Shown: positions 1 to 64,000 of the stretch, piece by piece | Layout of the letters: each line of letters opens with the position of its first letter | Numbering within the stretch: position 1 is the stretch's first letter | Origin: Takakia lepidozioides | Lineage: Eukaryota; Plantae; Bryophyta | Direction: 5' to 3' | DNA length: 64,000 bases | Assembly (NCBI GenBank): GCA_030704615.1 | Contig: CM060731.1 | Span: 8,370,001 to 8,434,000 of the forward strand | Translations under genes and position numbers: made by a program | The notes under the pieces: model-generated | Told to the model about the DNA's origin: nothing | Databases searched by the model: none | The model's input: only the letters and a program-made list of their open reading frames with translations

Positions 1-419
1 TAAAATGATTGTAATGTAGTAGAGCTTAGAATATGTGGCAAGATTGCTTCATGTGCTGGAAGTTCAGCTATTTCTAGATAAAGTTCTACAAACCTCGTAT
101 CAAAATCCCTTGCAAGCTTTTCCAAAGTCAGCACCACAATACTTTCTAGAGTGGAAAAATCACTTAGTTTTGCCATCAAACTTCCATGTACACACTGTGC
201 TCTCTGCTTGCAGCCTTGCAATGTTTCTGCCCTCTCAATGCTAAAGCTGCTCTACTCAGTTCTCATCTATCTCAAAGTAACTTGTTTGCCTCTCAATCTA
301 CACCAAGCAAACAAGTGGATCGATGTTGTCAGCTTGATTGACGGCTTGATCCACGTAACGCCTTGTGTCAAATAATGTAACGGTACCCGTTATCACCTCA
401 GAATAGCTGGATCAGTGCT

Positions 420-661
420 GCATAATTTATTTAAAATCAGATAAATTATTTAAGACTAAGTTGGTAGGTTTGATAATTCATTACTCACTGACTCTTTGCC
501 CAATTAATACATATTTGGCTCATGACCTGTCTAAATTATTATAAACTTCATAACTGGATAGCCCAAATAAGATATATTAATGTGATATTGCCAAACCGTT
601 CAAAGAAAAAAAAAAAAATTATTGGGCAAATTTCTGCCCAACCGTATAAGAGGCTACGGTA
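420..661. mobile_element. Right-end remnant of a Tc2/pogo-like non-autonomous DNA element
   Basis: aatttctgcccaaccg...ctacgg|ta (~630-661) resembles the right terminus aatttctgcctaaccggctatcccactacgg|ta at 58290-58322. The left boundary is uncertain. Confidence 0.45.
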
Positions 662-695
662 GTAATTTTGTCTTGCTGCCAGAGGTAATTTGGTC

Positions 696-989
696 TGGTG
701 GGGAGTCGGGCCCTCATCTCCCTTTTGGAGATTAGGCTGATCTTGTTGATTTTTTTAATTTGTTTTGGCTAGTACCTGTCATGCGGAATGACCAACGTAT
801 ATGCAAGAACAGTGAATTCAAAGGGAAATCTGAAAGGGGGTAGATGGTGGTACCATTACAGTCCGTGAATTGAGGGCCAGACTTGTTGTAATTCACATAT
901 TTATGGGAATAAAAAAAATTCCTAACATTAGGTTACACTGGAAGGGCAACGATTCATTATTCAATTGCCATTAATTTTATAATCCGGAT
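696..989 (+). repeat. Diverged duplicate of 1646-1944 (piggyBac transposase coding fragment)
   Basis: About 295-bp direct repeat, from cctcatctcccttttggagattagg to ataatccggat, with scattered substitutions and indels. Confidence 0.8.
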
Positions 990-1298
990 TTTGATTTTTC
1001 GCACCGAAGGTAGCGGGGTCTGGTTTGCGACGTGAGAGCACGTCTCTTGCGCTTTATATGCCAAATTTGGCGGTGGAGGCAGTTCTCATTAGTAGAAATT
1101 CACATGGGTTTTGATGGGGCTTCACCCCTACACCTGCGCATCTGTCTGCTCAACCGGCAACAATCGTTGTTGAGTGGGCACGGTCGTTGGGTACGACTTC
1201 CAAGCAAGTCGATCAGATCCTTCGCTACATAATGAAGACTATCTTTTGGAACTGAAAAGACTTGCAAGGATAAAATAGTTAGTCTTCCCCCAATTGAA

Positions 1299-2235
1299 GT
1301 GCATTATGTGTTTGCTGCTACTTGTTTGGTCCAAGACTTAGATGCAAAAGGTGGATTTTCTGTGAATGAGTTGTTCAGATTAGGTCCTCATGAAAAATTG
1401 TCTGGGATTGATATATCGTTCTCTGATGATGATTCCGATTTTGACTTTGACCCTTTGGAGGAAGAATGTGCTAATCTTGAAGCTATTGACAACCCCGATT
1501 TGATGGAGTTTTATGTAGACACTAGGCTTCCCACCGGAGAGGTGGGCTTGTATGCATGATTTGCCAGAATGTTGGGAGGGATGGCGGCCTCTTGAATTTT
1601 TTGCCGACAACATGTGGAATAACAATTATGTCTTACTACCAGATCCGGTGGGGATTGAGGTCCTCATCTCCCTTTTGGAGATTAGGTTATTCCTGTTGAT
1701 CTTTTAGTTTGTTTGGTCAGTGTATGTCATGTGGAAAATTTGTGGAATGACCAACCTATATGCAAGAACAATGAATTCGAAGGGAAATCTGAAAGGGGGT
1801 AGATGGTAGTACCATTACAGTCCGTGAATTGAGGGCCTGACTTGTTGTAATTCACATACTTATAGGAATCAAAAAATTTCCTAATGCTAAGTTACACTAG
1901 GAGGCCAGCGATTCATTCTTCAATTGCCCTTCTATAATCCGGATCATGTCCCGAAACCGGTGGGAGAGCATCTTAAGATGCCTTCATCTTATTGACAACC
2001 AAGATGTGATTCTCCTGATTCTGCCTTTGACAAGTTAGCTAAAACCCGCTATCTACTGGATGCTCAAAATGCTTTGTATGTCACTTTCAATAGGCTTGAA
2101 CAGAACTTGTGTGTGGATAAGAAAATGGTGAAGTACAAAGGTAAGTATGCTAGAATTCAACAGTACATGGCCAAACAAACCCGTGAAGTGGGGCATAAAG
2201 GTATCTCCGCTGTTACAATATTGGTCAATACACGA
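1299..2235 (+). mobile_element. piggyBac-like (PGBD, DDE_Tnp_1_7-type) transposase pseudogene
   Basis: Read across stops and frameshifts: acidic N-terminus, then KICGMTNLYA..GGRW..ITVRELRA*L..GIKKFPN, MSRNRWESILRCLHLIDN (1946), FDKLAKTRYLLD, LCVDKKMVKYKGKYARIQQYM and NKPVKWGIKV. These match the piggyBac motifs SRNRF..LHF.DN, DKL.K.R, IDESM..FKGR..QY.P.KP.KWG.K. Confidence 0.85.
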
Positions 2236-2364
2236 CTAATATTTTTGAAGTTGTCAATGAGTTTGGGACAAAGTTTGATTTGCTCCAAACTTTTTTAGGG
2301 CAATTGCACGACTGGGTGGACCAAAAGCGGCAGATGTTGAGTCCGTTAGAGGTCCATGAAGGAG

Positions 2365-2403
<39 letters not shown>
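2365..2403 (+). repeat. Poly(A) tract (~39 nt)
   Basis: Uninterrupted A run. Confidence 0.9.
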
Positions 2404-2404
<1 letters not shown>

Positions 2405-4092
2405 GTATTATTTTAATTTATTTAAAATATATATATATAGTCGTATACCTGACATTTTTAGTAAAGAGTCCCCCCCCCCCAATGTTGAAGACATTGTTTA
2501 CTGATATTTTAATCTTTATTTTGAAAAATATTTAGACGTCAACTTAGAGTTTACAACCGTTCGTCTATATACCACATTATAGTAAAAGATGATACCCCAC
2601 AAATCCAAAATTGATCAAATGACCCTTGTCAAACCAAGATGGTAAAAATGCCAAACCAGATATCAATGTCAAATCGAGGTAACTCACTAGAAACAAACAA
2701 TGGAGGCTAGTACGTTCAACCAGACAAGATATTAATACTTAAAATGTCGGATGAAATTGTTTATGTTACCACTCCCCAAGCAATTGGTGGGGGCGCTTCG
2801 ATTTCTGATGAGTTTTTTGGTATATCATGTCTCCTCTACAAAATGCAATCAGCTTGTACTTGAGCAATGATGGGGCTTGAGGTGGTGTTACTGATAGAGG
2901 CAAAGGGCGAGCGACACATTTGTATGTTCCCAGGTTGAAAATGAGCAACCCCTCACCAACTCATCACTTCTGATCTCACGATAATATGCAGTGTTGAGCG
3001 GGTCCTAGTCTGGACCGGTATACCCTGTTGGTCCTTTTCTAGGGTATCAAAGTATATAGATCTGACACAAGGGTACATGTGGTACCCGGGCTAGACCCGG
3101 CGGGGGCCACGTGAGTTTCATACCCCCGGTAGGGCTGATGTAGGCTCCGACCCGGACCCGAACCCGTAGAATTTCAAGGTCCCCGGGTCCTCTTGTGATC
3201 CACTGTCACAGGTGTACGTGTAGGTTTCTTTTTTTTTTCTTTTTTTTTAGAGAACAGGGGCCAAAGGCCCTAAGAACTTTATTTAGAATTATTTGAAGGG
3301 AAAAACTTAAACCCTTACATGCCCGAAGGTAGGTGTCTTGTTCTAATCCAAATATTAACATACATGTTTGAGAGTCTCACACTTGAAGTGGATATACATC
3401 TCCATCCACTGCTCTGCTCTACTGCGTCTATTCCAGTGTTGGCCGGTTATAAGAATTTTACATATCCGCCAGTTAAGGTTACTTCAATATTTTTGGGATG
3501 GCCACACTCCATGGTTATGTATAAGGATAAAAAATTTATTTTAGTATATCCACCGGTTATCTATTCTACAAAATTCTTCAAATTTAGATGGTTATGAATA
3601 GGACGGTTAGAGGTGTCCTAAAATTGGCGGATATATATGCAATTGGCGGTTACATATAATATATTGAATGGGCACTTGTATTTCTCAATGATTTTCTTTA
3701 AAAATAATCAATTCACACATGACATTCCTAGGGCCTCCAGGGTGCAGCAGCTTGGCCATGAGCTATGTCACAGGGAAACCCTCTGTCACCACCTCAGATG
3801 GTGACAACTTGCAAATGTATCTCCTTCACCATTCCACTTTGGTACAAAACAAGGTAAAAGTAGAGCAGATTTATGACATATGCTTGTACGACATCTGCAT
3901 TCAAATCTGCACTTTTCCCACATGCTCTAGATGCTGACGTAGCTTGCAAATGTCTTCAATGCCTTCAATGCAGCTGCGTTGTGTGAGCAGGAACGTGTCT
4001 TCTACATAACTGTAACCGCTCTAGGGGGTCAAAACGCCTTATGAATCCAGGTATACAATGTAGTGCTAACCTTAATATAGGATACATATACA

Positions 4093-4276
4093 ACCAGCAT
4101 GTAGCCCAGTGGTAATGGGCACATACCACGTTGGATGTGGTTGTGGGTTCAAACCACAGTCTGGTGTGTCATGAAGGTGTCCACCTTTTAGCTGGAAGGC
4201 AGTAGCCTTTATGGTGAAGTGACACCATAAGTTATGCTTCATTCGGAAGGCGTCATACTTCTAGGGTACATATACA
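4093..4276 (+). mobile_element. tRNA-derived SINE-like element
   Basis: A box tagcccagtgg (4102), D arm gccc/gggc, B box ggttcaaacc (4146) in T stem tgtgg/ccaca, acceptor accag/ctggt, non-canonical anticodon arm. A ~100-nt body ends in (tacata)n. tacatataca flanks both sides (4083-4092, 4267-4276). Confidence 0.6.
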
Positions 4277-5128
4277 TATACATACTCACCTCCCAACCGC
4301 TGGTTATCTATTTGCTCTACTTTGCAAAATACCCTGTGTGTGGTTATGTATACCTACTAACCGGGGTGGTAACCGACTCACTAACCGGGGTAGAGTGTTA
4401 TACCCGGCCAACACTGGTCTATTCCCACCTCCCTATTGGTGGCTCCTACCATCCCTATTTCCTTGACCTTCAAACGAGTTACGTGCTAGGATAATTATCC
4501 CTATAAGTATGTTTGTATTTTTTAATTTTTATATTTAATGAAACATAACAATATTATTTCAAAGTCTTGAAAGAACTATTGAGAACCGAGATGCACACGG
4601 TACCCAGCAGTCCATGGTGAAGGGAATTCTAGCTCCACAACCCCTTTTTTATTTCTTCTTCCCATATATTCTTTAAAAAACAATTGTAACACAAAGGCAA
4701 AGAAGTACCCCTATTTTTTTTATAGATATAATTTTGATAATACCACTGTGACAACCCTTTGTTAAAATTAAATATTTTAAAATCTTTATTTTCAAGAGTT
4801 TATTGGACTCTATGTTTTATCGCACATGGTTTGAAATTCATGCCGAGTGACTTCCCCTAGGCTATGTTGCACCCTCGATGAAAATGCCATACATGGACCG
4901 GGGAAAAAAAATCCAAAACGTGAGACCCGCTAAACATTGCTAAGCACCTTCTATCGACCAAACATGGTAAAAAAGAAAAGTTTTATGGAAATCCGATGGA
5001 AAAATCTAATCAGCTTTATTCTTTGGATGAAAACACGATGATATGAATGAATAGTATCCATGTGGAACGCGATCGACAAGTCGTGGAGCGCACCTTGTGG
5101 AACTGGTTGTACATATAGACTCGCGCAA

Positions 5129-5440
5129 TGTCAAGTTATTTTACCACTAGTGTGAAGTTAGCTAGGAAATAGCTAGCTTTTATATATTGACATTTGGGAT
5201 TGACCCAAGTGTCAATCTAGGGGCCAATACATGTTTGGGCACCTGGCATTGTTATCTTCACGGCAGATCGCGGTGGGCTCATCTTTCTCGAGTTGAGCCT
5301 CACCGCGTCTAGCTATGGCGCCGTAGTGTGGATTCCCCATGGCGTGCACTTGGCTCCACTTAATATATGAGTGATGTTTTCATGTGCGAGTGTGTGAGTT
5401 TGAGAGAGCTTGTATGCTTGTATTATTCTTTTCCTTATCA
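5129..5440 (+). repeat. Left terminal repeat B1 (3' part of the LTR only)
   Basis: 312 bp, from tgtcaag to ttccttatca. Matches 15593-15909 with about 14 substitutions and one 5-bp indel by manual count. Confidence 0.95.
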
Positions 5441-5452
5441 CTCGAGAAAGAT
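5441..5452 (+). promoter_or_regulatory. Self-complementary primer-binding site (Tf1-like self-priming)
   Basis: ctcgagaaagat lies directly after the LTR-terminal CA and is the exact reverse complement of atctttctcgag at 5281-5292. There is no TGG-starting tRNA PBS. Confidence 0.75.
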
Positions 5453-8175
5453 CAGCTCGAGTCTGTGAGTGCCAGGTTCGAGTTAGTTGTAGCACTTGTG
5501 TTTTCAGATCATGAGAAGCGGTTCAACCTAGAGTGCAGGGAGCCGTGCATGAGCCTATCCAAAGCGGATAGAGTGCAAAGGCAAACATGTTGCAGGTTTG
5601 CCATGGATAGAGAGGCGGGTAGCCTATGTTGAAGAGCGGCGTTGCATAGCTCAACGCTATGGCAACCAAGTTTGGGCTTCTAGTGTGAAGCGGAGGAGAT
5701 GCTGGCCATGAGTGGACGAACTGGTGGTCGTCTTCTTCAGCTGCAGGCCGAGTTAAGGAGCTGCTGAAATGTGGGTTGCGCATGGGAAGTTAGCATGTTG
5801 CAGGTTGGAGATGATATGATCAGCTCCAAGTATGTGCCAGAAACGAGTTGTTGCGGATAGATGAGGAGCAGTCGAATGGCGGAGCTGCGAGGGGATGCAT
5901 CGCAACCTATTGGGAGCTGCAGCTCCAACCTCATGAAGAGGTATGAGTGAAGAGAGGGGGCTGGTCCCTCTTGTGTGCAAATCAGTGCACTTGTGAAGTA
6001 TTGCTTGAGTTGGAAGTTTCAATCTGAAACTCTAGCACGGCGAGGGCTCTTGGAGTGGCAAGAGCGGGGCTGGAAGGTTAGCAGTGAGGCGTCCTAGAGC
6101 CAGGGAATGTGCAGTAGAACTGCAGGTACACCAAGTTTATCAAGGTGTGTATTTTCAGATTCACTTTTGTGAGTTTCGTGGAGAAATGGAGCTTGTTGGG
6201 CAACATATAGCTTGCTTGTTGAGTTGGGGGCACTTCTAGTGGGCCGTGAGAGCTCAGGAGTGCAGGGCGACGGGGCTGATGGCTTCACAGAAGCCATAGC
6301 TCAGCGGCAGCAGATGCAGGAGCAAACCCCAGCTCGGGGAGAGCTCGGGAACGCGTGGGAATGTCGGGAACGCCAGGAACGCCTCGGGAACGCATGGGAA
6401 CTCGTTGGGAGTTCCAGGGAACGCAAGGAATAGTGGCCGTGATGGACCGTTGGGGCGGTATCACGAGATACCACGAGCCCAGATCGTGATGGTTGACCGT
6501 GACCGTTGACCTTGACCGTTGGAAGCCGTTGTGCGGACACAACGGGTTGGCACGGTGACCAGATCGTGGGAATGGCGGGCCGTGAAGGCTCATGGGAGTG
6601 GTACTACGGGGTATCACTGGGCAGCCCGTGGCCAACGAGCGCCTAGGGCGGGCCGTGAGGAGTAGTGGCGGTTGGAGCCACGGAAGGCCGCGAACAGTTA
6701 GAGTGAAAAATAAAAATAAATAAAATAAAATAAATCTTTTTTCACTCGTTTCGTGGGACCTTGATGGGGAGGCTGGGCTCTGAAGAACAACGGTTTTGAG
6801 CTAGCTGATCCGGCAGAAAAGTCGGAATTGCCTCCCTGTTATGTTTTAACAAAAGGGATTACTTCCCTACAAGTAATCTTTTCGGGTTTTCAGCCCAATT
6901 CTTAATTATGGGGAAGACCAGCCTGCAGGTAATTCCTTTGGACAGAATGTTGTTGGGGCCTATATGTACCTCTATTTGCTCCATTTTTGAACCTTCAGTG
7001 AACGGTGTGGTTTCCTGAGGTGGTTCCATTCGGAGGAATGGCTGGTGGACGTAAGGAGGCACTGGCGGACCCTGTGGAGGCTTGCATGGGGCCTTGGAGG
7101 CCAAGTTTCATGAGTTCGTGGAGGGCGGTTTGAGGAGTGTCTACAGGATGCTCTCATGGTCATGCAAATGAGAGAAGAGAGGAAAAAAGAGGGTGTTGGG
7201 ATGAGAGCGTGCTTGGGATAGGCATTGCTTTAGCTTCTCTTCCTCGTAGCTTTCCACCTTCTCTATAGGGCGAGACCTTTCTGTAGGTGGAGGCAAGAGT
7301 CAGTCCGGGTTTGGGCTAGGTTGCAGGAGCGACACTGTGGAGTTGTTTTTGGTGTGGGGGAGTTGTTGTTTTCATTCTTGTGTTTGGATCCCCTCCACAC
7401 CCGCATGCTTGATTGTGCGCCATGCTAGTTTTGTGTGGGCGCTTGATTTTATAGGTGGTGGACTCGGGCTTGATCGCCGATCCCACCCTAGAGCATGCTG
7501 TCGATGGTGAGGCTGGGGTGATGACTAGTCAGACCATCTTTGTTTCTCCTATGGTGAGGTTGGAGGTGATGACCAGCCAACCATAGGAGTACCTGCGGTG
7601 GATGCAGGTGCAGGTACAGGCTATGTTAGGAACCTAGCATTCCAAACCATAAGCCGCATCAGGTTCTCTACCCGGTTACCTTATGGAGAGGGGGTTAGAG
7701 ACAGGTTCATGACCGGTTGAGTGCCACTTTGTCAACACGGAGGTGCCACTAATTGCTGGGGAAAGTGCCGGTACGAGCACTAACGATATTAGCGAGTATA
7801 CGAGACGAGGTGTGCGGTTTAGGCCACCTTCACCTCCTGTGTCTTCTACGGAAGGTTCTGATTCGGATTGTGAATCAGAAGGACTCACACCGGCGGTGCA
7901 AGTTGTTTCCTTGCCATTGTTGTGGGACACGATGGAGGAGATGTATGGAGCCACCAAGGGGCGACGAAGGTACTCTGGGGCGGTGGGCACCATTGAGTTG
8001 GATGATTTTATCTAAGAGTTTGATAGTTGGTGTGACTTGCAGCAAATGCGCAATCCACAACTGTTTACGCCTTTCATGGCATGGAAAGGGCTGTTTCAGC
8101 ACCTTGAGGGGCCGCCCATGGTTGATTACCATGAGTTTAGGGGGGGGGCACGATGCTGAGATCAAGGAGTGAAGG

Positions 8176-9945
8176 ATGTACTGGTCACCCGACTATGTCT
8201 CCATCACTAGAGGCACTAGAGGCACAAGGGCAGCAGCCACACCGGCAGCTTCACCAGCAGCAGCAGCTACAACAATAGCTTCCACGAGCACTAGTGAGAC
8301 TAGTGGTACAACAACTACAACGTCCACCCAAGCTATTGCTGCACCAGCACCAGTGGCAGTGTCTGCATTCAACCCTGTTGTGGAGTTCTTCAAAGAGTTG
8401 AGAATGAACTACCAAGGGGTGAGGACAGAGAAGTTGAGGAGCTTGCAAGAGTTCCAACGGAAGCCTATTCAGAGCTTGAGGGAGGCTTTCACTCGCGTTA
8501 CGGAGGCTCAGGCAGTCCAGTTCTGGTACAAGATATTGGACAAGGAGCTGAAGGGAAGGGTGCGAGATGCAACTCTCCTACAAGCGGCCCAACCCACCTT
8601 AGCAAATGTGTTTTTGCTGGTAGAGTGGATAGAACTCAACATGGTGGAGGAATGAGTGGTCATGGTGGGATTTGCTAAGGAGGCACCACGGGGTAGTGGT
8701 GCTCCTAGCCAGCCACTACCTCAACGTGCTCAAGGCAGCAAGGGGGCTCTGGTGAAGCCCAGGGAAGGGCAGAGAGGACCTCAGATGCAGGGGTCTCTCC
8801 CTTCATTTGCTGGCCAACAACGGACGGATGTGGTGTGTTGGACATGTGGAGGACCCCATGTCAAGAAGGATTGCCCAGAGGGAGGCAATGATTTGGCACC
8901 GGCACAGCCTGCACAGGTGCAGTGTGGGCATTGTGGTAGGTACGGGCATGGAGAGGCCCAGTGCTATGGTTTGCACCCTGAGTTGCGCCCAGGCCAGTTC
9001 CAAGGGAACAATGGTGGTCGGGGGCAAGGTGGAGCAGCCCAGAGAGGACGAGGTGCAGGCCAAAGGCAAGCTCAACATGGCCAAGGACGCGGAGGTCAGG
9101 GTGGTGACCAAGGCATGGCCAACCGGCTTCAGCAGCTAGAGCAGAGGCTCGCTGCCATGGCCACAGCTCAGGTGATACCGGCTCCAAGGCTGGATGGTCC
9201 ACCTCCTGCTCCTGAAGGAGGAGACTTAGGAGGCATGGGATTCATGTGCGGGGCAGCACTACCACTAGTAAGGGGTGTCATTACCACTACCACTATGGGT
9301 GGGGCACCACTACCACTGGTGAGGGGTGCCACTACCACTACCACTTTGGGTGGGGCACCACTACCACTAGTGCCGGGCAGTACTACCACTACCACTATGT
9401 GCGGGGCAGGACTACCACTAGTGCAAGTGGAGTCAGTTGCGGCAGTGACTGGAGGAGCAGCACGAGTTCCTGAGCCACGGGGTGCGGAGGTGTAGTTGGA
9501 TCCACAGCGTGGGGAGGTAAGCCGTTAGGCCAGGCTTCCTCAGTCATTCACATTGGCGGAGACAGTGTCGACGCCGTCCATGGGACCTAGTTCCCGCCCG
9601 ACTGTTACTGAGGCGGAGGTTACTATGCCATTGGTGAGAGCTACACGGGCAGCACCACTACCTAGTGTTGCCAAGGCTACGGTAGCTAGTGTGCTGCTGG
9701 GGGCGGCCACAGCTGTGTGCCAGGCTCCATTGTTCTCGACTACCATGATTGCGACGCCGGGGGTAAGACCAGCTGAGGTGTTCAGGCTGGCAGCGACACT
9801 CTGTGAGAGTGTGGAGGTTACTTCATCTTCTGCGGAGATAGTGGGAGGTGTAGTGCCGGAGGGATCCTCGGATGTGAGGGGTCAAGACTGCCATGGCGGC
9901 GCCATGGCAAGCTGCAGCTGCCAGGTTGATGGAGCTGTCAGCTAG
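8176..9945 (+). pseudogene. gag: Gag with two CCHC zinc knuckles (interrupted by stops)
   Basis: One frame across ORFs 8176, 8656 and 9553. Gag-core-like EKLRSLQEFQRKPIQSLREAFTR, knuckles CWTCGGPHVKKDC and CGHCGRYGHGEAQC, and an RGG/Q-rich region. Confidence 0.85.
9244..9424 (+). repeat. In-frame 51-bp tandem repeat (~3.5 copies, 17 aa)
   Basis: Units start at 9244, 9295, 9346 and 9397: MCGAALPLVRGVITTTT / MGGAPLPLVRGATTTTT / LGGAPLPLVPGSTTTTT / MCGAGLPLV. Confidence 0.9.
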
Positions 9946-10405
9946 GCCAGCCATTGAGCGCGCCATGGTGACACCTGGAGTTGTCATGTTAGACAACCAG
10001 GATGGCATTTTCTGTTTGAGTGGACCGGCAGGCAAGAGGTACCGGCCACTGCGGGTCTTGTTGGACTCGGGAGCTCAGCCATTGATGCTGGGCAGAGCTG
10101 CTATTGCAGGCTTGGGCCTCACGGAGGTGGATATAGAGCCGTGTCTTTTCCAGATACAGACATCTCTGGGAGGATCAGAGCAGGCTCGGGGCATGACACG
10201 ACGTGAGTTGGCTATCAGACTACAGCCGGATCATCCTACAGATGGCTCAGTGATGAGAGCCAAGGCCATTGTGACAGACGCGGTCTCGTACGATGTCCTT
10301 GTTGGTGGGGCAGTGTTGTACCCCATGGGCTTCACCCTGGATTTTTGGGAGGAGTCAGCTTTATATAGGCATGGATGGCAGTCAGGGGAGGGCCGGCTTG
10401 TGTAG
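9893..10405 (+). pseudogene. Retropepsin aspartic protease domain of Pol
   Basis: RVLLDSGAQPLM catalytic D-S-G motif and the C-terminal YDVLVG motif. Confidence 0.9.
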
Positions 10406-10780
10406 CTCCCGGTGACATTCATAGGAGGAGTTGCGGTTGCCCAACGAGGCAAGATGTCACTGGCAGCATTCACAACTGCAGTGACTTGGCCTGGAGAGTT
10501 GTTGGATGGCAACACTCATTCAGAGGATGTGTCACCTCCGGGAGAGCATGATGACATGTATGGTATGGCGGAGTTGCCTGCCATGGTTGCTCACACTCCA
10601 TTGTGGGGCTCGAGCAAGGATTTGCAGCGGGTTGCTGATTGTCGTGTGTAACAAGCCTGGGTAGAGGCTTTTGTACCGTCAGGAGAGGACGACAGTGCGG
10701 GGATTGCACCAGGTCCACCTCAATTGTCACCATTGGACACCACACCGATCATGTGGCAGTGTCCGGATGAAGGCATTTGC

Positions 10781-11740
10781 CTTCTGGACTTGTTTGGCGG
10801 GATCAGCATCGGATTGGCTGCTGTTCTACAGGCAGGTGTACGGGTACGGCGTTACCTGTATGTAGAGAGGGATGAGACTGCACGACGCGTCTCCCTACGC
10901 CATGTTGCTCAGTCGGTGCAGCAGTACCCTGAGTTGTTGCCGGTGTCTGCAGTTCGTGGATATCAGCAGGCCTTGCCAGGAGACATTTCGTTGCTGGGGG
11001 CGCAGGATTTGGAGTGGGTTGGCTCCATTGATTTGGTAGTGGCAGGTTGGCCCTGCCAAGGGTATTCATCAGCCGGGCATGGCAATGGATTGCGAGACTC
11101 GAGGTCGGGTCTACTTTGGGAGATGGTGCGGGTTTTGTGCCACTTACAGCTTCATCAAGTTGTATCTCCACAATACATCTTGGAGAATGTGCCACTGATG
11201 GACAATTTTCGGGCCAAGGTGATGGCCAGTGTGCATCAAGTCCGGTCGTGGCTTGGGTCAGCAGTGTTGCTGGATGCAGCTGTAGTGGGGTCACGGGCTC
11301 ATCGTCCACAGTTATGGTGGACTAACTTGATGCCACCCGCACTGCTTAAACGTGCATTTGATGGGGTGTAGTGGCCAGCATACCTCACAGTGGATAGCAT
11401 TTTGGACACAGGGAGGCAGTCTTAGCGTGTGAGACACGATGACCGTTCGCCTTTGGCAGTGGTCAACAAGGTGGGTCGACCACGAGCAGCACTATCTACA
11501 CTGTTCAGCTTCCCAGGATTGCATGCTTTCCGGGATAGCGGACCTGGCCTCCTGTGGGATGCTCAGTTGCAGCAGTTAGTGGAGCCTAATGCCGACGAGC
11601 GAGAGCGGGCTATGGGTTTTTCCACTGGGACCACAACGGTGTCTTCTCTTTCTAAGGCATCACGTCGTCAAGTGTTGGGGCAAGCGATGGATCTAAATTG
11701 CTTGACCTGGATTATCAGCTTGGCTATGGCTGAGCAACGT
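10781..11740 (+). pseudogene. DNMT3-like C5 cytosine DNA methyltransferase domain inside Pol
   Basis: Motif I LLDLFGGIS, II YLYVERD, IV IDLVVAGWPCQ (PC at 11051-11056), VI YILENV (11183), VIII RAHRPQLWWTNL (DNMT3 AHRARYFWGNL-like), IX ERERAMGF (11597), X RRQVLGQAMD (11663). Same frame as PR and the RT N-terminus. In-frame TAG stops at 11369 and 11423. Confidence 0.93.
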
Positions 11741-12129
11741 AGAGTGCAGAGTGCACTTCCCTTGACGGTCTCTCTACCTACCGAGATGGTACAGGCAGTG
11801 AGTAGGGGCGAGCCGGTGAGGACCACGGGGTGTAGACATCCATGACACACGTGGGAGGTGCTCGAGGTTCAGAGGGAGTTGGCAGCCAAGGCGGCTGTGA
11901 TGGATGAGGTTGGGGATTCTTCTCGGGTTGAGGAGGTCCTCAAGGATGATATGATGGGGCAGGATGAGGCCTTGTCATTGACTGAGCAGGCAGGGAGTAC
12001 TACTCAAGAGGTTGCGGCATAGCAACCACGGGACGCGTCCTCTACCTCTAAGTCTGCTGGACTTAAGGTTGCAGTTACGGAGGACAATTGGGAGCCTGAC
12101 AGTGGACCCATTGTCACTGGAGGAGAGAG

Positions 12130-12959
12130 ACGACGTATATGGCAGTTCCTGAGGGCTTACAAGAATTGCTTTGCCTTCAGTTTGAAGGATTTGGGAGCAC
12201 TGAAGGGTCAGGAGATTCGTATTGAGTTGGCCACAGACACGCCAATCTTTCGGAGACCCTATAGATATAGTGACATGGAGAGGTCTTTGATTCAGATGAG
12301 GACAAGATCTCTAGGAGGCTGGTTTGGTGGAGCTCTCTGGTGGAGAGTATGCTTCAACCACGGTGATGCCAGCCAAGAAGGATGTCTATGGCAATTGGAC
12401 GGAGAGACGTATGTGCGGTGATTACCGGCCTGTAAATGGTTAGACCAAGTCCGATAAGTATGCCATGCCCACACCGGAGGAGATCTTTGATGCCATTGGG
12501 CATGCCAAGGTCTTTAGCACTTTGGACTTGCGGTCCGGATATCACCAGTTGCCGATCAAGGAGGCGGACAAGCAGAAGACGACATTCTGGGGGATCAATG
12601 AGCACGGGAAGGATTGCCTATATCAGTGGCGATTCTTACCATTCGGGCTTCAGAACGCTCCTGCAGAGTTCCAGAGAGTCATGGACAGGATTCTAGTAGG
12701 GGTAGACTTTGCTCGGTGCTACATAGATGACATCATTATCTTTAGTGCTACGGTGGAGGAGCACGAGAGACACCTTCAGGTGGTGTTTGAGCGCTTGAGA
12801 GCGCACGGATTGAAATTACATCCGGGGAAGTGCAAGTTCTTCCACAACCAGATTGAGTATCTGGGCCACATGATATATCCTGGAGGATTGGGGGTGCAGC
12901 AGACTAAGGTAGAGGCCATCGCACAGATTCCACGTCCCACGAATGTGAGCCGAGTTTGA
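12130..12959 (+). pseudogene. Gypsy-type reverse transcriptase domain
   Basis: PIFRRPYR, RRMCGDYR, FSTLDLRSGYHQ, LPFGLQNAPAEFQR, YIDDIII, KCKF..YLGH. Frameshift near 12305. Confidence 0.97.
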
Positions 12960-12965
12960 GCTTTC

Positions 12966-13589
12966 ATGGGGTTGGCAAACTACTATAGACGGTTTGTCAA
13001 GGGATTTAGTGCTATTGCAAAGGCTCTAACCAAGCTGACCAAGATAGACCAGGAGTGGCAGGGGGAAGATGAGCAAGAGCGAGCTTTTCCGGAGCTCAAG
13101 GCGAGGTTGACGTCGGCGCCGATCTTGAGACGACCTATCAGGGGGCGTCCTTTTCAGGTGCATACAGATTGGAGCATGTTGGGGCTTGGAGCGGTGCTCA
13201 CACAGGTGGATGATGAGGGAAGAGAGTTCGTAGTGGCTTATGCTAGCCGCTCGAACAACGCTGCAGAGTCTAAGTATAGCTCATATGAGGGGGAGTGCTT
13301 AGCTGCAGTGTGGGCCGTGGCACACTTAAGGTGCTATCTATACGGCAATCTCTTCACCCTTGTCACGGATCACCAGCCTCTAAAGTGGTTGATGGAGTCA
13401 GACAAGCTTACGGGGAAGCTTGCACGGTGGGCACTTATACTCCAAGAGTATGACTTTCAGGTTGTGCATCGACCGGGTTTGGTCAATAGGGATGCAGATG
13501 GATTGAGTCGCAATCCATGCACGAGCCAACATGATGACACTAGAGCTCGGTGGCATGGTGAGACAGACGAGGAGATGGTGACGGGATGA
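12966..13589 (+). pseudogene. RT connection and RNase H domain
   Basis: VHTDWS..GLGAVL, YSSYEGECLAAVWA, LVTDHQPL, NRDADGLSR. Confidence 0.95.
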
Positions 13590-13844
13590 CATGCATATGC
13601 CTTTTTGTGTATCTTGGCATTAGGAGGTCAGGTTGGACCTACAACAGGGATGACTGTAGACGGAGTGTCTGAGGACCTTGAGGCTAGTGATGAGCTAGGT
13701 GGTGCTAGAAATATACATGAGGATTCGGTTGGGTTGGACTACCTCCGCACTGGAGACACGGCAGCTAGTGTGACTGCCAAGGAGAGGGATCGGATCCTAC
13801 AACGAGCCAAGAGGTTCAAGTGGGAGGGGATACACCTGCTTTGA

Positions 13845-14900
13845 GTGTGGGAGGATGGTCGGGTGAGGATCGTGCCTCACCCAACACAGCGTGCACGGTT
13901 AGTGCGGCATGCCCATGAGGAGTTGGGGCATTTTGGAGTGCGACGCACTCATAGTTTACTGCAAGGGCAGTATTGGTGGCGTGGTATGCACACAGAGGTG
14001 CAACAGTTCGTGGGTGCGTGCTTCATTTAACGCCCCTACACCACAGTTTCATCCTTTACCCATCATGGGATTGGGCTACAGGTGGAGGGCCTTTGCCACT
14101 GACGATGCGTCACCACATATATGTGTTGGTGATGGTGGAGCACTTCTCCAAGTGGATTGAGTTGGTTCCATTGCCTGACAAGGCTAGTGAGGGGGCTGCG
14201 TATGCATTCCTGGATCGTGTGCTTAGCCGATTCGGTGCTCCAGCTGAGGTACTCACGGACCAAGGGAGAGAGTTCTTGGGGGAATTTCAGGCTTTGTGTG
14301 ATAAAACCTTGATAGACCACCGTACCACTTCTCGGGATCATCCTGAGACCGATGGCTTGGCAGATAGAGTGGTGCAGACGGTGAAGAGGGGTTTGCACAA
14401 GTATGGCTTGCAAAAGGGACACCTAGGAGATTGGGATCTTCAGGTACCTTGGTTAGCCATGGGCTACAGGTTCAGCAAGCAAGCATCACTTGCCTCCTTC
14501 TCACCATATTTCCTTCTCTTTGGCCAAGAGCCGGATTTGCCTGCATCTATTCGCAGGGAGGCTGCAATAGTCCTCAACCTTGATGATCGGGATGTGTGGA
14601 CACAAGCATGTGCCCAGCGAGTCATGCCTATGGCTTTTGAGAATCTTGCTATTGCCCAACACCAAGACACATTGAGGTATGCCACTATACGTGGAGGGGG
14701 ATATCGGCCAAGTGTTCGGCGTTTCCACCCTGGGGACTATGTGTATCTGCAGCAGACAGTGCCTACGACCTTGGATGTCACAGCAGGACGTGTGATTCTA
14801 AGGGTCAGGGAGGTGTTACCTTCAGGAGTGTTGATTCTGGAGGGTCGAGATGGCATGGTATGGAAGGATCATGTGTGCAATTGTGCGCCATGTCACCTTC
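13845..14900 (+). pseudogene. DDE integrase (HHCC zinc domain, core, C-terminal domain)
   Basis: HAHEELGHFG..YWWRGM..FVGAC (partly deleted), VMVEHFSKWIE, VLTDQGREF, HPETDGLADRVVQTVK, FSPYFLLFG, FHPGDYVYL. Confidence 0.93.
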
Positions 14901-14956
14901 TACATGTGGATGGGAGGATAGATCCCAACCTTGCAGTGGTACCTGCAGGATTGCGT

Positions 14957-15081
14957 TGCATGCTATGTGGGCATGCTCGTGGTGCCGCCACTATGCTGGT
15001 GTGTGATCGATGCTCAAGAGGTTGGCACATGGGATGCTTGACACCACCTCTTGAGAGGGATCCTGATTATGTCCACCTTGC
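14957..15081 (+). pseudogene. PHD finger at the integrase C-terminus
   Basis: CMLC..MLVCDRCSRGWHMGCLTPPL, completed after a small deletion or frameshift by *LCPPC (15064-15081; TGA probably from TGG). Together this gives a C4HC3 pattern. Confidence 0.88.
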
Positions 15082-15339
15082 TTGGGATAGTGGTAGTGGA
15101 TATGACTAGTGGCAGCTCACAAGACATGGGAGGCCAAGCTCATAGGAGTCAATACCCAAGATCTCAGGCTCAAGTTCACAGGTTGCAAGACGGCGACTAA
15201 TGATTGGGCAACTCTTGTACCCGGCCTCTTGATCTATTGAGTTTGAGTGTAGTAGGGACAATGGTGGAGGACCTAGTGAGGCTATGACCACTATTACATC
15301 TTGTGGCTACCTGGACTTAGAGGGACCTAAGCGCCAGCT

Positions 15340-15350
15340 AGGGGGGCGAT
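15340..15350 (+). promoter_or_regulatory. Polypurine tract
   Basis: aggggggcgat immediately before the TG that starts the LTR. Confidence 0.7.
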
Positions 15351-15909
15351 TGTGATGGACTAGTGGCTGCACTAGTGGTGGCTAGTGGCAGCCTAGTGGT
15401 TGGACTAGTGGCAGCACTAGTGGTGGCTAGTGGCAGCCTAATGGTTGACTAGTGGCTGCACTAGTGGTGACTAGTGGTTGTCTAGTGGCAGCCTAGTGGT
15501 GCACTAGTGATAGACTAGTGTTTGGTGTACACATATGTTGTGTGGTTTGGATAGCGATGTAGTTGTGTAGCGATATGTATGCGCACGACAGCTGTCAAGC
15601 TATTTTACCACTAGTGTGAAGTTAGCTAGGAAATAGCTAGCTTTTATATATTGACATTTGAGATTGACCCAAGTGTCAATCCAGGGGCCAATACATGTTT
15701 GGGCACCTGACGTTGTTATCTTCACGGCAGATCGCGGTGGGCTCATCTTTCTCGAGTTGAGCCTCACCGCGTTTAGCTTAGGCGCTGTAGTGTGGATTCT
15801 CCATGGCGTGGGGTGCACTTGGCTCGACTTAATATATGAGTGATGTTTTCATGTGCGAGTGTGAGAGTTTGAGAGAGCTTGTATACTTGTATCATTCTTT
15901 TCCTTATCA
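15351..15909 (+). repeat. Complete LTR (A+B, TG...CA, 559 bp)
   Basis: Starts tgtgat after the PPT and ends ttatca. A is a ctagtgg array. The A/B boundary is gaca-gc-tgtc at 15587-15596. Confidence 0.9.
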
Positions 15910-15910
15910 T

Positions 15911-16197
15911 TGTGATGGACTGGTGGCAGCCTAGTGATGGACTAGTGGCTGCACTAGTGGTGACTAGTGACAGCCTAGTGGTGGACTAGTGGCTGCACTA
16001 GTGGTTGGACTAGTGGCTGCACTAGTGGTGGCTAGTGGCAGCCTAGTGGTTGGACTAGTGGCTGCACATAGTGGTGACTAGTGGTTGTCTAGTGGCAGCC
16101 TAGTGGTGCACTAGTGATAGACTAGTGTTTGGTGTGCACATATGTTGTGTGGTTTGGACATCGATGTAGTTGTGTAGCGATATGTATGCGCACGACA
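15911..16197 (+). repeat. Right terminal repeat A2 (5' part of the LTR only)
   Basis: Matches 15351-15590 with ~47 bp of extra array units and ends at gcgcacgaca. Confidence 0.93.
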
Positions 16198-18006
16198 ACA
16201 ATAAGGTAAGAAACTGTAGGTGAAAAATCCACAACAGCAAATTAGGGTTCCAATATTTCTGAAGGTCGGAAAAAAAAAAAATATCAATGGAGTGGCCAAC
16301 GGGGAGGGAGGCCACTAGTTGGAATGGATGAGATGTGAGGCCATGTGTAGATGAGAGCATAGAAGTAGGATACATGAGGTGGCGGGGGCGGTGGCCCTTT
16401 CTCTAGAGTTTTCCAAAAAAGTAGGAGGCGGTGGGGCCCCCTTCTACAAAGCTCCACCACCGTCCTCATAGAGTATATAAAAGAGGGTGAGGGTTGGGTG
16501 AGGGCTACCTTCTACACGACTTCTTCCGCTCAACCTTACTTTGGTAGGCTCTACTGCAATCAAGGCCCTTTGAAAATGTAAATTGAAACCTGAACCATCT
16601 TTAAATGAATAGAAACATCAAATGTCTGTTGTGGGATTTGCTTTTCAGACATTGACACGATGGTCCATCGCTTTGGTCACAAGTCTAGTGTGAACATTGT
16701 AGCTCATTTGAAATAACTTCAATTTTTGAGTAAAAACGCTTCAATTTCAACAAATAAAAATACCAAAGTTAATTGAGAATACAGAGGCAACTTATTTAGT
16801 GTTGGGGTTGTTAAAATCGTCAAACAAAGTCTCTCCATTGACTCTCCATGAAAAAAAATCTTTATGCACATTCTTTGTTGTTGTTTTCAGCTCCTTGAGC
16901 GGATCTCTATCAACAAGATTGTTCTACACACAAATTTGAAGATAGAACAAGAAAAAGACCAATTAATCAGTATTTATCACCCTTTTTGGGATTTCAAAAC
17001 CAAATCGTTAATGACCTATGAGTGGCACATAGTGACAGGATGATTTAAACATTGGGCTATTTTGGATAACTGACAGTGTTTAAATTAGACAATATTACAA
17101 ATTGTTATGACATGACAAATGTGATATAGAAGAAACTCTTGTGTGTCTAGTGCCTGAGCTGCTCTATATTCATCAAGATTTTGAAATTGGATTATGGAAT
17201 TGAAGTGGGTGCGGCTATAAGCTTTGGTAAACTTGTTGACTTTTTTGGAAAACTCTGCATCCCATAGCCCCATCAATTTTGTGGTGGGCAAATAATATTT
17301 CCTAAGGTAGAAGACCTTTGTCCATCACAAGAATTGGGCTTGAGATGGTAAGAAAAAAATGCAACATCTCTTAATGGGGTTGCATAAGATTTTTTGTTTG
17401 TTTGTTTGTTTGTTTGTTTATTTATTTTAGAATAGTTTACTGTAAATTGCTGAGAGGACCTTATAACAGTACATGTTGTTTTATAGGGTTTCAAAGTCTA
17501 TACGTTATAAAATTTTGTCTCATATTGTTGGAGTTTAAGGTGATTTTCAAATGGTGCCAATGCAATACTAATTTAAAGAGTTGCATGAAATGAGACAAGT
17601 ATGTTGAAGATCAATGAAATATTTAATCTTTGTACTAAAATGTATGAAAAATAGAATATGCCTAAATATCAATTTGCTTATAGAAGAATATTTAACTAAA
17701 CTCACCATTTTATAATTCATGAACATGTACCATTGCTTTGGGAGCTTGCTTTCGTGGCCCCCAAATCAGCTGTATCTCTGTTATTTATACTATTAGAGAC
17801 ACTAGAATTCTTTGTTTGTTGGTTCCTCAAGCATCCATAGATGCCGATGGTGATTTGTGGTGTAGAATCCACAGTGGGAAGCATGAAAACCAAAGAGCCG
17901 CTTCTAAATAGTATTATGTCCATGGCTTAAGCTCCCAAGCCCTTCAGTTGTCTTAGGGTCGTCCTTGCAAGATCTTTTAATCCATTCTGTCTTTGGTTCC
18001 CTATAG

Positions 18007-18745
18007 GTGGTGGAGATCGATGAAGGTTGGACACTTGAAGAGAAAACACTTTGGTTTCATCGAAGATGAACGCATGTAGATATTTTGTCAATTACTTTAC
18101 ATCTTTGGAGTGTCATCGCGCCCAAGGTCTTGTTGTACTAACATGTTGACATTTCCTCAGCTCCACATAGGTGATGGAGTAAATGTTGTTGCCGCTACTA
18201 CCCTAAACGAGGAGGGGGAACATGTACACATCCTCTTCATTGATGTGGACTCGAACCATCCAGGTAGGACCTTTGTCTCTCCCTTAAGTTACATTTAATT
18301 GTGATATATTTGCAGTCTTTGAATAGCTTTCTTATGGTTTGACCTTTGTAGGGCCAGACGCTTTGGGCTGTGTGATACACTTGAAGCGCCATGAAATTTG
18401 CGCAGCGGGGCTAGGCGAGTGGCGGGTTAAGAATTTATTTCTTCATTTCATGGACAACACCGGGTGGTTGTGGGGCGTCGAGCTGTACGATCTATTTTCA
18501 AGTGAGACCTATATTGAGTCTTTGAAGCAGCAATTCAAGTAGGACTTGCTGCTGATAACATTACAAGGTGACATCAATCGTTGGTTAGATATAAATTGAT
18601 CAGTGCGTGTGGCACTGCGAACAACAGGGACTTGATTTCCCCGACTTCAAAAGATTTGGATGAGTCCTTTCTACAGGCAGCTAAAGGAGCACTTGCAGAT
18701 GGCGGGATCTTGGGGATCAACGTGATTTCATCGGCATGGTCTGTT
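18007..18745 (+). pseudogene. C-terminal fragments of a METTL13-like (eEF1A N-terminal methyltransferase, spermidine-synthase fold) gene
   Basis: Exon-like pieces VVEIDE..KHFGFIEDERM, LHIGDGV..HILFIDVDS and DESFLQAAKGALADGGILGINVI, with a frameshift and a stop. Confidence 0.65.
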
Positions 18746-19119
18746 CATCTCATCATCTGTGCTGGAAAAGGTAGGGCATCTGCAACTTTCCATGGAAAAT
18801 TTCATGAAATCATATACAACCTGCCTAGATAATTATTTTCACTTCTTATACAATATTGTCAGATTGTCTTCAAACTTTCAATATGAGAAGTTACTTGCTA
18901 AAACACGGTTGGCAGATGACTTTGCAGAGGATCAAAGCATGTTTAGCTAGAGAGAAAACACATATGATTGTTCAATCAAAGTTTCTTGAGTTTCAATCAA
19001 ATTTATCATTTGTAAACTGAGTAAGACAATCGTCTTTTCCAAGATTATGTCTTCTCCACAATCCCAAGGATAACATCTACTCGTGACTACTTGTAATGTC
19101 CGTGCGCATGCAAACTTTA

Positions 19120-19460
19120 GGTTTTTACTGCACAATTGGTGACCTCACCCTAGGCAACATCCTGGTTGTCAAGCTTGGGTGAGAAAATCACATTGTCAAA
19201 ATTGCAGATTTTGGTACTGGATTTATAGGAACCCCATGTGACCCAAGAGTTGAGTCCAATGCTTCGGAGACATTGCTCGTAACATTCTAGGAGGGGCTGT
19301 GGTTGATGAGGAGATGTTCAAGAATATCTGCAATGAAATCGGATACCCCCAAGGACTTGGTAAAATTCGTGAATGATTGTTACGACAACGTCAACTACGA
19401 GGAGCAATTGACTTTCTTTGCCATTTGTTCCACACTTAAAAGCATAGTGAAAAAATAGAA
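19120..19460 (+). pseudogene. Protein kinase fragment
   Basis: GDLTLGNILVVK..VKIADFG (subdomains VIb-VII) and TPKDLVKFVNDCY..LTFFAICSTLKSI (XI-like), with stops and a deleted middle. Confidence 0.65.
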
Positions 19461-21415
19461 TGGGTATGTTCTCCTTTAATTTTCTAACCCGTGTGGCTGT
19501 TAATTTTGGCTCTTAATGATCATCAGTGAGTTTCTTCGAAACCCCTCTTGTAGATTTTCTTATGAAGCATATAACCTGATGCATCCAGGATAAGCTTTTG
19601 TGATCAATTAATGATGGAAAAATTGAAGAATTTCTAACATCGCTCACAATTGTATAATCATATTGCTGTGCAATCTATCATCCATGGTACTATGCATGTT
19701 TTATAGATAAAGCTAATGTTACTAGACCTTATCGCACTCTTAACTATTCACAAGTTTTTCCAAAAAAGAGGGTTCAAATTTGACATGTATAATATTGCAT
19801 CATGCCATATATACATGCATTGTGGATGGTACGGGTTATGCAATGTATGTAATATCACCTACTAGATCATATCATATATATGACGTATATGCAATAGTTT
19901 TATGCTAAAGTTTGTGGAACATGTCATGCAAACCATGAAACGAGGGTAGGGGACGGTGGACGCCTAACATGCAAGAGGCACCATCTTGTCAACATACAAA
20001 ACTAGTTGGAGTGACACGGAAAAGAGTGTCACTCTGTAACTCCCACTTGGTGATACAAAATTTGACCAAATATAAACAAAGATGATTAAGTGACACACAG
20101 CCCCATCTATGGCCACTCATGGCAGTTTAGCCATTTCTCCAAGGGGTTTAGCCACGCCAAGCTAGGGTTTGTGTCTCTTGGACTCTAGGCTTCTTTGCAC
20201 CGAGCTATGGCGGCTATGAGGAAATCAACACGGTATTCTTGCTCTTTATGGCCCCCACACACCACCAATAGTAGCTCTAATTCCAAAGGAAGATGTTTGC
20301 AGCCGAAACTAAGTGCACAAGCTTCATTTTAACTCACAAAACAACGTCCGGAGTAACATCGAGGTAATACGGAACGGGGTGATATTGATAATTGAAACCT
20401 GCAGCTTATAGCTATAGTCCATCATTGTGGTCTTTCCAATAGACTATTTGTCACTACATAACAACCAATTGCATTTTAAAATCTTTAATGATGCGTCCGA
20501 GTAAGAGGGCGTGCTAATTGAAGGGTCGACTGCGGTCACCGACAAATTACGACAGATTCCATGCTTGCATTAAATCCATATTATTCCTATTGTTTTTCTA
20601 TAATGGGCGCCTTTAGCATCCGACATATGATAAGTGGTTCGGCACAAGACAAATGGGAAAGGGTCGAAGCCACAAAAATGTATGTTGAATGCGTGTCTCA
20701 GAGAGAGGACTCCGGCCAAAGCTGATGTAATTAAGATCCACTTCACCTTGCGACTATTCCCCCTCTTGGGACTCGGCTCTATATTTTGAATGTTGCCTAT
20801 TATAACCAACCCAGCTATAAAATGGGGTTGTTCGGTTAACTGATGAACTAATGCCTAATCCGAGAATATTTGAGGACTTCTTGGCAAACCGCGTTTGTTA
20901 AGATGTGTCCAATGTCCACCTTCGAGGAAGCAATCATAGTCTTACCTCTGTGGTAGCACTTTTCTTTGGAAGGAAGAGGCTCGTATTTACATTGAGTATC
21001 AAATGGAATTTATCATGCTAATGTTGGCCCCCTTGCTTTGTTATAGGTTTTGAATGAAAAGGAGAACACTAACTCAGTATCAGCACAAGTGAATTGAGGT
21101 TCAAATCCTGGATGTCACATTGCATACTAAGCTTGCCATAGCTATTGAGCTTGCATGAGAAAGGCGAGACTAAGTTAGAGGATGAAAGTCAAAGGCGAAG
21201 CTGCTGGGCTGTTTTGCAATGTGAGATGCACAGTCCCGGCATTCAGGGAGAGAGGACCATCTCGCCAACAATGTGGGTCCAGGGAAGTCGCCTTCCTGTA
21301 TTTTTGTTTTGTGTGGAGGTATATATTCGTGATTGCTGCTACTTGTTCCCTATCCTCTCTCTCTCTTCTAGCAACACACAAGTAAGGCGTCAAGGAGAAA
21401 GAATTTGAGGCAGAT

Positions 21416-23994
21416 ATGGCGTACCAGTACCAGTACCCGCCGGCCGGGAGTGGACAGTGGAGCTCGGGCATCTGCGGATGTTTTCAGGATTTTGAATCGT
21501 GTAAGTGAACTGAGGGGTTTCCCTCCTCTCTCGCTGTCTCTCTCCATACATTTCATAGTTAGGAGTAAGAAAAGAAGCTTCCCATGGGCAACTGCAGATA
21601 CCACATTCTTGTTTCTCTATATCCGCAATGCATTTGGACTTCACTTGTGGATCGGAGCTTCTGGGTTCTTACAACCCCCCACCTTCTAGTTCCTTCGCCC
21701 TCTGGCTAGTAGCTGCGTGCAGGGAGAAAACTGCGATCGTGAATATATGTGGTTTGAGGATCGCATGTCTTTGAATGGTGCCACCGTATGGAGTGTCGAG
21801 CTATTTCTCGGAACCATTCTGCCGCACCATGAATATCCCGTCCACCCTGGAAACTCAAAACTGAAGAGTGTTGAGTGGACTTCGCAACCATCGGCCGACC
21901 AATACATGAAACGAGAAATGAACATGTACAAATGGTTTCTACAGATTACAGAATGAGAGATTTTAAGCACAGTTTAATGTTACGAATCTCTTCCAGAAAC
22001 AAGATTGATAGAGCTAGTGTAGATTGCTGATATCCCCTACCCATTGCGGATCGTGTGCCCTCTCCCTTCACCAGTTTAGAGTACCTTGTACCACTGACAG
22101 TGACAACTCCTAGTAGTGTGACGTGTTCAGCAACCGCAGAAAGCACTTTGCATGGGACTTGGGCAATTTTGGGTAGTACACACCAAAGTTCCTGAATTAG
22201 GGAAAGAATGGGGAAAGAAACCTGGACTTGCCATCCAGGGTAGGGGTTAAATTTGAAAGACATCTTAAGGCGTGTAGCTGCCCTGAAGCTGATGGGAAAC
22301 CAAAAAATTAGCCTTTTTCTTAAACATGGAACCCGATATTTAGACTTTGTTAGCAATTTCGTCAATGAGCCAAGCTTTGGTGCTGCTTTGGGTTATGCAA
22401 GGAACTCCCAATAAATGGCTGACTCCTCTTTCATTAGCATACAAGCCTGTCACAAATGCAGCTCCTCGTTCTTTCACAATTGAAGTGGAATCTGACAAGA
22501 TGTTAGAGGGTTCATATGGTAGAACTACTCTTCTTATGTTATATTTGTATGAGGTTTAAAGGGCGTTGTTTTGAATTACCCTTGGAATGATGGATAATTT
22601 ATTAGCATGCCTTTTGCATGGCAACATTGCAACAGGCTTCTTCCTTCTTTCTGCAGTGCGGTTTGCAGTTATGCTGGTATATGAAGGTCAAAATGGCTCT
22701 TCAAGGCCATGGAAGGGTGTCAGGCTTACCCCTGATCCATAGGTGAATTGATCCGCCAACGCAGTTCTAAATGGATTGGAACCCACGGGAATTCTCCCCT
22801 AGTACATTTGATTCCCAAATGAGTGACTCCTTGTTGTTTGGCTCAACTCAATATCCTCTGAATGGGTGGGCAGGTATGTGTGCTTGGTGCTGTCCATGCG
22901 TACTTGTTGGACAAATTGCGGAAATCGTTGACCAAGGCGCCACTTGTACGTGCTCTCCGTCTCTTCTCCTTGCTCTCTTGTTCCTCTGGCTCATTTTCAC
23001 AACCCAGAATTGCAGGCCAATGTCGACCTAAATTTGTTATAATTATCTGTTGTATTTTAACCATCTGGTCTTTCACCAACATTTTGTGGGCATTTACTAC
23101 TTGACTGTATCCATGACATTTGGCACTCCATGCACCACCATTCACCACATTTGCCAAACTTCTCTTATTTCACCTACATACCTTGGATCATGCATGTGAT
23201 GACTTGTGTGGCCAGTCTCCATTCCTTACAAGAGTGCACATGGTGTGGGGTGCCTGAAACAGCATGTGGAAGTGCTGGAGCCATCTATGCACTGCTGACT
23301 ATCTTCACAGGCTGTGGATGTCTGTATTCATGTGGCTTCCGAGCCAAGCTGCGCCATAAGTACGGCCTTCCTTTGCAACCATGTGGCGATGTCTGCACTG
23401 AATGGTGCTGCACATGCTGCTCCCTTGCCCAACAATATAGGGAGCTCAACTCACGTGGCATTAATCCAGTCCTTGGTATGTTTACAGGCTCTACTGGCTC
23501 TACTTCCCTGTTTCTTGTTGTTCTCAACTCCTGTGGTGTCAATCCGGTCCTTGGTATAAGGGATAAAGGAGCAAGAGCCCCTGTTAATATTGAAGAGTCG
23601 AGAAGGAACTTGAGCGGACATAGACCAAGATGGTTGTGATTGTTTCCTAGTCAGCCACTTATTTCTTTGCATACATATGTTTTATGTCTGATAGCTCAGG
23701 ATTTGGGGAAGTTCCATTAGGTTGAAGGAATGAAGGCCTAGACTTTTCTTATTCTTTTCCCTCCACTAGATGTGTAACTGGGTTGACAAGTGGACCAGTG
23801 GTCCCTGGAGTACTGTACAAATATTACATTCATAGAAAATTTAGCCAGATCATGCATCTACCTCACGGTTCCATCTTTTCTGTGTGTGGTTTGCCATTGA
23901 CCCCAATGATAACCTTTTGTATTATGCAGGATATGAGGCCAATAAAGCTACATACGAGACCCAGGCACCACCTATGCAAAAAATGTATGGATGA
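21416..23994 (+). CDS. PLAC8-domain protein (Plant Cadmium Resistance / Cell Number Regulator, fw2.2-like), 144 aa, 4 exons
   Basis: Exons 21416-21500, 22874-22945, 23263-23475 and 23930-23994, all GT-AG, 435 nt in total. Motifs WSSGICGCFQD, WCCPCVLVGQIAEIVDQG, RAKLRHKYGL, CCSLAQQYREL. Confidence 0.93.
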
Positions 23995-26900
23995 AGCCCA
24001 GTATGTTGGATAATGACACAATTACTTGGGTGTCTTTGCAAAACTGTAATTAATAGGTCTTCTGTGAATCATTCTGGCAATTTGAAATATTCATTAGATA
24101 CACATCTCAATCCACTGTCAAGATTGTTTCACTTAACTGTGGAAGGAAGGTTGTCAACTCAAACCTGTAATTAAAATGTCTTCTGTTGATTATTTGGCAG
24201 TTTGAACTATTTGTTATATGCAGATTTCAATCCGCAGAGAAGCTGAGCTGTGTGAAGATTGTTTGACTGAATTGTGGAAGGAAGGTTATGAATAAAGCAT
24301 GGTGTACTCATTACCCTAGTTTGTGACTTGTTTATGTTTATGCTATTGGACCATGTGAGACTGGTTTTGCAATTTGAAAGACAATGTGCATAATGGATTA
24401 GAAGTGCATGCAACCCGGAAGTCTGTTGCTACTGGGTGAAAGGAGTAAAGGAGTTGAGAGTGTGCCCAGTGGACTTCTGGAGTTGAAAATTTGAATAGTA
24501 ATGATTCAAAACTAAAAGAGAATTCCTGGTAAGTACTGAGAACACAAACCCCGATACTGTTAATGTGGATATATTGTGAAATAGATCTGCGTGGCAGGCT
24601 TGAAATGAGACGAGTTTTGAGCAACATTTTCCTGTGGCAATACCAATCTTGCATGATGGCTTGGAGAAAGTCCCACTGGTCCAAGACCCAGGAAAAGAGC
24701 AACCCTCGATCTTTCCAGTGGCGGAGAGAGAGAGAGAGAGCTGAAAGGACAGTCCGTTTTCATCCTGAATTCCTTACATGTGATCAAATATAAAGGGGTT
24801 TTCAGGCAAGATATTGCTTGTGCAGTAGCTTTCCCAACTCAACAGGCTATTGATGCCTCAATTATATTTCGCATGCAATAAGAATTGAAGTGGGTGAGGT
24901 TGTGTAGTATACAGAAACAGTCCCAAATGGGATAATCATAGAGTTGCCTTGGTGAGCTCTACCCTATGCTCTAACCAGTAACTTCATGTGAAAGCAGGAG
25001 ACATACAGGCGGACTGTAAACCACTTCTCAAATTTGCATAATGATACATACTACAATTTGAGGATCAAGGTCTGCAAATGTGTAATCATGATGAACTTGC
25101 CAAGCTTGATAAACAAGTTGGACTCCACCCCAGCACAAAACCCTTCAGTTATACTCCATGGAGAGAGAGATCCGGCCAGAGCGAGCGAAACTAAGAGTAA
25201 GAGCCCATTCAAATATACCTTTGACCATCGGGAACTTCAAGAAATGGTAATGGAAGAATGTTCTCTTAGATGCTCATGGATGTTCCACAGAGCTCATGCG
25301 CTACCTAACCTCGTTTTTCTCACCAAAATAACATAAAATACCTCTCGGAGATGGATGGTGGGTCTCTTTGAATGGTCAAGCTTTTGAAAATGTAGGGTTG
25401 GAAGGAAGCTTGCAAATTAGATTTAGTAGGTAGTGGTTTCAGCTTGAGTTTTGAGCCTAAGGTTTTAATTATTGCATGGACGCCTTTGTAAACATCCAGT
25501 GTAAACAAGCAGTATATTCCATACTGAAAATTCATCCGCTAAGCTCTTCAATATGAAGATGTTATCTGAGGGACGTGTACCTTGAGAAGGCATACAATGG
25601 AAGGGGAGGTGACACCTGGGAAGGCACAACATGCACTTAGAGATTTTTGATACTGATGCGGAACTCTCCTCTTCAGAATGAAGAGCAGCCAATAAATGAA
25701 TGAAGAGGCAAAATTTCCCAAATCCCTTCATTAAATTGCAATTTATGTCCTGTACATGCATTCCCAAATACGTAGGTAATATAGAGAGATACACGTATAT
25801 TACATGGCTCACAACAATCACCACTTTATACTATAGATTCATTTTTGTTTTTTTTTAAAATAATATATATATAGTCAACCATCGATAAATGCTAGTGAAG
25901 TTAGTATCAAATAAATGATGGGGATTCATCCCCTTTCATCAAAAAAAGAGAAAAAGTTAGCCTTCACTAAATGACCGTGGATAAGTGTTGAGTTTGTCAA
26001 CACTGCATATATTTTCTCAAATCTGCAATTACTAATGGATGAGTTGGCAAACTTAACACTTATCCCATTTACATCCATCCAAATATGCTAAGAAACAGAA
26101 CTGATTTTGCTCCAAATAATGGATTCTCATTGCATTTTGCGGTCGAATTTGATTGTAGTACCCCTTTTATTGGGAACCCACAAAGATGATCAGCTATGGG
26201 AGTCTTGAGATCAACAAACTTGCTTGCTTCCCATTACATCCAACCAATAGACACAACAATTATTGTTTTTTCAGTTGGACCCATACACGACAGAGATGAT
26301 AAAGACCACAATTCATTCATTGGCATAAAGACTCGCTGGATTAATGTACAGTTAAGGCAGTCCAAGGACCACCATAATTATTTGAAATGATGTTGATTTG
26401 ATCAATGGACTCATGATATTATCACATAAAGCAATAGCTTAGGCCTATCTGCAATTGTTAGATCACCAGTGGGTAGCTCACTTGCACAGTGCATTGAGTG
26501 CCACCCAGGTGGTTCGGGGCTCAAATCCTGCTGCTTCGTCGGGTGTGCCATAATCTTCTCCCCCTCGCCCGGTCAGCGCAGCTGTGGCAGGTAGACATGA
26601 AGGACATGGCGCCCATGCGGAGCGACACGTGGCGGTACACCTGACCAGTGGTTGGTTCGTTGGTTGAAGCGGGCTTCATCCGCGTCACTTTCTGTTCGTC
26701 GAAGTTGCCGGGACCGTTCTGTCAAGTCTATATGCTGTTGAAATGGCTGCACAGTCGAGGCTGGATGAATCTATTTTATCGTTGACATAGTAGCGGCCGG
26801 CTGGCTCTCTTGCACGATGGAATGTTCATCCATCTGCCACCACGTGGATGAAGGATGCGATGCCGGCAGCGGTAAACACAACAACGATTCCCGGACAAAC

Positions 26901-28384
26901 AACCTTCATCCTATTTTCGCGCTTTGGCCGACATCATTCTTATTAGTCGTCCACTCCAGCTGTCCAGGGCGGAGGCCTGTCGGGACATGGCCGCCCTATA
27001 TGCCCACCGGCTCTCCCAGCTCTGGGTTACCGCTTTCTACCGGTGGACGCGTAGGTCTGCCGGGGCTCCCCGAACACAGGGGCCTGACGGCACGTGAGGA
27101 GCTACTGGTCGGCTGCTAACACAGCAGGCCGCCGACCAGCTCCGAGACATGTGCCGGCATCACCACTCATGTCTCGTACTATCCGGTCATGGCATGCGTC
27201 CACCCATTATAACGGGTCAACCCGTGCTGGTTTGCTTTGCAAATTCATCCGGTGACCGGTTGCACCGACTCCCATTATTTCGCACTTGACAACTGGCATG
27301 TCCCGGCTTGGCCGACCAGCCGATCCAGCTTTTTGCTTGTATTGGGAACTCGTATGGGGACACAAAGTACACATATAACCAGGTAGAAGAATCTGTAGAG
27401 TCGTGCGTAGTGCGTACCTGAATCGTAATCACATATTTGTAGGCTAGTAGGTCTGCTCCACCGCTGTTGCATCATTAATCAGGCCTCATTTATTAAAACT
27501 TAAAAGAGGTGTTTTAACTTTATTGCTCAATAGTTAGCTCGAAATATTAAAGTCGAAATCTTTGCATTATCCCCTCATTCATTGTCACATCTTTAAGACC
27601 ATAAAGTAGGGGTCTTAAGTTTACACAGTGTACATTGATTTGCTCTTTAATACTTCTACTACTACTACTACAAGTAGCTGATTTTGCACCTGTCACAAGG
27701 CATTTGACAGGCAAAAAAAGGGAAAAAAAAAATGAGCCTGTCAAAAGAAAGGCAATGAGAAAAAAATGCCTGTCACAGTGAAAGTAAAAAAAAAAATAGC
27801 CTGTCAAAAAAAGGCAGAAATTTCTGATAATTAGGGGTAATTTGATTACTAAGTCCACCTAGGAGAGGCTCACAAAGCCTGAAAGCTACAAATGAATAGA
27901 AAATCTGCGGAGATTACCGATAGTTATTAGCAATTTTATTAGTAAGTCCACCTAGAGGCTAGGAGTGGCTAAAAAAGGTACAAATTGTTAGTAGTTTTTG
28001 TTAATCTTACTAGTAAGTCCACCTAGGGGAGCCTCACCCAGCACTGCCAGCAGTGTTTTTCTTAGGAAATTTGGAAAACGGCACGAGTGGCTACAGAGTT
28101 TTGCTGAAAATAGCAGTATATTCTGTTCATCCACTGAAATCTTCCACTTCTGCCATGAAAAACATGGGACTTTTGACAGAATATTCTTTTTATTTTTGAG
28201 GTCGAAATCTGGCGAAAATTCGCCTATAAAAAAAACGCTGACTGCCAGCTGCCCTTCTTTGTGTTTCAAGCCTTAAACCTCCAAGCTTACTTAGGCTCTC
28301 CCTCTTTGTTTCCGTGTGTGCTCCAGCCTCCATTCTTAGTTTTCTTTTTTTTTCTTTTTTTTTTGAGACCGGGTGTTGAGTAGA

Positions 28385-28500
28385 CAGATATTTGGAAATA
28401 TCCATTTTGGATAATGTGGGCATGCACTTGCTTTCTTGTTTCTAGGTCTTTACTCTTGATACACCCTTGTAAAATGCACAATTACATACTGGAGTTTGGC
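28385..28500 (-). pseudogene. PLS-class PPR gene fragment
   Basis: CILQGCIKSKDLETRKQVHAHIIQNG is a typical L-motif of PLS PPR proteins. The piece is isolated and preceded by a stop. Confidence 0.65.
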
Positions 28501-28906
28501 GGCCAAAATGAATTGCTGGTTCAAATCGTGTAGTGCCCGTTTGATTTGTTCTCCCTTACACGGTGTACCGAAGCCACAACAGTGCAAGAAACATTCTTCT
28601 TGAGTCCCTCTCCTTATCCTGTTTCAAAAGCATTTCGACACGGCCATCCTACATGACTCAAAATCCTAACTTACAATCAACTGGCATATTGTATTCCTAG
28701 CTCATTGATAAGCCAAGAGAATATCTCTCAAAGAAGAGAGGCTTGGGATTAAGTATGAAGAGGTTAAAAATGCTAAAGTCTTATAGTTAGAGAATAAGTG
28801 GTACAAATGCTACATGTTTGGGTTGGAACCCATGAAAATAGTAAAGACAATACCACATGTATTCATGGACTGGAGCTTCACTAATTGTAGCTGTAAGAAG
28901 TTCACA

Positions 28907-30452
28907 TTTTTTGTTTTTTTTTGTTTTTTTAGTTCACATTTTTTTTTTTTTTTTTTTTCTTTTGAAGAGGGGCGGAGGCCTCAGAATTTTATAAATAAAG
29001 GACATGAAAGTCCGAAAAATACAATAGGGCGAAATAACGGCGATGAACATAACAGAAAGAGATCACTACGAGAGAACCAAAAGGGAAAAATAACCTCTTT
29101 CAAGGGTGCCCTGGAGGCTGATCCAGGAAAGCTCTGCTTCGTGACCAACCAACCAAAGAGGGGGAAAAAAAGCAAACAGAACGATCTGTCGCCCCATAGA
29201 AGAGTCTCTAAGAGAGGCTAGGCCTTCAAGCCGTGGAATCGCAGATTAAAACTAGCATAGAAGCTAAGAAGCCACTGGCTGCAGTAGCAAAGAGGTGGTA
29301 ATGCTAGGGCAGAACGAAGAGTAATATAACCAGCCTGCTGCATCAGTAGTTCCCGCGGTTCTTTTTGTAAGTAACAAAAGAGAGGTGAGTCCTAGATCTG
29401 GTGGATCGAAGAGAATGGTGGTGCCTCCAATTTATTTCTAAATCGTCCTTCTCAACAAGTGAAGGTTGGGAGCTAAAGGAACTCCCAGCTTGGAGGGATG
29501 GAGTCCTTCCAGTGAATTCCAGTCCCTGCTGAATCTCTAGTGTAGATGGTGGCTCCTTTTCCCCAAGTGTCGTCGAATTTGGTGAGTAGCTGAGTCCCCT
29601 TTCTGCCCTCACACCTGCGAAGAGCTATTCCCAACACCCGCCACGCCCTACGGGCCTCAGACAACAGGTCTGAGTGAACCAGACAAAGAATCACTCTTAC
29701 ACTGCAAGGCCTCCCAACAAAGACATTGGCACATCTGCCCACAATTTACCCTGCAAGAAATTTAAAAACAGAATGGAAGGGCAAGGCATTGGAAGCTGTT
29801 TCCATTGGCTATAGAAAGCCAGGACCTGCACCCAAACAACAGCAACAAGAGGGCATTCAAACAGACAGTGTTCTAATGATTCCGAAGCCTGTAGCCCACA
29901 AGAAGTACATAACATGGAGCCATCCGAGATGTGAGCTTTGACAGGAAGGATTGTATTGACCAATTTCCATAAGAAACCAGTGATTTTAGAAGCCTTGTCC
30001 TTCTTCCAGACGTCACCCCAGATAACAAAGATCACAAAGGGACAGTCAGAAATGTAAGACCATTTCAAGGTCCATTTGGCATCCAGAGAGGAGGTTTTTT
30101 TGAGAAGGGAAGACCCCAGCTTTACCAAATATTTAAAAAAGGGGGTGCTCTTTCTATCATCCCAATTCCATTCGACTGGATCGAATTGAAGGAGTGAAAC
30201 TGGAGCTCGAAGGAACCATACAAGGAAGGGGTTTGTATGTCTACCCTGATCCAGCGAAGGATTTACCTCCCCCGTCGCCATGCAAATTACACGGATGGCA
30301 TAGCATTTGATCTCTTCAAGTTCACACAGAAGAGGGAAGGTTAGGGCACCCGAATCCTTAACCTGGAAACTCCATCCTTGGATTTGGTTTCTCTCCTTGG
30401 AGTTCTTTTCATTTTTCGTTTCAATTTCATATGACAAAATTGTGTGAAAGGT
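28907..30452 (-). mobile_element. 5'-truncated L1-type LINE (ORF2 C-terminus, 3'UTR, poly(A))
   Basis: ORF 29697-30455 carries a zf-RVT signature FLWKLV..LP..CTSCG..ESLEHCLFECP..VW. A poly(T) tract at 28907-28963 is the tail on the minus strand. Confidence 0.85.
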
Positions 30453-30723
30453 CAAAAATCTGTCAACCTGTCATGTGAAAGGCATTTTCTTAAAGTTGTA
30501 TGTCACAGTGGAAGTCAAAAAAAAAATTTAACCTGTCACAAAAAAGGTAGGGCTACCTGTCCAAAACATCACTAAAGTCTACTAGGTAGTGATCTCTTAA
30601 ATAGTCTCTACACAGGCTTCCCTGAAATTAAACAAGCCATGTGAGGTTGTCCTATGTAAGTTAGACCTTGTTGCCCTCAGGTTGACCGGAAGCTCAACGA
30701 GGTCAATTGGAGCTCGGCTGGGT

Positions 30724-30932
30724 AAAGACAGTCTTGGAATACTTGGACTTCGGAACATTCACCACGAAAGACAGTCTTTGAATACGTGGATGTCCGGACA
30801 TTCACCATGAAAGACAATGATCCGAGATTGTTTTACCCGAGTGCGCACGTAAAGGATAACGTTATTGTAATTTGCCTATCATTGAGGGGCACGCAAAGGA
30901 TAACCGTATTGTAATTTGCCTACCATTGAGGG
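30724..30932. repeat. Two adjacent short tandem duplications (~43-bp and ~45-bp units)
   Basis: aaagacagtctt..cattcacca x2 (30724-30817) and gcacg..aaaggataac..cattgaggg x2 (30845-30932). Confidence 0.8.
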
Positions 30933-33900
30933 AAAACTGGTCCCAAGTTCCCACAGAGCCCATGTTTTCCACTGGCACCCCTAATAAGACTACACAGATG
31001 TAAGTGAGCCTGGAAACGACCTACGGAAACATGCACATACGGCTAGAGGTACGGGTATAGTACAAAGCACAGGCAGCGTGGGTATGGGGAACAGACGCCA
31101 TAACTGTGTCTGCTGCCTTGTCATCGACCACGGCAGGTCAACGTCTCCCGGTTTTGCACCGGGGGTACTCAACGCCGCGGGTTCTCCGCAACCTGGCCGC
31201 AGCCCGGCCGACACCCTCCGTCATTGGTCGCGAGAACGGCGACTAAAGTGTGGCGCCGCGCCGCGCCTCTAGGCGCAGGCTTGCAGAGGGAAGCACGATG
31301 TTGACGGAACGGAGGCTTATCCCGCGCGGCGGCGGTTTGCCGGTTCTTACTGGGGCAGCGCGCTGCCTGTCCCATCACGTGGCCCCCCCCTGCGGGACAA
31401 CATTCAAGCATGTTCGCAGGGGAACGGAGCCAGCTCCGTTCCCACGTTCCCAGTGCCCGTTCCAGGATAGGCACAGCGGGGCTAGTTGAGAATAGGTGCT
31501 CGTGCGGGTGGATGAATAGCTTTGCGCTGTGGATGGAATATTTGGGCTGCCGGGAAAAGGTCGAGAGGGTGGAATCAGCGGGGGGCGGGAAGGTTCAGAG
31601 GAAAGCGGGAGCGTGGGGCCGGGCAGGAGACGTAAGGGGGCGGCCGACAGCTCACCGCCTTTCGCCACACTTGGGCAGCACTCCATCGCACTTTCGCCAC
31701 GTCTCGTCGCTGAACGTCGCGTGCCCGGACGGAAAATGTGGCTCGTCCGTGCACGACCTGTCGTCCCGCGGGAGACGTGCCCGGCGCAGGACGGTATAAA
31801 GCCGCTCCCGCGGGTGCGTGTATGTACGTCGTAAATGCGGCGAGCGGGCTGCAGAGGTATCGCCGCGCCATCGCCCGAGCACATGCCTTCTGCCGCAGCC
31901 AGAGAGTATAGGCACTAATATCCCGTACCATGGTATACGTGTCCAACGCGGCTAGGGCATGCCAGCGCGACGTGCCGCTTTTCTTTTACTTTGCCACCAG
32001 AAAGTAGGCTGCTTACCGACAGCCCTACCAGCCCAGATTTGCCGTCAGATCCACTCATCCAGCGCAGCGGTGGATGAAGATCGTCGATCCGTATCGGAAT
32101 ACGTGGTCGCTTGGCGGGGGCAGGGGGAGAAGATAAGTGTGGTAAGTTACTAGTAAGAGGGAGGGATAGTGTGAGGGGAGGCGTGAGCGTGAGGCTCGTG
32201 TTGGTAGCAACGAAAGGGAAAATGAAGCCGCTTTTCCGCCCCCTTGCGTGCTGTGTTCACATTTGAAGCCCGCTCGCACAGCACACGCGATTGCTCGCTT
32301 TGACTTTTTTCATCCATCAACAGTTGCTGCGTTCAACGTAGTAGATGCCTATACCTAGTGCCTTATTAGCCGTTTGCTTTGTATGTCAATGCTCTCACTA
32401 CACTACGTAGCCGGCGGCGAGCAACCGGAGTTAAGTATATTGTTTTGGTGTTGATGGGAGCTTTGTAGGTAGTAGTGCGGTTTCAATTTTTGCCGGCGCG
32501 CTATAAAATTCATTTCTTGCAAGAGAAACAAGGAAAATCTTCTAAGGCCAAAAATGAGGACACTTTTATATGATGGTATCACGTGTGCTTTTGATATGAA
32601 CATATTTTTCAGAAACACATGCCGACAAAGATGGAGACGAACTCATTAGCGGTAAACCGCTTGGGTGGACTCCTACCAAATCATCAATATGTCCTATAGA
32701 GGTTGAGGTGAAGGTCATCCTGACTAGGACATCGAAAGATTGACAGAAATTCTGCGCGGTGTCTTTTGGCCGTATGAGATCCCTGCGCTACATACAAAAT
32801 TCACACACCCTTGCATAATCGTAATCTCCGATCGTCGTCGACAAAAAACCACTGGAGATGCTCTCAGTTTCCGGTGAACACAAAGAAGGAAGGACGTATC
32901 TCAGTTTCCTGTTTTAGGCTTAGGCATCTCCGCATAGAATCGGTATAATAAAAAACGGACACTTTCGATGTTTCCTTGGCCGGGTTCGGCACTAGAGGCT
33001 GCTAATAAGCACAACCGCCGTTGGTGGCCAGCCACACAGTGTTTACACCCACTGCAGATTTGAGCCGTGGATCAATCCCCTTACAACGTCGGACCCCGGT
33101 ATAAAATAAATATTTTTAAAATAGAAATGATAGTATAAAAGCATATGTCAAATGTGTGAGGCGAAATGGCGTCGTCGGAGCACGATGGGGAATAATCGAA
33201 GAGCGAGATGCCGTTAATAGAGCGGCAACTTGACTGGCTGCAAAATGGTCGCAGAGGGCGAGGCCGCGCACCGGCAAAGGCGGGATTAGGCGCCATAATG
33301 CGCTTGGCGGCTGCGCGGCGCATCGTGGCGCTGCGTGCCCTGCCTCGCACGCCTCTATATCTTGGTCCGCCCTGCAGCGCTGGGCAATCGATATGGTATT
33401 AATACGCCCCTTTTGTTTTTGCTGCTGTCCTGCCGCCCATCGTGCCACAGCGTGTACTAGGCTATATACATTCCCCCCCCGCCTCCAGAGTCGACCTCTG
33501 GGCCGCTTCACAAAGAAGCGCATAGTTTATGTTCGGTGGCAAGGTAAATCAAGTATTGATTGTGTAGGATCGTTCTCAACGGTCATTTAATTGGTCTTAT
33601 TATTCTATATGTATGGCATGTTGTCGTGCGCACCCTTCAATGTGAAGCACAACCCGATTTTTCACAGGGTGCGTTTTTGCACTGGCGAACGGAGTCCGTT
33701 CATCCAGCCTTCTCCATCAACAAAAGTTGTCGTATTTGTGGGAAGTAGGTAAGGTCACGATCGCGAGATCATCCGCATGAAGCCACGATGGATGATTAAA
33801 ATAATGAGAAGCAAGGATGGTATATGCTGATCAACCCTCGGTGGATTTTTCGTTCCGCTCTTTTGCAGTATCTGGTTGTGCCATGGCGTAACTTAGTGGG

Positions 33901-34649
33901 CAAGTAGACTTTACGCGAAGCTGTCGATGGTCTACGGCCAATCCGAAACTGGAAGCGCAATTCCATATACTAGGTATTGCATGGTGGGTTCGGGAGTGGG
34001 TGGTCCCTCCGGGCGCGCCGCCCACCTTACCCGACGGGATGGCCGGTTCCATGCTACATAATTGTCCTCTTGGTGACAAGGCCTACCTACCGTCATTCTC
34101 TCATTTGAATTGCACCACACCCGCCCATGAGGTCACTTAACTAGGGTCACTTAACAATGAGTGATTGTGGATGATTAAAACGAATGTACCTTGCCAAAGG
34201 AAAAGGTGGCGTTGTCGAATAAGCTCGCACCTTTTAGTACCGGTTGACTGGCAGGTTGCATCATCCACATCCATCCACCACCGTCCATCCACCCGGGGAG
34301 CAGGCCGCCGACGCGCGCAGGCGAGCTAAAACAGAGCAGACAAGTGGGCACATGTCAGGGAACAGTGATGCGAACGCGCAAAGTCGACGTCAGACGGGGC
34401 AACAAGACGCCGTAGTTACGCGACCGGCGGGGACGTGCCGGGATGGCCTTAATGTGGGCCTATTTATGGGCCCTCCGCTGTGGCTCGTGTGCATTCATTA
34501 TGGGATTATTCATTGCCCTCCAAACCAGGAATTGATGTCTGGGTAATATATGCGCCTCATTCGATCCCATGATCGCACCCTTCCCCTCATTCGACGCTTC
34601 CAAGGCCCAAGGCCCTCCAAAGTCTCGGGTCCGCGTAAGCAAGTGGGGT

Positions 34650-34689
34650 TAACCTAACCTAACCTAACCTGACCTGACCTAACCTAACC
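34650..34689. repeat. (CCTAA)n / (TTAGG)n pentamer array
   Basis: taacctaacctaacctaacctgacctgacctaacctaacc. Confidence 0.85.
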
Positions 34690-36654
34690 GTCCACAGCGC
34701 GGGGCAGGCCCGCGCATGGGGCCATACCAAAGCCTACCCTGCAAGTCTCGGCACGTGCTACCACCGACGTTGTACTACAAACTACTAACCCGACCCGCAT
34801 TCTTAACCAACCGCTGCGTTAACTACTTCGTAAGATAATCTCGGCGTGGATCTGATCATCAGATTCTGACGGGCGAGTGAGAAAGTACCAAAGTAGTTGG
34901 AGTCCGATACGAGAAAAAGTTACGCGGGGGAGTGAAAACGGTTGAGTTAGCGAAAGCGGGGGATTAGCCTGACACGCGGCAAAGAGGGGGCGGTGGAGTT
35001 AGTTGTGGACCGTTCAGCTCTTTTCCGTCCGCCAGTTTCCGGGGTAGCGCGGCGCCGTTCTTGCCATCGCCGTCAACGGAGGGGCGGTTGGTGGGGGCGG
35101 ACGGCGCGAGGACGGCGACGGCGAAACTGGCGTGGCGGGAGTTGGTATCCAAGCCACGCCCTAACTTTGCCACGTCACTCCGCCCGCCCGACCCCTGAGT
35201 TGTGGGTCCGGAAGCCGCCCCGACGGGCGGGGGTCTAAGCTTTTGCGTTCGTGGATTCGGGGTCAAGCGGGGAAAAAGAAATAAAAGGCGGCGTTAGGGC
35301 CCGGCAATCAAACATGCGTTGAACGGAAGCGTCAAGAAAAATACCTTTAATGGCCGCCAATGGCCGGCTGACGAGTTTAGGTCTGGGCCCAAGGCACGCG
35401 GGCAGCTGGCACCAATCAGTGCCTGCGTGAATGCATGTGGTTACGTCCTGGCGAGCCGCGTTAAGTTGGCACGAGACTCTGCCCTAATTTACTCTCCGGT
35501 TCATTTTTGCTCTATTTCCTGCTCCTGCCGCTTGCGACCGTCGATCCCATCAACAAGCGGCTGCGATGTGCCGCATGAGGTAATCACCGCTCAGCTTAAT
35601 TTGGCAGGCGGTGGCATTACTTAACTGTTATAAGTATAATTGGCACGCTTATAATCAGGTGGGCGAGCATCTTAGCCGCCCAGAATTGGATCCACGGTCG
35701 TTAGCCACCCCACGAACTAACCACTACGAAATTAAATAATTCGATACAGACAGAGATTCGGGCCGTTGGATCTAGAAGACGGGACGGTGAAAAAGAGGAC
35801 CACGAAGTATCCATTATGTCCAGAAAAGTGTTAGATATGGCAGGTTAGATTGCACAGAAGTCGTCGATGCGACTCCATCCACGGATGAAAGACGGCCACG
35901 CTGGCTGGTGGTACCCGTGACCGCGGTCGCATCTCCGCAGGCACCTCATGGTTCGGGTACCGTCATTCAGGGCGCGCCACGTTGTCAGAGTTACCGATCG
36001 AGTTTCGGGACGTGGCCAGTTCGGGTTGGGTGGACCCGTATGTTGGGACCCTTTTCTTGGCCGGTAAAAGGTACCGCCGATCTGCCAGCTCATTTCGCCA
36101 ACAATAGTCCACTTTTGATGCTGCCGTGAAAAACCGCGACGGGAAATTGGGTGGTACCGCTTCCGGCACGGGCGGGCAGAGCTGCTGCGGGCCTGTCTAT
36201 GCCGGCGGGCAGGCGACACCCGAGCACGACAGGCGCCCGGCTGTCAGCGCGCCCTCGCCAGACTGCTCGCCGGCCCGGCTGTCGCCTCTTGTGGCTTGGC
36301 GACCTCGGTCAACTTCAGCGCCGATTCTGCGATAGCGCCCCCCCTATGTCCTGCATTCATCCATCGACAACGGTATGCATCCTGTGGCCTGGCGGACATG
36401 GATGAGGGCTGACTCACAGCATCCATGTCTGGTTAAGCAGGTTACGATCCAATAATAATAGTTGACGCCTTCCCAAGGAAGTCTAAATTATGGTGTCTCT
36501 TCACCCCCAAGGGTTACTTCGTTACTTCCTTCCGCTAGAAAGGTGGACACCTTTGTGCAACCAATCGATGGATTGAACCCACAACCACTTCTGAGGTGGC
36601 ATGTGCCCATTACCACTTGGCGGTTACCATCCAGATTGATGTCCAGATTGATGG

Positions 36655-37233
36655 AACAGAAAAGGCTGTGGTTGTTTGTCATCGTCCACCGCATCATTGG
36701 ATTTTTCTCCACAAGGGTCGAATTTGTGTAGTAGCCACGACGTGGATAGTGTCTCCATCGATGGCAGTTGGTTACCAATTTTCTGCGAAAAATTGTTGGA
36801 GGCCTCTCACAAGCTCTGTTGCTTCTTTTTGATAGTCTACGGATGGATGTCATAGCTTCGATTAATCCGGCTCATGATCTGAGTTGTTGGCGGATACTTT
36901 GACAAGGGAAAATTAACAGTCGAAGATTAATGGAGAGAAGATGTCCAACAGAAAAGGCTGTGGTTGTTTGTCATCGTCCACCGCATCATTGGATTTTTCT
37001 TGACAAGGGTCGAATTTGTGTAGTAGCCACGACGTGGATAGTGTCTCCATCGATGGCAGTTGGTTACCAATTTTCTGCAAAAAATTGTTGGAGGCCTCTC
37101 ACAAGCTCTGTTGCTTCTTTTTGATAGTCTACGGATGGATGTCATAGCTTCGATTAATCCGGCTCATGATCTGAGTTGTTGGCGGATACTTTGACAAGGG
37201 AAAATTAACAGTAGAAGATTAATGGAGAGAAGA
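36655..37233. repeat. Recent tandem duplication, 292-bp period
   Basis: 36655-36941 and 36947-37233 differ at only a few positions. Confidence 0.95.
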
Positions 37234-39452
37234 GGCGGTCAGCGCTTAGGTAGATAGTTAGATTCTGAAAGAGTGTAGGACAAGTGGATTAGCCACAAAC
37301 TTAATGAAAACAAATTTATTCAGGAGATTCCTTGGAATGAGTCCTTCCATAGTTTACGCTTCGTCGGCTCATACAATTAAACAATATACGAGATGGTTCG
37401 ATCGTGCATGGAATTTTGAAAGGATACCCTAACCTAGTGCCTTGTGTATTCAGCATCAGTTCATGTAATTGTGACGAACGAACGTGTTCATTCATCCAGG
37501 TCGCCCCAAGCTGGAGATAGGGTTGGATAAGAAAGTGAAGGCACCGTTTAAGGGAGCCAAGCATTGAGATAAGTCGCCGGATCTTTTTCTCGGCTGCTTT
37601 TTATCGTGATCCCTTTCTTATCTCCCGGCGCGCGGCAGCGACGATATTTATTTGAATTTTGGCAGTGATTTATCCGCATAAAATAATGGATAATAATAAA
37701 GAGAAAGGCAAAATGATGGCGCCGCAGTATCGCCAGGCCGTAGACGGCCCGGTCTGTAGCCGGCGATGGCAGCTGTCGCCAAACTGGCGACACCGCAAAC
37801 GGTCAGAGTGCACTTGGCCCTTTATTGCTCGGACAGGCCGCGCGACGGATGAACGTCCCACACGGATGAACGCGTCTGTGCAGGCTCTGTACGGCCTGCC
37901 ATAATGAAGACGGGTCAAGGATGGTGTGATGCCAGCGCGGGGAAATGAAAGCGGGCCATTCCGGATGGATGATGGATGGATGACGGGAGCCACAAAGTCA
38001 AGAAGACGAAAAGGTCGTGGTCATCACGGATTGTTTGAAAAAACGGACGCCTGCGTCGACACTGTAAATGCTGCCACGTTCGCAGGCGGCGACCGTCGGA
38101 TGGCAGCCGCGGCACATCGCAGCAGCCGAAGCGCTATCCGGTGAGTCACCGCGCGGGGGTGGGCCGTTTTCCCACGCCCACGGTTTCCTGACTTTTGCCA
38201 GCCATTTCCCACCGGCCTTTTTATTACTGCGCCCCCCCCCCAGGGTGGTAGGTGGGTAAACCCCGGGTGGGTAGTCCGAGGTAATAAGGCCAAGGGTTTT
38301 CTTTCGGCTCCGGGCAGGATGTAGGGAGACAAGTTTTCTACCGCGGTCAGAGGAAGTAAACGGTTCCCCGTGGCGACACGAGTGGAAGCGGCGCTGGGTT
38401 GGAGGAGGATTGGGAGGCGAGAGGCGGTGTCGGAGGGGGGCGCGGGGCGGTCGCTAGTTTGGCGACAGCGGGAATCGCTAGTGGCAGAAGGCGGGTGGTG
38501 GGCAATAACTAAATTTCTACCGCGCGTGGCAGCGAGGGAGGCGAGCACGATGAATAGCGAGGCAGCGAGCGAGGCGGGTCAGAGAGACGACAGACTCTTC
38601 TGCCACCCTCGCTCGCATAGCACACCTTACTCACTCCCACTCCCGCGCTCGCAACTTGCCCCCTTGTCCTTTCTGCGATCTTCGCTTCGCCCGCGCACTT
38701 ATATCCCTCCCTCACACCCCCACTGTTCACAATACTTTGCCGCTCTCGCAGACTCTTGAGAAAGTAATCCGAGAAGGGGTTGGTTGGTGATAAGTCGAAG
38801 CGTGGTTGGTGTGAGAGACAGCGACTGCATCCCACGACTGCGCTTCCCAAGTATCCCGAGATCAAGATAGGCTCTTGTGGGGGTCAGGGAGGGGGGTAGT
38901 GCGGGGGAGAAAGAGAAGAAATTGATAATGGCAGAGGTGGGGGTGAATGGAGATGGCAGGGCTGGCTTGGGCGGGCTTGGGCGTTTGTAGTTCGGGGAAC
39001 GGAGTCTACAGAGGTGGTCTTGGAGTGGGAGCTTGACAAAAAAAATTGGAAGTTCGTTCGTTGGTCCGTTCGTTTTCGGTCACCCAGCCAAGAAGAGGTA
39101 AGGGGCTCAGTCTAGCCTGCTGTACTCTGAATCTTTACTTACACGGTGAGATGACGAAATTAGTGCAGTTTGTGTACAAGGTTTTTTTTTAGTGTTGGTT
39201 CTTAGCTTTTCTCCAGCCAGAGGGATGGGATGCTCATGGAGTGATGATCTTTCTTTTGCTTGATCCAGTTTCGTGGGTTAGCTGCATACTGTGTTGGTTG
39301 GTTTGAGAAGGTTTTTAGAAGTGGTGTGGTCTCTGGTGCTGGCTAATCACAGCCTATGGGGGTGTTTTTGGGAGGGCGGGTTCGGAGGTAGTAAGGTCGA
39401 CTTTCTCTGTAGTGGTAGCAAACTCACTGCTGCTGGTGTGTCGTCTGCAGCA

Positions 39453-42400
39453 ATGGAGTCAAGGAGTTATCCCTATTTCGATCCGGAGTATGAGACAAGC
39501 GGCTTCCGATCCAACCCTCCACGGTACGCACAGCTATGATGCATCGAGGGTGTGAGCATGTGTTTCAGACAATTGGTAGTATGCATACACTGGGTATCTG
39601 GAAATAGAGCAGGAACGGGGCAAAACGTAGTCGGGCAGAGAGTACATCCGGTGTAGGCAGTCGAGCAGCTCCTCACTCTCCTTATCGTCCTCATCAATTA
39701 TGTCTTGCCTCAAACATGCGACTTCAAGGAGAGTGCCTGGGATTGGGGGAACAATTTTCCTCCGTTCCTGGTCAAACTTCCTGCTGGTCATTCTCATTTC
39801 TAGTTGGGTGCGCGGAAAGAAGATACGGAGAGAGCGGAACTCATAACCACGCGATATAAACTTTTGCTGTAATGTCGTGCCCTCGAGGGATTAGTAACTG
39901 GAAGGATGCCAAGCCTGCCCGAGGTCGTGGTGGGGTTGAAATCTACCAGGACACGACTAGATGCCCTACCTTTAGTTCATTCTTCCAGCGAGATAGTGAC
40001 ACTCCCCTTGCCGGTTTTGGTTTTTCAGCCCACCATGGTACGAGATCTAGCTGGCACGACCAAATATCTAGTTGCAAGAAGTTGAGTGTTGGTTGTTACT
40101 GCTGTTTTGGACCGTGTGCTAGGAAGAGTGAGGTTGCTCTAGGCGAGCAAGAGAGAAAGATAGAGAGAGAGAGACACAGACGTGTGTAAGCCTTAGTCCG
40201 TTCAGCTGTGCCCTACTCACTCGCTCTGCATGTTCTGGGGCTCTTCTGTCGTCTCGTTCCCTTGGCGTATATATGTTTAGTTATTGAGTAATACTATGGT
40301 CTAACGCCAATCGAACCTGCTCTGACTGTGCAGGATTGTAATAGACAACGGATCCTATGAAGACGCTACTCTCGTGAAGGTAACACTCTCTTCCTATTCC
40401 TGAACCGCTGTAGCTATGAACGACTCAGAAGGTTGAGTTTCAAGTGTTGGGCAGTATAATGGCTACAAGGTGGTGCAGCAATCTCATTTTCTGCCTCCAT
40501 GTTGTGATGCAGGTAGACAGCGCCAACATTCACGGGATTTTGCTTGACGTGGTGCAAGTTCTGTCAGATCTCGAGCTGATCATCTCAAAAGCGCATATTT
40601 CATATGATGTGGGATGGTTCATGGATGGTGAGGTCTTGTTGCCGAGCTTTTGTTGTGAGAAGTCTTTAGGCCATTCTCTGATTGTTCGTGATTGTAGATG
40701 TGTGCCTCCTTAATTTTTGCATCTCGAGTATGTTGCAGGCTTGGAGGAATTCCCTTGAGTTTTAAGTTTTTGTTTTCTTTTGGCTGCAGTTTTCCATGTC
40801 ACAGATCAGTGCGGCAGGAAAATCAATGACGAATCAACCATTTGCTACATTCAACAGGTTAGTTTCCTCCACGCCATTTGTAGACTAGATTGCTCTCTGT
40901 GTTCTAATGCAGCTCAGGCTTTGCACTTCCAAGTTTCCCATATGTCCAACAACGACTAACTCTAGGTGTTTTTCTTGCCAGACATTGGGAGCCAAGAAAA
41001 AACCATCATCCTCAAATGATCTATTGAAGTGCCCAGGAAGGTCTGTTGGGGTGAAATCTGTTGCTGAACACACAATCATAGAGCTTACAGGAAAAGACAG
41101 ACCAGGGCTTCTGTCAGAGGTATCAGCAGTACTTGCACACCTGAAGTGCAATGTGTATGCTGCGGAGGTTTGGACCCACAACTTGAGAGTGGCATGTGTG
41201 GTTTATGTCACCGATGAAGAAACTGGTGGGCCAGTAAATGACCTGAAGAAACTGGATCGCATTCGAGAACTTCTAAGCAAAGTGATGGGGGCCACAATGA
41301 ACTTGGCCGATGGAATAACACACACAGAGAGACGACTGCATCAGATGATGTTTGCTGACAGAGACTATGAAGGGAGTGACCAACCAGCCATGCCAAGGCT
41401 GCCAAACAACAAGGGGAAGCCCATCATTACGGTGCACAACTGTAGTGAGAGAGGCTACTCACTCATCAACGTTCAGTGTGCTGATCGACCAAAGCTGCTT
41501 TTTGACACTGTTTGTACTTTGACAGATATGCAATATGTGGTCTTCCACGCCACGGTTGACACTTCCGGTTCTGATGCTTTTCAGGCACTCATATACACCC
41601 TTCTCTCATGGGTCTGCTATGATTTGATTAGTAAGTCATTATGTGGTTCAACAGCTTTTGTCATACTCGATGCAATAACAAGTACCAGATGAAGATAGAG
41701 TACATCAGTCTAAGTGTGGCATTGGAGATATTTCTTGATTATCTGAGCTTTGATCACAGTGACCATCTCTCTGGCATCTCTATAGGGATCTTCACTGTAA
41801 GCCAGGGCCTTTGAGATGAGTGGAGGGACCTGTCAACCTCTTCAGGGGTTCTGATTGATTGTTGAAGTTTCTCACCTGGTAGAATGCCTTCTTGCAGGAA
41901 TATTATGTTCGCCAAATGGATGGTTGCACTCTAGATGCAGATGCCGAGGAAAGAGTAAAGAAGTGCCTAGAGGCAGCGATTGAAAGGAGATCTCCTGAGG
42001 TACTGCCTTTTGCTCATCTTGATATAGTACTGGCAAGCCAAACTGGGTAGTAATGTCATCTTTTGACTGGTGTTAAGGTAGCAGTCAGGATAGCACAGGA
42101 AAGAGCGCCTTTAAGTGCAATGTCAAAGTAACCTTTCTGTACTTAAGGACCATGAAGTATTCCAAAGCAAGAAAGTGGACAACTGAGAATCTGCAACCAT
42201 ACTTACATATCCTCCTTCTTGATGGTTGTAGGGTCTCAGATTGGAGCTCTGCACCAGTGACAGGGTGGGGCTTTTGTCAGATGTGACCCGCATCTTTCGG
42301 GAGAATGGTCTTTCAGTCACAAGAGCTGATGTCACCACACAGGGAGACAAGGCTGTCAATGTATTCTATGTCACAGATGCCTCAGGGAATCCTGTGGACA

Positions 42401-42615
42401 TGAAGATTGTTGAGGCATTGCGGAGAGAACTTGGGCAAACAATTTTGGAAGTGAAAGAAGCTCCAAGGTTTTTCAAGTCACCGACTCGGTATCCACAAGG
42501 TGGATCTAAGATGTCTTTCAGCAATTTCTTCAAATCGTCAGAGAAATTCCTCTACGGCCTTACAAACCTTGGCTTAACAAACCTTGGATGGAGGAATTCT
42601 GTTTGTGCTGCATGA
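39453..42615 (+). CDS. ACR: ACT domain repeat protein (ACR family, four ACT domains), ~462 aa, 7 coding exons
   Basis: Exons 39453-39523, 40334-40379, 40513-40627, 40790-40857, 40982-41584, 41898-41999 and 42232-42615 (1389 nt). Motifs PYFDPEYE..NPPR, VDSANIHGILLDVVQVL, GWFMDVFHVTD, DRPGLLSEV, THTERRLHQMM, DRPKLLFDTVCTLTDM, DRVGLLSDVTRIFRENGL. Intron 5 needs a GC donor. Confidence 0.93.
39545..39730 (-). pseudogene. Antisense intronic fragment paralogous to the coiled-coil exon at 53155-53420
   Basis: LEVACLRQDIIDEDDKESEELLDCL here versus LEVACLRQDIIDEYEKKSEELLEYL at 53340-53415. Confidence 0.8.
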
Positions 42616-44892
42616 GTGCACTTCTCTCTTTATCTCCAGGCATACGGTCTTTTGCAGCATGAATCATGAGACTTCGACACGCATTGACACTATCCGGTCT
42701 CTTCCCCTACATTGTGAAAAGAGGAGGTTGAAAGGGGAAGGATCATTCTATGGACAGCATGAAAGTGGAAGGGAGACTGCCGCATGTTCTTAGTGGGAGA
42801 CTGCCGCATGTTTTGTATATTACAACCAGACATTACATTACTCAGTACTTTCCTTTGTCACTCCATCTTGTATAGCAGGGTAGTGATGTAGCGCACCAGG
42901 AAAGTGTAATCTCAAGCAGTTAATTAGATTTCGGGGCAACCCCCGGCCATAGATCTCTTCATTTTGTCGGTACACCAATACATGCTCTGTACAGAAATTT
43001 ATTCAAGCATCTACCTTTGGATGGTGATGTGCATTCTATTGTTTGTTGTAAATAACAACTCCTGTTACTGGCCATTTCTCGCATCTCTCCAGTCCATTCT
43101 ATGCGTGCATTTGGGTTCCAACCTTAGCTCTTGGCTTGCTTTGGGATGGTCCCTGTAGGAATATTTTCTGTGCATTGTAAAACTGGAGGTTTCCAGTATG
43201 TCTTCACCATGATTCTCAGGAAAGAACTATGCATGGCCCAAGAATTTCAGAAAAGGAAGCAATGTCTGTTGGCTAGCCTACATATATACTTGGAATGAAC
43301 ATGATGAAGCGAGATTCCCTCCTTTCCTTAGACTGTAGAAATCCTGAAGTCTTCTTTGGAAGCGTGTGGTATCGAGAGCATGAAGGTGGAGCACCTTCAC
43401 GGATGAGGCAGCGAAAAGCAGGAGAAAACGTTTACAGGACCGAAGAATCTGCTACCATCGAGGGCGGGAACAGAAACTCAAAAGAATCAAAGCCTTCTCT
43501 CAGCTATCGAATCCGTCTTCAAGAACTGTTTTCTTGGAGTATTCTTTTTCGAGTAAATTACACTTTCTTCACTGTATTCCTGAAGTTTGACGGACAAGTA
43601 TCAGCATCTGACCAGAAAACCCACCGCATTGGTGAATATTGTTTCTACGCAACCGACGTCCCCCCCAACATCCTCGGCCCCAGTAAGACTTGTCTTACTT
43701 GGGCCAATTTCAACACTCATTGGAGCTTTCAGCAGTTATTCATTGGTGGTGAGGTGGGTGCAACACACCGTAGAAGTAGCGAATCCATCACTCCACCCAC
43801 ACGCCAAGAGCTGCACACTAAACAACTGGAGAGCAAAACCGGGACAAGAGCAAAGACGATGCAGACATCCTGCCAACCGAAGTTGCTTGCAAGTATATTT
43901 GGAGCAACAGAGAGCCGACAAACGGTCCTCCCTTGTACTCTCAGCACCGCCCCATGCGCTGCCGCCCCCTGGCACTCCCATGCTTGCCTCGCATCTTGCT
44001 CGCACAACTAATTCCTCACATCCAATTTTTAATGAACGTCGTTGCACTAACGACAACAGTCTCGCTCTTGACTCGCTGTCTCGATGATATATGTGCATTG
44101 ACCGGAGTGGACGAGGCATCTCTCTCACCTCTACAGTTCAGTCAGAAAGATATGCGACAGTGCCCCCCAAGTATCGGGTCACTTCGCGTGCATAGAACAA
44201 GCCTAAAACGGCGATTGGCTCTCTTGCTTTGGCAAAACATAAGAGGAAGGTGAGAGAGGGGCATGACTCAGCACAACACACCAACCGGAGCCTTGACACG
44301 GTGTAAGGTTCTTTGACCACATTTTCTCCATTGACTTCAACATGTTGCAAAGTCTCTCTCTACTAGAGAGCCAATAAACATATCCGCAGCAGCCATGATG
44401 GAGAACACAAGGAAGAATTGAAGGGCTGCTGTAAGTTACTCAGCGCTGATGACTGCCCATCTTTGGCTCTGGCACTGACACTGGGAGAATTGAATTGAGT
44501 TGGCCAGATTTTCCGGAGTCTGGCAGACAAAGCTAGTGTGGATCATTTGCTGCGCCTGCCGTGCTGGGGATGTAGGTATGTCTCCAGTTGCTAAAAGTCT
44601 GTGGGTGGTAGGTGCCTCATGAAACAATCGCCACTTGGAGTGGCCCAAATTTGGGCTGAAATGTGATAGGCCCCTTCAAACCTGCGATCGACGCTGTCGA
44701 GGAATGTCTTGTAAGTCTCATTCATGGAGCGCCAGGATCCCTGTTAATGTGATCAGTTGTATGTAACGCGGGCCAGTGATCACTGTCACTCTTCAGTATT
44801 CTTTTTTATATTCTCTCAGTTTCTCAAAAACATTTTTTTAAAATTTGAAGCTCTGGAAACTGGAAACCTTTATTCATAAATTATTCCGGGGT

Positions 44893-45110
44893 TACCGTAC
44901 TTACCTAGCTTATTAGGAAATAATTAATTCAAAATCAAGTGCCTAATTAAATTTAGAACATTTTTGGAAAATGTGCCTAAAACTTGGATCAAGTGCCTAA
45001 TTGCTCCTCATTGCTCGAAAAGTGTGAAATAGCCAAAATGTCCAAATATGTGAAAAAATGCCTAAATTATATTATTTAAAGTCCAAAAAAGGGTAAAAAT
45101 GCCTACAATT
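44893..45110. mobile_element. Solo terminal remnant of the Tc2/pogo-like family
   Basis: ta|ccgta..ttagg..aattaattc followed by repeated gtgcctaa. Aligns with the reverse complement of 58200-58322. Confidence 0.6.
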
Positions 45111-46149
45111 TAAAATTTCATGTCCACTTCCAAAGGGCCCTGCATTGATGCAACTAACTCCTCATCACCTATATAATATCTATTTTCAAAACCATTATGT
45201 TTTTTTAAAAGAAAATTACCTCAACAAGAGGATAATAATGAACAATTTGGTAAGCGATGCATAGTCTCCTATTTAGAATAAAGAGGAGCCAACAAACGAA
45301 CTTTCTAGCCGATTTGTTTTCGGTAATTTGAGACTTTGCAGGTCTTTTCCTTTTACAATGTTTCCAAAGAAACACCAGACCCAGCAACTGGGCCTTGAGG
45401 GAGAAAATAAACTCCCCCTTACGGGACCATCGAGGCAGATTGAGGCAGCTTACAGTGGTTTGAACCCCAGACCCAAAGGTCAATGCTCAATGTGTCTTAC
45501 TACCCTGTTGTGCAGCCTACTGTACTATTTCTCCGAGTTATTTAAGACTATGGTTGGTTAGTCTAGCAGCCAACAGTAGCCTATTTTGCAAAGAAAATGA
45601 CCTTGGGAGCTACAGTAGCTGCAAAATTGGACATGCTGAACACAAGGGGCACTGATGAATTTGTTTCCCTCTTGTGTCCCAATCCCCTGCCCCTGAGTAG
45701 CTGAAAAATGCCATCATTTGATACTGCAACAAATGTTTAGTTGGCCTTTTTGTGATATTGATGATGCAGAAGAAAACATTTTCTAAACATGAAGATACCT
45801 TTCGTTTTTCTTCGGTCTTTCAGAGCATCATTAATGCAACATGGACGCTTGGAATCTTTCCCCCAGCCTGCAACAAGCAATCTCACCCTATTTCTACAAA
45901 AATATGAAAGCTGGTAGTGGGCATTACAGCAGGGACTACATCCACCTGAAATGTGAAACCCATCAGAGAGAAGGTGGCATGCACTATCGTATGCCACTCA
46001 AGCTTCATAGTATCAAACAGAGATGACACCTAAAAACTCTCAAGTGAAATAGCATCTTTGGAGATATTTCACACTTAGTATTACTCAGTCACTACTCACC
46101 TCTTCCAACTGAGAATCTACGATATTCTTTCACCTATCTGCCCAAATCC

Positions 46150-48588
46150 AGAATGTGAGTAGCCGACTATGCTCTTCAATCTAGTCTAGGGTGAGTCCTT
46201 TTGTGTTTCTATATACTGTTCCAAGAAAATGATCAACCACTTGGGTTGATCAATGAAAACATGGCAAACTGTGCTGGAGAGGGTAGGTGGCTTGACAACA
46301 ACTCACCATTAAAAAATAAGGGACCGCTGTGGGACCGCTGTGGCAGTGGTCGCCTGGGAATGAGCGTCCACCGCTTGCTGAGAAAATTTCGATTCGCTGC
46401 TATTGGGGTACCAAGGACCCCACTGTTAGTGCAAAGCCTAGTTAATGCTGCAGTTGTCTCAGCAGGTTTGTGCTCCACGAGCACCTTCTCAAAGTAACTG
46501 CAGATTCTTACAGCGGCAGTCCAGTTACATATTGCAAAGCCTCTTCAGAGCACTTCAAATCTTCCGGCAAGATCTGCAAGTACCGCTAATGCTGCCCCGC
46601 TTGCTTGGCAAAGAATAGGGAGTGACTGATAGTTCCCCGCAGCCCTGCACACCCGGACAGCTGTCTCCGCATCAAAATGAGGCTCTCCTTTCCCGTCCTC
46701 TCCCTTGATAAAATCACCTAGCTTTCCAACATCTTTCAGCTTTGTTTAGTAGTTAAGAAGTAGGGTGGTGTGGTTTGCAGCCTCCTCTTATGTAATTTTC
46801 CAAAGTAACGAGTTAAATTATGTACGCGCTGTGCATGTAAAAATTTCTGGATCACATAGGAAGGTTCTGGCTGCCGAATTGTGCCTTTCTATTTGCCATG
46901 GCTTCATCGTAGTCCTGTTTCCATATAAATGGTCTCCATATTTTTGCGTCACGTCCAAAGTTGCTGCTGCATCTGCTCACCTGATCGCATGACCAGAGAT
47001 CTTTTGTGACTGGCGCGAGTAGCTGTGTCCTCAACCATCAAAGGTTCCTCATTCAGAACACTGAATGGTTAGAACTTTCCAAATGACACCAGCACAACCA
47101 TAGGTATAATAATTTTCAACTGAGTTACTGACCAGATTGATGGCTATGGAGTAGAGGTTATTCCGAAACAACATGTCAAGCTTGCTCCCCATGTCCCTCT
47201 CTACAATACACATGATCTTTTGATGGCGTGTAAGCAGCATGATGGTGCCCCACTTACAAAGAATGTGTCCGACTTCTCCCACTGAGGTGCTGTAGGCAAT
47301 GAGCTTGTTCTTTGAGTCATAAATGTTGAAAACATTCTTGTCAGGCTTGTGGAGGTCAGCTGTGAGTGCCAGTAAATCGCCAACCAAGCAATAGAACGCT
47401 TCTCCCCTCAAATGCCCAACAGCGTCACGGCCGCCCACTAAATAAAAATACACTGCTTCAATTCAGCCCACCACAAGGTCCATAAACGCAAGGATCTTAC
47501 TGTTCAATCAGACAATACAACTTTGAGCTCTTAGCTGAAACCTTCAGATTGAGATGCCGACCTTTGGCAGACAAGGTAAACAATAGACTCCAACTAAATG
47601 TTCTAATATGCCCAAAAATTTAGCTCTAACTGACCGTTATCACTCATAGCAACATACTGTCCCTCAGCTGCTTCTGAGGTGGCTGCTGATGCATATCAAA
47701 CAAATGGATTGTAGAGATGGTCACTGCAAAGAGCTGGAGGGCTTGGCCTTCCACATGGAAACCCAGGCCTGTAACACGGGATGCGGGTGTGTGGCTGTAA
47801 ATGGCAGGATCCACGCTGAGTCTCTCAGTCATGCAACTGGCTCGGGGGCAATGTCACCTCGAATGCCATTGATGAAGCCTGTCTCAAGGCCAAGACACAC
47901 TAAGAATATCTATTGATGCGTGCCAATCACACAAAACCACAGCCATTGTTTATAATGGGCGCTGAATACTAAAAATACAAACTCCTAACTCATGCCCCTT
48001 CATTAGTTCAAGGATAGAAATGTCTCCTCTCCACCATCCTAGCTGTCTCTGTCCATCACTTTTAGGGTCTCTATCTCTCTCAAACTCTATCTCTCGAACT
48101 CCATAACCCAACTTAGAAACAAAAACAGGAGTTGGCCATATGGAGATCCAAACCTGGGCTTCAGGGACCTTATTGGTGAAGACACGGAGAGACCGCACGC
48201 AGGCCGGCCCCGTGGTATTACAGCCCTCTGGCTGGGTTTTGTCACGTCCCACATCTTAAGGGTCATGTCGGACACCCTGGGATGGTGTGGGTATCATCCT
48301 CTCCCACCGATAGAAGCATATGCCGTTGCTGCACCCCACATCGATAATTCAATTTAATTTAGGAATGCAAAGAAACGTGAAGTTTGCAAATTGACCTGGA
48401 GCTGCTGGATGTGATGAACTCGCACCTGGAAGCTGTAATTGAGTTGGAGGCCACGACCCAGCACATGCAGCATGGCGTCCTCGGCGCCCACCACAATCTG
48501 CCCGCAGCCACTGGTGCTGCAAACCACCTTCTCCTTCAGTTCCCGCTGCCTTCTCCACGAAATACTGGAACTTTCGCCAATGATACAT
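46150..48588 (-). pseudogene. VPS11: VPS11 (HOPS/CORVET core subunit) pseudogene, 5' half, intron-containing
   Basis: MYHWRKFQYFVEK, VVCSTSGCGQIVVG, ACVRSLRVFTNKVPEA, VTGLGFHVEGQALQLFAVT, FNIYDSKNKLIAYS, SKLDMLFRNNLYSIAINL, QKYGDHLYG, FDAETAVRVCRAA, LVEHKPAET..RLCT, LPSPAQF. Many frameshifts and stops. No C-terminal RING found. Confidence 0.92.
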
Positions 48589-49504
48589 TCCCAAAAGTCT
48601 GTCTCCTCCCACCGATTCACTCGAGGCCTCCAATTAGACCATGTTTGAGACCCTCCACGTCTCCTCCGCCATCGCTACCCTGTATGCCTTGCGTGGGCCA
48701 GTCCAAGGGAAGCGAGGACGAGGCCCAGACGCAGCAGATTGGGAGTGGGTCTGGGGGATTGTTCACGTGAAGGTACAGTACACTTCTAAAATTTGAAGAT
48801 GTGGAGGGCTTGTGAAGACTCGAAACATGAATGAAGCAGATGCTCCTTTCGTCTGGAACATTAGATTCTAGCCGGGGATGTTTGGTGTAGCTTGGCCTCT
48901 TCCATTTTGAGAAAAACATGTCAAAAATTTCTCAGTGGACCTCACTGGGAACCAGGCTGCCATACAAATGATACTATAGTTCTTGGGAGTGGGAAATTAC
49001 TTTTGATGGTTAATTTATTTACCCACATATAATCTACACATAAGTGCAAACTTCCATTGTGCTTTTTCTACCAAAAAATACCGGAGCACCATGGTGACTT
49101 ACTAGGCTCAAAAATCTTATAATGCTTTGAAAAAGCACAGAAGCATATGATTTTTGAAACCATGCGTAGTCCAGTGGCACCTGCAGTGTCCAGGTGCTGG
49201 GATTCAAGCATGGGGCACCTTCCACTGATATTGCAAATGGACTGCAAGCCTGGACACACTCGCCATTTGCAGGAGACAGGAGACACATGTATAGAGTGGG
49301 TACTTGTAAGGTGTTAATTTCAATAACCTTGTATTTTGTTGCAAGAGGATGCCTCTTTACACAGTACAATGCACTTGACCTGCATTCAGACTCTGGCCAC
49401 GGCCAGAATGTCTGCTACATTCCCGGCACATTGTTGAATGAATGCTGAAGCACTGAGTAGTGCATAATTGTCATGATACAGCTCCATAAGTACAAAGTTG
49501 AAGA

Positions 49505-52500
49505 TCAAACAGGCCTGAAGGTTATGTTGTTGACAGACCTTGATTCCTTCATACGGCGCCGCCTTTCTTGGCCAAGCAGGTATGTCATACTGCTTTCCAT
49601 GCCTGTCAGTATTTTTTTGATCTCTGTTTGAGAAGAAGAAGCTGCTGCACGTTTAGCTTCTTCATTGTCCATGAGCCTGACCTCAGCCCATGTCCTACCA
49701 GACGTTTTCTTGGAGACAGAAGGGATGGCACGCATGCGCTTCTCTTTCAGGAGTTCAAGCTGGGACTGGGGATGACATGTAACATAGCAACTGTGGGGCT
49801 TGTGCTTCTGGTCAACGCAGTTTACTTCAAACTGTGAGCAAGCCATGGTTTCTCGTCTTGTTTGTCTGCACAGCGGAATCCCAAATCCTTTCTCATCGTC
49901 AATACAGGCCTCGGCGAGTTATGAAGAATGGGTGTGAAAGAAAGAAATGAAATGATATGGTACTTCGTGGCGTCCGCAGAAAGCTCAATGAGCCTATGGG
50001 ACCAAAGAAAGAAAGAAAGAAACTAATTTAAAATAAGTCCAAGGGGCCCATGAGGGCTCGCACAGAGTAGAAAGAGAAAGAAATAAACTTTATAACATTC
50101 GTGGAAGCTCGAAGACCTCATGGGACAACAGAAAGTAAGGAAGAAGAAAATTGGGGTCACAACAACCAGCCCCCACAACCAGAAAACGAGAATTCAACTA
50201 TAGAAGTCTCTAAGGTGGATCGCCTCCTGTCCATATGCTACAAGGCACTTTTTATCCTTGAAATGGAACACCTCTGCCAGGGATTGACAATTGCTCCAAT
50301 CGGCATCAAAAACCATGATTTGGGGGAAAGAGAGATCTGTGGCTCCCCTACAGAGGCATTAGCCCCACATGATACCAGCTGAATTCGAGGGGAATACATA
50401 TGGAGAGAGGAGGGCATCAGTATTTTTATGAATGCCATGGAGCCCAATGACAGGGTAATGGCCCCTGGGACTGGTCATCCACTTGTATGCTAGGTCTGTA
50501 CTCATTGACACCCACATCCTCTCGTAGATTAACGTTGGAATTGTTGCTCTCCTTGGAGCATTGAGCAGATACTACTGTATCCAAAAATATGCCAAGGAAC
50601 TAACCTTGTGACTAGGATCCCTAGGATCTCTCTCTTTTTCTTGTTAGATGAAAGGAGATACACCAAATTCAACCCCATCATCCTGGCTAGGGATCAGCGT
50701 GAGCACCAGCAACCCCCCACCCACCCACCCCCCGGGGCCCATGTTTCTCTCTCATCTCTACATCAATATAGCATACATATAGTGTGAGAGTGCATGACTT
50801 ACATATCTGAGGGGGCAGTCGATGGTCTAAGAGCCTCCCCATGGGATCGGAGAGCCTTGCTCATACACAGCCGTCTCCGCCGCTCACCAGGGAGCTCACC
50901 GGAAAACTCCTTCGGTGTTCGCTTGACACTCTCCATGGGACAAGCTATCTCATTGCCCCTCCGCAGTGGTGTGGTGCGGGAAGCCTGGGCACGACCAATC
51001 AATCGCCGGATCTCTCTTTGTATCAATTCATATTCTAGTTTGGGGGGCATTCCTCCACTGCTGAAGACCTGGTTCCCACACTCTAGCTCTCTTTGCACTT
51101 TGCGCACCAGTTTCATGATGCCAGCTGTCCCAATCTCTGGATCTAAACGCAGGTAGAGCTCTGTCAGACCACACGGGAAGGTCCACAGAGGGTTGAGAGT
51201 CATGTACTGATCACACAGCAATGTCAATCAAGTTGCACGGAATCAAGTGTTGGTCTGAGGGCTGGTGCAGCCATCGTGCTTGATAGCACAACGTTGATTC
51301 CAGCATGGCAGCAAGTGCCCCCATTCTGACACAATGTTACACATGGGGGCAGAGACAGACAGAAGGAAAGAAACTCATATAACATCCACAAGGGACCTCA
51401 AGGGCCCATGGGACAATAGAGCAACACCTGCATACAAAAAAAAGAGACAGTTTCTTGACACTCAAGATTCTAAGTGGCCATAGTTTGGAAGATGATGACA
51501 GCCTCTCATGCCAAGCTGATCAGGTTACAATGGGGACCTGCTTGTAGTGATCAAGCAGGTCCAGAAATAATGCATGGACAGGTTACTATACCAGACAGGC
51601 ACCCAAGCATCCAGCCAAGGGCAGCTTTCCGTCTGAGTTCACAGTTTTCACTTTCAATGCGCTGCCTTGTCCTTTCATCCTTCTTCTTGTAGTGGGCATA
51701 CGTCTCTTCCTTGCGCTGTATCTCTAACTGCAGGTCATCCACCTCTCCCTGTAGAGCCTGTTGCCATACACGCACTCTAACTTGGTACACTTTGACAAAT
51801 TTCAAATGTGACTAAGTTTCCAAACATATCACTTGGGAGATGGGATTGAATTTTTGTGCCTCCATTCCCCAAGACATGATTCCCAGGTAAGACAGCTTTC
51901 TACATTTGATAGCCCTTTGGTCTGCATGTCGGCCTTTACATTGACCAGCAATGTGGTAAGGTAAGGTTGATGGATTCTCCAGTGTGGTTTGATATGAAAC
52001 AAAGTGCTAGTAAGGTGAGGGGTAGAGAGCTACCATGGATAGCCAAGTTGCAGAAAGAGAGACCTTGTTTGTCATTCCCTTGTAGGCTACCTCAGACAGT
52101 GCGTAACTGCAACGAGGGAGTAGAGAGGGGAGGGCAAACAGGGGTAGAAATGGACACAAGTGACTGAAACTGACTGAAAGTGGCGGGAGATTGAACAAGT
52201 GGCATGATTCAAAGAGAAGAATAACTGACCTGGACCCTCTTTTGTTCCTTCTTGAGGTGCTTCTCTCGATGCTTGTTCTCACCCTTTAGACCATCAAAGG
52301 CATGCTCTATCTCCCAATTCCTTTTCTCCCTTTCCTGCTCCTTTACAATGTGTTCAGCCAAGTGTGCCCTGCAAGCATCCCATGCCCTCTCTTTTACTGA
52401 ACAGTTGCTGTGGGTTGTCTTATATATCCATTTTAGACAAGTCGTTCAAAGCTCGGCGGTCCTTTCAGAGCTTCAGGACAGGCTTTAGGATGAAACTGTA

Positions 52501-53567
52501 ACCCGACCAGGAAGAGTGTCATTCCCTTCAGTTGGCTTAGCTACACGACACCAACTAACACTGTTCTTGCCAAGACACACAGTGCTATGAGCAAAGTCAA
52601 TGCAAGGAAAGAAAAGCTCATGCTAGACCAACTTACTACTGATGTTTCTACGGGGCAGAGACGTCGCAGCCATGCCCAGTGTTAGTGAACATATTATTGG
52701 ATAGGAAGGAAGAATTGTGGGTAGTGATAAATGGGGGCGAACAGGCAATGATGCAACAGATCTTTGATTGCCATAGGATGAAGACCAGGAAAACTTGCGA
52801 AGAGACAGATCACTGACGAGAGAGAATGGACAGGTAAGGTAATGCTTCATCATTACACACATGCTAAGCCTTTGGGCCATAGACACCATAGCACATATAC
52901 ACTCTCCCAGCTGGATAATAATTTTTGTATGGAACTAGACCAAGGTGACATTCTGTGATTTTGCAACTGAAGTGAGGACTCTTCCGTTTCAAATGCTTTC
53001 AGTGGCTTATCTTTCAAAGCCTAGTTCATACATGATGCGAACCTCATGAGTATCGATATTCGATTAGAACTATCACCCAGCTGGGAGAGGGTATGTCTCA
53101 TGGTGTCAAAGGCCCAACGGCTAGAGCATGTGTAAATGATTAAGCACATAGCTTACCTGTGCACTGTCTCTCTCTGGAACAAACAGAATGCTGATTGCTT
53201 GCAAATCTTTGTTGAGTACGTCAGGGTACCTGCAGCCATGGTCCAGCTCCTGTTTGAGCTCTTTGTTTACTCGTCGAAGATCGCCTTCTCGCTCCTCGTA
53301 CTCAAGCCGTTGGTGATCAAAAGCAGTTTCCATGGAGTTCAGGTATTCCAAAAGCTCCTCACTTTTCTTTTCATATTCGTCAATAATGTCTTGCCTCAAG
53401 CATGCAACTTCTAGTCTTTCCTTATCCAAAGCTGCGGACTTCTCTTGTACATCCTTCTGCCCTATGAGATCAGCCCAGTTTAGTAGCATTAAGGATTTCA
53501 CTAACAGTATACTGCACGATAGACCTCAGTTTTTTAGGACTTGTTACTCAATTCTGTTTGCATCCAT
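49505..53567 (-). pseudogene. Multi-exon charged coiled-coil gene of unknown family, probably decayed
   Basis: Exon-like E/K/R-rich pieces bounded by AG/GT at about 53155-53567, 52230-52495, 51590-51757, 50802-51330 and 49505-49867. In-frame stops occur in at least two pieces. Confidence 0.5.
52853..53135. mobile_element. MITE-like foldback element (~65-bp imperfect terminal inverted repeats)
   Basis: ttacacacatgct..gggccatagacaccat..ctctcccagctgg (52853-52920) pairs with ccagctgggagag..atggtgtcaaaggcccaa..agcatgtgtaa (53071-53135). Confidence 0.7.
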
Positions 53568-56500
53568 GAATCACCTTTAAGAAACAGGGGAGCGTGAGTA
53601 CGCTGGAATTGGTGAACATTGTTCTATGTTCCGGTTCTAAGCATTCTGCCGGACCCTCAATCCCCAATTGGCTCGACGAAGAAAGGTTTCTGCGGGACCC
53701 TCATCTCCAGTTGGTAGAGATAGAGACAAGAAACGAAGTACTCATATTACATCCTTAAGGGTATGCCACTCATCTGGACATGGAACTTGGCCTCTCATAC
53801 AAAAGAGAACGAACACAAAAAATCACTGGCGGATTGTGGGTTTTCAACCTCAGCTGGAAATGCGGTAACAGAAAATGGAATGCCAATTTGTCGGCTAGTA
53901 TCGGAAGTCTCTTCCTCTAGCTTGCAGTAGATTGATACCTGACGGCGGTTCCCCGCTGTGTTTGAGAGAGAGAAAAGAAGATTTACTGCGTCAACATTAA
54001 GCTGGTGACTTGAGGAAGAGAGTGCGCAACAAATAAAGAGAAGACTAACGGGACCTATTAGAATCAGGCTTATCTTGCTTCCCAAAGTGGAGAGTGTATC
54101 TTAGAGATGTGTTGTGTTTTAGTTTGGTCACTCAAGTTACTCGGCCTTACGTGGATGAAGCATTTCCTGAGGGGACTCATACGGGGAGTAGTCCCGCGTG
54201 CCTGGGCCATTTTGAATCTGTCGCCTCCCCGTTGTAACCCTCGTGCTACCTTTGAGATTCATAACGCTTGAAGCTCTGCCCACAAACTGGCCTCCTCATC
54301 CCCCTACAACTACATGCTCAGCACATTCAATTGGAACCGACTTAGACATGCCACCATTCAATGTGTCAAATGTGTCAAATGTAGACATTCTCAACAGAAG
54401 AAAATCTGTACCTTGCCCGACACTTGCTTTCAACTCCTCCGAATTCTGGTGAGGGAGGATCGACTTCCTAACAGACTGAAGAAGAGTAATGTGGGTAAAC
54501 TATGGAATGCATTCGTTTGGGGTTTCTCAAACAAGAAGTCAACGAAGTGATTTTCTAAGTTAGAAGTGCAGTGAAAACTGATGTATTCATGTGGATTGTA
54601 TACCGAGTGATAACAACATACTATTATATCTCACTAGGATTGTGGAGCTGCTAGTATGTGAGTGCATTGCAGCTAGAGAGAGAATGTACTCATTTGATTG
54701 ATTCCAAACAGGGGACTGATATTGATGCTGGCCACCAAGGCAACTGCTTGCTTAGCCCCTTCTCCAGTATGTCACTCACAGATCTAAAAGGCTTCCAATA
54801 GCATATCAATGTGATCATGTAGGTCGAATTCTTCGGTGAACTGTTCCTCCCATCTGCGAAAAGTATGGCGGTGAGACGCAGACAAACGTGGGTGAGGATC
54901 TGACTGTAAGAGAGAGGAAGATGAGGAGAATCCTCAAGCATTCAAGGGCAACATGTAACTTAGGCTATTGGTTTCAGTGTCGAAACCGCTTGTATAGTCT
55001 ACAATGTTTTGTTGCTTTAGCAAATCTGCAACAAGTGTTTTTGTACCCCATAATTAACAGATGCTGGAGAAGATAGCGAAGATGGACCACTGCAGGTTGT
55101 GAGTCAACGTTGAAGTTTCACATTGATGTATCTGTCGGTATTCGATTACTTGATAAGCGAATGGATCCCGTTTCTTAGGTTACACTTCTGCATGGCGTGA
55201 TATACAGGGAGCACATTTCTATCACCATGCTTTATTGAAATTCCTTCTGCTAGATGTCAGCTTCGTTTTTGTGATTCCACTGATGATTATGGAATTGGGC
55301 TCATGGGGAGGAAGGCTTTGAAGAATTTTAACGGTCCTATGTTTGTCCACTTTGTCATCGAAGTTCTAAGCCGTCCCATTATTTATCAAAACCACGGACA
55401 GGGTTTCTGGCTCCAGCATATGGCAATCCACATCCACTGAGTACAACCCCCTCATCGATTAGTGCGCTGCTCTTCACCCAACACCTGAAATTACTATCTT
55501 CCAAGCATTGGCACCCAAACCATGGTTCAATAATACGAGTGACCTAGTATTCCAAGGGTCGCTATATCTGGTTGCCTACAGAAACATTCACTCTTGCAAA
55601 TGAACCAAGCTTATATCCAAATTTTGCGATGTGAGGGATGCACTCTTTACATGATTGAGGTGATGCTGGTTGTACATCCCCGATGGATAATAACCCTCTG
55701 GACGTGATTTGGGACACACTCATGGAGTATGGAACTAAGCTCGACAGCCAAGAGGTCTTATCAACAACCAGTCACAATCCGGCTACAGAATGATGGAGTG
55801 TCAATGTGAGGGTTGGCCCTGACACCATACTGACAATGAATTGAATATGTACCAAGTGTTGAGAAACTCCAGAGAGAGCCTTGAGGCTACGGGCAGAACC
55901 AGCACAAGACAAGCATAACAGTTACATAAGTATATGATAGGGGGCAGAGAGAAAGCTGGGCATGGAGTCCTTTCGGAAGAACTTACCTTGGGATGATTGG
56001 CAAATGGGTCGCCAAATACGATGCAAAGAGATATGGAGAGGGATGGACCTGGAGATGAGAAAGAAGAAGGAACGACCAAAAAATCCTAACAGACAGAGAA
56101 AGAAAAAAAGAGGAACCAACCTACTGCAAACAGAGAGCAGAGGAATATCGTACGACCAAAGGACCCACGGGACCCAAAGAAAGTGAAAGCACAGAGTGAA
56201 AGAGAGAGAGAGAGAGAGAGAGAGAAAGTTGATAGAGAGGGCGAGAGAGAAGCGTCGAGAAAGAGAGTTCGGAAAGCAGAGAGAAAATATAAGCGAAAGA
56301 CATTTCAGTTGAAAACTGAACGTTCAACTGAACGTCCCTGTGCATGTCTTATCTCCCTGACTGCCACATTTTTCTCTCTCTTTCTTACATACCAGTTATC
56401 TCTATCACTTGCCCGCTCCAAGATTCGACCCTGCAACCTATCGATAAGCACTAGATGTAGGAGGACACTAGGAATAAGGTAAGAACTAAGCTAAGAACGA

Positions 56501-56596
56501 ACGTGCCATCTGACGGTACTTCCGCCGGATTCCGGCAGCCTGGGCTCCTCCGGCGAGGCGTCCCACCCCCTCTTACCTTGGTTTCACTATTAAATA

Positions 56597-58320
56597 CCGT
56601 ATTGGGATAGCCGGTTAGGCACTTGCCTGCCTAATAATTATTTTTGGGGCCATTTGGCACTTAGGCACTTTTGAGAATTTTTTTAAAATTAGGCATCTTG
56701 GATGTGTAATTTTTTCAAATTAGGCAACTAAAAACAATGATCACAAAATGGAAACACAAAAATATAAAAATACAGCCGCTGCCATGGATGAAAATTGAAA
56801 ATTGATTCCATGGTTGACGTTTTAAATGAAAACTCAGCCGCTACCCCAAAACATTCATAATTTGGGAACTTTTTGGCAAAGGGAATAACTGTTCATGTTG
56901 GAGTATAATATAATTTAAAGAATAATGTGAAGCCTGCTGATGTTCATGTTCGGTTTTGCAATGTGTGCAGGTTCTTATATGCTCTCAGTTGAAAGATTCT
57001 CAAATCCAGTTCTCAGTTTTCAGCGTTCAGCTTCTACTTGGTCCTTGTAAGCTACAGTCTCGTAGTGTCATTAAGTGAGATTATTGAGTCACTTATAAAG
57101 GGCTTGCAATCCATTTTCCCACTTTTCCCAAAATGGCTTCTGGTAGCGGTTATTGACAGCTCTTGCATTCACCCACAAAACTTATATACTTCTGTAAGGA
57201 ACATATAATCCAACCTCTTAAAAGTCGTGAACTGTTTCAAATATCCAAAGCCTAGATTGCAGGAAACTCTTGACAGAAGTATATTTTTTCAGGTGCTAAA
57301 GTCTTGTTGAAAAGCTGAAGTGTTCCCAAAGCACGCAACCAGCTATACGCTCGTTGGCTTGAGAGGGTAGTAGCTATGGTTGGCAGGGGCATGGTAGGAC
57401 GAGGGAGCACAGATTGGAGTTGTTGAGCACATGTCTGCCTCTTAACAACGCTTGCACCGTCTCATGAGCTGCCAGGTAAATTGCCATCAACCTCATTTAG
57501 CACTTTGGAAACAGTTGGTATTTTCTGTTTTGCACAGGGAAATTGGAATCGTGTAGTGATTGATGTTGTGGGAAATCTGGGCAATTCTGCATAGCTATCA
57601 GGAAGTGGGTCTGGGCTCCCTTGATGATGGAAGAGTTTGCATGCATGGGATAAGGGTCAAGACGTACGTGATTATCCTGTCTTTCGAGCTTCCTCTTTGC
57701 TTGAGAGGCTGTGTAGGAGAGTGGGAGCGAATTGTCAAGTGCTACTTGAACTTTACGAGTGCTATCAAGCCAAGCTGATAGAGGATCAACGCTTACACCG
57801 TCTCATGAGCTGCCAAGTAAATTGCCATCAACCTCATTTAGCACTTTGGAAACAGTTGGTAGTTTTTGTTTTGCGTAGGGAAATTGCAATCATGTAGTGA
57901 AATGTTGTGGGAAATCTGGGCAATTGTGCGTAGCTATCAGGAGATGGGTATGGGCTCCCGGATAAAAATTAAAAATTGAGTCCATGGATGAGATTTAAAA
58001 TGAAAACTCAGCCGCTACCATGGATGAAAACTGAAAAGTGAGTCCATGGATGACGTTTTAAATGAAAACTCAGCCGCATGGATGCAAATTGAAAATTGAG
58101 TCCATGGATGACGTTTTAAATGAATATCATTATAAATGGATGTCATTTTTATTTTATTTTTTCTATTTCAGATTTGTTTCTAATTTAAATTCAAGTTTTT
58201 ATACCATAGGCACTTTTAGAGAAATTTTTGAAAATTAGGCACTCTTGTCAAAAATAATTTATTTTGGTTAGGCATTTTTTTTTCGAATTAATTTCTGCCT
58301 AACCGGCTATCCCACTACGG
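56597..58320. mobile_element. Non-autonomous Tc1/mariner (Tc2/pogo-like) element, 1.72 kb, TA TSD
   Basis: 25-bp TIRs ccgtattgggatagccggttaggca and tgcctaaccggctatcccactacgg (1 mismatch), with TA on both sides and subterminal ttaggca repeats. Confidence 0.88.
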
Positions 58321-59639
58321 TACTTACGAATCCAAGAGGGTGCTAGGCCGTGGAGAGTAGCTTGTTGGTAAAGTGATTGCGAGATTTTGGGTTCGATTGT
58401 CGATGGGAGCCTAGTGTAACCCAAGGTACTGTCACCCCAGTTGGTCTAACCTCGGAGTAGTGTTATTTGTGTCTTGTGTGACTTCTCTTAACCTCTTGAG
58501 GACCACGAGGCCCATTTAGGGCCGCGGCCTCCCACTCCAATCCCTCTACAGTTGTTGGATGTTCATGAAATCGAACGGTGAAAGTTTAGAAGTGATGCAA
58601 AAAGGATTGCGCCAAGCTCTGGAGCTTGCAAGCATCTTGAGTTTGAGCTCCAAGAGTATGAAAGCTGTAGAAGAGATATCCTACGATTGATGAAGAAGGC
58701 TGGTAGAGACAACCTCTCTTCTTCAATATTCAAAACTGCGCAGGAAACGCATTTCTTGCATAATTATCGCCTTTTTCCTGTTTTCTCTTAGAAGATGAGC
58801 TCTTACTCCTCATCACCACTATTCCACTTGAAACCTTCAACTTCTTCTGTCTTTTCATAGTTTCCTACCTCTTCAGATCTAGAAAAGAGATTTTCGTGCG
58901 TTATCACTATGTTTTCATCCACAAGGCTGGCGGCCGACATGAGAAATCCCATGGCTTCAATTCATGGCCAAGATGTATGATGTCCATCGTGGGTAAAGCT
59001 CAATATGGTTGGCGGTTGGAAGGAAGTTGCGACTGCGACTGCGACTGCACCTTCCTAGTGTAAAGACATGTTTCACTATCTACTTTGGCTCCAACATATG
59101 ACTATGGTGGCTATTGTCTTTACAATTTATTTTTGAATATGCACACCAACTCTAAAGTTGGAGGCATGTACGAGACAATCTTGCGAATGGATCTACCAGG
59201 GTATGAAACCATTATATGCGCGCTATCTTCTTCCCGCTCACATCGGCCTCGAGCCCCTCCACCCTCCTCCGCTCCTTCTTCACTCCCTTCTTCACTCCCA
59301 TGCTTCACACTGTTCCGTTGCATTGTCTCTCTGAACTCTATAGCTTCAAGTTGTTTTCCTTCCTTGCTTTTGGCTTAGGCATTTTAAGGGTTTATGTTAC
59401 CTGCATGTGGTTCTGTGAGTCCTTTGTATTTCTGATGAACGCTACCTACTTTAGTACCTTGTTTTTTGATTACATATGGATTGCATTTCTGTAGTTGCAC
59501 TTGCACTTGCCAGCTACTATCTAGCTACTGCATTTAGGGTTTTCATTTGAATCTCACTCGACCTTCTCATTTCGTAGATTCGGGATCCTCATGCATTTCA
59601 GCTTGGTGAAGGCGACATCAGCCCTGCTAACCCATTTGA

Positions 59640-60190
59640 ATGGCCATGGAATGCAGAAGATTCTGATTCTGAGTGGAATGGCAAGTCACAAGATTGGAAA
59701 ACAAGTCAGTCGGGTTCTAATTGGGATCATCGTGATGTTAATGGGGACCTTCTAGGGGGGTTGGGAATTTATGATAATGAGGAATCATTGAAGACCAATA
59801 TTATTGGAGTTGAATTTGATGACATCTACAAGAACAACAACTGGCAGTCCCGTTCTAAAATCTTGTGTCAGAATTCCAACAATTTTACAAGGAAACCTTG
59901 GGGACCAACAGCGGACACTCCACCTATCAGACCTTCTGTAGTAAGTTTTTTTTATTCTTTTTTGCTTAAGTCTACACTACTTCGAATTGTGAATGAGACT
60001 AACAGGTATGCTCAAAGAGTGATCAATGTTTGCACGCGGGCAACGGAAGGAGGTAGGCGCTGGTTTCTTTTGTGTGTAGAAGAGCTACGGGCTTATTTGG
60101 GGATTTGCATTTATATGGGCATAAAAAAAGAACCGAATGTCCGCTGCTATTGGTAGAAATCTTCTTTTCTCGGCTATCTGGTCATTAAAC
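59640..60190 (+). mobile_element. Second piggyBac-like transposase remnant (N-terminal part)
   Basis: ORF 59761-60156: SFFYSFL..LLRIVNETNRYA..GGRRW..VEELRAYLGICIYMGIKKEPNVRCYW, the conserved PGBD N-terminal block. Confidence 0.88.
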
Positions 60191-60629
60191 CCTATTTTAA
60201 TTAATTCTAGACTTTTGGCTTAAATCCGGACTAAACTTAATATATATTTGTATTAAATTTAATTGAAATATTAATAATATCATGGTGTAATGTGTGATTG
60301 AACTTTGTGAAGTTTCAGGTGATGTCATACTTCTTTTCAAAATGTGTCATAGAAGAGGTCCATTTGACATTGAAGTGCTCAATGTGAAGTAGCAGTATTG
60401 AACAATTCATTGAACGTCCACTTGGAAGTCGAATAAAGTAATATTCCATTGCAGGTCATCATGATAAACAAATGGGTCGCATCAAACATGGCCAAAACTC
60501 GTACTCTACCATACTCGATACAACTTGCTAGTAATTTTATTGATTGAATTTTCATATGAAGCACAATGTTCACATACCACGCCATTGGAATGAATCATAT
60601 TTTAGATGTGACAAGGGCAGTAAAATATT

Positions 60630-62265
60630 AGAATAGCATGAAACATTCGGAAGAGGTACTAGGGTAGTACAATAAGGTTTGGGGTGTAACTAGAGAGAAG
60701 TGTAATAAGGTTTGGGTTTACAGTAAGGGTAAGGGTTTAGGGTTTGGATTTAGGGTACAAAAAGACAAACAAATATGATGGACTTACATTCGGTAGAATT
60801 AAGACATGGTTGAGGAATTTGATATCATTGTAATCATTCTATCATACCTTATCCAACAAAAGAAAATATTAAAAGAGCATGAAACATTGAGAAGATCTAA
60901 CATGGTAGTACAATAAGGTTTGGAATGTAACTAGGGTAGTACACTAAAGTTATTGGTTTATGGTAAGATTAATGGTTTAGGGGTGATGGTAAAGATAGGG
61001 TTTTCGGTTTGCCAAGTTTAAGAACACTATTGGACAAACAAATATGGAAGATTCACAGTCGCTAGAACTTGGTGTGTGTTAGAAGGATAAAAAATAAAAA
61101 ATAAAATGGAGAAACAAATATTATGGAAGAGTCATTCGGCCGGAGAAGTATTTAGATTGAGGATTCGTCCTTGGAACCTGGTATTAAGATACATATGGTT
61201 ATGGTATGGATACTTCATTCCCATTTGCAAGGGAAAGGTAAGGGTTTAGACGTAACAATGGCGTAGGGTTTTGTTTAGGGTTCCCGACGAGGGTTTAGGG
61301 TTTGGGTTGAAGGCAGAAATGGTGAGCATACATGCCGGAAAACTCGCACTCGCTACAACTTAGTGTTGTTAGTAAGGTAGTACTAAGCAAAATAAAAATG
61401 AAGAACCTGATATTATGGAAGTGTAGTCATTGCATCGGACAAGTATTTAAATGAAAGACTCGTCCTTAGAACCTGGTATTAAGATACATAGAAAGCAAAG
61501 TTTGATAAAAAAAGGTAAGTGCATGTCAATCCAAACCAAAGGCAAAACCTTGCGCAAGGTGAAGGGCGAAGAGATTTGAATAACCATAAATAGTTATGGT
61601 TATGGTATGGATACTTCATTCCTAGTTGCAGGGGAAGGGTAAGGGTTTAGACGTAACAATGGCGTAAGGTTTTCCTTAGGGTTTTCGACGAGGGTTTAGG
61701 GCTTGGGTTGAAGGCAGAAATGGTGAGCATACATGCCGGAAGACTCGCACTCACTACAACTTAGTGTGTGTTAGTATGGTACAAAATGGAAATTTGGTTA
61801 CATTGAAGAGATTTGGATAACCAAAATGGTTATAATTATGGTATGGATAGTTGATTCCCATTTGCAAAGGGAAGAGAAAGGGTTCTGGGGTATTGGGTTA
61901 AGGGTAAATGTTTAGGGTTTTCTAGTAAGGGTTTAGGGTAAGCGTTTATGGGTTTTGTTTAAGTTACAAAATAGACAAACAATAAGTCTTATGGAAAACT
62001 CCAAACTTCGCTAGAACTTAGTGTTGTTAGTAGGGTACTAGTAAGCAAAAAAAAATGAAGAACCTAATATTATGGACAAGTATTTAAATGAAAGACTCGT
62101 CATTGGAACCTGGACCTAGTATTAAGATGTAACATAGAAAGCAAACTGTAACATGCCTAAATGCATGTCAATCCAAAACAAAGAAAAAAACTAGCGCAAA
62201 TGTGAAGGGAAAAGACATTTCAATAACCATAATGGTTATGGTTATGGCTATGGTTATGGTATGAA
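60630..62265. repeat. Degenerate long-unit repeat array rich in TTTAGGG-like motifs
   Basis: 61195-61365 recurs at 61596-61768 (~400-bp period) and 60630-60800 resembles 60870-61060. agggtttagggtt and atggttatggtatgg recur. Confidence 0.8.
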
Positions 62266-64000
62266 TAGATTTGGAAAGAAAATGGCGTTATATAACGATT
62301 TTTGGGAAGCGCCTGGATCTCATGGGAGAAAATGGATCTGAAGAAAACATGAGAGAGGATAAAAAGTCAAACCACCAAATAAAAACAATGAGAAATAAAA
62401 ATTGCTTAAAATTTGAACAACGGAAAAGGACATGTGAAATTCCCTCTTAAACCAGGGGCAAAGATGAGAAGTATGAAAATCAAATGAAATGAAAGTTTGG
62501 TGCAGAAAAGTCGTAGAGCTTAGAGGGAAAATGGAGGAAAACCTCATAGAAAAACTTGAGGACTGGCAAATTGAAAAATTGTATGTCAACAACGATTGAA
62601 TAAGGCTCCTCCTAGTGGGAGACTTCAGTGGGAGAATTGGTTATGCGAAAAGCAAGTCCAATGTTTCAGAGAAGGACTGGAATTGGGCTATTTTCTTCCA
62701 TTGTTAAAAACCTCTTTGACCGAATTTGAAGACTCCAGTGGTCGTGCCTACCCATTTTGTTCTTGTGATCTATATGTTATGTAGGCGAAACTCCCCCACA
62801 GGGTCATCTTTGTTGACCAAGACGTACAGCAGGCCAGCATCCAGCAAACCAGAAACAAAGGACGAGAACGTCCACTAGACATTCGAGGTTTAATGCGACA
62901 TAAGAAGATAACAAAAAGGATCCCCAAACGCAAACAAGAAGGGCCATATAGAGAAGAAAATTTTATTTCTTAAATCGAAGTACTGGAGTTGACCTCAACA
63001 ATATGTCCTTGGTCTGGAACTCGCTCGCACGACTCGTTTTCTGACTGATGATTAGCCTCCTCCAAATTAACGCGCGCCTTCACTGATTCGGCGGTAGTAA
63101 TTCTCTTAGTGCTATTCCTTGTCGTATTTTTTCGTGGAGGCATTGTCCACACAACATTGGTCACGTGGATCCATTGAGAAGGATCTGACGAGTTATACTC
63201 CCAAAGTTTTGACCAACAGTCCCTGTACCTTTCCAAGTCTGTTGGGTTACCACCTTTTCTCGGTCTCCACCACTCCACCTTCAGCTTCTTAAAATTGGTG
63301 ATGACTCTGTTGTCTTCGAGACAAAAGACTACTCAAATATCTTGGATGCTTTTGTGGCTCGGCAACTCATGTCTAGTGCTTTTGTATTTTTCTCCACACA
63401 AGAATCATCGAGAAATCTTGTGTCATACATCCGGAATGGCCCTGGATCAAAATCGTTTATTATCCGACAGGGTTATTACATTCCTGGCGAGTTTGAATCA
63501 CCTTACAAGAGCTGCACGACTATATTCTCCCGGACGGTCCTTTGCCTCGACTACGTATTTCCGGCAACAGCTGAGGAGATGGTGAATCCGGACGACCACA
63601 TTCAAACTGTTTTGTTATCGCCGGACCCAATTAATCCCGTTATCCAAGGACCAGATGTAGACCCAACCTCGCAGGATATGGAGTGCAGAACTTACAATCA
63701 TGAGCTGAGGCCGGACACCTACGATTACCTGGTTTTTTTTTTTTTGCAGGGACGGGATGTCTTGTGTGAACATTTTCGGAGGACTGGCAATGACATATGT
63801 TCTTCTTGTAAGCGGATTCTGCATCTTGGAATTGTCTGTGTTTTCAGTTTTCCGGATTTAACTCTCGTATTATTGACGTTGTCGGAAAAGCGTGTTTAAC
63901 CTGTGTCTAATTGTTCCATTTTGTTAACCTCCATTGGGCAGTGGAGGTTCATGTTATTGGAGTTGTGGGTGTTTTGGGTGTTTGTTATTCTGCAGATTGG

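What the first reader, a model, noticed from the sequence alone, without database searches (positions are those of the whole stretch)
5129..16197. Split/permuted LTRs (B-internal-A-B-A) with both ends at an internal palindrome GACAGCTGTC
Seen: the left end has only the 3' part of the LTR (B, starting TGTC at 5129). The right end has a full LTR (15351-15909), one T, then only the 5' part (A, ending GACA at 16197). The two partial copies are exact complements. In the full LTR they join as gaca-gc-tgtc (15587-15596), a perfect 10-bp palindrome, and only the central GC is missing at the ends. The insertion therefore still has TG...CA termini, with gcaa/acaa flanks. Known: split direct repeats (A1..B1A2B2) typify tyrosine-recombinase retroelements (PAT, Ngaro, TOC1) that integrate circles, whereas this element has a DDE integrase. 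Inference: it is a 2-LTR circle opened and integrated at an att-like palindrome inside the LTR, either family-wide or as a rare event. Two independent truncations would be unlikely to meet this precisely.
Basis: partly seen in the sequence, partly recalled or inferred. Interest (0 to 1): 0.92.

Follow-up and report, generated by a model that had tools for sequence, protein, structure and literature searches.

The report
Gypsy retrotransposons cut inside their LTR
This is a dead copy of a family of moss/liverwort-type jumping genes whose inserted copies start and end at a short palindrome in the middle of their end repeat, which likely means the element joins the two ends of its DNA copy and is then re-cut there by its integrase, a route long thought not to be used by such elements.

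Summary
In detail: B(5129-5440)-internal-A-GC-B(15351-15909)-T-A(15911-16197), with both ends at the arms of GACAGCTGTC. It is not a one-off. In the same organism 29 contigs end at GACA and go on into unrelated DNA. In relatives, 21 of 21 distinct left ends start at the palindrome. No complete repeat is followed by the PBS or by host DNA. Seven copies with both ends show a 4-bp target duplication (25 of 28 bases). CACGACAGCTGTCA is shared by families whose LTRs barely align. The LTR-LTR joint is the U5 end fused to the first bases after the PPT, the two ordinary cDNA ends. The element is a self-priming Ty3/gypsy with a cytosine methyltransferase, DDE integrase and PHD finger, and no tyrosine recombinase was found. 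Best reading (inferred): integrase acts on an internal att palindrome of an end-joined cDNA. The same layout was noted once, in a figure legend on Klebsormidium KnitGypsy-Dnmt3 (PMC5890265), without explanation. Unexplained: the mirror product (cut in the other LTR) never appears, so a simple random cut of a 2-LTR circle is insufficient.

The parts
5125..5128 (+). left copy of the 4-bp target-site duplication (GCAA)
   Evidence: 4-bp length set by relatives
5129..5440 (+). B1: 3' part of the LTR (rest of U3, R, U5), starting at the right arm of the palindrome (TGTC)
5281..5292 (+). predicted RNA 5' end / self-primer, complementary to the PBS
   Evidence: 12-nt exact complement; pairs in the fold, z -2.87
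5441..5452 (+). primer-binding site of self-priming type, abutting U5
8173..9200 (+). gag remnant with CCHC-type knuckles, broken
   Evidence: tblastn to relatives; no Pfam hit
9878..10405 (+). aspartic protease region (LLDSG motif)
   Evidence: Asp_protease_2 hit in the intact relative L082, below the curated cutoff
10652..11845 (+). C5 cytosine methyltransferase domain (FGG, PC, ENV motifs), with a stop
   Evidence: Pfam PF00145 E 1e-12; relatives
12050..13586 (+). reverse transcriptase and RNase H, broken by stops and a frameshift
13850..15064 (+). DDE-type integrase (rve about 14114-14344) and C-terminal PHD finger (about 14957-15064), frameshifted
15340..15349 (+). polypurine tract
   Evidence: same tract in relatives
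15350..15590 (+). A1: 5' part of U3 with 22-nt tandem repeats, beginning with the T after the PPT
15584..15597 (.). conserved att-like site CACGACA-GC-TGTCA, intact only in the complete internal LTR
   Evidence: no variant at 12% or more
15593..15909 (+). B2: second copy of B, gives the RNA its 3' R
15909..15911 (+). LTR-LTR joint: U5 end fused to the first base after the PPT
   Evidence: same logic in 6 distinct relatives
15910..16197 (+). A2: terminal copy of A, ending at the left arm of the palindrome (GACA)
16198..16201 (+). right copy of the 4-bp target-site duplication (ACAA, one transition)

Best explanation
This is a decayed member of a clade of self-priming Ty3/gypsy retrotransposons whose inserted copies begin and end at a conserved palindrome inside the LTR, likely because the two ordinary cDNA ends are first joined and the DDE integrase then cuts that palindrome in the upstream LTR and inserts the two halves. 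Shown: the layout B-internal-AB-A, its repetition across copies and families, the conserved CACGACA-GC-TGTCA site, loss of the central GC, a 4-bp TSD, an intact PBS and PPT, and a joint made of the U5 end plus the first bases after the PPT. Inferred: RNA runs from R in B1 to R in B2; ordinary reverse transcription gives AB-internal-AB; its ends are joined, as a ligated 2-LTR circle or a non-covalent circle made by an RT end-to-end jump; a staggered cut after CA on each strand of CA-GC-TG gives two recessed CA-3'OH ends with 2-nt 5' overhangs, the usual substrate for strand transfer; repair removes GC and makes the TSD. B-internal-A copies would be dead ends from a double cut, a 1-LTR circle or later A/A recombination. 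Why only the upstream LTR is opened is not explained; I favour a step tied to cDNA completion over a random cut of a finished circle.
For: Own organism: 29 contigs end at 15590 with unrelated tails (median 255 nt, agreement 0.36), and 2 of the 8 pieces shown start at 15593 with long unlaid tails. Relatives (43 of 80 loci hit by LTR probes): 21 of 21 distinct left ends are flank|B, with 0 having A upstream; of 13 loci with A then B, 9 (6 distinct) continue into a second A, 4 are cut by the contig end, and 0 continue into PBS or host DNA. TSD: 25 of 28 bases match at 4 bp, against 4 of 21 at 3 bp, 6 of 35 at 5 bp, and 0.88 of 4 for non-cognate pairs; two more pairs across overlapping contigs are perfect (L052/L053, L034/L038). 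The best alignment in each of W/S1, W/L082 and S1/L082 ends on CACGACAGCTGTCA. The joint tracks each family's post-PPT bases (T in the window, GT in S1, GTTTG in S2), and S2's outer ends are not TG...CA. A and B divergence rise together within 4 copies (2.9/4.5, 7.0/7.7, 9.8/14.6, 16.5/13.5%), so A2 is renewed at each insertion. The intact relative L082 has DDE integrase and no recombinase hit. Retroviral integrases can cut palindromic LTR junctions (PMC1905944 abstract; PMC4372172 passages).
Against: No intermediate or enzyme activity was observed. The mirror product B-AB-internal-A is 0 of 21 left ends, which a symmetric circle does not predict. 7 distinct right ends are PPT-A|flank rather than AB-A. 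In the own organism only 6 of 68 loose-end rows were shown, so ordinary ends at 15909/15911 cannot be excluded (up to about 28 contigs could hide in one row), and no row for 15593 was among the six. A1 and A2 of this copy differ by two repeat-unit indels. S2 copies carry only decayed palindromes, and S2 gave no palindrome alignment to the other families. The relatives are short-read metagenome contigs picked by a methyltransferase motif, probably from few host species.
Confidence: 0.78

Rival explanations
1. The joined precursor is a head-to-tail dimer of two linear cDNAs, cut at the first palindrome of each; no circle is involved.
For: It gives the same product and the same joint. A1 and A2 of the window copy differ by 22- and 23-nt repeat units, as two templates could.
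Against: A and B divergences match within 4 copies, and tandem-repeat slippage after insertion explains the indels. It needs two cDNAs per event and still predicts the unseen mirror product.
Confidence: 0.09
2. Integrase binds and cuts the upstream palindrome of the linear cDNA, inserts both halves, and host repair then joins the two outer cDNA ends on the chromosome.
For: It fits the layout, the TSD and the loss of TG...CA at the outer ends in S2. The L027/L028 joint holds extra PBS-like bases.
Against: Joints are precise in the window and in 6 of 6 distinct complete relatives; repair of a chromosomal break would be expected to vary (general knowledge).
Confidence: 0.08
3. Another enzyme acting in trans (a tyrosine recombinase of a DIRS/PAT/Ngaro element, or a DNA transposase) inserts the circles.
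For: The repeat layout is that of PAT/Ngaro split direct repeats (PMC4157794 passages).
Against: A 4-bp TSD, CA-3' ends and loss of the central 2 bp are the DDE signature. Tyrosine recombinases conserve the crossover core and make no TSD (recalled). The element keeps a conserved DDE integrase, and no recombinase hit was found in the 24 translated frames scanned.
Confidence: 0.04
4. One-off rearrangement, tandem insertion with deletions, or misassembly.
For: No read or contig spans the whole element; the window's TSD has one mismatch.
Against: 29 contigs with the same right end in the organism, the same layout with perfect TSDs in other genomes, and both junctions in contigs with 0 differences.
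Confidence: 0.01

Closest known systems
KnitGypsy-Dnmt3 of Klebsormidium nitens (de Mendoza et al. 2018, PMC5890265; I read passages, section 9 with the Fig. 4 legend, and searched 3 supplement files; the figure itself is not held)
   Same: Gypsy Pol carrying a Dnmt3-type methyltransferase; the legend says its repeats are arranged as in DIRS (A-coding-B-A-B) with Gypsy domains, which is this layout relabelled.
   Different: The paper gives no palindrome, TSD, joint or mechanism, and does not mention Marchantia or PHD (0 occurrences). Its sequence was not retrieved, so kinship is not tested.
Canonical Ty3/gypsy (Metaviridae), e.g. yeast Ty3; self-priming Tf1/sushi group (priming mechanism recalled)
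   Same: PR-RT-RH-IN order, PPT, self-complementary PBS, CA-3' ends, short TSD; Ty3 Gag-Pol is the best solved-structure hit (E 7e-100).
   Different: The inserted ends are not the cDNA ends; one LTR is split; methyltransferase and PHD finger are added.
PAT, TOC, Ngaro, VIPER tyrosine-recombinase retrotransposons (PMC4157794 passages)
   Same: Split direct repeats A1-B1-A2-B2; an implied end-joined intermediate.
   Different: No tyrosine recombinase found; DDE integrase, 4-bp TSD, PBS and PPT of LTR type.
Integrase cleavage of retroviral 2-LTR circle junctions (PMC1905944 abstract; PMC4372172 and PMC11054761 passages; PMC1180852 search listing only)
   Same: A DDE integrase cutting a palindromic site inside a DNA molecule.
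   Different: There the cut re-opens the end-to-end joint, restores the normal provirus and is a side route; the review says linear DNA was shown to be the active precursor. Here the joint is kept in the genome and a different, internal palindrome is used routinely.
Tcn1-like chromoviruses of non-seed plants (PMC2864245 passages); Gypsy-7a_cRei of Chlamydomonas (10.1101/2022.06.16.496473 passages)
   Same: Gypsy elements of the green lineage; Gypsy-7a has a PHD finger and 'LTR subparts' in its figure legend.
   Different: SM-Tcn1 has full TG...CA LTRs, a chromodomain and a 5-bp TSD. Whether Gypsy-7a is split cannot be told from the text.

Membership tests
Ty3/gypsy LTR retrotransposons | Pol order PR-RT-RH-IN with gypsy-type RT | tested here: met
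Ty3/gypsy LTR retrotransposons | DDE integrase with zinc finger | tested here: met
   rve in the window; H2C2 and rve in the intact relative L082; window copy frameshifted
Ty3/gypsy LTR retrotransposons | PBS after the 5' repeat, PPT before the 3' repeat | tested here: met
Ty3/gypsy LTR retrotransposons | 4-6 bp TSD and TG...CA termini | tested here: met
   4-bp TSD, 25 of 28 bases; termini TGTC...GACA
Ty3/gypsy LTR retrotransposons | Two complete LTRs whose outer ends are the integrated ends | tested here: not met
   0 of 21 left ends have a complete LTR; window
DIRS order (PAT/TOC/Ngaro/VIPER) | Split direct repeats | tested here: met
DIRS order (PAT/TOC/Ngaro/VIPER) | Tyrosine recombinase | tested here: not met
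   no such Pfam hit in the frames scanned; not every short frame was scanned; a loose motif search gave 3 hits in short antisense frames, judged chance
DIRS order (PAT/TOC/Ngaro/VIPER) | No integrase-type TSD (recalled) | tested here: not met
   4-bp TSD
KnitGypsy-Dnmt3 / streptophyte Gypsy-DNMT3 | C5 methyltransferase inside Pol | tested here: met
   PF00145; Dnmt3 type judged by eye from motifs, not by a tree
KnitGypsy-Dnmt3 / streptophyte Gypsy-DNMT3 | DIRS-like repeat layout with Gypsy domains | tested here: met
   against the legend
KnitGypsy-Dnmt3 / streptophyte Gypsy-DNMT3 | Common descent with the K. nitens element | tested here: inconclusive
   the only K. nitens hit (P0274, 54% over integrase) has no methyltransferase match and lies outside the starred clade
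Tcn1 chromoviruses | C-terminal chromodomain, full LTRs, 5-bp TSD | tested here: not met
   PHD instead; 4-bp TSD; reference features
Circle-integrating elements | End-joined DNA exists before integration and is the substrate | not testable with these tools
   inferred from the joint sequence only

The most novel reading that the evidence does not exclude
A green-plant-wide clade of Ty3/gypsy elements has moved the integrase att site from the cDNA ends to an internal palindrome and integrates obligately through an end-joined, circular intermediate, converging on DIRS-like split repeats with a DDE enzyme; the element's own methyltransferase acts as a timer that protects the older palindrome so that only the upstream LTR is cut.
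Probability: 0.2. Interest if true: 0.95.

Novelty: new variant of a known kind. Interest (0 to 1): 0.82.

Why it matters
That linear cDNA ends are the integrase substrate and 2-LTR circles a side product is textbook; the 1984 circle-junction model was set aside (PMC11054761). Here a whole clade leaves the joined cDNA ends in the genome and takes its termini from an internal palindrome, so circle-type integration by a DDE integrase becomes testable with a defined 14-bp site. It offers a route from LTRs to split direct repeats without a tyrosine recombinase. It also matters for annotation (inference): B itself runs TG...CA, so LTR finders would call B...B an ordinary element with no TSD and miss the true right end.

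Tried and rejected
No genome is held for the window, so copies could not be tabulated directly. An exact LTR pattern found 0 matches in metagenome contigs. Viral contigs gave nothing useful (L081 and L084 are weak unrelated hits). L083 is a weak methylase hit with no retroelement domains. The whole-element lay showed 24 of 3053 loose-end rows, none at LTR ends, and was uninformative on end types. Run X5 (share 0.07) was laid once and not used. TSD lengths of 2, 3, 5, 6 and 7 bp are at chance level. In one search the right end of L065 was set 2 nt too far (24 of 28); it was corrected from the visible A end (25 of 28). Dropped before counting: 37 of 80 loci with no LTR hit; L016 and partial B hits in L027/L028 (probe start missing); L060 (contig ends 1 nt after A); L039 and L079 (partial A). 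The exact self-primer search failed for S2 locus L079; a near-complement was seen using L073 and L079 together. A symmetric random cut of a covalent 2-LTR circle was rejected as a full account because the mirror product is absent. Literature: 10 searches found no description of the palindrome or mechanism; 'split LTR' with Gypsy and integrase gave 0 papers; the library lacks most subscription journals and Repbase, and bioRxiv supplements were closed. Look-ups of earlier findings by place, first words and sequence were empty.
Full report
Observation. The layout is as described. B1 is 5129-5440, the complete repeat is 15351-15909, a T sits at 15910 and A2 is 15911-16197. Both ends fall on the arms of GACA-GC-TGTC (15587-15596), the only perfect 10-bp palindrome in the repeat, and no other LTR piece is in the window. 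B1/B2 differ at 14 of 312 sites and A1/A2 at 7 of 241, plus indels. Contigs at single-copy depth cover both host junctions without a difference in X1, X2 and X4, three runs of one sample. They reach only 25-28 nt into the element, and the sample may be the assembly's source.

What the element is. Pfam finds a C5 DNA methylase, RT, RNase H, integrase core and PHD finger in that order. The copy is dead, with stops and frameshifts. The 12 bases after U5 are the exact complement of 5281-5292 and pair in the fold (z -2.87, 0 of 200 shuffles as good). This fits self-priming as in Tf1 (recalled). A PPT lies at 15340-15349. The nearest named relatives of the methylase are from Calypogeia, Marchantia and Sphagnum (up to 67%), so the host is likely a bryophyte. 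An intact relative, L082, has two open frames with protease-like, methylase, RT, RH, H2C2, rve and PHD hits and no recombinase hit. Its best solved-structure match is Ty3 Gag-Pol. Integrase-PHD relatives extend to Volvox, Haematococcus, Chlamydomonas, Scenedesmus and Klebsormidium. In a 30-row integrase tree the window copy groups with L017/L029/L057 and L065/L070/L073 in a starred 9-row clade (99/96), and with L082 in a starred 14-row clade. The tree is midpoint-rooted only.

Family-wide in the host. Laying run X4 on 15545-15960 placed 1044 contigs, 136 of them only partly. One loose-end row is at 15590: 29 contigs go on after GACA with a median of 255 unlike letters and 0.36 agreement, that is, many different flanks. 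Two of the 8 pieces shown are long contigs whose match stops at 15593. No variant reaches 12% between 15545 and 15646. Limit: only 6 of 68 rows were shown. Neither 15593 nor the ordinary ends at 15909/15911 were among them, so ordinary copies are not excluded in this genome.

Clade-wide. A methylase alignment fetched 80 loci from metagenome contigs (the best 80 of 169). Self-comparison showed the same layout in several. LTR probes from two single copies hit 43 of 80 loci. All 21 distinct left ends are host flank followed by B (16 start TGTC, 5 with one or two changes), and none has A upstream. Of 13 loci with A followed by B, 9 (6 distinct insertions) continue into a second A that ends at the palindrome, 4 are cut by the contig end, and none continues into the PBS or host DNA. 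Seven further distinct right ends are PPT-A then flank. In 7 copies with both ends on one contig (window included), 25 of 28 bases match as a 4-bp duplication: 4 are perfect and 3 have one mismatch. The 3-bp and 5-bp alternatives give 4 of 21 and 6 of 35, and non-cognate pairs give 0.88 of 4. Two pairs of overlapping contigs add perfect duplications (L052/L053, 100% over 2988 nt; L034/L038, 97.5% over 7019 nt). The window, S1 and L082 repeats barely align except at CACGACAGCTGTCA. S2 copies carry decayed forms of it. These contigs are short-read assemblies chosen through one domain and probably come from few hosts.

The joint. In each family the second A begins with the bases that follow the PPT upstream of the first A: T in the window, GT in S1 (AT in some decayed copies), GTTTG in S2. 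It is fused directly to the U5 end that the PBS abuts. These are the two ends that ordinary reverse transcription makes. S2's outer ends are not TG...CA, which suggests they are no longer att sites. A and B divergences rise together in 4 copies, so the terminal A is made anew at each insertion.

Mechanism (inferred). RNA from R in B1 to R in B2 gives AB-internal-AB. The ends are joined, and integrase cuts after CA on both strands of CA-GC-TG in the upstream LTR. This yields the normal processed-end geometry, and strand transfer with a 4-bp stagger gives B-internal-AB-A, which can be transcribed again. Retroviral integrases can cut palindromic junctions (PMC1905944, abstract; PMC4372172, passages), but there the cut restores the normal ends. 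A review describes the 1984 circle model as superseded by linear precursors (PMC11054761, passages).

Against a simple circle. A finished circle has two equal palindromes, and cutting the other one would give B-A-B-PBS at the left end. This was seen in 0 of 21 left ends, while B-internal-A copies are about as common as B-internal-AB-A. Possible causes are an RT end-to-end jump that rebuilds only the upstream site, protection of the older site by the element's methyltransferase, or quick loss of B-A by B/B recombination. None was tested. The rivals are a head-to-tail dimer (0.09), joining by host repair after insertion (0.08), a trans-acting enzyme (0.04) and a one-off or artefact (0.01).

Known or new. 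De Mendoza et al. 2018 state in the Fig. 4c legend that KnitGypsy-Dnmt3 has DIRS-type repeats with Gypsy domains; a search of its 3 supplement files added nothing on this. A 2026 preprint names streptophyte Gypsy-DNMT3 without discussing repeats (passages). PAT/Ngaro split repeats go with a tyrosine recombinase (PMC4157794, passages). Ten searches found no account of the palindrome, TSD or mechanism. Repbase, theses and most subscription journals are not covered. Two unchecked AI notes on other genomes describe what seems the same layout; they are not independent evidence. Verdict: a real, clade-wide variant of Ty3/gypsy with a relocated att site; the layout has been noted once and the mechanism was not found in print. 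Interest 0.82.

Noticed in passing
P0222, P0189, P0071, P0144, P0216, P0172, P0272: Methyltransferase-like stretches are detectable by BLASTP in chlorophyte integrase-PHD polyproteins (Chlamydomonas, Volvox, Tetrabaena, Monoraphidium) where Pfam lists none. In P0222, P0032 and P0033 they lie between RNase H and integrase; in the bryophyte-type copies they lie between protease and RT. DNMT-bearing gypsies look far more widespread than the 2018 paper reported.
   Followed up: partly
L082:1-9285: An intact eukaryotic retrotransposon, assembled with a 127-nt terminal repeat, is filed in a cyanobacterial MAG (likely contamination). Its two ORFs are in frame and separated by one stop codon, which suggests readthrough.
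   Followed up: partly
L027:13400-13561, L028: The joint between U5 and A holds 15 extra bases that start like the PBS; possibly a retained self-primer copy at an aberrant joint.
   Followed up: partly
L014:6323-6436, L019: An inverted PPT-A right end lies where the 5' repeat should be; a rearranged or nested copy.
   Followed up: no
window 9245-9423 and 15351-15520, 15911-16130: 51-nt tandem repeats between gag and protease, and 22-nt CTAGTGG-rich repeats in A that vary in number between A1 and A2.
   Followed up: no
window 59578-60156 and about 694-2400: piggyBac-type transposase fragment (PF13843); the 694-2400 stretch with a 300-nt duplication looks similar by eye and was not tested.
   Followed up: no
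window 23061-23639, 40889-41692, 29697-30470: Host PLAC8 and ACT-domain (ACR-like) gene exons and a LINE zf-RVT fragment.
   Followed up: no
window 46656-46665: A second GACAGCTGTC with no LTR around it; taken as chance.
   Followed up: yes
table 5c, 15881 to 15347: A contig of depth about 128 in X1 joins near the end of B back to the PPT/A start; perhaps a variant joint in a few copies.
   Followed up: no

Follow-up and report, generated by a model that had tools for sequence, protein, structure and literature searches.

Putative self-priming and a candidate closed-DNA integration route in a split-repeat, Dnmt3-type Gypsy element of Takakia lepidozioides

We analyzed a retroelement within a 64,000-nt stretch of the Takakia lepidozioides genome (GCA_030704615.1, contig CM060731.1, positions 8,370,001 to 8,434,000, forward strand; hereafter the window). 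Judged by sequence, tRNA-independent self-priming in the geometry of Tf1 is strongly supported for this element and its relatives, because compensatory changes of primer and primer-binding site (PBS) were encountered across seven types. On balance, and with modest confidence, we consider that the lineage primes itself without a tRNA, joins the two ends of its cDNA and, for integration, cuts a CA-NN-TG palindrome within its LTR, an end-joined circle or concatemer being the normal substrate of the DDE integrase; a hairpin switch may also free the primer from longer RNAs. Self-priming itself is known from Tf1/sushi, Tcn1 and TAR, and the 12-nt match described here contributes a further lineage together with a covariation series that is unusually clean.

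Structure and affinities of the element

The element was found to read A1-internal-polypurine tract-B1-GC-A2-B2, that is, A-internal-B-A-B (Table 1). The 312-bp repeat, taken for a complete LTR when the window was read from its sequence only, is just the A half of this split arrangement. The pol order PR-RT-RNase H-IN with a DDE integrase is that of Ty3/gypsy elements, as are the PBS after the 5' repeat, the polypurine tract before the 3' repeat, the TG...CA ends and a target-site duplication in the 4-5-bp class. An internal region enclosed between two complete and collinear LTRs, also typical of that group, was not found, the arrangement being A-internal-B-A-B or A-internal-B.

Table 1. Coordinates of features in the window (position 1 is the first nucleotide of the window)
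Feature	Position	Strand	Remark
Left target-site duplication GCAA	5125..5128	+	Right copy ACAA, one transition apart; 4-bp duplications in relatives
Repeat A1 (proximal U3, R, U5), 312 bp, left end TGTC, ends CA	5129..5440	+	Starts at 5129 in other copies too, which have varied flanks
Weak TATA-like word TTATCTT	5252..5258	+	At -29 relative to the first A of the primer; relatives have clear TATA words there; putative function
Hairpin 5' arm	5265..5281	+	Upstream of the putative start; under the best model in RNA only within the 3' copy
Putative self-primer, 12 nt	5281..5292	+	Probable start A5281 and probable RNase H cleavage 3' of G5292, modelled on Tf1 (PMC7175516)
Hairpin 3' arm	5294..5310	+	Folding
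Primer-binding site, directly after CA	5441..5452	+	Complementarity to 5281-5292
PBS match partly continued into the hairpin 5' arm	5453..5459	+	Mismatch, three Watson-Crick, GU, Watson-Crick, GU
Broken gag-like frames, CCHC-like motifs	8173..9495	+	No Pfam match
Aspartic-protease-like frame	9878..10405	+	LLDSGA motif by eye; no Pfam match here; Pfam protease in intact relatives P0061 and P0063
C5 cytosine DNA methyltransferase domain	10652..11371	+	PF00145, E 1.1e-12
Reverse transcriptase and RNase H, stop-interrupted	12444..13589	+	PF00078, PF17917
DDE-type integrase core, then PHD finger	13955..15109	+	PF00665, PF00628; 72% identical to P0011
Polypurine tract	15340..15349	+	Same motif before B in 11 loci
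Repeat B1 (distal U3, 22-nt tandem units), ends GACA	15350..15590	+	Repeat comparison
Palindrome GACA-GC-TGTC at the B1/A2 border	15587..15596	.	Putative integrase site
Repeat A2, 94% to A1	15593..15909	+	Holds hairpin 15729-15774 and primer copy 15745-15756
Repeat B2, flush with the CA of A2, right end GACA	15910..16197	+	Many copies end here, with varied flanks
Right target-site duplication ACAA	16198..16201	+	Left copy GCAA

The best solved relative of the protein P0008 was the Ty3 Gag-Pol. The closest proteins were 73-83% identical and included sequences from Calypogeia and Marchantia, while those of Closterium and Klebsormidium were near 50%. In a quick tree of 60 reverse transcriptase fragments, the window, the liverwort proteins and the metagenome loci formed one clade (support 99), and two Klebsormidium reverse transcriptases, which are not known to be from KnitGypsy-Dnmt3, fell outside this supported land-plant clade. 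A C5 methyltransferase in pol was also present in relatives from Marchantia and Closterium. No chromodomain was detected in the window or in the 9 relatives scanned, and no tyrosine recombinase was detected in 13 frames of the window or in 9 relatives. Among viral contigs, a single-protein scan gave no match and alignment scans recovered only relatives at 30-44%. It was also noted that the sequence-only reading had missed the identity of the element as a split-repeat Gypsy of the Dnmt3 type, as well as the status of the CA at 5440, which would be a cDNA end and not one processed by integrase.

Putative primer and primer-binding site across related elements

Within the window, positions 5441-5452 (CTCGAGAAAGAT) were confirmed as the exact reverse complement of 5281-5292 over 12 nt, and the pair A5440:T5293 extends the match to 13 nt in all. 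The site adjoins the CA at 5439-5440, the last bases of repeat A1, and the 3' end of the primer would abut this terminal CA, as had been proposed. When repeat A was dinucleotide-shuffled 20,000 times, the 12-mer never appeared. When positions 3000-10000 were scanned for a CA together with an upstream complement of at least 11 nt, the PBS at 5441-5452 was the single match; an unconstrained scan for 11-nt complements yields chance matches in the AT-rich flanks. Position 5453, a mismatch in the window, was a G, and hence paired, in about half of the summed contig depth (56%, 31% and 56% in X1, X2 and X5, contig sets from the same organism). No variant in the primer or PBS was found in this organism among 40 of the 69 variants listed, and a second list held one (at 15747) among 40 of 70.

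Related elements were examined in 80 metagenome loci, 51 of which were self-compared while the remainder were short. Seven primer/PBS types were read (in L031 and L062 the primer of A2 was used): ATCTTTCTCGAG/CTCGAGAAAGAT in the window, ATCTTTGTCAAG/CTTGACAAAGAT in L087, ATTCTTGTCAAG/CTTGACAAGAAT in L034, AGTTCTTTGAG/CTCAAAGAACT in L008, AGTTCTTCGAA/TTCGAAGAACT in L031, ACTTTTGGTGATT/AATCACCAAAAGT in L079 and ATTTTCTAGATTT/AAATCCAGAAAAT in L062. The core match was 11-13 nt long across types, and all seven primers begin with A. Watson-Crick pairing was observed at 76 of 77 cells (7 types by 11 positions), and every position shows 2-4 kinds of base pair, so that the covariation called for by the sequence-only reading as a test of Tf1-like self-priming was found and supports that proposal. 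Only the true assignment among the family permutations reached 76/77 (1/5040; permutation mean 40), a figure that overstates independence because the seven types are kin to each other and the pairs were picked by seeking a match. Two primer positions distinguish L087 from the window, and its PBS compensates both. Within the largest family, 20 loci had a PBS that could be read, and in 15 of them it pairs at no fewer than 10 of 11 positions with an A copy from the locus itself; the five misses comprised deleted primers (L028, L054), decayed PBSs (L059, L060) and a 9/11 match (L039). Complement scans of L004, L018, L045, L048, L058 and L065 gave no credible repeat A or PBS.

These features can be placed beside known self-priming systems. 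In Tf1, the first bases of the mRNA pair with the PBS over a core of 11 nt and are cut free by RNase H (PMC7175516, PMC4600332), and self-priming has been predicted for 12% of plant elements, in the Tcn1 and TAR groups (PMC6317226). Tf1/Tf2/Tj1, the wider Tf1/sushi group and plant Tcn1 resemble the window element in having a PBS complement inside the 5' repeat (11-13 nt in the types read here) and the Ty3/gypsy pol order (PMC7175516, PMC4600332, PMC6317226); the lack of a tRNA match at the PBS would be a further likeness. Unlike Tf1/sushi and Tcn1, the window element carries no chromodomain and possesses a PHD finger, a DNA methyltransferase, split repeats and a strong primer hairpin that uses upstream sequence. 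The TAR lineage (Houba, Osr-1) is likewise a predicted case of plant self-priming, but belongs to Ty1/copia, another superfamily, and has ordinary LTRs (PMC6317226).

Primer hairpin, probable start of transcription and candidate primers

The stem 5265-5281/5294-5310 contains 16 Watson-Crick pairs and two one-base bulges, and the segment 5255-5320 folds at -34.3 kcal/mol (z -6.26), a value equalled by 0 of 200 shuffles. The hairpin was indeed kept in the other copy, at 15729-15774 in A2 (z -4.37). The description of the primer as almost exactly the loop of this stem held for the stem but not for the loop: three extra pairs can close inside the 12-nt 'loop', and the minimum-energy fold pairs 7 of the 12 primer bases. 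A hairpin across the primer is a recurring feature, with z-scores at or below -2.5 in 5 of 8 segments, perfect 12-bp stems in L034 and L087, and weak scores in L008 (-1.3), L079 (-0.7) and L031 (+0.1). Its 5' arm always lies at or upstream of the primer's first base, and in relatives the primer is mostly in the 3' arm, stem-paired at 10 of 11 bases in three loci of one family and at 8 of 12 in L034 and L087. The outer stem varies without compensation, as at 5308, where T>C was seen in 73% of the X1 depth. Sequestration of the primer by a hairpin is therefore conserved, and its position in the loop is not.

We then considered where the RNA might begin. A TATA-like word was located 29 to 31 nt before the primer's first A in the largest family, where 23 of 26 A copies have one (TATAAA in 14 and weaker words in 9, with two off-target rows dropped from the tally), and at -29 in L034, L079 and L087 as well. 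The word at -29 in the window is a poor TATA box. For RNA starting at the primer, a pseudoknot-free folding model, on which all of these pairing figures rest, predicted primer:PBS pairing of 0.77-0.99 in 9 of 10 loci, compared with 0.00 in 7 of 10 when 60 nt more of upstream RNA was included; in the window, pairing falls from 0.96 to 0.03 with only 10 nt of added sequence. It survives the extension in 3 of the 10 loci, namely L079 and the pair L008 and L021, which represent one insertion. The sequence-only reading had offered both a classical start at about 5281 and a variant in which a longer RNA displays the primer in a loop or pseudoknot. Because the loop position is not conserved and TATA-like boxes lie 29-31 nt before the primer's first A, the classical start fits better, and the loop-display variant is not favoured, with most of the primer lying within the stem in the majority of relatives. 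We discounted an upstream start from the TATATA near 5182, as this word is missing in most copies and is broken by T>C in 75% of the X1 contig depth. The only contig sets guessed to be RNA, X7 and X9, hold few contigs on repeat A with scattered stops at about 15778-15856, from which start, end and strand are unreadable.

The 12-nt match is probably a self-primer of the Tf1 type. Transcription would begin at about A5281, as TATA spacing and folding suggest, the first 12 bases of the RNA would pair with 5441-5452, and a cut by RNase H after G5292, modelled on Tf1, would free the primer for minus-strand synthesis from the CA of 5440. The hairpin would form only in the 3' copy of the RNA, where the upstream arm is transcribed, and may there mask the second primer copy at 15745-15756 from the PBS. 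Such masking offers a testable answer to the question of how interference from the duplicate 3' primer is avoided in a self-priming RNA.

Other sources of the primer were weighed against this account. It is doubtful that the RNA begins upstream, with the hairpin sequestering the primer until an extended PBS invades the 5' arm and a cut after the primer frees its 3' end on a longer 5' fragment. Supporting this switch, the PBS match continues into the 5' arm, by 7 further positions in the window, about 21 nt in the L008 type and 15 nt in L034, and in the window the extended duplex (-27.7 kcal/mol) comes within about 4 of the hairpin (-31.9 kcal/mol); the pairing that persists with upstream sequence in L008/L021 and L079 is also in its favour. 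However, L031, L079 and L087 show no extension, those observed could also stem from occasional upstream starts copied into the PBS, and the TATA-like words, the loss of pairing in most loci and the lack of conserved true loop display all argue against it. L039 would suit the switch: after its A2 comes an inverted copy of 179 nt that begins at the primer's 3' base, extends back to where A begins and ends GACA, an outcome that calls for a long attached primer. It is, however, a single metagenome contig where a misjoin at a 20-nt match is possible, and the inverted copy matches its own A2 at 94.3% and other copies at up to 96.6% (full length). The same contig, with sequence upstream of the primer copied back to the B/A site, would be explained if the 3' end of the RNA, or a cut in A2 after 15756, paired with the PBS and primed from the identical 12-mer at 15745-15756. 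We regard this as very improbable, since the A2 hairpin is intact, most of the primer is buried in relatives, and a cut in A2 would remove the R region needed for the first strand transfer in the established LTR mechanism (PMC7175516). Least credible of all is priming by a host tRNA, half-tRNA or other small RNA, with the internal match incidental or a palindrome at the DNA level. ARAGORN returned only two doubtful intron-type tRNA calls on the window and loci, and an Rfam search of 5100-5700 gave no match. None of the seven PBS types starts with TGG, whereas TGG lies within 2 nt of the repeat end in 8 of 18 distant Gypsy loci examined alike, and each of the seven distinct PBSs is matched by its own repeat. 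A primer assembled across an intron need not be invoked, the primer being contiguous in every one of the seven types.

Insertion ends, integration and known systems

We sought to characterize the ends of the element across copies. In the same organism, 24 contigs in X1 and 20 in X2 begin at 5129 with unlike flanks (agreement 0.47 and 0.41), and 42 contigs in X1 end at 15590, again with unlike flanks (0.37). In the largest metagenome family, 12 loci close with B-A-B and 16 with a single B (A-internal-B), several of these loci being one insertion that recurs in different assemblies; three further types share the palindrome or the layout. Perfect 4-bp duplications were found at 8 of the 12 loci with both ends, with one more matching at 3/4 positions and three unreadable; duplications were encountered in two more types, L062 (4/4) and L079 (3/4). 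The A2/B2 join showed no base gained or lost in 11 of 12 loci and reproduces the first bases after the polypurine tract; in the window it consists exactly of A's last base and the first base after the tract. At L011, a base was lost and filler plus a tract remnant were gained, which is an end-joining scar. Repeat A ends in TG, not CA, in L062, L079 and L080, and its end therefore appears free of integrase constraint, unlike the element ends. L087, a terminally redundant contig, and L034 read internal-B-A-PBS, as one-LTR circles would; they were left uncounted as such, because collapsed repeat assembly gives the same picture.

In the route that we propose, reverse transcription would yield an ordinary two-LTR cDNA, B-A-internal-B-A, in which the LTR is B+A, the right end is set by the self-primer and the left end by the polypurine tract. 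These ends would then be joined, as a circle or a template-jump concatemer. Cleavage by the DDE integrase at the GACA-NN-TGTC palindrome within one of the LTRs, with loss of the two central bases, would yield A-internal-B-A-B. Rather unlikely, in our assessment, is that the split ends are a one-off accident, or that A-B-A-B is copied from RNA running into B2 with no end joining in each cycle. A one-off accident is excluded by the 12 B-A-B loci and the three further types; the copies in the same organism whose starts at 5129 and ends at 15590 adjoin unlike flanks also count against it, as does the publication of this layout for KnitGypsy-Dnmt3 (PMC5890265). For a cycle free of end joining, it can be said that no extrachromosomal DNA was observed and that the 16 loci ending in B alone could come from a one-LTR circle, from cutting of linear cDNA at both sites or from B1-B2 recombination. 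Yet with priming at the PBS and a tract before B1, B2 would lie off the copied path, and the filler at L011 shows that free ends were joined at least once.

Two-LTR circles are usually regarded as dead ends, and the routine use of closed DNA by a DDE retro-integrase is a long-standing question. The split-direct-repeat elements with a tyrosine recombinase (PAT, TOC1, Ngaro) probably integrate via a circle. The present lineage appears to use closed DNA routinely, at a site inside the LTR. Its nearest precedent is foamy virus, whose integrase cleaves palindromic junctions of 2-LTR circles, a CA-NN-TG type of site in closed DNA; there the site is the LTR-LTR junction and the route an accessory one, whereas here the putative site lies inside the LTR, the junction stays uncut and the route is apparently the usual one (PMC1180852). 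SymbioDIRS-Dnmt3 (PMC5890265), PAT, TOC1 and Ngaro share the A-coding-B-A-B layout with the window element. In contrast to DIRS, Ngaro and PAT, the window element has a DDE integrase, TG...CA ends, 4-bp duplications, a PBS and a polypurine tract, and no tyrosine recombinase.

KnitGypsy-Dnmt3 of Klebsormidium nitens has been described as combining DIRS-like repeats, Gypsy domains and Dnmt3, with no mechanism given in section 9 of the publication (PMC5890265). Compared by this published description, it is like the window element in its C5 methyltransferase within a Gypsy pol and its A-coding-B-A-B repeats, and the window element differs in its place in the land-plant clade with liverwort proteins (support 99, quick tree). 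Priming, target duplications and integration are absent from section 9 of that publication, and the terms 'priming' and 'target site' are absent from its three supplements (PMC5890265). Passages in two other sources mention streptophyte Gypsy-Dnmt3 elements only in passing (10.64898/2026.05.21.726589, PMC12344493). Searches of the openly accessible literature returned no account of Gypsy-Dnmt3 elements priming themselves or integrating in this way. The integration route is the larger point of this analysis, and it would explain the DIRS-like repeats that were noted, and left unexplained, in KnitGypsy-Dnmt3. Relatives are annotated in Marchantia polymorpha, and the question is therefore testable in a model plant. 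It was finally noted that LTR finders will call repeat A alone and mis-set the right end of the element.

Pairing around the primer and the PBS

Just 3' of the inferred self-primer, TGA (5294-5296) is able to pair with the terminal TCA of the first repeat A copy (5438-5440), provided that T5293 bulges. The same pairing possibility was noted in the largest related family and in the related metagenome loci L034 and L087, and such pairing could influence the cut site. The PBS was also found to be able to fold on itself (5440-5462, 7-bp stem, -11.6 kcal/mol), with a fold that was neither significant (z -0.5) nor conserved. Position 5461 was recorded as A in about 58% of the depth of X1, a contig set from the same organism.

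Unusual ends and binning of related loci

At the metagenome locus L039, A2 is followed directly by an inverted copy of A(1-179) (L039:3700-3878). The junction with the end of A2 falls precisely on the 3' base of the primer, and the copy ends in GACA followed by flank. It may be a misassembly, or the fossil of a long primer that was copied. The A2|B2 join of another related locus (L011:10830-10860) has lost the terminal base and contains a 17-nt filler and a polypurine-tract remnant. It was further noted that L087:1-9285, a terminally redundant contig carrying a plant-type retrotransposon of the window element's clade, was binned with a cyanobacterial genome; eukaryotic Gypsy contigs were also encountered in many other prokaryote bins.

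Tandem units and other features

The 22-nt tandem units were absent from repeat B of the related families, and in the window element B2 possesses about two more units than B1.

Repeats and database-matched frames along the window
Feature	Position	Remark
Three 51-nt repeats	9245-9423	in gag-like frame; encode Thr-rich GGAPLPLV units
22-nt tandem units	15350-15520 (B1), 15910-16110 (B2)	within repeat B; CTAGTGG-rich
Frame, PLAC8 match	23061-23639	
Frame, zf-RVT match	29697-30470	LINE-like
Tandem duplication	36655-37233	292 bp, 99%
Frame, ACT/ACR match	40889-41692	
Cluster of degenerate repeats	56761-58135	
Frame, PiggyBac-like transposase match	59578-60156	
Cluster of degenerate repeats	60622-62127	strong GC skew (0.32)

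Follow-up and report, generated by a model that had tools for sequence, protein, structure and literature searches.

A Gypsy retrotransposon in the moss Takakia lepidozioides, now decayed, belongs to the Gypsy-Dnmt3 lineage and has a domain assigned to the DNMT3-type cytosine methyltransferases between the protease (PR) and the reverse transcriptase (RT) of its Pol polyprotein. The copy spans 5129–16197 of a 64,000-nucleotide stretch of contig CM060731.1 (the window) and has the layout A-coding-B-A-B. It is of a known kind, as Gypsy-Dnmt3 has been published from the alga Klebsormidium nitens; the embryophyte host range is new as far as found. De Mendoza et al. (2018, PMC5890265) left the role of retrotransposon DNMTs open, their Gypsy case being from an alga with few copies and its domain being inactive in yeast. 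The lineage is very abundant in this moss, and many gene models of the model plant Marchantia polymorpha belong to it; therefore, both the function of its enzyme and the permuted ends of the element become testable. A copy may in practice be taken for a DNMT3 gene of the host.

Element structure and reading frame

The element shows the order PR–RT–RNase H (RH)–integrase (IN), a DDE integrase, a polypurine tract (PPT) and a target-site duplication (TSD), as known from Ty3/Gypsy elements (Table 1). Two complete LTRs as the ends of the insert were not found, since the ends are located within the LTR; LTR finders looking for a full LTR at either end would likely misplace the boundaries of such copies. 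Repeat A1 is likely the promoter-R-U5 part of the LTR. The A2/B2 join looks like an LTR–LTR junction. In place of the tyrosine recombinase of DIRS elements, an integrase with H2C2 and rve is present, and the leader is free of long + strand ORFs. The gag region contains two knuckle-like Cys/His motifs, at 8836 and 8923, and gave no match in a Pfam search. The same holds for the protease of this copy, while Asp_protease_2 or gag-asp_proteas match the relatives P0018, P0020 and P0039. No tRNA genes were found in the window.

Table 1. Features of the Takakia Gypsy-Dnmt3 copy, in coordinates of the window
Feature	Position	Strand	Remarks
Left TSD	5125..5128	+	4 bp; single G/A mismatch to right TSD; relatives also have 4-bp duplications
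Repeat A1, 5' end of element, starts TGTC	5129..5440	+	94% to A2, K2P 0.047
Candidate self-primer	5281..5292	+	12 nt complementary to 5441-5452; control maximum 7 nt
Primer-binding position, self-priming type	5441..5452	+	first bases not the TGG of a tRNA site
Long leader	5453..7925	+	no + strand ORF >90 aa
gag, broken	7926..9878	+	resembles N-termini of relatives
Aspartic protease, LLDSG at 10058	9941..10420	+	Pfam matches on relatives only
DNMT3-like C5 cytosine methyltransferase, two in-frame stops	10760..11740	+	PF00145, predicted fold, sequence ranking
Reverse transcriptase, YIDD at 12720, frame break near 12304	12182..12900	+	RVT_1 E 2.5e-31
RNase H	13143..13500	+	RT_RNaseH E 1e-35
DDE integrase (H2C2 + rve), broken near 14013-14100	13815..14890	+	profile matches
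PHD finger, C-terminus of integrase	14930..15070	+	PF00628 E 4.4e-7
Polypurine tract, abuts B1	15337..15350	+	relatives likewise
Repeat B1, with ~22-nt tandem units	15351..15590	+	repeat comparison
Palindrome GACA-GC-TGTC, B1/A2 junction	15587..15596	.	halves equal both outer ends of element
Repeat A2	15593..15909	+	repeat comparison with A1
Repeat B2, 3' end of element, ends GACA	15910..16197	+	K2P 0.030 to B1
Right TSD	16198..16201	+	4 bp

A preliminary description of this DNA, made from the letters alone, had placed the C5-MTase motifs in canonical order in a single frame. This is borne out by the frame-wise positions of motifs I (LDLFGG, 10784), IV (GWPCQ, 11045), VI (ILENV, 11177), VIII (RAHRPQLWWTN, 11294), IX (ERERAMGF, 11597) and X (RQVLGQA, 11666), followed by the N-terminal LKDLG of the RT at 12182. 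The segment 9893–12292 forms one frame with six stops, two of which (11369 and 11423) fall inside the DNMT; the other five frames hold 34, 35, 28, 20 and 33. The further claim that only point stops separate PR from RT holds as far as the RT N-terminus; the RT core is out of the DNMT frame in this copy because of the frame break that precedes it. Position 9893, formerly taken as the protease start, is not a real start, because gag is located upstream, in another frame here, and most relatives (28 of 47) keep gag and PR in frame. That the Takakia copy is dead was recognised correctly.

The methyltransferase domain and its conservation

The PF00145 search suggested earlier gave a match with an E-value of 7.1e-12 that scored 45.8 bits, above the cut-off of 22. 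Among solved structures, the best relatives in sequence are DNMT3A (46.8 bits) and DNMT3B/C (39–40), followed by DRM (24) and HhaI/HaeIII (21–23). The structure predicted for a sister copy without stops (pLDDT 96.6) aligns with DNMT3A/B at Z 29.6 and rmsd 2.5 (274 aligned) and with M.HhaI at Z 24.5. Sequence ranking and modelled fold thus support the proposed assignment of the domain as a C5 cytosine methyltransferase of the DNMT3 type. Membership in the DNMT3 clade rests on the ranking among PDB entries and on the 2018 placement, because the tree described below is built without host plant or animal DNMT3. Pfam often misses the family, with PF00145 listed for 28 of 114 protein matches. The catalytic Cys is present in 71 of the 72 loci covering it and in 50 of the 52 rows of a divergent alignment, the remaining two being gaps.

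The methyltransferase had been described as an integral part of Pol and not a nested host gene. This view is supported by its intronless, unrearranged sequence and by the same frame and position across the family. All 35 related loci with the three domains show the order PR–DNMT–RT, so the Takakia case is not a one-off; these loci were gathered with DNMT patterns, among which DNMT-less sisters could not show up. The frame is common to PR and DNMT in 56 of 67 pairs and to DNMT and RT in 28 of 41, and position and frame of the DNMT are identical in liverworts, Sphagnum, Closterium and Klebsormidium. In the sequencing runs of the host, the summed contig depth of the DNMT is similar to that of the RT, and none of the 15 joints shown, out of 309, cleanly removes the DNMT. 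Two joints spanning the DNMT have 21-nt sides and are doubtful. None of the sequencing runs listed as containing the element is an RNA run, which says nothing about expression.

Neutral evolution of the domain across the family, which had been named as grounds for rejecting the description, is not what the substitution rates point to. When the window is compared with the related loci, the median dN is 0.26 for the DNMT (0.375 for PR, 0.176 for RT), while dS of the DNMT is saturated in 37 of 77 pairs and otherwise 2.6, which suggests purifying selection in a rough between-lineage comparison. The signal rests on such a saturated comparison because the related loci themselves decay, with a dN/dS of ~0.6 for the DNMT and 0.43 for the RT, and only 3 of their 59 full-length DNMTs lack stops.

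Host range and origin

Besides Klebsormidium, the lineage was found in mosses, liverworts, Closterium and chlorophytes. In chlorophyte elements the DNMT is located between RNase H and integrase, and a DNMT after RNase H and/or before IN is seen in 85 of 190 proteins. No description of Gypsy-Dnmt3 in these further groups was found in the literature searched, which includes few subscription papers; the supplement of PMC5890265 may list more taxa.

The DNMT tree, in which four phage and three other eukaryote rows serve as outgroups and host DNMT3 is absent, contains a green Gypsy clade of 43 rows including K. nitens (support 100/99). The bryophytes form a clade within it (100/100) whose internal forks are open, and Klebsormidium and Closterium branch outside, matching their hosts. 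The dinoflagellate DNMTs of the set are not part of the green Gypsy clade. Nothing points to a recent phage donor: the four phage outgroup DNMTs lie outside the clade, and all 388 phage DNMT records are below 60% identity (23–31% for the 15 listed). The 69 pattern matches on viral contigs included no confirmed relative.

The 2018 study placed the acquisition "in the K. nitens lineage". The DNMT is common to the elements of Klebsormidium, Closterium and chlorophytes, and the capture therefore likely predates land plants. The earlier hint that a land-plant element took its DNMT3 from a land-plant host is consequently not supported. The capture likely took place just once and far earlier among green plants, and the domain would have changed its position within Pol afterwards. 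There is a minor though appreciable chance that horizontal transfer, and not descent from an algal ancestor, accounts for the elements of bryophytes. The identity of the Takakia DNMT is about the same with Calypogeia (70%), with Marchantia (69%) and with the Sphagnum-like loci (mostly 55–67%), moss and liverwort DNMTs are 60–72% identical, and the open forks in the bryophyte clade would also allow for transfer. Synonymous sites between the window and the loci are saturated, however, and the host-like positions of Klebsormidium and Closterium argue for descent. Horizontal transfer would leave the argument on function unchanged.

Permuted ends, possible role of the enzyme and related systems

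Elements of the family end in TGTC...GACA with 4-bp target duplications. In the seven elements with both ends, the TSD is perfect in five and has one G/A mismatch in two. None of 19 distinct 5' ends has B upstream, and 8 of 15 distinct 3' ends are A-coding-B only, which could reflect short-read collapse or recombination. Self-priming complementarity of at least 9 nt at the expected place occurs in only 9 of 19 elements. The location of the ends at an internal palindrome, together with the 4-bp TSD, suggests that the integrated form is a joined-end circle. Random cutting of such a circle should produce A-B-A-coding-B inserts as well, and the lack of B upstream of all 19 5' ends counts against the circle step. 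In the literature searched, with its few subscription papers, no description of an internal att palindrome with 4-bp TSD ends was found; the part of PMC5890265 considered here holds no account of an att palindrome, TSD or self-priming.

The reading favoured here, with moderate confidence, is that the enzyme rides with Pol and methylates the new cDNA of the element, which would first take the form of a joined-end circle and only then be inserted by the integrase. A single gag-pol polyprotein cut by the protease would bring the DNMT into the particle beside the RT. Self-primed and PPT-primed reverse transcription would then yield an ordinary [BA]-coding-[BA] cDNA, the ends of which would join at A2/B2, and cutting of the palindrome inside the LTR by the DDE integrase would give the permuted insert. 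The DNMT would mark the cDNA, probably at CG, so that premarked cDNA would enter the genome already resembling methylated host DNA. The proposed CG context follows the dinoflagellate DIRS-Dnmt3 enzymes; SymbioDIRS-Dnmt3 has CG de novo activity in yeast (PMC5890265). The K. nitens domain produced no methylation in yeast, a result that its authors deem inconclusive (PMC5890265).

It is unlikely that the DNMT instead acts at or after integration with the PHD-bearing integrase, methylating the target or the insert and thereby damping expression and sparing the host. Such a role would fit the PHD finger and the chlorophyte elements, in which the DNMT directly precedes the integrase, and de Mendoza et al. 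list self-limiting and target-chromatin effects as options. In the group of the Takakia element, however, RT-RH separates the DNMT from IN, and streptophyte hosts silence such inserts themselves, with CHG/CHH on KnitGypsy copies (PMC5890265). A bolder version of the cDNA reading appears quite doubtful. According to it, a single ancient green-plant Gypsy clade, reaching from chlorophytes to mosses and liverworts, would regularly integrate from a joined-end circle cut at the palindrome and would keep its DNMT on account of this route, methylation either protecting the circle or determining which of two identical palindromes the integrase cuts, a self-marking role akin to restriction-modification. 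That the domain is retained for binding nucleic acids or modifying RNA, and not as a DNA methyltransferase, is improbable. The inactivity of the K. nitens domain in yeast would agree with it, as would the variants of motif I (C for F, 9 of the 52 divergent rows) and motif IV (E for P, 16 rows), whereas 50–51 of these rows keep the catalytic Cys, the Glu of ENV and both arginines of motif VIII, and fold and sequence are nearest to DNMT3, not DNMT2. That a host DNMT3 retrocopy was inserted into this element as a one-off, or was carried along neutrally, is scarcely credible: the Takakia copy is broken and related loci were found via DNMT patterns, but the shared position and frame, the RT-like depth and the Pfam search of the Takakia protein, which gave no match to the DUF3444 of host plant DNMT3 (PMC6453930), all speak against it.

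The Takakia element can be set beside several known systems. KnitGypsy-Dnmt3 of K. nitens likewise has an intronless, unrearranged Dnmt3 domain in Gypsy Pol under purifying selection, and the same DIRS-like A-coding-B-A-B repeats (PMC5890265). The Takakia element is colinear with K. nitens GAQ93235.1 over PR and DNMT (29% of 576 aa, E 3e-55). It differs in that its DNMT is only 37% identical and that its host is a land plant in which the family is very abundant. SymbioDIRS-Dnmt3 of Symbiodinium also has a Dnmt3-type domain inside Pol and split direct repeats (PMC5890265); it contains a tyrosine recombinase, whereas the Takakia element has a DDE integrase, a PHD finger and a 4-bp TSD. The host plant enzymes PpDNMT3a/b (Yaari 2019, PMC6453930) share methyltransferase type and motif order and differ in their C-terminal DUF3444; the matches of the DNMT search included no host DNMT3.

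The Tcn1 and Tf1-sushi chromoviruses (Neumann 2019, PMC6317226) are moss Gypsy elements without a tRNA primer site and with predicted self-priming, as here. In contrast, the Takakia element has permuted ends, a PHD finger and a Pol that includes a DNMT, and a Pfam search of its integrase C-terminus matched PHD only and no chromodomain. In foamy virus and HIV-1 (PMC1180852, PMC4372172), integrase likewise cuts a palindrome in circular cDNA, and integration can draw on such circles. In these viruses the LTR–LTR junction itself is the palindrome and the ends are normal, whereas the Takakia cut would fall inside the LTR, permuting the element by what is apparently the regular route. EpiLTRs/DAM-LTRs (bioRxiv 10.64898/2026.05.21.726589) are also Gypsy-like and combine methyltransferases with a chromatin-reader domain. 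They differ in having a DNMT that is sister to DNMT4, accompanied by DAM and a chromodomain, and the authors deem them distinct from the streptophyte Gypsy-DNMT3 elements.

A methyltransferase domain within Gypsy Pol

The preliminary description placed a protease (PR) motif, the C5 methyltransferase motifs and the N-terminus of the reverse transcriptase (RT) in one run of the Pol polyprotein. Translation of 9893-12400 bears this out: a single frame contains the protease motif, every named C5 methyltransferase motif and the RT N-terminus, with 6 stops over 2.4 kb versus 20-35 in each of the other five frames. With X at the stops, the protein also gave the proposed match to PF00145 (E 7.1e-12, 45.8 bits; cut-off 22 bits). 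RVT_1, RNase H, an integrase zinc finger, rve and a PHD finger were matched by profiles 3' of the DNMT. The copy is dead, as claimed: besides the six stops, its frame is broken near 9878 and near 12304, and it is damaged around 14013-14100. Its gag contains three 51-nt tandem units (9245-9423).

Features of the window, with positions and strand
Feature	Position	Strand	Remark
Gypsy element	5129-16197		A1-coding-PPT-B1-A2-B2 layout
DNMT3-like domain	10760-11740	+	inside Pol
PLAC8-family exon(s)	23061-23636	+	host
LINE-type zf-RVT region	29700-30470	-	fragment
ACT-domain (ACR) gene	39453-42612	+	host, intron-containing
VPS11 exon(s)	47052-47462	-	host
DDE_Tnp_1_7 transposase	59578-60153	+	fragment

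Among the neighbouring features, the ACR gene clusters with three Sphagnum proteins (100/99), and Marchantia and Riccia lie apart. In this 42-row single-gene tree the Sphagnum proteins are the sole mosses, so that the host is likely a moss. A recent tandem duplication of ~290 bp (98.6% identical) lies at 36655-37233.

The protein search returned 44 relatives, with 57-72% identity for the top ones; among them are proteins of Calypogeia fissa and Sphagnum fallax, numerous gene models of Marchantia polymorpha and, at greater distance, Closterium. A metagenome scan retained 80 loci out of 99 confirmed, several of which are one insertion observed twice. These loci are Sphagnum-like, with a median ungapped identity of 80% to the S. 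fallax model versus 62% to Marchantia. Since motifs I and VIII of the DNMT served to select them, sisters devoid of the domain would be invisible in this set, and the two motifs are no independent evidence among them. With the window counted in, the order PR-DNMT-RT is present in 35/35 loci with all three domains, which upholds the earlier view of an integral Pol domain; it is no one-off insertion. On the same count, a frame is shared by PR and DNMT in 56/67 cases, by DNMT and RT in 28/41, and by gag and PR in 28/47, which fits one gag-pol ORF. In one sequencing run (X1), the summed contig depth of the DNMT (828k-930k) is close to that of RT (819k-942k); the two are likewise similar, at thousands of times the flank, in four runs containing the host's DNA. 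Summed depth does not equal copy number, yet it shows an abundant family carrying the DNMT domain. The presence of the DNMT in Pol is real and family-wide. Over 5751-7001 of the leader, summed depth is ~20-30x below that of the coding region; this part may therefore be specific to a subfamily.

Type and lineage of the methyltransferase

When the window domain and a 14-sequence profile were used as queries, the top solved structure was DNMT3A (46.8 bits), followed by DNMT3B/C (39-40), DRM (24), HaeIII/HhaI (21-23) and DNMT2 (18-20); DNMT1 was absent among the listed matches. An alignment-based model of L018, a natural sister copy without stops (pLDDT 96.6), matched DNMT3A/B with Z 29.6 (274 residues at rmsd 2.5); a bacterial CpG methyltransferase (Z 26.1) and M.HhaI (Z 24.5) scored lower. 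The motif order of the window domain is unrearranged. A Pfam profile search of the window protein did not detect DUF3444, which the accessible text of PMC6453930 describes as typical of host plant DNMT3. The ranking against solved sequences and the modelled fold thus make the DNMT3 type originally suggested likely.

KnitGypsy-Dnmt3 of Klebsormidium nitens, as described in the accessible part of de Mendoza et al. 2018 (PMC5890265), carries Dnmt3 within Gypsy Pol with Ka/Ks < 0.2, and its repeats follow a DIRS-like arrangement. The K. nitens protein GAQ93235.1, one search hit, resembles the window element in that one alignment spans both PR and DNMT (576 aa at 29% identity, E 3e-55). A broader search yielded 220 protein clusters at E 1e-30 or better. 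Domains were placed in 190 proteins: the DNMT follows PR in 41, lies after RNase H (RH) and/or before integrase (IN) in 85, precedes RT without a detected protease in 6, and stands alone in 58. The named proteins of the second arrangement are from chlorophytes; RH-DNMT-IN polyproteins occur in Scenedesmus, Monoraphidium, Haematococcus and Cymbomonas (P0186, P0347, P0375, P0424 and others). P0350, in which this DNMT is part of a full RT-RH-IN-PHD polyprotein, carries the label of a bacterial MAG and likely stems from algal DNA within the bacterial bin.

The DNMT tree comprised 50 rows (43 green Gypsy, 4 phage, 3 other eukaryote), with no host DNMT3 among them. All 43 green Gypsy rows fall on one side (100/99), and the 16 RH-DNMT-IN rows make up a single clade (100/99) that branches from within the PR-DNMT rows. 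The window joins the liverwort and Sphagnum-like rows in a clade of 10 rows (100/100). For the sequences sampled, this topology suggests a single old capture of the DNMT, followed by a shift of the domain within Pol. Later papers, in their accessible text, name the family just as 'streptophytes', citing the 2018 work (PMC12344493; bioRxiv 10.64898/2026.05.21.726589). A search of the accessible literature found no description of Gypsy-Dnmt3 in embryophytes. The window element is a land-plant member of the lineage published in 2018, which, within reach of that search, is broader and older than published.

Selection and proposed role

Between the window and the loci, median dN of the DNMT is 0.26 over 77 pairs, compared with 0.375 for PR, 0.40 for gag and 0.176 for RT. 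Its dS is saturated in 37 of the 77 pairs and 2.6 in the remainder, giving a ratio of ~0.1 that is rough because of saturation and draws on non-independent pairs. The proposed dN/dS check thus points to purifying selection between the window and the loci. Among the loci themselves, the ratio is ~0.6 for the DNMT (PR 0.69, RT 0.43), and only 3/59 full-length DNMTs are stop-free, which fits inserts in decay. Of the 72 loci that cover these sites, 71 conserve the catalytic Cys and 67 the ENV Glu; among divergent relatives (52-row alignment), the catalytic Cys is retained in 50, the ENV Glu in 51 and both motif VIII arginines in 50.

As part of gag-pol, the DNMT would enter the particle and would meet new cDNA first. 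The dUTPase of some retroviruses offers an analogy for such a particle-borne enzyme. CG marking of the element's cDNA is somewhat favoured as the most likely role overall, because the DIRS-Dnmt3 enzymes of dinoflagellates methylate CG de novo in yeast. The domain of KnitGypsy-Dnmt3 gave no methylation in yeast, a result its authors call inconclusive (both from the accessible part of PMC5890265). Action at the target site and a non-catalytic role are less likely readings.

Element ends and a possible circular route

The element starts with TGTC and finishes with GACA, and the palindrome GACA-GC-TGTC forms its B1|A2 junction. Among the loci, 15/19 distinct 5' ends start with TGTC, and 11/14 distinct 3' ends finish with GACA, the other three with AACA; the junction is a perfect palindrome in 3/6, and the others deviate by transitions only. 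Seven elements, including the window's, have both ends; the 4-bp target duplication is perfect in five (chance ~0.004 per element) and has one G/A mismatch in two. Repeat B contains ~22-nt tandem units, unequal in number between B1 and B2 (tandem region 15312-16073). Judged by repeat divergence (K2P 0.047 and 0.030), the insert is old; its age would be of the order of a few million years at a typical moss substitution rate. An inverted same-family 3' end (B plus PPT) lies upstream of gag, at the expected place of A1, in L011:6343-6455 and L014:8602-8714.

Because the PPT precedes B1, RT should produce LTRs composed of B and A. The sequence 3' of A1 contains no tRNA site and is complementary to a stretch within A, over 12 nt in the window and over 16 nt, with a different sequence, in two loci. 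Complementarity of at least 9 nt at the expected place occurs in 9/19 elements (control maxima 7-10). RT would make an ordinary [BA]-coding-[BA] cDNA, whose joined ends would form the A2|B2 junction; integrase would then open this cDNA at the internal palindrome, leaving a permuted insert. Judged from the sequences, such a cut is the simplest reading of the ends. The A2|B2 junction is irregular in 2/6 distinct loci, as end joining would produce; L040/L056 and L053 have additional bases there that derive from either the primer-site or the PPT side.

The route leaves two points unexplained. A random cut also predicts A-B-A-coding-B, yet 0/19 5' ends have B upstream of A1. Moreover, 8/15 distinct 3' ends have A-coding-B only (L005, L007, L012, L026, L029, L038/L061, L048 and L057, three with target duplications); these inserts may have been cut twice, may be one-LTR forms or recombination products, or may reflect collapse in the assembly. 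Both the missing 5' B and these 3' ends could be due to recombination, to a second cut or to the collapse of short reads.

A tie of the DNMT to the circular route is offered as a hypothesis only; LINE-borne DNMTs indicate that circles are not a requirement for carrying a DNMT. The unusual ends make the question of DNMT function testable in Marchantia and mosses. Compared with known systems, the complementarity resembles the self-priming predicted for Tcn1/Tf1 in the accessible text of PMC6317226. Integrase cleavage of 2-LTR circle palindromes has precedents in foamy virus and HIV-1, where, according to the accessible text of PMC1180852 and PMC4372172, the cut falls at the junction itself, whereas the cut proposed here would fall at an internal palindrome.
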